DNA of 64,000 bases from Auanema rhodensis (GCA_964057225.1 OZ059895.1:9982001-10046000); one strand, 5' to 3'; counted from the stretch's first letter, positions 1 through 64,000 are shown. Made by a program: numbers and translations. Notes: generated by a model not told the origin, from the sequence alone.

Positions 1-3000
1 TTCAAGCAGTTTTACTTAGATAGCTCAACCAAAGGAGAGCAAATTATCTTCAATCTTTTTTTTATATTACAGTTATAAACCAGTAGTTATTAAACCTTCA
101 TCTTAACTTTCCTGTTTCTATCTATTTCCTATCAAAACAAACATTATTTAAACATTATGCAACTATGAAACCTTTTTTAATTTATTGTATTTGAAGCTCA
201 TAAGAATTGATATCATTGAGGGATCCAGATGAAACGTGGAAAATTACATAACTAACATGAAATTGGAGAAAAAACTATAACAAGGATGAGTAGGTAAACC
301 ATTGAATATCAGATATTTTCGCTTACGACTATACCACGTTAAAAGTACGCCATACAGCTGATTTTCAAATTTATCTCTTCCGTAACAAATGTTTTCAATT
401 TTCAAGCACTTTTACTTGGATAGCTCAACCAAAGGAAAGCAAATTATCTTCAATTTTATTTCTATATTACAGTTATAAACCAGTAGGTAATGAAAATTCA
501 TCTTGAATTTACTGTTTCTATCTATTTCCTATCAGAACAAACATTGTTTAAACACTATGCAACTATGAAACCTTTCTTAATTTATTGTATTTGGAGCTCA
601 TAAGATTTGATATCATTGAGGGATACAGATGAAACGTGGAAAATTACATAACTAACATGAAATTAGAAAAAAAAACTATAACGGGGATGAGTATGTTAAC
701 CATTGAATATCAGATATTTTCGCTTACGACCATACCACGTTGAAAGTACGCCATACAGCTGATTTTCAATTTTATCTCTTCCGTAACAAATGTTTTCAAT
801 TTTCAAGCAGTTTTACTTAGATAGCTCAACCAAAGGAGAGCAAATTATCTTCAATCTTTTTTTTATATTACAGTTATAAACCAGTAGTTATTAAACCTTC
901 ATCTTAACTTTCCTGTTTCTATCTATTTCCTATCAAAACAAACATTATTTAAACATTATGCAACTATGAAACCTTTTTTAATTTATTGTATTTGAAGCTC
1001 ATAAGAATTGATATCATTGAGGGATCCAGATGAAACGTGGAAAATTACATAACTAACATGAAATTGGAGAAAAAACTATAACAAGGATAAGTAGGTAAAC
1101 CATTGAATATCAGATATTTTCGCTTACGACTATACCACGTTAAAAGAACGCCATACAGCTGATTTTCAAATTTATCTCTTCCGTAACAAATGTTTTCAAT
1201 TTTCAAGCACTTTTACTTGGATAGCTCAACCAAAGGAAAGCAAATTATCTTCAATTTTATTTCTATATTACAGTTATAAACCAGTAGGTAATGAACCTTC
1301 ATCTTGACTTTACTGTTTCTATCCATTTCCTATCGAAACAAACATTATTTAAACATTATGCAACTATGAAACCTTTTTTTATTTATTGTATTTGGAGCTC
1401 ATAAAATTTGATATCATCGAGGGATCCAGATGGAACGTGGAAAATTACATAACTAACATGAAATTGGAAAAAAAACTATAACGGGGATAAGTATGTTAAC
1501 GATTGAATATCAGATATTTTCGCTTACGACCATACCACCTTGAAAGTACGCCATGCAACTGATTTTCAAATTTATCTCTTCCGTAACAAATGTTTTCAAT
1601 TTTCAAGCACTTTTACTTGGATAGCTCAACCAAAGGAAAGCAAATTATCTTCAATTTTATTTCTATATTACAGTTATAAACCAGTAGGTAATGAACCTTC
1701 ATCTTAACTTTCCTGTTTCTATCTATTTCCTATCAAAACAAACATTATTTAAACATTATGCAACTATGAAACCTTTTTTTATTTATTGTATTTGGAGCTC
1801 ATAAAATTTGATATCATCGAGGGATCCAGATGGAACGTGGAAAATTACATAACTAACATGAAATTGGAAAAAAAACTATAACGGGGATAAGTATGTTAAC
1901 GATTGAATATCAGATATTTTCGCTTACGACCATACCACCTTGAAAGTACGCCATGCAACTGATTTTCAATTTTATCTTTTCCGTAACAAATGTTTTCAAT
2001 TTTCAAACAGTTTTACTTAGATAGCTCAACCAAGGGAAAGCAAATTATCTTCAATTTTATTTCTATATTACAGTTATAAACCAGTAGGTAATGAACCTTC
2101 ATCTTGACTTTACTGTTTCTATCCATTTCCTATCGAAACAAACATTGTTCAAACACTATGCAACTATGAAACCTTTTTTAATTTATTGTATTTGGAGCTC
2201 ATAAGATTTGATATCATCGAGGGATCCAGATGGAAGGTGGAAAATTACATAACTAACATGAAATTGGAAAAAAAACCATAACGGGGAAAAGTATGTTAAC
2301 GATTGAATATCAGATATTTGCGCTTACGACCATACCACGTTAAAAGTACGCCATACAGCTGATTTTCAATTTTATCTCTTCCGTAACAAATCTTTTCAAT
2401 TTTCAAGCAGTTTTACTTAGATAGCTCAACCAAAGGAAAGCAAATTATCTTCAATTTTATTTCTATATTACAGTTATAAACCAGTAGGTAATGAAACCTT
2501 CATCTTGAATTTACTGTTTCTATCTATTTCCTATCAAAACAAACATTGTTCAAACACTATGCAACTATGAAACCTTTTTTAATTTATTGTATTTGAGCTC
2601 ATAAAATTTGATATCATCGAGAAATCCAGATGGAACGTGGAAAATTACATAACTAACATGAAATTGGAAAAAAAAGTATAACAAGGATAAATAGGTAAAC
2701 CATTGAATATCAGATATTTTCTCTTACGACCATACCACGTTGAAAGTACGCCATGCAACTGATTTTCAATTTTATCTTTTCCGTAACAAATGTTTTCAAT
2801 TTTCAAGCACTTTTACTTAGATAGCTCAACCAAAGCAAAGCAAATTATCTTCAATTTTATTTCTATATTACAGTTATAAACCAGTAGTTAATGAAAATTC
2901 ATCTTGAATTTACTGTTTCTATCTATTTCCTATCAAAACAAACATTGTTTAAACACTATGCAACTATGAAACCTTTCTTAATTTATTGTATTTGGAGCTC

Positions 3001-6000
3001 ATAAGATTTGATATCATTGAGGGATACAGATGAAACGTGGAAAATTACATAACTAACATGAAATTAGAAAAAAAACTATAACGGGGATGAGTATGTTAAC
3101 CATTGAATATCAGATATTTTCGCTTACGACCATACCACGTTGAAAGTACGCCATACAGCTGATTTTCAATTTTATCTCTTCCGTAACAAATGTTTTCAAT
3201 TTTCAAGCAGTTTTACTTAGATAGCTCAACCAAAGGAGAGCAAATTATCTTCAATCTTTTTTTTATATTACAGTTATAAACCAGTAGTTATTAAACCTTC
3301 ATCTTACCTTTCCTGTTTCTATCTCATTCCTATCAAAACAAACATTATTTAAACATTATGCAACTATGAAACCTTTTTTAATTTATTGTATTTGGAGCTC
3401 ATAAGAATTGATATCATTGAGGGATACAGATGAAACGTGGAAAATTACATAACTAACATGAAATTGGAGAAAAAACTATAACAAGGATAAGTAGGTAAAC
3501 CATTGAATATCAGATATTTTCGCTCACGACTATACCACGTTAAAAGTACGCCATACAGCTGATTTTCAAATTTATCTCTTCCGTAACAAATGTTTTCAAT
3601 TTTCAAGCACTTTTACTTGGATAGCTCAACCAAAGGAAAGCAAATTATCTTCAATTTTAATTCTATATTACAGTTATAAACCAGTAGGTAATGAACCTTC
3701 ATCTTGACTTTACTGTTTCTATCCATTTCCTTTCGAAACAAACATTGTTTAAACACTATACTACTGTGAAACCTTTTTTTATTTATTGTATTTGGAGCTC
3801 ATAAAATTTGATATCATCGAGGGATCCAGATGGAAGCTGGAAAATTACATAACTAACATGAAATTGGAAAAAAAACTATAACGGGGATAAGTATGTTAAC
3901 GATTGAATATCAGATATTTTTGCTTACGACCATACCACCTTGAAAGTACGCCATACAGCTGATTTTCAAATTTATCTCTTTCGTAATAATGTTTTCAATT
4001 TTCAAGCACTTTTACTTGGATAGCTCAACCAAAGGAAAGCAAATTATCTTCAATTTTATTTCTATATTACAGTTATAAACCAGTAGGTAATGAACCTTCA
4101 TCTTGACTTTACTGTTTCTATCCATTTCCTTTCGAAACAAACATTGTTTAAACACTATACTACTGTGAAACCTTTTTTTATTTATTGTATTTGGAGCTCA
4201 TAAAATTTGATATCATCGAGGGATCCAGATGGAAGCTGGAAAATTACATAACTAACATGAAATTGGAAAAAAAACTATAACGGGGATAAGTATGTTAACG
4301 ATTGAATATCAGATATTTTTGCTTACGACCATACCACCTTGAAAGTACGCCATACAGCTGATTTTCAAATTTATCTCTTCCGTAACAAATGTTTTCAATT
4401 TTCAAGCACTTTTACTTGGATAGCTCAACCAAAGGAAAGCAAATTATCTTCAATTTTATTTCTATATTACAGTTATAAACCAGTAGGTAATCAACCTTCA
4501 TCTTGACTTTACTGTTTCCATCCATTTCCTTTCGAAACAAACATTGTTTAAACACTATACAACTGTGAAACCTTTTTTTATTTATTGTATTTGGAGCTCA
4601 TAAAATTTGATATCATCGAGGGATCCAGATGGAAGGTGGAAAATTACATAACTAACATGAAATTGGAAAAAAAACTATAACGGGGATAAGTATGTTAACG
4701 ATTGAATATCAGATATTTTCGCTTACGACCATATCACCTTGAAAGTACGCCATACAGCTGATTTTCAATTTTATCTCTTCCGTAACAAATGTTTTCAATT
4801 TTCAAGCAGTTTTACTTAGATAGCTCAACCAAAGGAGAGCAAATTATCTTCAATCTTTTTTTTATATTACAGTTATAAACCAGTAGTTATTAAACCTTCA
4901 TCTTAACTTTCCTGTTTCTATCTATTTCCTATCAAAACAAACATTATTTAAACATTATGCAACTATGAAACCTTTTTTAATTTATTGTATTTGAAGCTCA
5001 TAAGAATTGATATCATTGAGGGATACAGATGAAACGTGGAAAATTACATAACTAACATGAAATTAGAAAAAAAACTATAACGGGGATGAGTATGTTAACC
5101 ATTGAATATCAGATATTTTCGCTTACGACCATACCACGTTGAAAGTACGCCATACAGCTGATTTTCAATTTTATCTCTTCCGTAACAAATGTTTTCAATT
5201 TTCAAGCAGTTTTACTTAGATAGCTCAACCAAAGGAGAGCAAATTATCTTCAATCTTTTTTTTATATTACAGTTATAAACCAGTAGTTATTAAACCTTCA
5301 TCTTAACTTTCCTGTTTCTATCTATTTCCTATCAAAACAAACATTATTTAAACATTATGCAACTATGAAACCTTTTTTAATTTATTGTATTTGAAGCTCA
5401 TAAGAATTGATATCATTGAGGGATCCAGATGAAACGTGGAAAATTACATAACTAACATGAAATTGGAGAAAAAACTATAACAAGGATAAGTAGGTAAACC
5501 ATTGAATATCAGATATTTTCGCTTACGACTATACCACGTTAAAAGTACGCCATACAGCTGATTTTCAAATTTATCTCTTCCGTAACAAATGTTTTCAATT
5601 TTCAAGCACTTTTACTTGGATAGCTCAACCAAAGGAAAGCAAATTATCTTCAATTTTATTTCTATATTACAGTTATAAACCAGTAGGTAATGAACCTTTA
5701 TCTTGACTTTACTGTTTCTATCCATTTCCTTTCGAAACAAACATTGTTTAAACACTATACTACTGTGAAACCTTTTTTTATTTATTGTATTTGGAGCTCA
5801 TAAAATTTGATATCATCGAGGGATCCAGATGGAAGGTGGAAAATTACATAACTAACATGAAATTGGAAAAAAAACTATAACGGGGATAAGTATGTTAACG
5901 ATTGAATATCAGATATTTTCGCTTACGACCATACCACCTTGAAAGTACGCCATGCAACTGATTTTCAATTTTATCTTTTCCGTAACAAATGTTTTCAATT

Positions 6001-9000
6001 TTCAAACAGTTTTACTTAGATAGCTCAACCAAGGGAAAGCAAATTATCTTCAATTTTATTTCTATATTACAGTTATAAACCAGTAGGTAATGAACCTTCA
6101 TCTTGACTTTACTGTTTCTATCCATTTCCTATCGCAACAAACATTGTTCAAACACTATGCAACTATGAAACCTTTTTTAATTTATTGTATTTGGAGCTCA
6201 TAAGATTTGATATCATCGAGGGATCCAGATGGAAGGTGGAAAATTACATAACTAACATGAAATTGGAAAAAAAACCATAACGGGGATAAGTATGTTAACG
6301 ATTGAATATCAGATATTTGCGCTTACGACCATACCACGTTAAAAGTACGCCATACAGCTGATTTTCAATTTTATCTCTTCCGTAACAAATCTTTTCAATT
6401 TTCAAGCAGTTTTACTTAGATAGCTCAACCAAAGGAAAGCAAATTATTTTCAATTTTATTTCTATATTACAGTTATAAACCAGTAGGTAATGAAACCTTC
6501 ATCTTGAATTTACTGTTTCTATCTATTTCCTATCAAAACAAACATTGTTTGAACACTATGCAACTGTGAAACCTTTTTTAATTTATTGTATTTGGAGCTC
6601 ATAAAATTTGATATCATCGAGGGATCCAGATGGAACGTGGAAAATTACATAACTAACATGAAATTGGAAAAAAAAGTATAACAAGGATAAGTATGTTAAC
6701 GATTGAATATCAGATATTTTCGCTTACGACCATACCACGTTGAAAGTACGCCATACAGCTGATTTTCAAATTTATCTCTTCCGTAACAAATCTTTTCAAT
6801 TTTCAAGCAGTTTTACTTAGATAGCTCAACCAAAGGAAAGCAAATTATTTTCAATTTTATTTCTATATTACAGTTATAAACCAGTAGGTAATGAAACCTT
6901 CATCTTGAATTTACTGTTTCTATCTATTTCCTATCAAAACAAACATTGTTTGAACACTATGCAACTGTGAAACCTTTTTTAATTTATTGTATTTGGAGCT
7001 CATAAAATTTGATATCATCGAGGGATCCAGATGGAACGTGGAAAATTACATAACTAACATGAAATTGGAAAAAAAAGTATAACAAGGATAAGTATGTTAA
7101 CGATTGAATATCAGATATTTTCGCTTACGACCATACCACGTTGAAAGTACGCCATACAGCTGATTTTCAATTTTATCTTTTCCGTAACAAATGTTTTCAA
7201 TTTTCAAGCACTTTTACTTAGATAGCTCAACCAAAGGAAAGCAAATTATTTTCAATTTTATTTCTATATTACAGTTATAAACCAGTAGGTAATGAAACCT
7301 TCATCTTGAATTTACTGTTTCTATCCATTTCCTATCAAAACAAACATTGTTTAAACACTATGCAACTATGAAACCTTTCTTAATTTATTGTATTTGGAGC
7401 TCATAAGATTTGATATCATTGAGGGATACAGATGAAACGTGGAAAATTACATAACTAACATGAAATTAGAAAAAAAACTATAACGGGGATGAGTATGTTA
7501 ACCATTGAATATCAGATATTTTCGCTTACGACCATACCACGTTGAAAGTACGCCATACAGCTGATTTTCAATTTTATCTCTTCCGTAACAAATGTTTTCA
7601 ATTTTCAAGCAGTTTTACTTAGATAGCTCAACCAAAGGAGAGCAAATTATCTTCAATCTTTTTTTTATATTATAGTTATAAACCAGTAGTTATTAAACCT
7701 TCATCTTAACTTTCCTGTTTCTATCTATTTCCTATCAAAACAAACATTGTTTGAACACTATGCAACTGTGAAACCTTTTTTAATTTATTGTATTTGGAGC
7801 TCATAAAATTTGATATCATCGAGGGATCCAGATGGAACGTGGAAAATTACATAACTAACATGAAATTGGAAAAAAAAGTATAACAAGGATAAGTATGTTA
7901 ACGATTGAATATCAGATATTTTCGCTTACGACCATACCACGTTGAAAGTACGCCATACAGCTGATTTTCAATTTTATCTTTTCCGTAACAAATGTTTTCA
8001 ATTTTCAAGCACTTTTACTTAGATAGCTCAACCAAAGGAAAGCAAATTATCTTCAATTTTATTTCTATATTACAGTTATAAACCAGTAGGTAATGAAACC
8101 TTCATCTTGAATTTACTGTTTCTATCTATTTCCTATCAAAACAAACATTGTTCAAACACTATGCAACTATGAAACCTTTTTTAATTTATTGTATTTGAGC
8201 TCATAAAATTTGATATCATCGAGGGATCCAGATGGAACGTGGAAAATTACATAACTAACATGAAATTGGAAAAAAAAGTATAACAAGGATAAATAGGTAA
8301 ACCATTGAATATCAGATATTTTCTCTTACGACCATACCACGTTGAAAGTACGCCATGCAACTGATTTTCAATTTTATCTTTTCCGTAACAAATGTTTTCA
8401 ATTTTCAAGCACTTTTACTTAGATAGCTCAACCAAAGCAAAGCAAATTATCTTCAATTTTATTTCTATATTACAGTTATAAACCAGTAGTTAATGAAAAT
8501 TCATCTTGAATTTACTGTTTCTATCTATTTCCTATCAAAACAAACATTGTTTAAACACTATGCAACTATGAAACCTTTCTTAATTTATTGTATTTGGAGC
8601 TCATAAGATTTGATATCATTGAGGGATACAGATGAAACGTGGAAAATTACATAACTAACATGAAATTAGAAAAAAAACTATAACGGGGATGAGTATGTTA
8701 ACCATTGAATATCAGATATTTTCGCTTACGACCATACCACGTTGAAAGTACGCCATACAGCTGATTTTCAATTTTATCTCTTCCGTAACAAATGTTTTCA
8801 ATTTTCAAGCAGTTTTACTTAGATAGCTCAACCAAAGGAGAGCAAATTATCTTCAATCTTTTTTTTATATTACAGTTATAAACCAGTAGTTATTAAACCT
8901 TCATCTTAACTTTCCTGTTTCTATCTCATTCCTATCAAAACAAACATTATTTAAACATTATGCAACTATGAAACCTTTTTTAATTTATTGTATTTGGAGC

Positions 9001-12000
9001 TCATAAGAATTGATATCATTGAGGGATCCAGATGAAACGTGGAAAATTACATAACTAACATGAAATTGGAGAAAAAACTATAACAAGGATAAGTAGGTAA
9101 ACCATTGAATATCAGATATTTTCGCTCACGACTATACCACGTTAAAAGTACGCCATACAGCTGATTTTCAAATTTATCTCTTCCGTAACAAATGTTTTCA
9201 ATTTTCAAGCACTTTTACTTGGATAGCTCAACCAAAGGAAAGCAAATTATCTTCAATTTTATTTCTATATTACAGTTATAAACCAGTAGGTAATGAACCT
9301 TCATCTTGACTTTACTGTTTCTATCCATTTCCTTTCGAAACAAACATTGTTTAAACACTATACTACTGTGAAACCTTTTTTTATTTATTGTATTTGGAGC
9401 TCATAAAATTTGATATCATCGAGGGATCCAGATGGAAGCTGGAAAATTACATAACTAACATGAAATTGGAAAAAAAACTATAACGGGGATAAGTATGTTA
9501 ACGATTGAATATCAGATATTTTTGCTTACGACCATACCACCTTGAAAGTACGCCATATAGCTGATTTTCAAATTTATCTCTTCCGTAACAAATGTTTTCA
9601 ATTTTCAAGCACTTTTACTTGGATAGCTCAACCAAAGGAAAGCAAATTATCTTCAATTTTATTTCTATATTACAGTTATAAACCAGTAGGTAATGAACCT
9701 TCATCTTGACTTTACTGTTTCTATCCATTTCCTTTCGAAACAAACATTGTTTAAACACTATACTACTGTGAAACCTTTTTTTATTTATTGTATTTGGAGC
9801 TCATAAAATTTGATATCATCGAGGGATCCAGATGGAAGCTGGAAAATTACATAACTAACATGAAATTGGAAAAAAAACTATAACGGGGATAAGTATGTTA
9901 ACGATTGAATATCAGATATTTTTGCTTACGACCATACCACCTTGAAAGTACGCCATACAGCTGATTTTCAAATTTATCTCTTCCGTAACAAAAGTTTTCA
10001 ATTTTCAAGCACTTTTACTTGGATAGCTCAACCAAAGGAAAGCAAATTATCTTCAATTTTATTTCTATATTACAGTTATAAACCAGTAGGTAATGAACCT
10101 TCATCTTGACTTTACTGTTTCCATCCATTTCCTTTCGAAACAAACATTGTTTAAACACTATACAACTGTGAAACCTTTTTTTATTTATTGTATTTGGAGC
10201 TCATAAAATTTGATATCATCGAGGGATCCAGATGGAAGGTGGAAAATTACATAACTAACATGAAATTGGAAAAAAAACTATAACGGGGATAAGTATGTTA
10301 ACGATTGAATATCAGATATTTTCGCTTACGACCATATCACCTTGAAAGTACGCCATACAGCACAGTTATAAACCAGTAGGTAATGAACCTTCATCTTGAC
10401 TTTACTGTTTCTATCTATTTCCTATCAAAACAAACAGTGTTTAAACACTATGCAACTATAAAACCTTTTTTAATTTATTGTATTTGGAGCTCATAAGAAT
10501 TGATATCATTGAGGGATCCAGATGAAACGTGGAAAATTACATAACTAACATGAAATTGGAGAAAAAACTATAACAAAGATAAGCAGGTAAACCATTGAAT
10601 ATCAGATATTTTCGCTCACGACTATACCACGTTAAAAGTACGCCATACAGCTGATTTTCAATTTTATCTCTTCCGTAACAAATGTTTTTAATTTTCAAGC
10701 ACTTTTACTTGGATAGCTCAACCAAAGGAAAGCAAATTATCTTCAATTTTATTTCTATATTACAGTTGTAAACCAGTAGGTAATGAACCTTCATCTTGAC
10801 TTTACTGTTTCTATTCATTTCCTTTCGAAACAAACATTGTTTAAACACTATACTACTGTGAAACCTTTTTATATTTATTGTATTTGGAGCTCATAAAATT
10901 TGATATCATCGAGGGATCCAGATGGAAGGTGGAAAATTACATAACTAACATGAAATTGGAAAAAAAACTATAACGGGGATAAGTATGTTAACGATTGAAT
11001 ATCAGATATTTTCGCTTACGACTATACCACGTTAAAAGTACGCCATACAGCTGATTTTCAGATTTATCTCTTCCGTAACAAATGTTTTCAATTTTCAAGC
11101 ACTTTTACTTGGATAGCTCAACCAAAGGAAAGCAAATTATCTTCAATTTTATTTCTATATTACAGTTATAAACCAGTAGGTAATGAACCTTCATCTTGAC
11201 TTTACTGTTTCTATCCATTTCCTTTCGAAACAAACATTGTTTAAACACTATACTACTGTGAAACCTTTTTTTATTTATTGTATTTGGAGCTCATAAAATT
11301 TGATATCATCGAGGGATCCAGATGGAAGCTGGAAAATTACATAACTAACATGAAATTGGAAAAAAAACTATAACGGGGATAAGTATGTTAACGATTGAAT
11401 ATCAGATATTTTTGCTTACGACCATACCACCTTGAAAGTACGCCATATAGCTGATTTTCAAATTTATCTCTTCCGTAACAAATGTTTTCAATTTTCAAGC
11501 ACTTTTACTTGGATAGCTCAACCAAAGGAAAGCAAATTATCTTCAATTTTATTTCTATATTACAGTTATAAACCAGTAGGTAATGAACCTTCATCTTGAC
11601 TTTACTGTTTCTATCCATTTCCTTTCGAAACAAACATTGTTTAAACACTATACTACTGTGAAACCTTTTTTTATTTATTGTATTTGGAGCTCATAAAATT
11701 TGATATCATCGAGGGATCCAGATGGAAGCTGGAAAATTACATAACTAACATGAAATTGGAAAAAAAACTATAACGGGGATAAGTATGTTAACGATTGAAT
11801 ATCAGATATTTTTGCTTACGACCATACCACCTTGAAAGTACGCCATACAGCTGATTTTCAAATTTATCTCTTCCGTAACAAAAGTTTTCAATTTTCAAGC
11901 ACTTTTACTTGGATAGCTCAACCAAAGGAAAGCAAATTATCTTCAATTTTATTTCTATATTACAGTTATAAACCAGTAGGTAATGAACCTTCATCTTGAC

Positions 12001-15000
12001 TTTACTGTTTCCATCCATTTCCTTTCGAAACAAACATTGTTTAAACACTATACAACTGTGAAACCTTTTTTTATTTATTGTATTTGGAGCTCATAAAATT
12101 TGATATCATCGAGGGATCCAGATGGAAGGTGGAAAATTACATAACTAACATGAAATTGGAAAAAAAACTATAACGGGGATAAGTATGTTAACGATTGAAT
12201 ATCAGATATTTTCGCTTACGACCATATCACCTTGAAAGTACGCCATACAGCACAGTTATAAACCAGTAGGTAATGAACCTTCATCTTGACTTTACTGTTT
12301 CTATCTATTTCCTATCAAAACAAACAGTGTTTAAACACTATGCAACTATAAAACCTTTTTTAATTTATTGTATTTGGAGCTCATAAGAATTGATATCATT
12401 GAGGGATCCAGATGAAACGTGGAAAATTACATAACTAACATGAAATTGGAGAAAAAACTATAACAAAGATAAGCAGGTAAACCATTGAATATCAGATATT
12501 TTCGCTCACGACTATACCACGTTAAAAGTACGCCATACAGCTGATTTTCAATTTTATCTCTTCCGTAACAAATGTTTTTAATTTTCAAGCACTTTTACTT
12601 GGATAGCTCAACCAAAGGAAAGCAAATTATCTTCAATTTTATTTCTATATTACAGTTGTAAACCAGTAGGTAATGAACCTTCATCTTGACTTTACTGTTT
12701 CTATTCATTTCCTTTCGAAACAAACATTGTTTAAACACTATACTACTGTGAAACCTTTTTATATTTATTGTATTTGGAGCTCATAAAATTTGATATCATC
12801 GAGGGATCCAGATGGAAGGTGGAAAATTACATAACTAACATGAAATTGGAAAAAAAACTATAACGGGGATAAGTATGTTAACGATTGAATATCAGATATT
12901 TTCGCTTACGACCATACCACCTTGAAAGTACGCCATACAGCTGATTTTCAATTTTATCTCTTCCGTAACAAATGTTTTCAATTTTCAAGCAGTTTTACTT
13001 AGATAGCTCAACCAAAGGAGAGCAAATTATCTTCAATCTTATTTCTATATTAAAGTTATAAACCAGTAGTTATTGAACCTTCATCTTAACTTTACTGTTT
13101 CTATCTATTTCCTATCAAAACAAACATTATTTAAACATTATACAACTATGAAACCTTTTTTAATTTATTGTATTTGGAGCTCATAAGATTTGATATCATC
13201 GAGGGATCCAAATGGAACGTGGAAAATTACATAACTAACATGAAATTGGAAAAAAAACTATAACGGGGATAAGTATGTTAACGATTGAATATCAGATATT
13301 TTCGCTTACGACTATACCACGTTAAAAGTACGCCATACAGCTGATTTTCAGATTTATCTCTTCCGTAACAAATGTTTTCAATTTTCAAGCACTTTTACTT
13401 GGATAGCTCAACCAAAGGAAAGCAAATTATCTTCAATTTTATTTCTATATTACAGTTATAAACCAGTAGGTAATGAACCTTCAACCTTGACTTTACTGTT
13501 TCCATCCATTTCCTTTCGAAACAAACATTGTTTAAACACTATACAACTGTGAAACCTTTTTTTATTTATTGTATTTGGAGCTCATAAAATTTGATATCAT
13601 CGAGGGATCCAGATGGAAGGTGGAAAATTACATAACTAACATGAAATTGGAAAAAAAACTATAACGGGGATAAGTATGTTAACGATTGAATATCAGATAT
13701 TTTCGCTTACGACCATATCACCTTGAAAGTACGCCATACAGCTGATTTTCAATTTTTTCTCTTCCGTAACAAATGTTCTCAATTTTCAAGCAGTTTTACT
13801 TAGATAGCTCAACCAAAGGAGAGCAAATTATCTTCAATCTTATTTCTATATTAAAGTTATAAACCAGTAGTTATTGAACCTTCATCTTAACTTTACTGTT
13901 TCCATCTATTTCCTATCAAAACAAACATTATTTAAACATTATGCAACTATGAAACCTTTTTTAATTTATTGTATTTAGAGCTCATAACATTTAATATCAT
14001 CGAGGGATCCAAATGGAACGTGGAAAATTACATAACTAACATGAAATTGGAAAAAAAACTATAACGAGGATAAGTAGGTAAACCATTGAATATCAGATAT
14101 TTTGGCTTACGACCATACCACGTTAAAAGTACGCCATACAGCTGATTTTCAATTTTATCTCTTCCGTAACAAATGTTTTCAATTTTCAAGCAGTTTAATT
14201 TAGATAGCTCAACCAAAGAAGTGCCAAATATCTTCACTCTTATTTCCATATTACAGTCATAAACCAGTAGGTAATAAAACTTCATCTTGAATTTACTGTT
14301 TCTATCTATTTCCTATCGAAACAAACATTGTTTAAACACTATACAACTGTAAAACCTTTTTTAATTTATTGTATTTGAAGCTCATAAGATTTGATATCAT
14401 CGAGGGATCCAGATGGAAGGTGGAAAATTACATAACTAACATGAAATTGGAAAAAAAACCATAACGAGGATAAGTAGGTAAACCATTGAATATCAGATAT
14501 TTTCTCTTACGACCATACCACGTTGAAAGTACGCCATACAGCTGATTTTCAATTTTATCTCTTCCGTAACAAATGTTTTCAATTTTCAAGCAGTTTTACT
14601 TAGATAGCTCAACCAAAGGAGAGCAAATTATCTTCAATCTTTTTTTTATATTACAGTTATAAACCAGTAGTTATTAAACCTTCATCTTAACTTTCCTGTT
14701 TCTATCTATTTCCTATCAAAACAAACATTATTTAAACATTATGCAACTATGAAACCTTTTTTAATTTATTGTATTTGAAGCTCATAAGAATTGATATCAT
14801 TGAGGGATCCAGATGAAACGTGGAAAATTACATAACTAACATGAAATTGGAGAAAAAACTATAACAAGGATGAGTAGGTAAACCATTGAATATCAGATAT
14901 TTTCGCTTACGACTATACCACGTTAAAAGTACGCGATACAGCTGATTTTCAAATTTATCTCTTCCGTAACAAATGTTTTCAATTTTCAAGCACTTTTACT

Positions 15001-18000
15001 TGGATAGCTCAACCAAAGGAAAGCAAATTATCTTCAATTTTATTTCTATATTACAGTTATAAACCAGTAGGTAATGAAAATTCATCTTGAATTTACTGTT
15101 TCTATCTATTTCCTATCAAAACAAACATTGTTTAAACACTATGCAACTATGAAACCTTTCTTAATTTATTGTATTTGGAGCTCATAAGATTTGATATCAT
15201 TGAGGGATACAGATGAAACGTGGAAAATTACATAACTAACATGAAATTAGAAAAAAAAACTATAACGGGGATGAGTATGTTAACCATTGAATATCAGATA
15301 TTTTCGCTTACGACCATACCACGTTGAAAGTACGCCATACAGCTGATTTTCAATTTTATCTCTTCCGTAACAAATGTTTTCAATTTTCAAGCAGTTTTAC
15401 TTAGATAGCTCAACCAAAGGAGAGCAAATTATCTTCAATCTTTTTTTTATATTACAGTTATAAACCAGTAGTTATTAAACCTTCATCTTAACTTTCCTGT
15501 TTCTATCTATTTCCTATCAAAACAAACATTATTTAAACATTATGCAACTATGAAACCTTTTTTAATTTATTGTATTTGAAGCTCATAAGAATTGATATCA
15601 TTGAGGGATCCAGATGAAACGTGGAAAATTACATAACTAAAATGAAATTGGAGAAAAAACTATAACAAGGATAAGTAGGTAAACCATTGAATATCAGATA
15701 TTTTCGCTTACGACTATACCACGTTAAAAGTACGCCATACAGCTGATTTTCAAATTTATCTCTTCCGTAACAAATGTTTTCAATTTTCAAGCACTTTTAC
15801 TTGGATAGCTCAACCAAAGGAAAGCAAATTATCTTCAATTTTATTTCTATATTACAGTTATAAACCAGTAGGTAATGAACCTTTATCTTGACTTTACTGT
15901 TTCTATCCATTTCCTTTCGAAACAAACATTGTTTAAACACTATACTACTGTGAAACCTTTTTTTATTTATTGTATTTGGAGCTCATAAAATTTGATATCA
16001 TCGAGGGATCCAGATGGAACGTGGAAAATTACATAACTAACATGAAATTGGAAAAAAAAACTATAACGGGGATAAGTATGTTAACGATTGAATATCAGAT
16101 ATTTTCGCTTACGACCATACCACCTTGAAAGTACGCCATGCAACTGATTTTCAATTTTATCTTTTCCGTAACAAATGTTTTCAATTTTCAAACAGTTTTA
16201 CTTAGATAGCTCAACCAAGGGAAAGCAAATTATCTTCAATTTTATTTCTATATTACAGTTATAAACCAGTAGGTAATGAACCTTCATCTTGACTTTACTG
16301 TTTCTATCCATTTCCTATCGAAACAAACATTGTTCAAACACTATGCAACTATGAAACCTTTTTTAATTTATTGTATTTGGAGCTCATAAAATTTGATATC
16401 ATTGAGGAATCCAGATGAAACGTGGAAAATTACATAACTAACATGAAATTGGAAAAAAAACTATAACGAGGATAAGTAGGTAAACCATCGAATATCAGAT
16501 ATTTTGGCTTACGACCATACCACGTTAAAAGTACGCCATACAGCTGATTTTCAATTTCATCTCTTCCGTAATAAATGTTTTCAATTTTCAAGCAGTTTAA
16601 TTTAGATAGCTCCACCAAAGAAGAGCAGAATATCTTCAATCTTATTTCCATATTACAGTCATAAACCAGTAGGTAATAAAACTTCATCTTGAATTTACTG
16701 TTTCTATCTACTTCCTATCGAAACAAACATTGTTTAAACACTATACAACTGTAAAACCTTTTTTAATTTATTGTATTTGAAGCTCATAAGATTTGATATC
16801 ATCGAGGGATCCAGATGGAAGGTGGAAAATTACATAACTAACATGAAATTGGAAAAAAAACTATAACGGGGATAAGTATGTTAACGATTGAATATCAGAT
16901 ATTTTCGCTTACGACCATACCACGTTGAAAGTACGCCATGCAACTGATTTTCAATTTTATCTTTTCCGTAACAAATGTTTTCAATTTTCAAGCACTTTTA
17001 CTTAGATAGCTCAACCAAAGCAAAGCAAATTATCTTCAATTTTATTTCTATATTACAGTTATAAACCAGTAGTTAATGAAAATTCATCTTGAATTTACTG
17101 TTTCTATCTATTTCCTATCAAAACAAACATTGTTTAAACACTATGCAACTATGAAACCTTTCTTAATTTATTGTATTTGGAGCTCATAAGATTTGATATC
17201 ATTGAGGGATACAGATGAAACGTGGAAAATTACATAACTAACATGAAATTAGAAAAAAAAACTATAACGGGGATGAGTATGTTAACCATTGAATATCAGA
17301 TATTTTCGCTTACGACCATACCACGTTGAAAGTACGCCATACAGCTGATTTTCAATTTTATCTCTTCCGTAACAAATGTTTTCAATTTTCAAGCAGTTTT
17401 ACTTAGATAGCTCAACCAAAGGAGAGCAAATTATCTTCAATCTTTTTTTTATATTACAGTTATAAACCAGTAGTTATTAAACCTTCATCTTAACTTTCCT
17501 GTTTCTATCTATTTCCTATCAAAACAAACATTATTTAAACATTATGCAACTATGAAACCTTTTTTAATTTATTGTATTTGAAGCTCATAAGAATTGATAT
17601 CATTGAGGGATCCAGATGAAACGTGGAAAATTACATAACTAAAATGAAATTGGAGAAAAAACTATAACAAGGATAAGTAGGTAAACCATTGAATATCAGA
17701 TATTTTCGCTTACGACTATACCACGTTAAAAGTACACCATACAGCTGATTTTCAAATTTATCTCTTCCGTAACAAATGTTTTCAATTTTCAAGCACTTTT
17801 ACTTGGATAGCTCAACCAAAGGAAAGCAAATTATCTTCAATTTTATTTCTATATTACAGTTATAAACCAGTAGGTAATGAACCTTTATCTTGACTTTACT
17901 GTTTCTATCCATTTCCTTTCGAAACAAACATTGTTTAAACACTATACTACTGTGAAACCTTTTTTTATTTATTGTATTTGGAGCTCATAAAATTTGATAT

Positions 18001-21000
18001 CATCGAGGGATCCAGATGGAACGTGGAAAATTACATAACTAACATGAAATTGGAAAAAAAACTATAACGGGGATAAGTATGTTAACGATTGAATATCAGA
18101 TATTTTCGCTTACGACCATACCACCTTGAAAGTACGCCATGCAACTGATTTTCAATTTTATCTTTTCCGTAACAAATGTTTTCAATTTTCAAACAGTTTT
18201 ACTTAGATAGCTCAACCAAGGGAAAGCAAATTATCTTCAATTTTATTTCTATATTACAGTTATAAACCAGTAGGTAATGAACCTTCATCTTGACTTTACT
18301 GTTTCTATCCATTTCCTATCGAAACAAACATTGTTCAAACACTATGCAACTATGAAACCTTTTTTAATTTATTGTATTTGGAGCTCATAAAATTTGATAT
18401 CATTGAGGAATCCAGATGAAACGTGGAAAATTACATAACTAACATGAAATTGGAAAAAAAACTATAACGAGGATAAGTAGGTAAACCATCGAATATCAGA
18501 TATTTTGGCTTACGACCATACCACGTTAAAAGTACGCCATACAGCTGATTTTCAATTTTATCTCTTCCGTAATAAATGTTTTCAATTTTCAAGCAGTTTA
18601 ATTTAGATAGCTCCACCAAAGAAGAGCAGAATATCTTCAATCTTATTTCCATATTACAGTCATAAACCAGTAGGTAATAAAACTTCATCTTGAATTTACT
18701 GTTTCTATCTACTTCCTATCGAAACAAACATTGTTTAAACACTATACAACTGTAAAACCTTTTTTAATTTATTGTATTTGAAGCTCATAAGATTTGATAT
18801 CATCGAGGGATCCAGATGGAAGGTGGAAAATTACATAACTAACATGAAATTGGAAAAAAAACTATAACGGGGATAAGTATGTTAACGATTGAATATCAGA
18901 TATTTTCGCTTACGACCATACCACGTTGAAAGTACGCCATGCAACTGATTTTCAATTTTATCTTTTCCGTAACAAATGTTTTCAATTTTCAAGCACTTTT
19001 ACTTAGATAGCTCAACCAAAGCAAAGCAAATTATCTTCAATTTTATTTCTATATTACAGTTATAAACCAGTAGTTAATGAAAATTCATCTTGAATTTACT
19101 GTTCCTATCTATTTCCTATGAAAACAAACATTGTTTAAACACTATGCAACTATGAAGCCTTTCTTAATTTATTGTATTTGGAGCTCATAAGGTTTGATAT
19201 CATTGAGGGATACAGATGAAACGTGGAAAATTACATAACAACATGAAATTAGAAAAAAAAACTATAACGGGGATGAGTATGTTAACCATTGAATATCAGA
19301 TATTTTCGCTTACGACCATACCACGTTGAAAGTACGCCATACAGCTGATTTTCAATTTTATCTCTTCCGTAACAAATGTTTTCAATTTTCAAGCAGTTTT
19401 ACTTAGATAGCTCAACCAAAGGAGAGCAAATTATCTTCAATCTTTTTTTTATATTACAGTTATAAAACAGTAGTTATTGAACCTTCATCTTAACTTTCCT
19501 GTTTCTATCTATTTCCTATCAAAACAAACAGTGTTTAAACACTATGCAACTATAAAACCTTTTTTAATTTATTGTATTTGGAGCTCATAAGAATTGATAT
19601 CATTGAGGGATCCAGATGAAACGTGGAAAATTACATAACTAACATGAAATTGGAGAAAAAACTATAACAAAGATAAGCAGGTAAACCATTGAATATCAGA
19701 TATTTTCGCTCACGACTATACCACGTTAAAAGTACGCCATACAGCTGATTTTCAATTTTATCTCTTCCGTAACAAATGTTCTTAATTTTCAAGCACTTTT
19801 ACTTGGATAGCTCAACCAAAGGAAAGCAAATTATCTTCAATTTTATTTCTATATTACAGTTGTAAACCAGTAGGTAATGAACCTTCATCTTGACTTTACT
19901 GTTTCTATTCATTTCCTTTCGAAACAAACATTGTTTAAACACTATACTACTGTGAAACCTTTTTATATTTATTGTATTTGGAGCTCATAAAATTTGATAT
20001 CATCGAGGGATCCAGATGGAAGGTGGAAAATTACATAACTAACATGAAATTGGAAAAAAAACTATAACGGGGATAAGTATGTTAACGATTGAATATCAGA
20101 TATTTTCGCTTACGACCATACCACCTTGAAAGTACGCCATACAGCTGATTTTCAATTTTATCTCTTCCGTAACAAATGTTTTCAATTTTCAAGCAGTTTT
20201 ACTTAGATAGCTCAACCAAAGGAGAGCAAATTATCTTCAATCTTATTTCTATATTAAAGTTATAAACCAGTAGTTATTGAACCTTCATCTTAACTTTACT
20301 GTTTCTATCTATTTCCTATCAAAACAAACATTATTTAAACATTATACAACTATGAAACCTTTTTTAATTTATTGTATTTGGAGCTCATAAGATTTGATAT
20401 CATCGAGGGATCCAAATGGAACGTGGAAAATTACATAACTAACATGAAATTGGAAAAAAAACTATAACGGGGATAAGTATGTTAACGATTGAATATCAGA
20501 TATTTTCGCTTACGACTATACCACGTTAAAAGTACGCCATACAGCTGATTTTCAGATTTATCTCTTCCGTAACAAATGTTTTCAATTTTCAAGCACTTTT
20601 ACTTGGATAGCTCAACCAAAGGAAAGCAAATTATCTTCAATTTTATTTCTATATTACAGTTATAAACCAGTAGGTAATGAACCTTCAACCTTGACTTTAC
20701 TGTTTCCATCCATTTCCTTTCGAAACAAACATTGTTTAAACACTATACAACTGTGAAACCTTTTTTTATTTATTGTATTTGGAGCTCATAAAATTTGATA
20801 TCATCGAGGGATCCAGATGGAAGGTGGAAAATTACATAACTAACATGAAATTGGAAAAAAAACTATAACGGGGATAAGTATGTTAACGATTGAATATCAG
20901 ATATTTTCGCTTACGACCATATCACCTTGAAAGTACGCCATACAGCTGATTTTCAATTTTTTCTCTTCCGTAACAAATGTTCTCAATTTTCAAGCAGTTT

Positions 21001-24000
21001 TACTTAGATAGCTCAACCAAAGGAGAGCAAATTATCTTCAATCTTATTTCTATATTAAAGTTATAAACCAGTAGTTATTGAACCTTCATCTTAACTTTAC
21101 TGTTTCCATCTATTTCCTATCAAAACAAACATTATTTAAACATTATGCAACTATGAAACCTTTTTTAATTTATTGTATTTAGAGCTCATAAGATTTAATA
21201 TCATCGAGGGATCCAAATGGAACGTGGAAAATTACATAACTAACATGAAATTGGAAAAAAAACTATAACGAGGATAAGTAGGTAAACCATTGAATATCAG
21301 ATATTTTGGCTTACGACCATACCACGTTAAAAGTACGCCATACAGCTGATTTTCAATTTTATCTCTTCCGTAACAAATGTTTTCAATTTTCAAGCAGTTT
21401 AATTTAGATAGCTCAACCAAAGAAGTGCAAAATATCTTCAATCTTATTTCCATATTACAGTCATAAACCAGTAGGTAATAAAACTTCATCTTGAATTTAC
21501 TGTTTCTATCTATTTCCTATCGAAACAAACATTGTTTAAACACTATACAACTGTAAAACCTTCTTTAATTTATTGTATTTGAAGCTCATAAGATTTGATA
21601 TCATCGAGGGATCCAGATGGAAGGTGGAAAATTACATAACTAACATGAAATTGGAAAAAAACCATAACGAGAATAAGTAGGTAAACCATTGAATATCAGA
21701 TATTTTCTCTTACGACCATACCACGTTGAAAGTACGCCATGCAACTGATTTTCAATTTTATCTTTTCCGTAACAAATGTTTTCAATTTTCAAGCAGTTTA
21801 ATTTAGATAGCTCAACCAAAGAAGTGCAAATTATCTTCAATTTTATTTCTATATTACAGTTATAAACCAGTAGTTAATGAAAATTCATCTTGAATTTACT
21901 GTTTCTATCTATTTCCTATCAAAACAAACATTGTTTAAACACTATGCAACTATGAAACCTTTCTTAATTTATTGTATTTGGAGCTCATAAGATTTAATAT
22001 CATCGAGGGATCCAAATGGAACGTGGAAAATTACATAACTAACATGAAATTGGAAAAAAAACTATAACGAGGATAAGTAGGTAAACCATTGAATATCAGA
22101 TATTTTGGCTTACGACCATACCACGTTAAAAGTACGCCATACAGCTGATTTTCAATTTTATCTTTTCCGTAACAAATGTTTTCAATTTTCAAGCACTTTT
22201 ACTTAGATAGCTCAACCAAAGCAAAGCAAATTATCTTCAATTTTATTTCTATATTACAGTTATAAACCAGTAGTTAATGAAAATTCATCTTGAATTTACT
22301 GTTTCTATCTATTTCCTATCAAAACAAACATTGTTTAAACACTATGCAACTATGAAACCTTTCTTAATTTATTGTATTTGGAGCTCATAAGATTTAATAT
22401 CATCGAGGGATCCAAATGGAACGTGGAAAATTACATAACTAACATGAAATTGGAAAAAAAACTATAACGAGGATAAGTAGGTAAACCATTGAATATCAGA
22501 TATTTTGGCTTACGACCATACCACGTTAAAAGTACGCCATACAGCTGATTTTCAATTTTATCTTTTCCGTAACAAATGTTTTCAATTTTCAAGCACTTTT
22601 ACTTAGATAGCTCAACCAAAGCAAAGCAAATTATCTTCAATTTTATTTCTATATTACAGTTATAAACCAGTAGTTAATGAAAATTCATCTTGAATTTACT
22701 GTTTCTATCTATTTCCTATCAAAACAAACATTATTTAAACATTATACTACTGTGAAACCTTTTTTTATTTATTGTATTTGGAGCTCATAAAATTTGATAT
22801 CATCGAGGGATCCAGATGGAAGGTGGAAAATTACATAACTAACATGAAATTGGAAAAAAAACTATAACGGGGATAAGTATGTTAACGATTGAATATCAGA
22901 TATTTTCGCTTACGACGATACCACCTTGAAAGTACGCCATGCAACTGATTTTCAATTTTATCTTTTCCGTAACAAATGTTTTCAATTTTCAAGCATTTTT
23001 ACTTGGATAGCTCAACCAAACGAGAGCAAATTATCTTCAATCTTTTTTTTATATTACAGTTATAAAACAGTAGTTATTGAACCTTCATCTTGAATTTACT
23101 GTTTCTATCTATTTCCTATCGAAACAAACATTGTTTAAACACTATACAACTGTAAAACCTTTTTTAATTTATTGTATTTGAAGCTCATAAGATTTGATAT
23201 CATCGAGGGATCCAGATGGAAGGTGGAAAATTACATAACTAACATGAAATTGGAAAAAAAACCATAACGAGGATAAGTAGGTAAACCATTGAATATCAGA
23301 TATTTTCTCTTACGACCATACCACCTTGAAAGTACGCCATGCAACTGATTTTCAATTTTATCTTTTCCGTAACAAATGTTTTCAATTTTCAAGCATTTTT
23401 ACTTGGATAGCTCAACCAAACGAGAGCAAATTATCTTTAATCTTATTTCTATATTGCAGTTATAAACCAGTAGGTAATGAACCTTCGTCTTGACTTTATT
23501 GTTTTTATTTTTTTCCTATCGAAACAAACATTGTTTAAACACTATACTACTGTGAAACCTTTTTTTATTTATTGTATTTGGAGCTCATAAAATTTGATAT
23601 CATCGAGGGATCCAGATGGAAGGTGGAAAATTACATAACTAACATGAAATTGGAAAAAAAACTATAACGGGGATAAGTATGTTAACGATTGAATATCAGA
23701 TATTTTCGCTTACGACGATACCACCTTGAAAGTACGCCATGCAACTGATTTTCAATTTTATCTTTTCCGTAACAAATGTTTTCAATTTTCAAGCAGTTTT
23801 ACTTAGATAGCTCAACCAAAGGAGAGCAAATTATCTTCAATCTTTTTTTTATATTACAGTTATAAACCAGTAGTTATTAAACCTTCATCTTAACTTTCCT
23901 GTTTCTATCTATTTCCTATCAAAACAAACATTATTTAAACATTATGCAACTATGAAACCTTTTTTAATTTATTGTATTTGAAGCTCATAAGAATTGATAT

Positions 24001-27000
24001 CATTGAGGGATCCAGATGAAACGTGGAAAATTACATAACTAACATGAAATTGGAGAAAAAACTATAACAAGGATGAGTAGGTAAACCATTGAATATCAGA
24101 TATTTTCGCTTACGACTATACCACGTTAAAAGTACGCCATACAGCTGATTTTCAAATTTATCTCTTCCGTAACAAATGTTTTCAATTTTCAAGCACTTTT
24201 ACTTGGATAGCTCAACCAAAGGAAAGCAAATTATCTTCAATTTTATTTCTATATTACAGTTATAAACCAGTAGGTAATGAAAATTCATCTTGAATTTACT
24301 GTTTCTATCTATTTCCTATCAAAACAAACATTGTTTAAACACTATGCAACTATGAAACCTTTCTTAATTTATTGTATTTGGAGCTCATAAGATTTGATAT
24401 CATTGAGGGATACAGATGAAACGTGGAAAATTACATAACTAACATGAAATTAGAAAAAAAAAACTATAACGGGGATGAGTATGTTAACCATTGAATATCA
24501 GATATTTTCGCTTACGACCATACCACGTTGAAAGTACGCCATACAGCTGATTTTCAATTTTATCTCTTCCGTAACGAATGTTTTCAATTTTCAAGCAGTT
24601 TTACTTAGATAGCTCAACCAAAGGAGAGCAAATTATCTTCAATCTTTTTTTTATATTACAGTTATAAACCAGTAGTTATTAAACCTTCATCTTAACTTTC
24701 CTGTTTCTATCTATTTCCTATCAAAACAAACATTATTTAAACATTATGCAACTATGAAACCTTTTTTAATTTATTGTATTTGAAGCTCATAAGAATTGAT
24801 ATCATTGAGGGATCCAGATGAAACGTGGAAAATTACATAACTAACATGAAATTGGAGAAAAAACTATAACAAGGATAAGTAGGTAAACCATTGAATATCA
24901 GATATTTTCGCTTACGACTATACCACGTTAAAAGTACGCCATACAGCTGATTTTCAAATTTATCTCTTCCGTAACAAATGTTTTCAATTTTCAAGCACTT
25001 TTACTTGGATAGCTCAACCAAAGGAAAGCAAATTATCTTCAATTTTATTTCTATATTACAGTTATAAACCAGTAGGTAATGAACCTTTATCTTGACTTTA
25101 CTGTTTCTATCCATTTCCTTTCGAAACAAACATTATTTAAACATTATGCAACTATGAAACCTTTTTTAATTTATTGTATTTGGAGCTCATAAAATTTGAT
25201 ATCATCGAGGGATCCAGATGGAACGTGGAAAATTACATAACTAACATGAAATTGGAGAAAAAACTATAACAAGGATAAGTAGGTAAACCATTGAATATCA
25301 GATATTTTCGCTTACGACTATACCACGTTAAAAGTACGCCATGCAACTGATTTTCAATTTTATCTCTTCCGTAACAAATGTTTTCAATTTTCAAGCACTT
25401 TTACTTGGATAGCTCAACCAAAGGAAAGCAAATTATCTTCAATTTTATTTCTATATTACAGTTATAAACCAGTAGGTAATGAACCTTTATCTTGACTTTA
25501 CTGTTTCTATCCATTTCCTTTCGAAACAAACATTGTTTAAACACTATACTACTGTGAAACCTTTTTTTATTTATTGTATTTGGAGCTCATAAAATTTGAT
25601 ATCATCGAGGGATCCAGATGGAACGTGGAAAATTACATAACTAACATGAAATTGGAAAAAAAACTATAACGGGGATAAGTATGTTAACGATTGAATATCA
25701 GATATTTTCGCTTACGACGATACCACCTTGAAAGTACGCCATGCAACTGATTTTCAATTTTATCTCTTCCGTAACAAATGTTTTCAATTTTCAAGCAGTT
25801 TAATTTAGATAGCTCAACCAAAGAAGTGCAAAATATCTTCAATCTTATTTCCATATTACAGTCATAAACCAGTAGGTAATAAAACTTCATCTTGAATTTA
25901 CTGTTTCTATCTATTTCCTATCGAAACAAACATTGTTTAAACACTATACAACTGTAAAACCTTTTTTAATTTATTGTATTTGAAGCTCATAAGATTTGAT
26001 ATCATCGAGGGATCCAGATGGAAGGTGGAAAATTACATAACTAACATGAAATTGGAAAAAAAACCATAACGAGGATAAGTAGGTAAACCATTGAATATCA
26101 GATATTTTCTCTTACGACCATACCACGTTGAAAGTACGCCATGCAACTGATTTTCAATTTTATCTTTTCCGTAACAAATGTTTTCAATTTTCAAGCACTT
26201 TTACTTAGATAGCTCAACCAAAGCAAAGCAAATTATCTTCAATTTTATTTCTATATTACAGTTATAAACCAGTAGTTAATGAAAATTCATCTTGAATTTA
26301 CTGTTTCTATCTATTTCCTATCAAAACAAACATTGTTTAAACACTATGCAACTATGAAACCTTTCTTAATTTATTGTATTTGGAGCTCATAAGATTTAAT
26401 ATCATCGAGGGATCCAAATGGAACGTGGAAAATTACATAACTAACATGAAATTGGAAAAAAAACTATAACGAGGATAAGTAGGTAAACCATTGAATATCA
26501 GATATTTTGGCTTACGACCATACCACGTTAAAAGTACGCCATACAGCTGATTTTCAATTTTATCTTTTCCGTAACAAATGTTTTCAATTTTCAAGCACTT
26601 TTACTTAGATAGCTCAACCAAAGCAAAGCAAATTATCTTCAATTTTATTTCTATATTACAGTTATAAACCAGTAGTTAATGAAAATTCATCTTGAATTTA
26701 CTGTTTCTATCTATTTCCTATCAAAACAAACATTGTTTAAACACTATGCAACTATGAAACCTTTCTTAATTTATTGTATTTGGAGCTCATAAGATTTGAT
26801 ATCATTGAGGGATACAGATGAAACGTGGAAAATTACATAACTAACATGAAATTAGAAAAAAAAACTATAACGGGGATGAGTATGTTAACCATTGAATATC
26901 AGATATTTTCGCTTACGACCATACCACGTTGAAAGTACGCCATACAGCTGATTTTCAATTTTATCTCTTCCGTAACAAATGTTTTCAATTTTCAAGCAGT

Positions 27001-30000
27001 TTTACTTAGATAGCTCAACCAAAGGAGAGCAAATTATCTTCAATCTTTTTTTTATATTATAGTTATAAACCAGTAGTTATTAAACCTTCATCTTAACTTT
27101 CCTGTTTCTATCTATTTCCTATCAAAACAAACATTATTTAAACATTATGCAACTATGAAACCTTTTTTAATTTATTGTATTTGAAGCTCATAAGAATTGA
27201 TATCATTGAGGGATCCAGATGAAACGTGGAAAATTACATAACTAACATGAAATTGGAGAAAAAACTATAACAAGGATAAGTAGGTAAACCATTGAATATC
27301 AGATATTTTCGCTTACGACTATACCACGTTAAAAGTACGCCATACAGCTGATTTTCAAATTTATCTCTTCCGTAACAAATGTTTTCAATTTTCAAGCACT
27401 TTTACTTGGATAGCTCAACCAAAGGAAAGCAAATTATCTTCAATTTTATTTCTATATTACAGTTATAAACCAGTAGGTAATGAACCTTTATCTTGACTTT
27501 ACTGTTTCTATCCATTTCCTTTCGAAACAAACATTGTTTAAACACTATACTACTGTGAAACCTTTTTTTATTTATTGTATTTGGAGCTCATAAAATTTGA
27601 TATCATCGAGGGATCCAGATGGAAGGTGGAAAATTACATAACTAACATGAAATTGGAAAAAAAACTATAACGGGGATAAGTATGTTAACGATTGAATATC
27701 AGATATTTTCGCTTACGACGATACCACCTTGAAAGTACGCCATGCAACTGATTTTCAATTTTATCTTTTCCGTAACAAATGTTTTCAATTTTCAAGCAGT
27801 TTTACTTAGATAGCTCAACCAAAGGAGAGCAAATTATCTTCAATCTTTTTTTTATATTACAGTTATAAACCAGTAGTTATTAAACCTTCATCTTAACTTT
27901 CCTGTTTCTATCTATTTCCTATCAAAACAAACATTATTTAAACATTATGCAACTATGAAACCTTTTTTAATTTATTGTATTTGAAGCTCATAAGAATTGA
28001 TATCATTGAGGGATCCAGATGAAACGTGGAAAATTACATAACTAACATGAAATTGGAGAAAAAACTATAACAAGGATGAGTAGGTAAACCATTGAATATC
28101 AGATATTTTCGCTTACGACTATACCACGTTAAAAGTACGCCATACAGCTGATTTTCAAATTTATCTCTTCCGTAACAAATGTTTTCAATTTTCAAGCACT
28201 TTTACTTGGATAGCTCAACCAAAGGAAAGCAAATTATCTTCAATTTTATTTCTATATTACAGTTATAAACCAGTAGGTAATGAAAATTCATCTTGAATTT
28301 ACTGTTTCTATCTATTTCCTATCAAAACAAACATTGTTTAAACACTATGCAACTATGAAACCTTTCTTAATTTATTGTATTTGGAGCTCATAAGATTTGA
28401 TATCATTGAGGGATACAGATGAAACGTGGAAAATTACATAACTAACATGAAATTAGAAAAAAAAAACTATAACGGGGATGAGTATGTTAACCATTGAATA
28501 TCAGATATTTTCGCTTACGACCATACCACGTTGAAAGTACGCCATACAGCTGATTTTCAATTTTATCTCTTCCGTAACGAATGTTTTCAATTTTCAAGCA
28601 GTTTTACTTAGATAGCTCAACCAAAGGAGAGCAAATTATCTTCAATCTTTTTTTTATATTACAGTTATAAACCAGTAGTTATTAAACCTTCATCTTAACT
28701 TTCCTGTTTCTATCTATTTCCTATCAAAACAAACATTATTTAAACATTATGCAACTATGAAACCTTTTTTAATTTATTGTATTTGAAGCTCATAAGAATT
28801 GATATCATTGAGGGATCCAGATGAAACGTGGAAAATTACATAACTAACATGAAATTGGAGAAAAAACTATAACAAGGATGAGTAGGTAAACCATTGAATA
28901 TCAGATATTTTCGCTTACGACTATACCACGTTAAAAGTACGCCATACAGCTGATTTTCAATTTTATCTTTTCCGTAACAAATGTTTTCAATTTTCAAGCA
29001 CTTTTACTTAGATAGCTCAACCAAAGCAAAGCAAATTATCTTCAATTTTATTTCTATATTACAGTTATAAACCAGTAGTTAATGAAAATTCATCTTGAAT
29101 TTACTGTTTCTATCTATTTCCTATCAAAACAAACATTGTTTAAACACTATGCAACTATGAAACCTTTCTTAATTTATTGTATTTGGAGCTCATAAGATTT
29201 GATATCATTGAGGGATACAGATGAAACGTGGAAAATTACATAACTAACATGAAATTAGAAAAAAAAACTATAACGGGGATGAGTATGTTAACCATTGAAT
29301 ATCAGATATTTTCGCTTACGACCATACCACGTTGAAAGTACGCCATACAGCTGATTTTCAATTTTATCTCTTCCGTAACAAATGTTTTCAATTTTCAAGC
29401 AGTTTTACTTAGATAGCTCAACCAAAGGAGAGCAAATTATCTTCAATCTTTTTTTTATATTATAGTTATAAACCAGTAGTTATTAAACCTTCATCTTCAC
29501 TTTCCTGTTTCTATCTATTTCCTATCAAAACAAACATTATTTAAACATTATGCAACTATGAAACCTTTTTTAATTTATTGTATTTGAAGCTCATAAGAAT
29601 TGATATCATTGAGGGATCCAGATGAAACGTGGAAAATTACATAACTAACATGAAATTGGAGAAAAAACTATAACAAGGATAAGTAGGTAAACCATTGAAT
29701 ATCAGATATTTTCGCTTACGACTATACCACGTTAAAAGTACGCCATACAGCTGATTTTCAAATTTATCTCTTCCGTAACAAATGTTTTCAATTTTCAAGC
29801 ACTTTTACTTGGATAGCTCAACCAAAGGAAAGCAAATTATCTTCAATTTTATTTCTATATTACAGTTATAAACCAGTAGGTAATGAACCTTTATCTTGAC
29901 TTTACTGTTTCTATCCATTTCCTTTCGAAACAAACATTGTTTAAACACTATACTACTGTGAAACCTTTTTTTATTTATTGTATTTGGAGCTCATAAAATT

Positions 30001-33000
30001 TGATATCATCGAGGGATCCAGATGGAACGTGGAAAATTACATAACTAACATGAAATTGGAAAAAAAACTATAACGGGGATAAGTATGTTAACGATTGAAT
30101 ATCAGATATTTTCGCTTACGACGATACCACCTTGAAAGTACGCCATGCAACTGATTTTCAATTTTATCTCTTCCGTAACAAATGTTTTCAATTTTCAAGC
30201 AGTTTAATTTAGATAGCTCAACCAAAGAAGTGCAAAATATCTTCAATCTTATTTCCATATTACAGTCATAAACCAGTAGGTAATAAAACTTCATCTTGAA
30301 TTTACTGTTTCTATCTATTTCCTATCGAAACAAACATTGTTTAAACACTATACAACTGTAAAACCTTTTTTAATTTATTGTATTTGAAGCTCATAAGATT
30401 TGATATCATCGAGGGATCCAGATGGAAGGTGGAAAATTACATAACTAACATGAAATTGGAAAAAAAACCATAACGAGGATAAGTAGGTAAACCATTGAAT
30501 ATCAGATATTTTCTCTTACGACCATACCACGTTGAAAGTACGCCATGCAACTGATTTTCAATTTTATCTTTTCCGTAACAAATGTTTTCAATTTTCAAGC
30601 ACTTTTACTTAGATAGCTCAACCAAAGCAAAGCAAATTATCTTCAATTTTATTTCTATATTACAGTTATAAACCAGTAGTTAATGAAAATTCATCTTGAA
30701 TTTACTGTTTCTATCTATTTCCTATCAAAACAAACATTGTTTAAACACTACGCAACTATGAATCCTTTTTTAATTTATTGTATTTGGAGCTCATAAGATT
30801 TAATATCATCGAGGGATCCAAATGGAACGTGGAAAATTACATAACTAACATGAAATTGGAAAAAAAACTATAACGAGGATAAGTAGGTAAACCATTGAAT
30901 ATCAAATATTTTGGCTTACGACCATACCACGTTAAAAGTACGCCATACAGCTGATTTTCAATTTTATTTTTTCCGTAACAAATGTTTTCAATTTTCAAGC
31001 ACTTTTACTTAGATAGCTCAACCAAAGCAAAGCAAATTATCTTCAATTTTATTTCTATATTACAGTTATAAACCAGTAGGTAATGAAAATTCATCTTGAA
31101 TTTACTGTTTCTATCTATTTCCTATCAAAACAAACATTGTTTAAACACTATGCAACTATGAAACCTTTCTTAATATATTGTATTTGGAGCTCATAAGATT
31201 TGATATCATTGAGGGATACAGATGAAACGTGGAAAATTACATAACTAACATGAAATTAGAAAAAAAAACTATAACGGGGATGAGTATGTTAACCATTGAA
31301 TATCAGATATTTTCGCTTACGACCATACCACGTTGAAAGTACGCCATACAGCTGATTTTCAATTTTATCTCTTCCGTAACAAATGTTTTCAATTTTCAAG
31401 CAGTTTTACTTAGATAGCTCAACCAAATGAGAGCAAATTATCTTCAATCTTTTTTTTATATTACAGTTATAAACCAGTAGTTATTAAACCTTCATCTTAA
31501 TTTTCCTGTTTCTATCTATTTCCTATCAAAACAAACATTATTTAAACATTATGCAACTATGAAACCTTTTTTAATTTATTGTATTTGAAGCTCATAAGAA
31601 TTGATATCATTGAGGGATCCAGATGAAACGTGGAAAATTACATAACTAACATGAAATTGGAGAAAAAACTATAACAAGGATAAGTAGGTAAACCATTGAA
31701 TATCAGATATTTTCGCTTACGACTATACCACGTTAAAAGTACGCCATACAGCTGATTTTCAAATTTATCTCTTCCGTAACAAATGTTTTCAATTTTCAAG
31801 CACTTTTACTTGGATAGCTCAACCAAAGGAAAGCAAATTATCTTCAATTTTATTTCTATATTACAGTTATAAACCAGTAGGTAATGAACCTTTATCTTGA
31901 CTTTACTGTTTCTATCCATTTCCTTTCGAAACAAACATTGTTCAAACACTATACTACTGTGAAACCTTTTTTTATTTATTGTATTTGGAGCTCATAAAAT
32001 TTGATATCATCGAGGGATCCAGATGGAACGTGGAAAATTACATAACTAACATGAAATTGGAAAAAAAACTATAACGGGGATAAGTATGTTAACGATTGAA
32101 TATCAGATATTTTCGCTTACGACCATACCACCTTGAAAGTACGCCATGCAGCTGATTTTCAATTTTATCTTTTCCGTAACAAATGTTTTCAATTTTCAAA
32201 CAGTTTTACTTAGATAGCTCAACCAAGGGAAAGCAAATTATCTTCAATTTTATTTCTATATTACAGTTATAAACCAGTAGTTAATGAAAATTCATCTTGA
32301 ATTTACTGTTTCTATCTATTTCCTATCAAAACAAACATTGTTTAAACACTACGCAACTATGAATCCTTTTTTAATTTATTGTATTTGGAGCTCATAAGAT
32401 TTAATATCATCGAGGGATCCAAATGGAACGTGGAAAATTACATAACTAACATGAAATTGGAAAAAAAACTATAACGAGGATAAGTAGGTAAACCATTGAA
32501 TATCAAATATTTTGGCTTACGACCATACCACGTTAAAAGTACGCCATACAGCTGATTTTCAATTTTATTTTTTCCGTAACAAATGTTTTCAATTTTCAAG
32601 CACTTTTACTTAGATAGCTCAACCAAAGCAAAGCAAATTATCTTCAATTTTATTTCTATATTACAGTTATAAACCAGTAGGTAATGAAAATTCATCTTGA
32701 ATTTACTGTTTCTATCTATTTCCTATCAAAACAAACATTGTTTAAACACTATGCAACTATGAAACCTTTCTTAATATATTGTATTTGGAGCTCATAAGAT
32801 TTGATATCATTGAGGGATACAGATGAAACGTGGAAAATTACATAACTAACATGAAATTAGAAAAAAAAACTATAACGGGGATGAGTATGTTAACCATTGA
32901 ATATCAGATATTTTCGCTTACGACCATACCACGTTGAAAGTACGCCATACAGCTGATTTTCAATTTTATCTCTTCCGTAACAAATGTTTTCAATTTTCAA

Positions 33001-36000
33001 GCAGTTTTACTTAGATAGCTCAACCAAATGAGAGCAAATTATCTTCAATCTTTTTTTTATATTACAGTTATAAACCAGTAGTTATTAAACCTTCATCTTA
33101 ATTTTCCTGTTTCTATCTATTTCCTATCAAAACAAACATTATTTAAACATTATGCAACTATGAAACCTTTTTTAATTTATTGTATTTGAAGCTCATAAGA
33201 ATTGATATCATTGAGGGATCCAGATGAAACGTGGAAAATTACATAACTAACATGAAATTGGAGAAAAAACTATAACAAGGATAAGTAGGTAAACCATTGA
33301 ATATCAGATATTTTCGCTTACGACTATACCACGTTAAAAGTACGCCATACAGCTGATTTTCAAATTTATCTCTTCCGTAACAAATGTTTTCAATTTTCAA
33401 GCACTTTTACTTGGATAGCTCAACCAAAGGAAAGCAAATTATCTTCAATTTTATTTCTATATTACAGTTATAAACCAGTAGGTAATGAACCTTTATCTTG
33501 ACTTTACTGTTTCTATCCATTTCCTTTCGAAACAAACATTGTTCAAACACTATACTACTGTGAAACCTTTTTTTATTTATTGTATTTGGAGCTCATAAAA
33601 TTTGATATCATCGAGGGATCCAGATGGAACGTGGAAAATTACATAACTAACATGAAATTGGAAAAAAAACTATAACGGGGATAAGTATGTTAACGATTGA
33701 ATATCAGATATTTTCGCTTACGACCATACCACCTTGAAAGTACGCCATGCAGCTGATTTTCAATTTTATCTTTTCCGTAACAAATGTTTTCAATTTTCAA
33801 ACAGTTTTACTTAGATAGCTCAACCAAGGGAAAGCAAATTATCTTCAATTTTATTTCTATATTACAGTTATAAACCAGTAGGTAATGAACCTTCATCTTG
33901 ACTTTACTGTTTCTATCCATTTCCTATCGAAACAAACATTGTTCAAACACTATGCAACTATGAAACCTTTTTTAATTTATTGTATTTGGAGCTCATAAGA
34001 TTTGATATCATCGAGGGATCCAGATGGAAGGTGGAAAATTACATAACTAACATGAAATTGGAAAAAAAACCATAACGGGGATAAGTATGTTAACGATTGA
34101 ATATCAGATATTTGCGCTTACGACCATACCACGTTAAAAGTACGCCATACAGCTGATTTTCAATTTTATCTCTTCCGTAACAAATCTTTTCAATTTTCAA
34201 GCAGTTTTACTTAGATAGCTCAACCAAAGGAAAGCAAATTATTTTCAATTTTATTTCTATATTACAGTTATAAACCAGTAGGTAATGAAACCTTCATCTT
34301 GAATTTACTGTTTCTATCTATTTCCTATCAAAACAAACATTGTTTGAACACTATGCAACTGTGAAACCTTTTTTAATTTATTGTATTTGGAGCTCATAAA
34401 ATTTGATATCATCGAGGGATCCAGATGGAACGTGGAAAATTACATAACTAACATGAAATTGGAAAAAAAAGTATAACAAGGATAAGTATGTTAACGATTG
34501 AATATCAGATATTTTCGCTTACGACCATACCACGTTGAAAGTACGCCAAACAGCTGATTTTCAATTTTATCTTTTCCGTAACAAATGTTTTCAATTTTCA
34601 AGCACTTTTACTTAGATAGCTCAACCAAAGGAAAGCAAATTATCTTCAATTTTATTTCTATATTACAGTTATAAACCAGTAGGTAATGAAACCTTCATCT
34701 TGAATTTACTGTTTCTATCTATTTCCTATCAAAACAAACATTGTTCAAACACTATGCAACTATGAAACCTTTTTTAATTTATTGTATTTGAGCTCATAAA
34801 ATTTGATATCATCGAGGGATCCAGATGGAACGTGGAAAATTACATAACTAACATGAAATTGGAAAAAAAAGTATAACAAGGATAAATAGGTAAACCATTG
34901 AATATCAGATATTTTCTCTTACGACCATACCACGTTGAAAGTACGCCATGCAACTGATTTTCAATTTTATCTTTTCCGTAACAAATGTTTTCAATTTTCA
35001 AGCACTTTTACTTAGATAGCTCAACCAAAGCAAAGCAAATTATCTTCAATTTTATTTCTATATTACAGTTATAAACCAGTAGTTAATGAAAATTCATCTT
35101 GAATTTACTGTTTCTATCTATTTCCTATCAAAACAAACATTGTTTAAACACTATGCAACTATGAAACCTTTCTTAATTTATTGTATTTGGAGCTCATAAG
35201 ATTTGATATCATTGAGGGATACAGATGAAACGTGGAAAATTACATAACTAACATGAAATTAGAAAAAAAACTATAACGGGGATGAGTATGTTAACCATTG
35301 AATATCAGATATTTTCGCTTACGACCATACCACGTTGAAAGTACGCCATACAGCTGATTTTCAATTTTATCTCTTCCGTAACAAATGTTTTCAATTTTCA
35401 AGCAGTTTTACTTAGATAGCTCAACCAAAGGAGAGCAAATTATCTTCAATCTTTTTTTTATATTACAGTTATAAACCAGTAGTTATTAAACCTTCATCTT
35501 AACTTTCCTGTTTCTATCTCATTCCTATCAAAACAAACATTATTTAAACATTATGCAACTATGAAACCTTTTTTAATTTATTGTATTTGGAGCTCATAAG
35601 AATTGATATCATTGAGGGATCCAGATGAAACGTGGAAAATTACATAACTAACATGAAATTGGAGAAAAAACTATAACAAGGATAAGTAGGTAAACCATTG
35701 AATATCAGATATTTTCGCTTACGACCATACCACCTTGAAAGTACGCCATACAGCTGATTTTCAAATTTATCTCTTCCGTAACAAATGTTTTCAATTTTCA
35801 AGCACTTTTACTTGGATAGCTCAACCAAAGGAAAGCAAATTATCTTCAATTTTATTTCTATATTACAGTTATAAACCAGTAGGTAATGAACCTTCATCTT
35901 GACTTTACTGTTTCTATCCATTTCCTATCGAAACAAACATTGTTCAAACACTATGCAACTATGAAACCTTTTTTAATTTATTGTATTTGGAGCTCATAAG

Positions 36001-39000
36001 ATTTGATATCATCGAGGGATCCAGATGGAAGGTGGAAAATTACATAACTAACATGAAATTGGAAAAAAAACCATAACGGGGATAAGTATGTTAACGATTG
36101 AATATCAGATATTTGCGCTTACGACCATACCACGTTAAAAGTACGCCATACAGCTGATTTTCAATTTTATCTCTTCCGTAACAAATCTTTTCAATTTTCA
36201 AGCAGTTTTACTTAGATAGCTCAACCAAAGGAAAGCAAATTATTTTCAATTTTATTTCTATATTACAGTTATAAACCAGTAGGTAATGAAACCTTCATCT
36301 TGAATTTACTGTTTCTATCTATTTCCTATCAAAACAAACATTGTTTGAACACTATGCAACTGTGAAACCTTTTTTAATTTATTGTATTTGGAGCTCATAA
36401 AATTTGATATCATCGAGGGATCCAGATGGAACGTGGAAAATTACATAACTAACATGAAATTGGAAAAAAAACCATAACGGGGATAAGTATGTTAACGATT
36501 GAATATCAGATATTTTCGCTTACGACCATACCACGTTGAAAGTACGCCATACAGCTGATTTTCAATTTTATCTTTTCCGTAACAAATGTTTTCAATTTTC
36601 AAGCACTTTTACTTAGATAGCTCAACCAAAGGAAAGCAAATTATCTTCAATTTTATTTCTATATTACAGTTATAAACCAGTAGGTAATGAAACCTTCATC
36701 TTGAATTTACTGTTTCTATCTATTTCCTATCAAAACAAACATTGTTCAAACACTATGCAACTATGAAACCTTTTTTAATTTATTGTATTTGAGCTCATAA
36801 AATTTGATATCATCGAGGGATCCAGATGGAACGTGGAAAATTACATAACTAACATGAAATTGGGAAAAAAAGTATAACAAGGATAAATAGGTAAACCATT
36901 GAATATCAGATATTTTCTCTTACGACCATACCACGTTGAAAGTACGCCATGCAACTGATTTTCAATTTTATCTTTTCCGTAACAAATGTTTTCAATTTTC
37001 AAGCACTTTTACTTAGATAGCTCAACCAAAGCAAAGCAAATTATCTTCAATTTTATTTCTATATTACAGTTATAAACCAGTAGTTAATGAAAATTCATCT
37101 TGAATTTACTGTTTCTATCTATTTCCTATCAAAACAAACATTGTTTAAACACTATGCAACTATGAAACCTTTCTTAATTTATTGTATTTGGAGCTCATAA
37201 GATTTGATATCATTGAGGGATACAGATGAAACGTGGAAAATTACATAACTAACATGAAATTAGAAAAAAAACTATAACGGGGATGAGTATGTTAACCATT
37301 GAATATCAGATATTTTCGCTTACGACCATACCACGTTGAAAGTACGCCATACAGCTGATTTTCAATTTTATCTCTTCCGTAACAAATGTTTTCAATTTTC
37401 AAGCAGTTTTACTTAGATAGCTCAACCAAAGGAGAGCAAATTATCTTCAATCTTTTTTTTATATTACAGTTATAAACCAGTAGTTATTAAACCTTCATCT
37501 TAACTTTCCTGTTTCTATCTCATTCCTATCAAAACAAACATTATTTAAACATTATGCAACTATGAAACCTTTTTTAATTTATTGTATTTGGAGCTCATAA
37601 GAATTGATATCATTGAGGGATCCAGATGAAACGTGGAAAATTACATAACTAACATGAAATTGGAGAAAAAACTATAACAAGGATAAGTAGGTAAACCATT
37701 GAATATCAGATATTTTCGCTCACGACTATACCACGTTAAAAATACGCCATACAGCTGATTTTCAAATTTATCTCTTCCGTAACAAATGTTTTCAATTTTC
37801 AAGCACTTTTACTTGGATAGCTCAACCAAAGGAAAGCAAATTATCTTCAATTTTATTTCTATATTACAGTTATAAACCAGTAGGTAATGAACCTTCATCT
37901 TGACTTTACTGTTTCTATCCATTTCCTTTCGAAACAAACATTGTTTAAACACTATACTACTGTGAAACCTTTTTTTATTTATTGTATTTGGAGCTCATAA
38001 AATTTGATATCATCGAGGGATCCAGATGGAAGCTGGAAAATTACATAACTAACATGAAATTGGAAAAAAAACTATAACGGGGATAAGTATGTTAACGATT
38101 GAATATCAGATATTTTTGCTTACGACCATACCACCTTGAAAGTACGCCATACAGCTGATTTTCAAATTTATCTCTTCCGTAACAAATGTTTTCAATTTTC
38201 AAGCACTTTTACTTGGATAGCTCAACCAAAGGAAAGCAAATTATCTTCAATTTTATTTCTATATTACAGTTATAAACCAGTAGGTAATGAACCTTCATCT
38301 TGACTTTACTGTTTCCATCCATTTCCTTTCGAAACAAACATTGTTTAAACACTATACAACTGTGAAACCTTTTTTTATTTATTGTATTTAGAGCTCATAA
38401 AATTTGATATCATCGAGGGATCCAGATGGAAGGTGGAAAATTACATAACTAACATGAAATTGGAAAAAAAACTATAACGGGGATAAGTATGTTAACGATT
38501 GAATATCAGATATTTTCGCTTACGACCATATCACCTTGAAAGTACGCCATACAGCTGATTTTCAATTTTATCTCTTCCGTAACAAATGTTTTCAATTTTC
38601 AAGCAATTTTACTTGGATAGCTCAACCAAAGGAAAGCAAATTATCTTCAATTTTATTTCTATATTACAGTTATAAACCAGTAGGTAATGAACCTTCATCT
38701 TGACTTTACTGTTTCCATCCATTTCCTTTCGAAACAAACATTGTTTAAACACTATACAACTGTGAAACCTTTTTTTATTTATTGTATTTGGAGCTCATAA
38801 AATTTGATATCATCGAGGGATCCAGATGGAAGGTGGAAAATTACATAACTAACATGAAATTGGAAAAAAAACTATAACGGGGATAAGTATGTTAACGATT
38901 GAATATCAGATATTTTCGCTTACGACCATATCACCTTGAAAGTACGCCATACAGCTGATTTTCAATTTTATCTCTTCCGTAACAAATGTTTTCAATTTTC

Positions 39001-42000
39001 AAGCAGTTTTACTTAGATAGCTCAACAAAAGGAGAGCAAATTATCTTCAATCTTATTTCTATATTAAAGTTATAAACCAGTAGTTATTGAACCTTCATCT
39101 TAACTTTACTGTTTCCATCTATTTCCTATCAAAACAAACATTATTTAAACATTATGCAACTATGAAACCTTTTTTAATTTATTGTATTTAGAGCTCATAA
39201 GATTTAATATCATCGAGGGATCCAAATGGAACGTGGAAAATTACATAACTAACATGAAATTGGAAAAAAAACTATAACGAGGATAAGTAGGTAAACCATT
39301 GAATATCAGATATTTTGGCTTACGACCATACCACGTTAAAAGTACGCCATACAGCTGATTTTCAATTTTATCTCTTCCGTAACAAATGTTTTCAATTTTC
39401 AAGCAGTTTAATTTAGATAGCTCAACCAAAGAAGAGCAAAATATCTTCAATCTTATTTCCATATTACAGTCATAAACCAGTAGGTAATAAAACTTCATCT
39501 TGAATTTACTGTTTCTATCTATTTCCTATCGAAATAAACATTGTTTAAACACTATACAACTGTAAAACCTTTTTTAATTTATTGTATTTGAAGCTCATAA
39601 GATTTGATCTCATCGAGGGATCCAGATGGAACGTGGAAAATTACATAACTAACATGAAGTTGGAAAAAAAACCATAACGAGGATAATTAGGTAAACCATT
39701 GAATATCAGATATTTTCTCTTACGACCATACCACGTTGAAAATACGCCATGCAACTGATTTTCAATTTTATCTTTTCCGTAACAAATGTTTTCAATTTTC
39801 AAGCACTTTTACTTAGATAGCTCAACCAAAGCAAAGCAAATTATCTTCAATTTTATTTCTATATTACAGTTATAAACCAGTAGTTAATGAAAATTCATCT
39901 TGAATTTACTGTTTCTATCTATTCCCTATCAAAACAAACATTGTTTAAACACTATGCAACTATGAAACCTTTCTTAATTTATTGTACTTGGAGCTCATAA
40001 GATTTGATATCATTGAGGGATACAAATGAAACGTGGAACATTACATAACTAACATGAAATTAGAAAAAAAACTATAACGGGGATGAGTATGTTAACCATT
40101 GAATATCAGATATTTTCGCTTACGACCATACCACGTTGAAAGTACGCCATACAGCTGATTTTCAATTTTATCTCTTCCGTAACAAATGTTTTCAATTTTC
40201 AAGCAGTTTTACTTAGATAGCTCAACCAAAGGAAAGCAAATTATCTTCAATCTTTTTCCTATATTACAGTTATAAACCAGTAGTTATTGAACCTTCATCT
40301 TAACTTTCCTGTTTCTATCTATTTCCTATCAAAACAAACATTGTTTAAACACTATGCAACTATGAAACCTTTTTTAATTTATTGTATTTGGAACTCATAA
40401 GAATTGATATCATTGAGGGATCCAGATGAAACGTGGAAAATTACATAACTAACATGAAATTGGAGAAAAAACTATAACAAGGATAAGCAGGTAAACCATT
40501 GAATATCAGATATTTTCGCTTACGACTATACCACGTTAAAAGTACGCCATACAGCTGATTTTCAATTTTATCTCTTCCGTAACAAATGTTTTCAATTTTC
40601 AAGCAATTTTACTTGGATAGCTCAACCAAAGAAAAGCAAATTATCTTCAATTTTATTTCTATATTACAGTTATAAACCAGTAGGTAATGAAACTTCATCT
40701 TGACTTTACTGTTTCTATCTATTTCCTATCGAAACAAACATTGTTTAAACACTATACAACTGTAAAACCTTTTTTAATTTATTGTATTTGAAGCTTATAA
40801 GATTTGATATCATCGAGGGATCCAGATGGAAGGTGGAAAATTACATAACTAACATGAAATTGGAAAAAAAACTATAACGGGGATAAGTATTTTAACGAAT
40901 GAATATCAGATATTTTCGCTTACGACCATACCACCTTGAAAGTACGCCATACAGCTGATTTTCAATTTTATCTCTTCTGTAACAAATGTTTTCAATTTTC
41001 AAGCAGTTTTACTTAGATAGCTCAACCAAAGGAGAGCAAATTATCTTCAATCTTATTTCTATATTAAAGTTATAAACCAGTAGTTATTGAACCTTCATCT
41101 TAACTTTACTGTTTCTATCTATTTCCTATCAAAACAAACATTATTTAAACATTATGCAACTATGAAACCTTTTTTAACTTATTGTATTTGGAGCTCATAA
41201 GATTTGATATCATCGAGGGATCCAAATGGAACGTGGAAAATTACATAACTAACATGAAATTGGAGAAAAAACTATAACAAGGATAAGTAGGTAAACCATT
41301 GAATATCATATATTTTCGCTTACGACTATACCACGTTAAAAGTACGCCATACAGCTGATTTTCAAATTTATCTTTTCCGTAACAAATGTTTTCAATTTTC
41401 AAGCACTTTTACTTGGATAGCTCAACCAAAGGAAAGCAAATTATTTTCAATTTTATTTCTATATTACAGTTATAAACCAGTAGGTAATGAACCTTCATCT
41501 TGACTTTACTGTTTCTATCCATTTCCTTTCGAAACAAACATTGTTTAAACACTATACAACTGTGAAACCTTTTTTAATTCATTGTATTTGGAGCTCATAA
41601 GATTTGATATCATCGAGGGATCCTGATGGAACGTGGAAAATTACATAACTAACATAAAATTTGAAAAAAAAACTAAAACGAGGATAAGTATGTTAACCAT
41701 TGAATATCAGATATTTTCGCTTACGACCATACCACGTTAAAAGTACGCCATACAGCTGATTTTTAATTTTATCTCTTCCGTAACAAATGTTTTCAATTTT
41801 CAAGAATTTTAACTTAGATAGCTCAACCAAACGAGAGCAAATTATCTTCAATCTTATTTCTATATTGCAGTTATAAACCAGTAGGTAATGAACCTTCGTC
41901 TTGACTTCACTGTTTTTATCTTTTTCCTATCGAAACAAACATTGTTTAAACACTATGCAACTGTGAAACCTCTTCAATTTATTGCATTTGGAGCTTATAA

Positions 42001-45000
42001 GATTTGATATCATCGAGGGATCCTGATGGAACGTGGGAAATTACATAACTAACATTAAATTGGAAAAAAACCAAAACGAGGATAAGCAGGTAAACCATTG
42101 AATATCAGATATTTTCGCTTACGACTATACCACGTTAAAAGTACGCCATACAGCTGATTTTCAATTTTATCTCTTCCGTAACAAATGTTTTCAATTTTCA
42201 AGCACTTTTACTTGGATAGCTCAACCAAAGAAAAGCAAATTATCTTCAATTTTATTTCTATATTACAGTTATAAACCAGTAGGTAATGAAACTTCATCTT
42301 GACTTTACTGTTTCTATCTATTTCCTATCGAAACAAACATTGTTTAAACACTATACAACTGTAAAACCTTTTTTAATTTATTGTATTTGAAGCTTATAAG
42401 ATTTGATATCATCGAGGGATCCAGATGGAAGGTGGAAAATTACATAACTAACATGAAATTGGAAAAAAAACTATAACGGGGATAAGTATTTTAACGATTG
42501 AATATCAGATATTTTCGCTTACGACCATACCACCTTCAAAGTACGCCATACAGCTGATTTTCAATTTTATCTCTTCTGTAACAAATGTTTTCAATTTTCA
42601 AGCAGTTTTACTTAGATAGCTCAACCAAAGGAGAGCAAATTATCTTCAATCTTATTTCTATATTGCAGTTATAAACCAGTAGTTATTGAACCTTCATCTT
42701 AACTTTACTGTTTCCATCTATTTCCTATCAAAACAAACATTATTTAAACATTATGCAACTATGAAACCTTTTTTAATTTATTGTATTTAGAGCTCATAAG
42801 ATTTAATATCATCGAGGGATCCAAATGGAACGTGGAAAATTACATAACTGACATGAAATTGGAAAAAAAACTATAACGAGGATAAGTAGGTAAACCATTG
42901 AATATCAGATATTTTGGCTTACGACCATACCACGTTAAAAGTACGCCATACAGCTGATTTTCAATTTTATCTCTTCCGTAACAAATGTTTTCAATTTTCA
43001 AGCAGTTTAATTTAGATAGCTCAACCAAAGAAGAGCAAAATATCTTCAATCTTATTTCCATATTACAGTCATAAACCAGTAGGTAATAAAACTTCATCTT
43101 GAATTTACTGTTTCTATCTATTTCCTATCGAAACAAACATTGTTTAAACACTATACAACTGTAAAACCTTTTTTAATTTATTGTATTTGAAGCTCATAAG
43201 ATTTGATCTAATCGAGGGATCCAGATGGAACGTGGAAAATTACATAACTAACATGAAGTTGGAAAAAAAACCATAACGAGGATAATTAGGTAAACCATTG
43301 AATATCAGATATTTTCTCTTACGACCATACCACGTTGAAAGTACGCCATGCAACTGATTTTCAATTTTATCTTTTCCGTAACAAATGTTTTCAATTTTCA
43401 AGCACTTTTACTTAGATAGCTCAACCAAAGCAAAGCAAATTATCTTCAATTTTATTTCTATATTACAGTTATAAACCAGTAGTTAATGAAAATTCATCTT
43501 GAATTTACTGTTTCTATCTATTCCCTATCAAAACAAACATTGTTTAAACACTATGCAACTATGAAACCTTTCTTAATTCATTGTACTTGGAGCTCATAAG
43601 ATTTGATATCATTGAGGGATACAAATGAAACGTGGAACATTACATAACTAACATGAAATTAGAAAAAAAACTATAACGGGGATGAGTATGTTAACCATTG
43701 AATATCAGATATTTTCGCTTACGACCATACCACGTTGAAAGTACGCCATACAGCTGATTTTCAATTTTATCTCTTCCGTAACAAATGTTTTCAATTTTCA
43801 AGCAGTTTTACTTAGATAGCTCAACCAAAGGAGAGCAAATTATCTTCAATCTTTTTCCTATATTACAGTTATAAACCAGTAGCTATTGAACCTTCATCTT
43901 AACTTTCCTGTTTCTATCTATTTCCTATCAAAACAAACATTGTTTAAACACTATGCAACTATGAAACCTTTTTTAATTTATTGTATTTGGAACTCATAAG
44001 AATTGATATCATTGAGGGATCCAGATGAAACGTGGAAAATTACATAACTAACATGAAATTGGAGAAAAAACTATAACAAGGATAAGCAGGTAATCCATTG
44101 AATATCAGATATTTTCGCTTACGACTATACCACGTTAAAAGTACGCCATACAGCTGATTTTCAATTTTATCTCTTCCGTAACAAATGTTTTCAATTTTCA
44201 AGCACTTTTACTTGGATAGCTCAACCAAAGAAAAGCAAATTATCTTCAATTTTATTTCTATATTACAGTTATAAACCAGTAGGTAATGAAACTTCATCTT
44301 GACTTTACTGTTTCTATCTATTTCCTATCGAAACAAACATTGTTTAAACACTATACAACTGTAAAACCTTTTTTAATTTATTGTATTTGAAGCTTATAAG
44401 ATTTGATATCATCGAGGGATCCAGATGGAAGGTGGAAAATTACATAACTAACATGAAATTGGAAAAAAAACTATAACGGGGATAAGTATTTTAACGATTG
44501 AATATCAGATATTTTCGCTTACGACCATACCACCTTGAAAGTACGCCATACAGCTGATTTTCAATTTTATCTCTTCTGTAACAAATGTTTTCAATTTTCA
44601 AGCAGTTTTACTTAGATAGCTCAACCAAAGGAGAGCAAATTATCTTCAATCTTATTTCTATATTAAAGTTATAAACCAGTAGTTATTGAACCTTCATCTT
44701 AACTTTACTGTTTCTATCTATTTCCTATCAGAACAAACATTATTTAAACATTATGCAACTATGAAACCTTTTTTAACTTATTGTATTTGGAGCTCATAAG
44801 ATTTGATATCATCGAGGGATCCAAATGGAACGTGGAAAATTACATAACTAACATGAAATTGGAAAAAAAACTATAACGAGGATAAGTAGGTAAACCATTG
44901 AATATCAGATATTTTGGCTTACGACCATACCACGTTAAAAGTACGCCATACAGCTGATTTTCAATTTTATCTCTTCCGTAACAAATGTTTTCAATTTTCA

Positions 45001-47716
45001 AGCAGTTTAATTTAGATAGCTCAACCAAAGAAGAGCAAAATATCTTCAATCTTATTTCCATATTACAGTCATAAACCAGTAGGTAATAAAACTTCATCTT
45101 GAATTTACTGTTTCTATCTATTTCCTATCGAAACAAACATTGTTTAAACACTATACAACTGTAAAACCTTTTTTAATTTATTGTATTTGAAGCTCATAAG
45201 ATTTGATCTAATCGAGGGATCCAGATGGAACGTGGAAAATTACATAACTAACATGAAGTTGGAAAAAAAACCATAACGAGGATAATTAGGTAAACCATTG
45301 AATATCAGATATTTTCTCTTACGACCATACCACGTTGAAAGTACGCCATGCAACTGATTTTCAATTTTATCTTTTCCGTAACAAATGTTTTCAATTTTCA
45401 AGCACTTTTACTTAGATAGCTCAACCAAAGCAAAGCAAATTATCTTCAATTTTATTTCTATATTACAGTTATAAACCAGTAGTTAATGAAAATTCATCTT
45501 GAATTTACTGTTTCTATCTATTCCCTATCAAAACAAACATTGTTTAAACACTATGCAACTATGAAACCTTTCTTAATTCATTGTACTTGGAGCTCATAAG
45601 ATTTGATATCATTGAGGGATACAAATGAAACGTGGAACATTACATAACTAACATGAAATTAGAAAAAAAACTATAACGGGGATGAGTATGTTAACCATTG
45701 AATATCAGATATTTTCGCTTACGACCATACCACGTTGAAAGTACGCCATACAGCTGATTTTCAATTTTATCTCTTCCGTAACAAATGTTTTCAATTTTCA
45801 AGCAGTTTTACTTAGATAGCTCAACCAAAGGAGAGCAAATTATCTTCAATCTTTTTCCTATATTACAGTTATAAACCAGTAGCTATTGAACCTTCATCTT
45901 AACTTTCCTGTTTCTATCTATTTCCTATCAAAACAAACATTGTTTAAACACTATGCAACTATGAAACCTTTTTTAATTTATTGTATTTGGAACTCATAAG
46001 AATTGATATCATTGAGGGATCCAGATGAAACGTGGAAAATTACATAACTAACATGAAATTGGAGAAAAAACTATAACAAGGATAAGCAGGTAATCCATTG
46101 AATATCAGATATTTTCGCTTACGACTATACCACGTTAAAAGTACGCCATACAGCTGATTTTCAATTTTATCTCTTCCGTAACAAATGTTTTCAATTTTCA
46201 AGCACTTTTACTTGGATAGCTCAACCAAAGAAAAGCAAATTATCTTCAATTTTATTTCTATATTACAGTTATAAACCAGTAGGTAATGAAACTTCATCTT
46301 GACTTTACTGTTTCTATCTATTTCCTATCGAAACAAACATTGTTTAAACACTATACAACTGTAAAACCTTTTTTAATTTATTGTATTTGAAGCTTATAAG
46401 ATTTGATATCATCGAGGGATCCAGATGGAAGGTGGAAAATTACATAACTAACATGAAATTGGAAAAAAAACTATAACGGGGATAAGTATTTTAACGATTG
46501 AATATCAGATATTTTCGCTTACGACCATACCACCTTGAAAGTACGCCATACAGCTGATTTTCAATTTTATCTCTTCTGTAACAAATGTTTTCAATTTTCA
46601 AGCAGTTTTACTTAGATAGCTCAACCAAAGGAGAGCAAATTATCTTCAATCTTATTTCTATATTAAAGTTATAAACCAGTAGTTATTGAACCTTCATCTT
46701 AACTTTACTGTTTCTATCTATTTCCTATCAGAACAAACATTATTTAAACATTATGCAACTATGAAACCTTTTTTAACTTATTGTATTTGGAGCTCATAAG
46801 ATTTGATATCATCGAGGGATCCAAATGGAACGTGGAAAATTACATAACTAACATGAAATTGGAGAAAAAACTATAACAAGGATAAGTAGGTAAACCATTG
46901 AATATCATATATTTTCGCTTACGACTATACCACGTTAAAAGTACGCCATACAGCTGATTTTCAAATTTATCTTTTCCGTAACAAATGTTTTCAATTTTCA
47001 AGCACTTTTACTTGGATAGCTCAACCAAAGGAAAGCAAATTTTCTTCAATCTTATTTCTATATTACAGTTATAAACCAGTAGGTAATGAACCTTCATCTT
47101 GACTTCACTGTTTTTATCTTTTTCCTATCGAAACAAACATTGTTTAAACACTATGCAACTGTGAAACCTTTTTTAATTTATTGTATTTGGAGCTCATAAG
47201 ATTTGATATCATCGAGGGATCCTGATGGAACGTGGAAAATTACATAACTAACATAAAATTTGAAAAAAAACTATAACGAGGATAAGTAGGTAAACCATTG
47301 AATATCAGATATTTTCGCTTACGACTATACCACGTTGAAAGTACGCCATGCAGCTGATTTTCAATTTTAACTCTTCTATAACAAATTTTTCCAATTTTCA
47401 AGCATTTTAACTTAGATAGCTCAACCAAACGAGAGCAAATTATCTTCAATCTTATTTCTATATTGCAGTTATAAACCAGTAGGTAATGAACCTTCGTCTT
47501 GACTTCACTGTTTTTATCTTTTTCCTATCGAAACAAACATTGTTTAAACACTATGCAACTGTGAAACCTTTTTTAATTTATTGTATTTGGAGCTCATAAG
47601 ATTTGATATCATCGAGGGATCCTGATGGAACGTGGAAAATTACATAACTAACATAAAATTTGAAAAAAAACTATAACGAGGATAAGTAGGTAAACCATTG
47701 AATATCAGATATTTTC

Positions 47717-47835
47717 GCTTACGACCATACCACGTTGAAAGTACGCCATCCTGTCCGATCTGGCAAGTCAAGCAACGTTGGGCCCGGTTAGTACTTGGAT
47801 CGGAGACGGCTTGGGAATCCCGGGTGCCGTAAGCT
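47717..47835 (+). rRNA. 5S rRNA: 5S rRNA gene, full length (119 nt), C36T variant
   Basis: GCTTACGACCATACC...CCGATCTGGCAAGTCAAGCAACG...AGTACTTGGATCGGAGAC...GTGCCGTAAGCT closely resembles nematode 5S as I recall it. Helix I ends pair (GCTTACG/CGTAAGC); A-box and C-box regions present; oligo-T follows. Confidence 0.96.
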
Positions 47836-47849
47836 TTTCAAATTTTTTT
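47835..47849 (+). terminator. Pol III terminator (T4 then T7)
   Basis: TTTTCAAATTTTTTT directly at the 5S 3' end. Confidence 0.85.
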
Positions 47850-47891
47850 AACGATCATAACAAGTTGAAAGTACGCCATGCAGCTGATTTT
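47848..47891 (+). pseudogene. Degenerate mini-5S remnant downstream of 5S copy 1
   Basis: TTAACGATCATAACAAGTTGAAAGTACGCCAT is an imperfect direct repeat of 5S nt 2-33 at 130-bp offset, followed by GCAGCTGATTTT. Confidence 0.8.
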
Positions 47892-49443
47892 CAATTTTAA
47901 CTCTTCTGTAACAACTTTTTTCAATTTTGAAGCAGTTTTACTTGGATAGCTCAACCAAAGCAGAGCAAAATATCTACAATCTTATTTCTATATTACAGTT
48001 ATGAACCAGTAGTTATTGAACCTTCATCTTAACTTTACTGTTTCTATCTATTTCCTATCGAAACAAACATTGTTTAAACACTATGCAACTGTGAAACCTC
48101 TTCAATTTATTGCATTTGGAGCTCATAAGATTTGATATCATCGAGGGATCCTGATGGAACGTGGAAAATTACATAACTAACATGAAATTGGAAAAAAAAC
48201 TAAAACGAGGATAAGTATGTTAACCATTGAATATCAGATATTTTCGCTTACGACCATACTACGTTAAAAGTACGCCATACAGCTGATTTTTAATTTTATC
48301 TCTTCCGTAACAAATGTTTTCAATTTTCAAGCATTTTTACTTAGATAACTCAACCAAAGGAGAGCAAATTATCTTCATTCTTATTTCTATATTACAGTTA
48401 TAAACCAGTAGTTATTGAACCTTCATCTTAACTTTACTGTTTCTATCTATTTCCTATCGAAACAAACATTGTTTAAACACTATGCAACTGTGAAACCTCT
48501 TCAATTTATTGCATTTGGAGCTTATAAGATTTGATATCATCGAGGGATCCTGATGGAACGTGGGAAATTACATAACTAACATTAAATTGGAAAAAAAACT
48601 AAAACGAGGATAAGTATGTTAACCATTGAATATCAGATATTTTCGCTTACGACCATACCACGTTAAAAGTACGCCATACAGCTGATTTTTAATTTTATCT
48701 CTTCCGTAACAAATGTTTTCAATTTTCAAGCATTTTAACTTAGATAGCTCAACCAAACGAGAGCAAATTATCTTCAATCTTATTTCTATATTGCAGTTAT
48801 AAACCAGTAGGTAATGAACCTTCGTCTTGACTTCACTGTTTTTATCTTTTTCCTATCGAAACAAACATGGTTTAAACACTATGCAACTGTGAAACCTCTT
48901 CAATTTATTGCATTTGGAGCTTATAAGATTTGATATCATCGAGGGATCCTGATGGAACGTGGGAAATTACATAACTAACATTAAATTGGAAAAAAACCAA
49001 AACGAGGATAAGTATGTTAACCATTGAATATCAGATATTTTCGCTTACGACCATACCACGTTGAAAGTACGCCATGCAGCTGATTTTCAATTTTAACTCT
49101 TCTATAACAAATTTTTTCAATTTTCAAGCATTTTAACTTAGATAGCTCAACCAAACGAGAGCAAATTAATCTTCAATCTTATTTCTATATTGCAGTTATA
49201 AACCAGTAGGTAATGAACCTTTGTCTTGACTTCACTGTTTTTATCTATTTCCTATCGAAACAAACATTGTTTAAACACTATGCAACTGTGAAACCTTTTT
49301 TAATTTATTGTATTTGGAGCTCATAAGATTTGATATCATCGAGGGATCCTGATGGAACGTGGAAAATTACATAACTAACATAACATTTGAAAAAAAACTA
49401 TAACGAGGATAAGTAGGTAAACCATTGAATATCAGATATTTTC

Positions 49444-49457
49444 GCTTACGACCATAC
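49444..49457 (+). pseudogene. 5S rRNA: 5' fragment (nt 1-14) of the retrotransposon-interrupted 5S gene
   Basis: GCTTACGACCATAC abuts the LTR start TGT. The upstream monomer variant is the one that precedes the other two 5S genes. Confidence 0.9.
49453..49457 (+). repeat. Left target-site duplication CATAC (5S nt 10-14)
   Basis: CATAC flanks both ends (49453-49457 and 57804-57808); removing the element plus one copy restores a perfect 5S gene. Confidence 0.93.
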
Positions 49458-49898
49458 TGTCGGCAAATGCCTGACTATTAACAAAATATAATGATTTACA
49501 ATATAAACATAACTCTTCTGAAATACTAAACCATTATCTATTAACCGAATAATTGTATCATTAACCTATTGCGCAACATTCTCAAAGGATGTTGAACTTT
49601 TATCACCTCTATAGTTTACATTAACGTGACCTTTCTATTCAAATATCAAATATCACCCTTAAGCTAAATCATATATAAACCCAAGAAACCTTCACTTTAA
49701 TATCTAACTTTTCTACCACTGTACCATCTTTATTTAATAAACCTTTTAAACCCAAATCTGCGAAGTTCAACCCTGATAATATTCTCTTCGAGTATCAACC
49801 TTCGTTAATACTCCTAAACGGTATTAACTCCTGTATCACGTCGAACGAGTAATACTACAGCTATTCCCCTGGAATAACTCTTGGATTCATAGTCCAAA
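49458..49898 (+). repeat. 5' LTR (441 bp; TGTCGG...TCCAAA)
   Basis: Direct repeat of 57363-57803 with no difference seen by eye. Confidence 0.96.
49672..49679 (+). promoter_or_regulatory. Candidate LTR TATA box (TATATAAA)
   Basis: Mid-LTR position about 60 bp upstream of AATAAA, the usual U3-R arrangement. AT-rich context lowers certainty. Confidence 0.55.
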
Positions 49899-49899
49899 T

Positions 49900-49909
49900 T
49901 GGTGCATCG
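49900..49909 (+). promoter_or_regulatory. Primer-binding site TGGTGCATCG, likely tRNA-Gly(GCC)
   Basis: Begins 1 nt after the 5' LTR; complementary to ...CGAUGCACCA-3', the 3' end of nematode tRNA-Gly(GCC) as I recall it. Confidence 0.8.
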
Positions 49910-50161
49910 TCCAAATCAGGTATCAATTGTTAGAAACCTTTTTGTATTAATTTCTATTCTCACTTTTTATTTCTCAGTTCCTTTGTTTACTTTTCTTCAT
50001 CATCACATTCTTTAAACTTCTTTGCTTCATCTCATCTCATCTGAATCTCTATCTCTATCTCAATCTCAAAATCAAAAAAGTTACCAACACATTTTGCAAC
50101 AATTCAACTAAGAAATTCAAAAGTCATACATTTTGCATCAAAAAATCAAAAAACGGTAGGA

Positions 50162-53100
50162 ATGGACCGTACTGAAGAAGTTTTCAATGAAAAACTCCAC
50201 AATTTCGCAGACAAATTTGAGCAACTAGCCAAACTACTCATAAAAACTAAAACCGAGAACCAAGAAAACATTTCGCTTCTACGCCTACACACATCTCTCA
50301 CACAACTTAGGTCTGAAGAATCATCTCTCGCTACTCTTGCTTCTCTTCTCCCCGAACCTACGTTTTCTGAATTGAACAGAAGAATAAACGAGGTAACCAC
50401 GCTTCATGCTGACACAGTAACAAGAGCGAACATCCTGATTTTGGAACTAGAAACCAAAACAGCTAAAAAACAACCCCTCCCCGATTCCGAAGACGACCAA
50501 GAGTCGGATCGGAATAAAAGACCAACGCGAACTAGCTTTGGTCTCTCCGTTAAAACACCTCAACTTTCGATTCCCACATTTAACGGAGACTCCTTAACAT
50601 TTCCACTCTTTTGGAACCAATTCAAAACCCTCATTCACAATGAACCTAGCCTAAATATACAACAGAAAAACATTTTTTTGGCAGAAGCCCTACAAGGACC
50701 TGCCAGGGTTCATCTCGAGAATAAGCCTTTAAACGGCGAATTTTATCACCAAATAATCGAAACCTTACAAAACACATATCAACCGATATTAGCGGTTGAC
50801 TTTCGCATATACCGTAATATCAGGAGATTACCTGTCGCAAAATCCGACCCCACCTCTTTGAGATCCCGAGTTAATGAGATTCGAGCTTTGCTCGACCAAC
50901 TCGACAGAGCAAGATCTCAATATATATACAATACTGAAGACCCAGCTTGGGTCACAGAGATATCTGAGAAATTTCCTGAAGAAATTATAGATATGCGCTG
51001 TTGGCGATCGCCCGGCGAAAATACTATAAGTCAAATTCTGAAGGACATAGAGGGTATAGCATACTCAAAGGAAACCTCGGCTTATTTAAGACGAGAACGA
51101 TCCGAACCTCAGTATCGAGACCAAACTCAGCCCTTTTTCTCAAAACCCATCAAATCCTCAGAAAAATCAGAACGACCCTGCGTTTTTTGCGATAAGCAGG
51201 GTCATCGCCCTACAAAATGCCCCACGATAACCACCCCCCAAGAACGAAGAGAGATTATAAAGAGAAAAAATAGGTGTTGGATTTGCTTTAGTCCAACACA
51301 CTCAAGCAGTAAGTGCAAATTCGAAAGTTGCCGAAACTGCAAAAAAGAGCATAATTATACTTTATGCCTACCTAAGCCAACCATCAAAATTACTAAACCG
51401 TCCATGAATTGCACCACTATATCTAAATCTTTCCATCCTTCTCCCGCTTACCTCATGACTTCTCAAATCTCTCTCTTAAATCCTTTAACAAACACTTATC
51501 ATACTAAAACCATATTTCTTGACCCCGGAGCAACTCAAAGCTTCATCCATCAAAAGACAGCTGAGACATGCAACTTGAATACCTTAGCAACACAAAACAT
51601 TACAGCAACCGGATTTTCGGGCAATAAAGAAACTTTTGAAACAAAAACAGTCGAAGCTATTTTGCAAACCCCATATGGAAAAATAATTAAACTAATTTTG
51701 CTGACATCCCCAAAACCACTCACCGGAAACCTAAAATGCTGTTCTCTACAAATCCGGGATAGAGAATTTCTTGAAAAAACCAAAATTTCCGTCACCAATC
51801 AATTCATTAATGGGGAAACATTCTCACCCGACATTTTGTTAGGTATGGATTGGTATGATTCAGTAATAACTGAAGAGCCATCCATTTCATTACCATCGGG
51901 TCTAAAAATTAAACACACCCACTTTGGTCCCTGTATTTATGGAAAAACAAATAATACCCATGAATCCATAGCCGTCCATTCCTTAATCATAAACCCTCAA
52001 ATACCGGAGGAAGTTATGATTAAACAATTATTCGAAATAGATAGTTTGGGCATTGCTCCACATGAAGGAGCTTTGAACAAATCAGAACTATTCTATAACG
52101 AATATTCTACTTTACTTACGTTTGATAACGGCTACATAACCGCCCCTCTCCCACTAAAGAAAAACGCCATAAATATTCAATCTAACCGTAATCTTGCTTT
52201 GGCAACACTTAATCGTCTTCAAATATCTTTACAAAAAGACCCCAATCAACAAAAATACTATCAAGAAACGTTCTCACAATATTTAAAAGAAAACGTAATA
52301 GAGTTAGTCCCGGCAGATGTTGAGGCGACCAGAACTTATTATATGCCACATCGCGGTGTGTGGAAACCCCAAAAAACCAAGCCTCTTCGCATAGTCTTTA
52401 ACGCATCTGCTAAACAAAAAGGACAACTCTCTCTAAATGACATAACCTCAACAGGTGAGAGCTTCACCAACAAAATTCTCGATATCTTGATAGGTATTCG
52501 TACCAAATCGTATTTTCTGATGTGTGATATTGAAGGTGCTTTCACACAAATACGCATAGCTAATGATTGTAAAGATCTCTGTCGCTTTCTTTGGTTGAAA
52601 GATGTCAATAAGCCGCCTACACCAAACAATATAATAGAATTTCGATTTAATAGGTTAGCTTTTGGCATTACGGCAAGCCCCGCTGTATTAAACATGTCGT
52701 TACACGCGTATTTGAATAGCCACACCTCACCATTTGTAGAAAAAACCCTAAGATATCTTTATGTAGATAATATTTTTTATACAACCAATGATCAAAAAGA
52801 ACTAACCGATTTATATAAAGATTCAAAGAAAATATTCTCTCAAATTTCGATGAATGTTAGAGAATACTTTAGTAACTCATCCCATTTTAACAACGAAATT
52901 CCGGCGATAGATCACCACCCAGATAAAAATCCCAAAATACTAGGTGTACTATATAACGCCAGTAAAGATTCGTTTGTATTAACAGGACAAATGCGTATGC
53001 AACAGTCTTTTACTAAACGCGATATGCTGAGTAGTTTACACAGCATATATGACCCCATAGGACTAGCGGCACCGCTCCTACTTCCATATAAAATTATTTT

Positions 53101-56100
53101 AAGACAAGTAATGAACAGCAATGTCGATTGGAAGGAGCAAGTCCCCGAGGATCTCGTCGCCGATTGGAACAAAGCCAGCACAAAGATAGGGCCGTTCAAC
53201 ATTGAAGTTCCGCGGGAATTATCTAGCAAAAGAGACAAGAAAGAACTGTGGGTTTTTGTAGACGCAAGCACAAAAGCTATTGCAGCATGCGCCTATTTAA
53301 CTACCAGCACAGAAAGAGCTCCAATCATAATGGGGAAAGTAAAATTAGCCCCCAAAAATAGGACTTTGACCATCCCGCGCTTAGAACTATCCGCAATTTT
53401 TATGGGAATGAAAATCGCGGAAACAATATACAATAATTTGAACAAGCCGAATCTGGCAATTAACATTGCGTCAGATAGCCAAATAGCTCTATCTTGGCTT
53501 ATAACGAAAAAAAGTGTCCCCGTTTTTATCAGTAATATGCGGCAAAACATTGAAGAAATAGGAAGAAGGTTGGAAGCTCAAAAAGCTTCACTACACTTCC
53601 ACTATGTTGATACCGACCATAATCCAGCAGACATTGGAACTAGAGGGACAACAGACCAAAATCTGTTAAAGGAACGCTGGTTGTTTTCTCCACCATGGCT
53701 ATCACAAATGGACAACAGACCAATAAAGGAACTCACCGCTCCAATAGACGAAGACGAACCCCCCATGCTCATTCTACCCGTATCTACTGATATTCAATCA
53801 TACGAGTCAATAATACAACCAGGAAGATTTAATTCGTACTCCAAACTACAACGGACCACAGGTTTGGTATTTAAAGCCGCGCTAGTACTATTGCAGAAAA
53901 TAAACAAAACCCCAACATCAACCATGCTACAACGAGCGCAAAAGGAAAAGCAGCAATCCCAAACCGCAGATCTCTTTCTTAAACAAAAGGCCCAGAAAAA
54001 ATTAAAACAATCGGAAATAAAGCAATTTCGCACCACCAAGGATAACAACGGATTACGTATAATTCAAACACGTTTGCTTAACGCCAAATTGCCTGCATCC
54101 ACAAAGTACCCCTTTTTACTACCCAAAAATTCTGATTTAGGTAAACTAATTTTGCTTTCCATACATAAAGAAAATGCACACCTGGGAACTACACATCTGA
54201 TCAGCCTATTTCTTCAAAAGTTCTTCATGGCAGGAACAAGGCAGGTATGCAAATCAATTATAAAAAAGTGCGTCCCGTGTCAAAAAATACTCAGTCGCCC
54301 ATTCACCACAGATTTTCTGGCACCTCTGCCAGAAGATCGAATTACAAAAGCTATGCCATTTAAGCATACGGGGCTAGACTGTATCGGACCCATTAAATAT
54401 AGAAACAGTGAACAAATATATATAGTAATCTTTACATGTCTAACGGTTCGAGCAGTTCACCTCGAACCAATTAACGACATGACCTCTAATACATTCCTCA
54501 ATGCATTTATAAGATTCGTAGCTCGCAGAGGATTACCGGACGTTATCCGTTCGGACAATGGGAGCAATTTTGTTCACTCGGCTAAGATACTTAACATGTT
54601 AGAAACTTATGATAGTGAACATAGAACAAGTTTCACAAAATTTTTACAAAAACACCACATTACATGGATTTTTAACACTCCCAGTGCCCCATGGACTGGA
54701 GGAGTATGGGAGCGACTGGTTGCGATAGTAAAAACTTCGCTCTACAAATCATTGCAGCTTAAATTGGTCAACAAAGACCAACTAACGACGGCAATTATAA
54801 AGATCGAAGGAATAATAAATTCCAGACCGATCACCTATACAAATTCAGATAATGTAGACGACCGACCCCTGACACCAGCAGATTTCTTGAATAACGGCAG
54901 CCCCGTTCTCGTACCAGGAGGTAACGTAGAACAATTGGGACAAGCCTTGGATGAACCAAACCCAATACAAACGAATAAAGAAGCCTTTGAAATTCTGCAG
55001 AAAGTGGAAATTATAGCGGAATCATTCTGGGATCGGTGGTCCAAGGAATATCTTCTATGTCTCCGTAATGCCCACGCATCCACAAAACAAACGCACAGAA
55101 GTTCTAACCACCCAACGCTAAATGAGGTGGTCCTTGTGGAAGAAGATAACCTGAACAGATGCAACTGGCAAATGGCGCGCATTACTGCCCTACTACCGTC
55201 TTCGGATAACATATTCAGATCCGCAAGAATTAAATTAGGAAACGGCAAAGAACTCACGAAACCAGTTGAAAAACTCTACCCACTCGAGCTCAAGGACAAT
55301 TTCGACAAAGGAAGAGAATCACAGGAAATAACTGTCAATCATCTTTCACACATACCAACCAATCCGAACCGGCTAAGGAACATTTTTCGTTTTCTGATGC
55401 TAATACAAATATTTTCAGTTGCTATGACCCAACCGATAATCAGGTGTTCAACATCACAAGTGGTATTTCCAGCACAACCAAACCACTCAACAATATGCAT
55501 CGACTCCAGCTGCCATAATCTCTCTGCACACCAATCCGAAATAATCCCACTACCTATTTCAGTTTTACCAAAAACAGCATCCGTTTCACGCTTCAACTTG
55601 GAGTCAACTCAGAATCAAACATGCAAACTTCCTCACCCATGTGACTTCCCACCGCCATTCATCCTACATATCATAGGCAATCCTCACTGTAATCCAATCT
55701 TAGCTATTCTTATAGTACTTACGCCATTAATTGGCTGCGCTCTTTTATTCATTAGCTGTGGTCTAATCTACAGAAGACTAAGAACATACCGCCGACAGAA
55801 CGAGCCCACCATTTCGTACATCCCTTCCCTCCTATTCACACTCTTTTTTCTCATATGCCAGGCGCAAGCTTGTGGATCCCCCAACGCTCATAAAAACATA
55901 GAAATCTTTTGCGACGATATACAAAACTGCACCAAAATAACCAACGAAGAAATTTCATTCAATCCCTTACAAAACTCTCTCTGCTCCTACATCAAATATC
56001 AAAACTCCACTATAGGCAAACTAGAAATTCAATTAATTCAACATAAATTTTCATGCCAAAAAGTTTCGCAAGGATTCACTAGAATAACTAACCTAACCAT

Positions 56101-57379
56101 TCACTCCTCTCATAGATGCGCCGGTACAACTCATTGCCCCTGGGGCACCGGATGCGATGATATTCGACAGGATACATTTGTATCCGAACTATATTCTGCA
56201 TACGAAAATCCTGGAAGAACCTACTGCACCAGAGCCGGAGGAGGACTATTCAACAGCTGTGGACTTCCTATAGAAGGATGCATTTTATTTAGACCAACTT
56301 ATCAACCAGAGAACAAAGAAGTATACGAAGAGATCAAATGCATACAATGGAAGCAAGAAGTGCAAGCAAAATTAACGATCATATACCTCAACAACACTCA
56401 AAAATACGACATTTTGCTACAGCCCTACCGAAAATACGAGTTTCACGGAATATCATTACAGATTTTGTCAGTCACAGCAAAAGCAACAACGGAACTGTAC
56501 AACAAAATTTTTTTAACATCTGAGACAAACAACTACATGATAACGGAGCAAATAAAACCAGCTGTTATATGCAGCAATGCAAGAATGGCGGCAGATAAGT
56601 TTAATGCATGCCACATAAGAAAGCCTTGCCCATGTTTGGGGGCCGCAGCACAGCTCTCTTGCAATTGCGATTCAGCGACGCAAAGAGAACTGAAAAAATA
56701 TGAGCTTCCAAAAATTAATACGAATTATAGGATAACAAAAGAAGCAGGAACTATAACAGTTCTATCAAAAATGGAAGAATCAACGCTCACAATGCAAAAC
56801 CCGCAATTTAGCATCGAATGTCTATACACTAATAGACATCCTTGTTTTTCAGATTTTCAAATGATAACAGGATGTTATAAATGCAGAGAAGGAACAACGC
56901 TAAACATGACATGTGAAACAAAGGACGAGTTAAATGCAATACTGAACTGCGATTCCTTTTCTACTATAATTCGATGCTCCGACAAAAATCCCGCCACAAC
57001 GATAAAACTATACTTCAATGAACCCAAAGTACAAGAAAATTGTACTCTAACATGCGGAAGAGCAACAAAGCAATTTATCCAGCTAAGTACCAGATTACAC
57101 TACATAAGTGACACTACAATTTCAGAAGAACTGATCAAACTACATAATGGAACATCTGGACTCTCTTGGAATCTCCCCAACTTGGAACCTCTAATAGAAG
57201 TGATCCAGAATAATTGGAAATGGATCGTACCCGTCGTAGCTGCAGTCACAGCATGTTCATATATCTTATACACAGCCCTCTCCTTTCTCGCTCCTTTCCT
57301 TCTACCAGCTATCCTCTCTTATTGCTGTTTGAAAAAATCAAATCGCAACCCTCGCCCGGCAATGTCGGCAAATGCCTGA
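50162..57379 (+). CDS. gag-pol-env: Gag-Pol-Env polyprotein, 2,405 aa, of a BEL/Pao retrotransposon
   Basis: IPTFNGDSLTFPLFW (DUF1759-like Gag); three zinc knuckles; FLDPGATQSF protease; DIEGAF/RLAFG/YVDN RT; FVDAS/PRLEL/SDSQ/NPAD RNase H; HHCC + DDE integrase; Cys-rich glycoprotein with transmembrane segments. The stop lies inside the 3' LTR. Confidence 0.97.
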   Translation: MDRTEEVFNEKLHNFADKFEQLAKLLIKTKTENQENISLLRLHTSLTQLRSEESSLATLASLLPEPTFSELNRRINEVTTLHADTVTRANILILELETKTAKKQPLPDSEDDQESDRNKRPTRTSFGLSVKTPQLSIPTFNGDSLTFPLFWNQFKTLIHNEPSLNIQQKNIFLAEALQGPARVHLENKPLNGEFYHQIIETLQNTYQPILAVDFRIYRNIRRLPVAKSDPTSLRSRVNEIRALLDQLDRARSQYIYNTEDPAWVTEISEKFPEEIIDMRCWRSPGENTISQILKDIEGIAYSKETSAYLRRERSEPQYRDQTQPFFSKPIKSSEKSERPCVFCDKQGHRPTKCPTITTPQERREIIKRKNRCWICFSPTHSSSKCKFESCRNCKKEHNYTLCLPKPTIKITKPSMNCTTISKSFHPSPAYLMTSQISLLNPLTNTYHTKTIFLDPGATQSFIHQKTAETCNLNTLATQNITATGFSGNKETFETKTVEAILQTPYGKIIKLILLTSPKPLTGNLKCCSLQIRDREFLEKTKISVTNQFINGETFSPDILLGMDWYDSVITEEPSISLPSGLKIKHTHFGPCIYGKTNNTHESIAVHSLIINPQIPEEVMIKQLFEIDSLGIAPHEGALNKSELFYNEYSTLLTFDNGYITAPLPLKKNAINIQSNRNLALATLNRLQISLQKDPNQQKYYQETFSQYLKENVIELVPADVEATRTYYMPHRGVWKPQKTKPLRIVFNASAKQKGQLSLNDITSTGESFTNKILDILIGIRTKSYFLMCDIEGAFTQIRIANDCKDLCRFLWLKDVNKPPTPNNIIEFRFNRLAFGITASPAVLNMSLHAYLNSHTSPFVEKTLRYLYVDNIFYTTNDQKELTDLYKDSKKIFSQISMNVREYFSNSSHFNNEIPAIDHHPDKNPKILGVLYNASKDSFVLTGQMRMQQSFTKRDMLSSLHSIYDPIGLAAPLLLPYKIILRQVMNSNVDWKEQVPEDLVADWNKASTKIGPFNIEVPRELSSKRDKKELWVFVDASTKAIAACAYLTTSTERAPIIMGKVKLAPKNRTLTIPRLELSAIFMGMKIAETIYNNLNKPNLAINIASDSQIALSWLITKKSVPVFISNMRQNIEEIGRRLEAQKASLHFHYVDTDHNPADIGTRGTTDQNLLKERWLFSPPWLSQMDNRPIKELTAPIDEDEPPMLILPVSTDIQSYESIIQPGRFNSYSKLQRTTGLVFKAALVLLQKINKTPTSTMLQRAQKEKQQSQTADLFLKQKAQKKLKQSEIKQFRTTKDNNGLRIIQTRLLNAKLPASTKYPFLLPKNSDLGKLILLSIHKENAHLGTTHLISLFLQKFFMAGTRQVCKSIIKKCVPCQKILSRPFTTDFLAPLPEDRITKAMPFKHTGLDCIGPIKYRNSEQIYIVIFTCLTVRAVHLEPINDMTSNTFLNAFIRFVARRGLPDVIRSDNGSNFVHSAKILNMLETYDSEHRTSFTKFLQKHHITWIFNTPSAPWTGGVWERLVAIVKTSLYKSLQLKLVNKDQLTTAIIKIEGIINSRPITYTNSDNVDDRPLTPADFLNNGSPVLVPGGNVEQLGQALDEPNPIQTNKEAFEILQKVEIIAESFWDRWSKEYLLCLRNAHASTKQTHRSSNHPTLNEVVLVEEDNLNRCNWQMARITALLPSSDNIFRSARIKLGNGKELTKPVEKLYPLELKDNFDKGRESQEITVNHLSHIPTNPNRLRNIFRFLMLIQIFSVAMTQPIIRCSTSQVVFPAQPNHSTICIDSSCHNLSAHQSEIIPLPISVLPKTASVSRFNLESTQNQTCKLPHPCDFPPPFILHIIGNPHCNPILAILIVLTPLIGCALLFISCGLIYRRLRTYRRQNEPTISYIPSLLFTLFFLICQAQACGSPNAHKNIEIFCDDIQNCTKITNEEISFNPLQNSLCSYIKYQNSTIGKLEIQLIQHKFSCQKVSQGFTRITNLTIHSSHRCAGTTHCPWGTGCDDIRQDTFVSELYSAYENPGRTYCTRAGGGLFNSCGLPIEGCILFRPTYQPENKEVYEEIKCIQWKQEVQAKLTIIYLNNTQKYDILLQPYRKYEFHGISLQILSVTAKATTELYNKIFLTSETNNYMITEQIKPAVICSNARMAADKFNACHIRKPCPCLGAAAQLSCNCDSATQRELKKYELPKINTNYRITKEAGTITVLSKMEESTLTMQNPQFSIECLYTNRHPCFSDFQMITGCYKCREGTTLNMTCETKDELNAILNCDSFSTIIRCSDKNPATTIKLYFNEPKVQENCTLTCGRATKQFIQLSTRLHYISDTTISEELIKLHNGTSGLSWNLPNLEPLIEVIQNNWKWIVPVVAAVTACSYILYTALSFLAPFLLPAILSYCCLKKSNRNPRPAMSANA
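50558..51368 (+). other. gag: Gag region: DUF1759-like domain plus three Cys/His knuckles
   Basis: CVFCDKQGHRPTKC, CWICFSPTHSSSKC, CRNCKKEHNYTLC: the BEL-type triple knuckle. Boundaries approximate. Confidence 0.85.
51440..51945 (+). other. Aspartic protease domain (catalytic D at 51521, D-P-G motif)
   Basis: IFLDPGATQSFI and downstream PDILLGMD. Boundaries approximate. Confidence 0.8.
52300..53700 (+). other. pol: Reverse transcriptase and Pao-type RNase H domains
   Basis: YYMPHRGV, LRIVFNAS, DIEGAFTQI, YVDN (52760-52771), YDPIG, FVDAS (D at 53261), NPADIGTRG. Boundaries approximate. Confidence 0.92.
54100..55290 (+). other. Integrase (HHCC, DDE core, DUF5641-like C-terminal domain)
   Basis: IHKENAHLG...CVPC; D at 54377 (GLDCIGP), D at 54554 (SDNGSNF), E at 54710 (GGVWERLV), 51 aa between the second D and E; FWDRWSKEYL...KLYPLE. 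Confidence 0.92.
55379..57379 (+). other. env: Env-like region: signal peptide, short Cys-rich Gn-like domain with TM, second signal, phlebovirus Gc(G2)-like class II fusion protein, C-terminal TM
   Basis: Hydrophobic NIFRFLMLIQIFSVA; TM ILAILIVLTPLIGCALLFISCGLIY; signal SLLFTLFFLICQAQA|C (55871); HRCAGTTHC, PGRTYC, GCILFR, GCYKCREG motifs like the G2 env of nematode Cer-type elements; TM WKWIVPVVAAV... Confidence 0.85.
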
Positions 57380-57803
57380 CTATTAACAAAATATAATGAT
57401 TTACAATATAAACATAACTCTTCTGAAATACTAAACCATTATCTATTAACCGAATAATTGTATCATTAACCTATTGCGCAACATTCTCAAAGGATGTTGA
57501 ACTTTTATCACCTCTATAGTTTACATTAACGTGACCTTTCTATTCAAATATCAAATATCACCCTTAAGCTAAATCATATATAAACCCAAGAAACCTTCAC
57601 TTTAATATCTAACTTTTCTACCACTGTACCATCTTTATTTAATAAACCTTTTAAACCCAAATCTGCGAAGTTCAACCCTGATAATATTCTCTTCGAGTAT
57701 CAACCTTCGTTAATACTCCTAAACGGTATTAACTCCTGTATCACGTCGAACGAGTAATACTACAGCTATTCCCCTGGAATAACTCTTGGATTCATAGTCC
57801 AAA
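57363..57803 (+). repeat. 3' LTR (441 bp)
   Basis: Copy of 49458-49898 at offset 7,905. Confidence 0.96.
57641..57646 (+). terminator. Candidate polyadenylation signal AATAAA in the 3' LTR
   Basis: Canonical hexamer downstream of the TATA-like motif (also 49736-49741 in the 5' LTR). Confidence 0.55.
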
Positions 57804-57913
57804 CATACCACGTTGAAAGTACGCCATCCCGTCCGATCTGGCAAGTCAAGCAACGTTGGGCCCGGTTAGTACTTGGATCGGAGACGGCTTGGGAATCCCG
57901 GGTGCCGTAAGCT
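57804..57913 (+). pseudogene. 5S rRNA: 3' part (nt 10-119, including right TSD CATAC) of the interrupted 5S gene
   Basis: Matches nt 10-119 of the intact copy at 60718; internal control region and oligo-T terminator intact. Confidence 0.94.
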
Positions 57914-57925
57914 TTTCAAATTTTT

Positions 57926-57969
57926 TTAACGATCATAACACGTTGAAAGTACGCCATGCAGCTGATTTT
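57926..57969 (+). pseudogene. Degenerate mini-5S remnant downstream of 5S copy 2
   Basis: TTAACGATCATAACACGTTGAAAGTACGCCAT GCAGCTGATTTT, 130-bp offset from the gene's own 5' segment. Confidence 0.8.
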
Positions 57970-60717
57970 CAATTTTAACTCTTCTATAACAAATTTTTTC
58001 AATTTTCAAGCAGTTTTACTTGGATAGCTCAACCAAAGCAGAGCAAAATATCTACAATCTTATTTCTATATTACAGTTATAAACCAGTAGTTATTGAACC
58101 TTCATCTTAACTTTAGTGTTTCTATCTATTTCCTATCGAAACAAACATTGCTTAAACACTATGCAACTGTGAAACCTCTTCAATTTATTGCATTTTGAGC
58201 TTATAAGATTTGATATCATCGAGGGATCCTGATGGAACGTGGAAAATTACATAACTAACATGAAATTGGAAAAAAAACTAAAACGAGGATAAGTATGTTA
58301 ACCATTGAATATCAGATATTTTCGCTTACGACCATACTACGTTAAAAGTACGCCATGCAGCTGATTTTCAATTTTAACTCTTCTGTAACAAATGTTTTCA
58401 ATTTTCAAGCATTTTAACTTAGATAGCTCAACCAAACGAGAGCAAATTATCTTCAATCTTATTTCTATATTGCAGTTATAAACCAGTAGGTAATGAACCT
58501 TAGTTTTGACTTCACTGTTTTTATCTTTTTCCTATCGAAACAAACATTGTTTAAACACTATGCAACTGTGAAACCTTTTTTAATTTATTGTATTTGGAGC
58601 TCATAAGATTTGATATCATCGAGGGATCCTAATGGAACGTGGAAAATTACATAACTAACATAAAATTTGAAAAAAAACTAAAACGAGGATAAGTATGTTA
58701 ACCATTGAATATCAGATATTTTCGCTTACGACCATACTACGTTAAAAGTACGCCATACAGCTGATTTTCAATTTTATCTCTTCCGTAACAAATGTTTTCA
58801 ATTTTCAAGCATTTTTACTTAGATAACTCAACCAAAGGAGAGCAAATTATCTTCATTCTTATTTCTATATTACAGTTATAAACCAGTAGTTATCAAACCT
58901 TCATCTTAACTTCACTGTTTCTATCTATTTCCTATCGAAACAAACATTGTTTAAACACTATGCAACTTTGAAACCCTTTTTAATTTATTGTTTTTGGAGC
59001 TCATAAGATTTGATATCATCGAGGGATCCTGATGGAACGTGGAAAATTACATAACTAACATTAAATTGGAAAAAAAACTGAAACGAGGATAAGTATGTTA
59101 ACCATTGAATATCAGATATTTTCGCTTACGACCATACCACGTTAAAAGTACGCCATACAGCTGATTTTTAATTTTATCTCTTCCGTAACAAATGTTTTCA
59201 ATTTTCAAGCATTTTAACTTAGATAGCTCAACCAAACGAGAGCAAATTATCTTCAATCTTATTTCTATATTGCAGTTATGAACCAGTAGGTAATGAACCT
59301 TCGTCTTGACTTCACTGTTTTTATATTTTTCCTATCGAAACTAACATTGTTTAAACACTATGCAACTGTGAAACCTTTTTTAATTTATTGTATTTGGAGC
59401 TCATAAGATTTGATATCATCGAGGGATCCTGATGGAACCTGGAAAATTACATAACTAACATGAAATTGGAAAAAAAACTAAAACGAGGATAAGTATGTTA
59501 ACCATTGAATATCAGATAATTTCGCTTACGACCATATCACGTTAAAAGTACGCCACACAGCTAATTTTTAATTTTATCTCCGTAACAAAAGTTTTCAATT
59601 TTCAAGCATTTTAACTTAGATAGCTCAACCAAAGGAAAGCAAATTATCTTCAATCTTATTTCTTTATTACAGTTATAAACCAGTAGTTATTGAACCTTCG
59701 TCTAGACTTTACTGTTTTTATCCATTTCCTATCAAAACAAAAATTGTTTAAACACTATACAACTATGAAACCTTTTTTAATTTATCGTATTTGAAGCTCA
59801 TAAGATTTGATATCATCGAGGGATCCTGATGGAACGTGGAAAATTACATAACTGACAAAAAATTTGAAAAAAAACTATAACGAGGATAAGTATGTTAACC
59901 ATTGAATATCAGATATTTTCGCTTACGACCATACCACGTTAAAAGTACGCCATACAGCTGAGTTTTAATTTTATCTCTTCCGTAACAAATGTTTTCAATT
60001 TTCAAGCATTTTAACTTAGATAGCTCAACCAAACGAGAGCAAATTATCTTCAATCTTATTTCTATATTGCAGTTATAAACCAGTAGGTAATGAACCTTCG
60101 TCTTGACTTCACTGTTTTTATCTTTTTCCTATCGAAACTAACAATGTTTAAACACTACGCAACTGTGAAACCTTTTTTAATTTATTGTATTTGGAGCTCA
60201 TAAGATTTGATATCATCGAGGGATCCTGATGGAACGTGGAAAATTACATAACTAACATGAAATTGGAGAAAAAACTAAAACGAGGATAAGTATGTTAACC
60301 ATTGAATATCAGATAATTTCGCTTACGACCATACCACGTTAAAAGTACGCCACACAGCTAATTTTTAATTTTATCTCCGTAACAAAAGTTTTCAATTTTC
60401 AAGCATTTTAACTTAGATAGCTCAACCAAAGGAAAGCAAATTATCTTCAATCTTATTTCTATATTACAGTTATAAACCAGTAGTTATTGAACCTTCGTCT
60501 AGACTTTACTGTTTTTATCCATTTCCTATCAAAACAAACATTGTTTAAACACTATACAACTATGAAACCTTTTTTAATTTATCGTATTTGAAGCTCATAA
60601 GATTTGATATCATCGAGGGATCCTGATGGAACGTGGAAAATTACATAACTAACATAAAATTTGAAAAAAAACTATAACGAGGATAAGTAGGTAAACCATT
60701 GAATATCAGATATTTTC

Positions 60718-60836
60718 GCTTACGACCATACCACGTTGAAAGTACGCCATCCCGTCCGATCTGGCAAGTCAAGCAACGTTGGGCCCGGTTAGTACTTGGA
60801 TCGGAGACGGCTTGGGAATCCCGGGTGCCGTAAGCT
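60718..60836 (+). rRNA. 5S rRNA: 5S rRNA gene, full length (119 nt)
   Basis: Complete nematode-type 5S sequence with CCCGTCCGATC loop region, helix I complementarity and downstream T runs. Confidence 0.97.
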
Positions 60837-60850
60837 TTTCAAATTTTTTT
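60836..60850 (+). terminator. Pol III terminator (T4 then T7)
   Basis: TTTTCAAATTTTTTT at the 5S 3' end. Confidence 0.85.
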
Positions 60851-60892
60851 AACGATCATAACACGTTGAAAGTACGCCATGCAGCTGATTTT
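60849..60892 (+). pseudogene. Degenerate mini-5S remnant downstream of 5S copy 3
   Basis: Same 130-bp-offset imperfect direct repeat of the 5S 5' end. Confidence 0.8.
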
Positions 60893-63800
60893 CAATTTTA
60901 ACTCTTCTGTAACGAATTTTTTCAATTTTTAAGCAGTTTTACTTGGATAGCTCAACCAAAGCAGAGCAAAATATCTACAATCTTATTTCTATATTACAGT
61001 TATGAACCAGTAGTTATTGAACCTTCATCTTAACTTTACTGTTTCTATCTATTTCCTATCGAAACAAACATTGTTTAAACACTATGCAACTGTGAAACCT
61101 CTTCAATTTATTGCATTTGGAGCTCATAAGATTTGATATCATCGAGGGATCCTGATGGAACGTGGAAAATTACATAACTAACATGAAATTGGAAAAAAAA
61201 CTAAAACGAGGATAAGTATGTTAACCATTGAATATCAGATATTTTCGCTTACGACCATACTACGTTAAAAGTACGCCATACAGCTGATTTTTAATTTCAT
61301 CTCTTCCGTAACAAATGTTTTCAATTTTCAAGCATTTTTACTTAGATAACTCAACCAAAGGAGAGCAAATTATCTTCATTCTTATTTCTATATTACAGTT
61401 ATAAACCAGTAGTTATCAAACCTTCATCTTAACTTTACTGTTTCTATCTATTTCCTATCGAAACACACATTGTTTAAACACTATGCAACTGTGAAACCTC
61501 TTCAATTTATTGCATTTGGAGCTCATAAGATTTGATATCATTGAGGGATCCTGATGGAACGTGGAAAATTACATAACTAACATGAAATTGGAAAAAAAAC
61601 TAAAACGAGGATAAGTATGTTAACCATTGAATATCAGATGATTTCGCTTACGACCATACCACGTTAAAAGTACGCCATACAGCTGATTTTTAAATTTAGC
61701 TCTTCCGTAACAAATGTTTTCAATTTTCAAGCATTTTAACTTAGATAGCTCAACCAAACGAGAGCAAATTATCTTCAATCTTATTTCTATATTGCAGTTA
61801 TGAACCAGTAGGTAATGAACCTTCGTCTTGACTTCACTGTTTTTATATTTTTCCTATCGAAACTAACATTGTTTAAACACTATGCAACTGTGAAACCTTT
61901 TTTAATTTATTGTATTTGGAGCTCATAAGATTTGATATCATCGAGGGATCCTGATGGAACCTGGAAAATTACATAACTAACATGAAATTGGAAAAAAAAC
62001 TAAAACGAGGATAAGTATGTTAACCATTGAATATCAGATAATTTCGCTTACGATCATACCACGTTAAAAGTACGCCACACAGCTGATTTTTAATTTTATC
62101 TCCGTAACAAATGTTTTCAATTTTCAAGCATTTTAACTTAGATAGCTCAACCAAAGGAAAGCAAATTATCTTCAATCTTATTTCTATATTACAGTTATAA
62201 ACCAGTAGTTATTGAACCTTCGTCTAGACTTTACTGTTTTTATCTATTTCCTATCAAAACAAACATTGTTTAAACACTATACAACTATGAAACCTTTTTT
62301 AATTTATTGTATTTGGAGCTCATAAGATTTGATAACATCGAGGGTTCCTGATGGAACGTGGAAAATTACATAACTAACATTAAATTGGAAAAAAAACTAA
62401 AACGAGGATAAGTATGTTAACCATTGAATATCAGATATTTTCGCTTACGACCATACCACGTTAAAAGTACGCCATACAGCTGATTTTTAATTTTATCTCT
62501 TCCGTAACAAATGTTTTCAATTTTCAAGCATTTTAACTTAGATAGCTCAACCAAACGAGAGCAAATTATCTTCAATCTTATTTCTATATTGCAGTTATAA
62601 ACCAGTAGGTAATGAACCTTCGTCTTGACTTCACTGTTTTTATCTTTTCCCTATCGAAACTAACATTGTTTAAACACTATGCAACTGTGAAACCTTTTTT
62701 AATTTATTGTATTTGGAGCTCATAAGATTTGATATCATCAAGGGATCCTGATGGAACGTGGAAAATTACATAACTAACATGAAATTGGAGAAAAAACTAA
62801 AACGAGGATAAGTATGTTAACCATTGAATATTAGATAATTTCGCTTACGACCATACCACGTTAAAAGTACGCCACACTGCTGATTTTTAATTTTATCTCC
62901 ATAACAAATGTTTTCAATTTTCAAGCATTTTAACTTAGATAGCTCAACCAAAGGAAAGCAAATTATCTTCAATCTTATTTCTATATTACAGTTATAAACC
63001 AGTAGTTATTGAACCTTCGTCTAGACTTTACTGTTTTTATCTATTTCCTATCAAAACAAACATTGTTTAAACACTATACAACTATGAAACCTTTTTTAAT
63101 TTATTGTATTTGGAGCTCATAAGATTTGATAACATCGAGGGTTCCTGATGGAACGGGGAAAATTACATAACTAACATTAAATTGGAAAAAAAACTAAAAC
63201 GAGGATAAGTATGTTAACCATTGAATATCAGATATTTTCGCTTACGACCATACCACGTTAAAAGTACGCCATACAGCTGATTTTTAATTTTATCTCTTCC
63301 GTAACAAATGTTTTCAATTTTCAAGCATTTTAACTTAGATAGCTCAACCAAACGAGAGCAAATTATCTTCAATCTTATTTCTATATTGCAGTTATAATCC
63401 AGTAGGTAATGAACCTTCGTCTTGACTTCACTGTTTTTATCTTTTCCCTATCGAAACTAACATTGTTTAAACACTATGCAACTGTGAAACCTTTTTTAAT
63501 TTATTGTATTTGGAGCTCATAAGATTTGATATCATCAAGGGATCCTGATGGAACGTGGAAAATTACATAACTAACATGAAATTGGAGAAAAAACTAAAAC
63601 GAGGATAAGTATGTTAACCATTGAATATTAGATAATTTCGCTTACGACCATACCACGTTAAAAGTACGCCATACAGCTGATTTTTAATTTTATCTCCGTA
63701 ACAAATGTTTTCAATTTTCAAGCATTTTAACTTAGATAGCTCAACCAAAGGAAAGCAAATTATCTTCAATCTTATTTCTATATTACAGTTATAAACCAGT

Positions 63801-64000
63801 AGTTATCAAACCTTCATCTTAACTTCACTGTTTCTATCTATTTCCTATCGAAACAAACATTGTTTAAACACTATGCAACTTTGAAACCCTTTTTAATTTA
63901 TTGTTTTTGGAGCTCATAAGATTTGATATCATCGAGGGTTCCAGATGGAACGTAGAAAATTACATAACTAACATGAAATTGGAAAAAAAACAATAACGAG

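What the first reader, a model, noticed from the sequence alone, without database searches (positions are those of the whole stretch)
49444..57913. Env-bearing BEL/Pao retroelement inserted inside a complete 5S gene while ~135 promoterless look-alike sites are empty: candidate 5S/Pol III-targeting element
Seen: the element splits a full 5S gene after nt 14 (TSD = nt 10-14), in sense orientation. Only 3 of ~138 units carry a complete 5S with its internal promoter, yet all monomers contain the same or nearly the same ~33-nt 5' segment and upstream flank. Complete 5S genes make up under 1% of the non-element DNA here. Known: Ty3 integrates at Pol III start sites through TFIIIB/TFIIIC tethering, and 5S promoters are internal (TFIIIA on A-box/IE/C-box). 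I know of no 5S-specific BEL/Pao family. Inference: local sequence cannot explain the choice, so the integrase may be guided by an assembled Pol III complex or its open chromatin. The satellite acts as a built-in negative control. This rests on one insertion.
Basis: partly seen in the sequence, partly recalled or inferred. Interest (0 to 1): 0.9.

Follow-up and report, generated by a model that had tools for sequence, protein, structure and literature searches.

The report
Intact endogenous virus splitting a 5S gene
A very young, unbroken virus-like retroelement of a kind already known from nematodes sits inside one of only three complete 5S rRNA genes in an array of about 135 truncated look-alike repeats; this hints at, but with a single insertion cannot prove, a preference for working 5S genes.

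Summary
An 8,346-bp LTR element (49458-57803, + strand) has identical 441-bp LTRs and a 5-bp target duplication (CATAC, 5S nt 10-14). It splits a complete 5S gene in sense orientation. The window holds two more complete 5S genes and 135 truncated 400-bp units that share the gene's upstream flank and nt 1-33.

The element has one unbroken 2,405-codon gag-pol-env frame with BEL/Pao signatures and a phlebovirus Gc-like fusion protein. It is a divergent new member of the known "Atlas-like" nematode belpaoviruses.

The targeting idea stays a candidate. Only 26 truncated units match the complete gene exactly over -20..+33, and none match beyond. Many units have identical or near-identical siblings, so the empty sites are not 135 independent controls. 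Chance of the observed placement is 0.006 by length, 0.02 by unit and 0.10 among exact local matches. No other copy or solo LTR is in the window, and no near-identical protein is on record.

I put a real bias toward complete 5S genes through Pol III machinery or open chromatin at about 0.4.

The parts
1..47716 (+). 5S-derived satellite of ~400-bp units. Each unit starts with the 5S upstream flank plus 5S nt 1-33. No complete 5S gene.
   Evidence: TRF period 400, 118.9 copies, 86-92% matches; anchor scan and blastn
47717..47835 (+). Complete 5S rRNA gene. One base differs from the other two (nt 36).
   Evidence: Rfam RF00001, 103.3 bits, model 1-120; sequence comparison
47836..49443 (+). Terminator T-run, a post-gene 5S fragment (nt 5-33, at 47851-47879) and four truncated units.
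   Evidence: TRF; anchors at 47847, 48246, 48645 and 49043
49444..49457 (+). Left piece of the split 5S gene (nt 1-14). Its last 5 nt (49453-49457, CATAC) are the left copy of the target-site duplication.
   Evidence: Identical to nt 1-14 of the intact gene
49458..49898 (+). 5' LTR, 441 bp. Termini are TG...AA.
   Evidence: 441/441 identical to the 3' LTR; identity stops at both ends
49899..49920 (+). Putative primer-binding region directly after the 5' LTR (T then TGG...). The primer tRNA is not identified.
   Evidence: Sequence read directly; position only, so this is inference
50162..57379 (+). Single uninterrupted gag-pol-env reading frame of 2,405 codons, with 0 internal stops and 0 frameshifts. 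The stop codon lies 17 nt inside the 3' LTR.
   Evidence: the ORF listing; translation check
50579..50986 (+). Gag core (Pfam DUF1759, the BEL/Pao gag family), aa 140-275.
   Evidence: E 6.8e-11 in the whole protein, 2.8e-12 on the piece
51179..51367 (+). Nucleocapsid with three CCHC-type zinc knuckles, aa 340-402.
   Evidence: Motif scan
51509..51646 (+). Aspartyl protease region, aa 450-495 (weak match).
   Evidence: PF13975, E 9e-4, below the curated cut-off
52424..52858 (+). Reverse transcriptase, aa 755-899. The catalytic motif reads YVDN at aa 867.
   Evidence: PF00078, E 2.9e-7; motif
53012..53479 (+). Pao-type pol signature domain (Pfam Peptidase_A17), aa 951-1106.
   Evidence: E 2.4e-38
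54131..55285 (+). Integrase: HHCC zinc domain (aa 1324-1375), catalytic core rve (aa 1406-1508) and BEL/Pao C-terminal domain DUF5641 (aa 1613-1708).
   Evidence: PF17921 E 8.7e-7, PF00665 E 1.1e-7, PF18701 E 1.1e-17
55286..55909 (+). 208-aa stretch between integrase and Gc. It has one strongly hydrophobic segment (aa 1846-1864) and no recognisable Gn domain.
   Evidence: No Pfam match at E<=0.1; hydrophobicity; 25-28% identity to the same stretch of four relatives
55910..57331 (+). Envelope protein: phlebovirus Gc-like class II fusion domain (aa 1917-2210), Gc C-terminal domain (aa 2228-2306) and C-terminal membrane anchor (aa 2355-2390).
   Evidence: PF07245 E 2.1e-45, PF19019 E 1.7e-4; PDB 7a4a E 4e-22 over aa 1919-2322; hydrophobicity
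57363..57803 (+). 3' LTR, 441 bp.
   Evidence: Identical to the 5' LTR
57804..57913 (+). Right piece of the split 5S gene (nt 10-119). Its first 5 nt (57804-57808, CATAC) are the right copy of the target-site duplication.
   Evidence: Identical to nt 10-119 of the intact gene; Rfam 81.5 bits, model 10-110
57914..60717 (+). Terminator T-run, a post-gene 5S fragment (57929-57957) and seven truncated units.
   Evidence: TRF; anchors
60718..60836 (+). Complete 5S rRNA gene.
   Evidence: Rfam 107.5 bits, model 1-120
60837..64000 (+). Terminator T-run, a post-gene 5S fragment (60852-60880) and truncated units running to the window's end.
   Evidence: TRF; anchors

Best explanation
Shown: the feature is an intact, very recently integrated endogenous belpaovirus (a BEL/Pao LTR retroelement) of the Atlas-like kind known from nematodes. 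It has two identical 441-bp LTRs and one unbroken gag-protease-RT-RNase H-integrase-envelope polyprotein. The envelope part is a phlebovirus Gc-like class II fusion protein. A 5-bp duplication of 5S nt 10-14 marks the insertion, as expected of integrase-mediated insertion. The element lies in a complete 5S rRNA gene, in the gene's orientation, within a 5S-derived satellite. The insertion cuts off the first 9 nt of helix I of that gene copy, so that copy is no longer a normal 5S gene.

Inferred: the site was probably not chosen blindly. The integration machinery likely favoured the start region of a complete, Pol III-competent 5S gene. That region may be open and bound by the Pol III apparatus, whereas the surrounding truncated units lack the internal promoter and are probably packed as satellite chromatin. 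The evidence cannot separate a specific protein tether from simple accessibility. The anatomy is near certain (>0.95). The confidence given here is for the site-preference part.
For: Anatomy.

Recency: LTRs are 441/441 identical, against a median of about 91% identity between neighbouring monomers.

Placement: 1 insertion in the 0.64% of array DNA that is complete 5S gene (357/55,654 bp). 26 truncated units are identical to the gene over -20..+33, and 64 over nt 5-19; all are empty. No solo LTR or element fragment lies in any truncated unit of the window.

Truncated units have no 5S-like match and lack everything from nt 34 on. In the 5S genes that have been studied, that region holds the internal control region (general knowledge; diagram legend in PMC10946416).

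The site (+10..+14) lies at the downstream edge of the region that Pol III/TFIIIB opens in yeast (TFIIIB -40..-5, bubble -9..+11; PMC6673722).

Precedent exists for retroelements that use Pol III genes as safe havens in compact genomes (PMC5911963).
Against: There is one insertion only.

Among units with an exactly matching local site the chance value is 3/29 = 0.10. Counted by monomer lineage it is about 3/12.

Many empty units may be as young as the insertion: 37% of the measured monomers have an identical sibling.

Every known Pol III-tethered retroelement inserts outside the gene and spares it (Ty3 1-4 bp upstream, Tj1 1-10 bp upstream, others further). This one destroys the copy.

The integrase shows only the standard BEL/Pao domains and no extra module.

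Expression of these array-embedded 5S genes and their chromatin state are unknown.

No metazoan LTR element with Pol III-gene targeting turned up in the papers searched.
Confidence: 0.42

Rival explanations
1. Chance. The element integrates without regard to 5S genes. It landed in a repeat array where insertions are harmless and persist, and by luck hit one of the three complete genes. The case came to notice only because the coincidence is striking.
For: There is a single event. A reader who flags coincidences will find some. Repeat arrays accumulate mobile elements (review PMC10946416). No second copy, solo LTR or fragment in the window supports a pattern. No targeting domain is visible. The empty look-alike sites are fewer and less independent than they seem.
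Against: By length, the chance of hitting a complete gene given one insertion in this array is 0.0064. By unit it is 0.022. The insertion lies close to the 5S start, a region that Pol III-directed elements use in other organisms.
Confidence: 0.36
2. Recognition of the 5S DNA sequence itself, as in elements that home to one nucleotide position of a multicopy RNA gene. Either the recognised stretch reaches past nt 33 or into the upstream variants, so only complete genes qualify. Or it lies within the shared block, and hitting a complete gene rather than a truncated unit was luck.
For: The insertion is inside the gene, as with sequence-specific elements of rRNA and small RNA genes (Dada-5S, R2 and others), not beside it. 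All truncated units diverge from nt 34, only 20 bp from the insertion point, and none matches the complete genes over -40..+33. If an exact match within -20..+33 sufficed, a hit in a complete gene still has a chance of 0.10.
Against: In the papers read, strict sequence specificity was reported for non-LTR retrotransposons and some DNA transposons, not for LTR elements with retroviral-type integrases (PMC3706591 abstract). No DNA-binding module beyond the standard integrase domains was found. 26 identical local sites are empty.
Confidence: 0.15
3. Artefact: assembly error or a chimeric read joins an element to a 5S array.
For: Satellite arrays are hard to assemble. Raw reads cannot be examined here.
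Against: The two flanks fit one 5S gene exactly with a clean 5-bp duplication. Upstream and downstream flanks are 96-99% identical to those of the other two complete units. That is the signature of a true integration, not of a misjoin.
Confidence: 0.02

Closest known systems
Atlas virus and the Atlas-like clade of endogenous belpaoviruses in nematodes (Ancylostoma ceylanicum and others; PMC9094657, bioRxiv 10.64898/2026.03.22.711591)
   Same: LTR element with identical LTRs. One Gag-Pol-Env polyprotein without stops. BEL/Pao pol. YVDN in place of YxDD in RT. Three zinc knuckles in the nucleocapsid. Phlebovirus Gc-like class II fusion protein. The solved Atlas Gc structure 7a4a is the best PDB match, E 4e-22.
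   Different: It is much diverged: pol core at most 40% identical and the whole protein 32-38% identical to strongylid relatives, with the envelope 60% identical to a protein of Auanema sp. JU1783. It is shorter (2,405 against 2,828 aa) with longer LTRs (441 against 271 nt). No Gn domain is recognisable, and the integrase-to-Gc stretch of 208 aa is the shortest of those compared. The papers read give no integration site for Atlas.
Ty3 of Saccharomyces cerevisiae and Tj1 of Schizosaccharomyces japonicus (Pol III start-site-directed LTR retrotransposons; PMC5911963, PMC6673722)
   Same: LTR retroelements whose integration depends on a promoter-competent Pol III gene, 5S genes included, and occurs within a few bp of the transcription start. 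This is the behaviour the finding proposes.
   Different: They belong to a different family (Ty3/gypsy, in fungi). They insert 1-4 or 1-10 bp upstream of the start and leave the gene intact. Here the insertion is 10-14 bp inside the transcribed region and splits the gene. Their specificity rests on hundreds of insertions and on binding to TFIIIB; here there is one insertion and no binding evidence.
Sequence-specific elements of 5S genes: Dada-5S DNA transposons of fish (PMC8869645) and the non-LTR element Mutsu (listed for zebrafish 5S in PMC10946416)
   Same: They insert inside the 5S gene of a multicopy array and use redundancy as a safe haven.
   Different: They use different enzymes (a transposase or an endonuclease that reads primary sequence) and are not LTR elements. 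Their specificity is documented on many copies.
5S-derived satellite DNAs (e.g. PcP190 of frogs, PMC11675491)
   Same: A tandem repeat family descended from 5S rDNA units, as in the host array here.
   Different: PcP190 keeps about 120 bp similar to the transcribed region. The units here keep only nt 1-33 plus the spacer.

Membership tests
BEL/Pao LTR retroelements (Belpaoviridae) | Pol order protease - RT - RNase H - integrase, flanked by LTRs | tested here: met
   Domain order in the single ORF; 441-bp LTRs
BEL/Pao LTR retroelements (Belpaoviridae) | Family-specific protein signatures (Pfam Peptidase_A17, DUF1759, DUF5641) | tested here: met
   E 2.4e-38, 6.8e-11 and 1.1e-17; the listed homologues carry the same set
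BEL/Pao LTR retroelements (Belpaoviridae) | Short target-site duplication (4-6 bp, from my own knowledge of the family) | tested here: met
   5-bp CATAC at both junctions
BEL/Pao LTR retroelements (Belpaoviridae) | Placement inside the family in an RT phylogeny | not tested
   No tree was built; membership rests on profile matches and on the ranking of hits
Atlas-like nematode belpaoviruses | Single Gag-Pol-Env polyprotein | tested here: met
   One ORF of 2,405 codons, no stop or frameshift
Atlas-like nematode belpaoviruses | Phlebovirus Gc-like class II fusion protein | tested here: met
   PF07245 E 2.1e-45; PDB 7a4a E 4e-22
Atlas-like nematode belpaoviruses | Phlebovirus Gn-like part upstream of Gc | tested here: not met
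   No PF07243 or other match in aa 1700-1920 at E<=0.1. There is only weak similarity to the same stretch of relatives. A diverged or reduced Gn is not excluded.
Atlas-like nematode belpaoviruses | Three zinc knuckles in the nucleocapsid; YVDN in RT | tested here: met
   Motif scan; features as described
Atlas-like nematode belpaoviruses | Atlas-like capsid fold | not tested
   Only the Pfam DUF1759 match is available; no structure was predicted
Pol III-gene-directed retroelements (Ty3-like behaviour) | Many independent insertions at a fixed distance from Pol III transcription starts | not testable with these tools
One copy in the window. No near-identical protein is on record.
Pol III-gene-directed retroelements (Ty3-like behaviour) | Dependence on a promoter-competent target | tested here: inconclusive
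   1 of 3 complete genes is occupied, against 0 of 135 truncated units. The chance value is 0.02 to 0.10 or more, depending on the null.
Pol III-gene-directed retroelements (Ty3-like behaviour) | Insertion beside the gene, leaving it functional | tested here: not met
   Insertion after nt 14 splits the gene; Rfam matches only model positions 10-110 on the right piece
Pol III-gene-directed retroelements (Ty3-like behaviour) | Contact between integrase and TFIIIB, TFIIIC or Pol III subunits | not testable with these tools
   Host proteins are unknown; no extra integrase module was seen
Sequence-specific elements of multicopy RNA genes | Same nucleotide position occupied in many gene copies | not testable with these tools
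   One copy only
Sequence-specific elements of multicopy RNA genes | Target defined by primary sequence around the site | tested here: inconclusive
   26 empty units are identical over -20..+33, but all differ from nt 34 and none is identical over -40..+33

The most novel reading that the evidence does not exclude
This belpaovirus lineage integrates preferentially at the start region of complete, Pol III-competent 5S genes by reading the assembled transcription complex or its chromatin rather than the local DNA sequence. It would be the first animal LTR retroelement or endogenous virus, and the first BEL/Pao member, with Pol III-gene-directed integration, and its geometry (+10..+14, inside the gene) is unlike Ty3.
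Probability: 0.3. Interest if true: 0.8.

Novelty: new member of a known kind. Interest (0 to 1): 0.5.

Why it matters
Retroelements directed to Pol III genes are known from yeasts and social amoebae, where they show how integrases are steered by host factors and how mobile elements survive in compact genomes. The papers searched here describe none in animals. If this lineage proved to be 5S-directed, it would show that such steering arose independently in a third retroelement family. It would also offer a natural contrast, within one array, between promoter-bearing and promoterless versions of the same site.

As it stands, the secure result is smaller. This is a divergent, apparently unbroken Atlas-like endogenous virus in a rhabditid-like nematode, which extends the known range of that clade, sitting in a neatly documented 5S-derived satellite.

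Tried and rejected
**Searches that found nothing**
- Other traces of the element in the window: blastn of the element against the rest gave only 33-nt chance matches (E 0.45), so no solo LTR.
- Near-identical proteins elsewhere: three protein searches (whole, envelope, pol core) gave best identities of 38%, 60% and 40%. The family and probably the host are not on record.
- Other RNA genes: none in the truncated units (Rfam at E<=1), and no tRNA genes in the window.
- A Gn domain or any extra domain next to the integrase: none.
- Literature on a 5S-specific BEL/Pao or any animal LTR element directed to Pol III genes: none found.
- Searches failed on term format and were re-sent where needed.

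**Scenarios considered and rejected**
- Insertion into a truncated unit followed by recombination that turned it into a complete gene. The exchange would have to fall within the 24 shared nucleotides (nt 10-33) right of the element, in the short time allowed by identical LTRs.
- An LTR ending in CA with a longer, imperfect duplication. Both LTRs carry the same final AA, so the 5-bp reading is simpler.

- In my private reasoning I twice wrote sequence from memory: a nematode 5S rRNA, and a few letters of a murine retrovirus LTR/primer-site junction.

Full report
**What is in the window**

The window is almost entirely one tandem repeat of about 400 bp. It has 30% G+C and 86-94% identity between copies. 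The repeat is interrupted at 49458-57803 by an 8,346-bp block of 38-41% G+C.

Rfam finds exactly three 5S rRNA genes, all on the + strand:
- a complete gene at 47717-47835 (103 bits)
- a complete gene at 60718-60836 (107 bits)
- a gene matching model positions 10-110 at 57804-57903

**Checking the insertion**

- The block is bounded by two direct repeats of 441 bp (49458-49898 and 57363-57803). They are identical at every position, and the identity stops sharply at both ends.
- The 14 nt left of the block equal nt 1-14 of the intact 5S gene.
- The 110 nt right of it equal nt 10-119. I compared the pieces apart.
- Five bases, CATAC (nt 10-14), are therefore present at both junctions. This is a target-site duplication of the length expected for this kind of element.
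- The 100 nt on either side are 96-99% identical to the flanks of the other two complete genes.
- The element's coding strand is the 5S strand.

This is a true integration, not a misjoin.

**The element**

Between the LTRs lies a single open reading frame of 2,405 codons (50162-57379), with no internal stop and no frameshift. No gene of this element is broken.

Pfam finds, in order:
- the BEL/Pao gag family DUF1759
- a weak aspartyl protease match
- reverse transcriptase
- the Pao signature Peptidase_A17 (E 2.4e-38)
- the integrase zinc domain and catalytic core
- the BEL/Pao integrase C-terminal domain DUF5641
- a phlebovirus glycoprotein G2 (Gc) fusion domain (E 2.1e-45) with its C-terminal domain

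The best solved structure is 7a4a (E 4e-22). It is the envelope protein of Atlas virus, an intact endogenous belpaovirus of the hookworm Ancylostoma ceylanicum (PMC9094657).

The polyprotein also shows the hallmarks those authors list:
- YVDN instead of YxDD in the RT
- three zinc knuckles in the nucleocapsid
- a cysteine-rich Gc with a C-terminal membrane anchor

So 'env-bearing BEL/Pao element' is right, but the kind is already described, including the single gag-pol-env frame and identical LTRs.

It is a distant member of that kind:
- The whole protein is 32-38% identical to proteins of Haemonchus, Ancylostoma and Necator.
- The pol core is at most 40% identical.
- The envelope part is 60% identical to an unnamed protein of Auanema sp. 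JU1783. This points to a rhabditid host near Auanema without proving it.
- No Gn domain is recognisable.
- The stretch between integrase and Gc is 208 aa, shorter than in the eight relatives measured (275-460 aa).
- The integrase shows no domain beyond the family's standard ones.

**The array as a control**

An anchor on 5S nt 6-33 finds 141 units:
- the two intact genes
- the right part of the split gene
- three short 5S fragments (nt 5-33) that follow each complete gene by 130 bp
- 135 truncated units

Truncated units share the gene's upstream flank and nt 1-33. They diverge completely from nt 34, and a stretch of them has no 5S-like Rfam match even at E<=1. They therefore lack the part of the gene that carries the internal promoter in the 5S genes that have been studied. 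This last point is general knowledge and was not tested in this host.

1. Only 26 of 135 truncated units are identical to the complete gene over -20..+33. 64 are identical over nt 5-19. 26%, 25% and 46% differ at nt 10, 18 and 21.
2. No truncated unit equals the complete genes over -40..+33, and all differ from nt 34, which is 20 bp from the insertion point. Local sequence is excluded as the discriminator only inside about -20..+33.
3. The units are not independent or necessarily old.
   - Of the 131 measured monomers, 37% have a 100% identical sibling and 70% a >=99% identical one somewhere in the window.
   - There is no duplication of >=1 kb at >=99% identity.
   - They form 65 lineages at >=99%, of which 9 hold an exact local match.
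   - With LTRs showing 0 differences in 441 nt, some empty units may be no older than the insertion.

**How strong is one event?**

Given one insertion in this array, the chance of the observed placement depends on the null:

| Null | Ratio | Chance |
|---|---|---|
| By length (complete-gene bases / array bases) | 357/55,654 | 0.0064 |
| By unit, insertion fixed at this site | 3/138 | 0.022 |
| Units with an exact -20..+33 match | 3/29 | 0.10 |
| By monomer lineage | about 3/12 | about 0.25 |

Blind integration is disfavoured. A rule that reads only the shared block is not. The case was also flagged because it is striking. No second copy, solo LTR or fragment exists in the window. The protein collections hold nothing close enough to be another copy.

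**Mechanism**

The 5-bp duplication and the intact integrase show ordinary integrase-mediated insertion.

The site lies at the downstream edge of the region that TFIIIB and Pol III open at yeast Pol III genes (TFIIIB -40..-5, bubble -9..+11; PMC6673722). That fits an integration complex attracted to, or merely admitted by, an active start region.

It does not fit the geometry of any known Pol III-directed retroelement. All of them insert beside the gene and spare it: Ty3 1-4 bp and Tj1 1-10 bp upstream, the Dictyostelium elements further away (PMC5911963). Here the gene copy is destroyed, since helix I loses its 5' strand.

Insertion inside the gene is the habit of sequence-specific elements such as Dada-5S (PMC8869645). 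A 2013 paper states that strict target specificity had been seen only in non-LTR retrotransposons (PMC3706591). A 2024 review knows of no element inside a 5S gene in its text, although its table lists Mutsu (PMC10946416).

My estimates:
- bias toward complete 5S genes through Pol III machinery or accessibility: 0.42
- chance: 0.36
- recognition of 5S sequence: 0.15
- artefact: 0.02

**Context noticed**

Each complete gene is followed after its T-run by a 29-nt copy of 5S nt 5-33. The truncated unit therefore looks like the product of a deletion between these two direct repeats, later amplified.

A 2026 preprint reports that Auanema rhodense eliminates about two thirds of its germline genome from somatic cells. 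The eliminated DNA is mostly satellite blocks, some with sparse 5S genes. The window would fit such a block, but this is untested.

I wrote from memory a nematode 5S rRNA sequence and a few letters of a murine retrovirus LTR/primer-site junction.

**Verdict**

The element is a new, divergent and apparently unbroken member of a known kind. The 5S/Pol III-targeting reading is a reasonable but unproven candidate resting on one insertion.

Noticed in passing
window 47851-47879, 57929-57957, 60852-60880: Each complete 5S gene is followed, 130 bp after its start, by a 29-nt copy of 5S nt 5-33. The sequence after that copy is the one that follows nt 33 in truncated units. The truncated 400-bp unit thus looks like a deletion between the two direct repeats of an ancestral ~530-bp 5S unit, later amplified.
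   Followed up: partly
window 1-49457: 37% of measured monomers have a 100% identical sibling and 70% a >=99% identical one, scattered through the array. Neighbours are only about 91% alike, and no duplication of >=1 kb at >=99% identity exists. This suggests short-tract homogenisation (conversion) rather than block duplication.
   Followed up: partly
window 10072-10651 and 11962-12541: Two places, 1,890 bp apart, each hold two 290-bp units (a ~110-bp deleted variant of the monomer) with the same TRF consensus. This looks like a local duplication inside the array.
   Followed up: no
window 49458-49898 and 57363-57803: The LTRs begin with TG but end with AA, not the usual CA. The 5' LTR is followed by T then TGG..., a primer-site-like start. 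No purine-rich tract lies directly before the 3' LTR.
   Followed up: no
window 57363-57379: The gag-pol-env reading frame runs 17 nt into the 3' LTR before its stop codon, so the envelope's C-terminus is encoded by LTR sequence.
   Followed up: no
window 55286-55909: The stretch between integrase and Gc is 208 aa, shorter than in the eight relatives measured (275-460 aa). It has no recognisable Gn domain, only one strongly hydrophobic segment. The envelope may be a reduced version of the Gn-Gc module.
   Followed up: partly
whole window: The best envelope relative is from Auanema sp. JU1783 (60% identity). A 2026 preprint reports that Auanema rhodense discards most satellite blocks from somatic cells, some with sparse 5S genes. 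The array might be germline-restricted DNA, which would make it an especially harmless landing place. Neither host nor fate is established.
   Followed up: no
window 47717-47835: This complete 5S gene differs from the other two by one base (T for C at nt 36). The split gene is identical to the copy at 60718.
   Followed up: no
window 47717-64000 versus 1-47716: All three complete genes lie in the last 16 kb, separated by 4 and 7 truncated units. The first 47.7 kb (about 118 units) hold none. The window seems to span a border between a pure satellite domain and a mixed domain.
   Followed up: no
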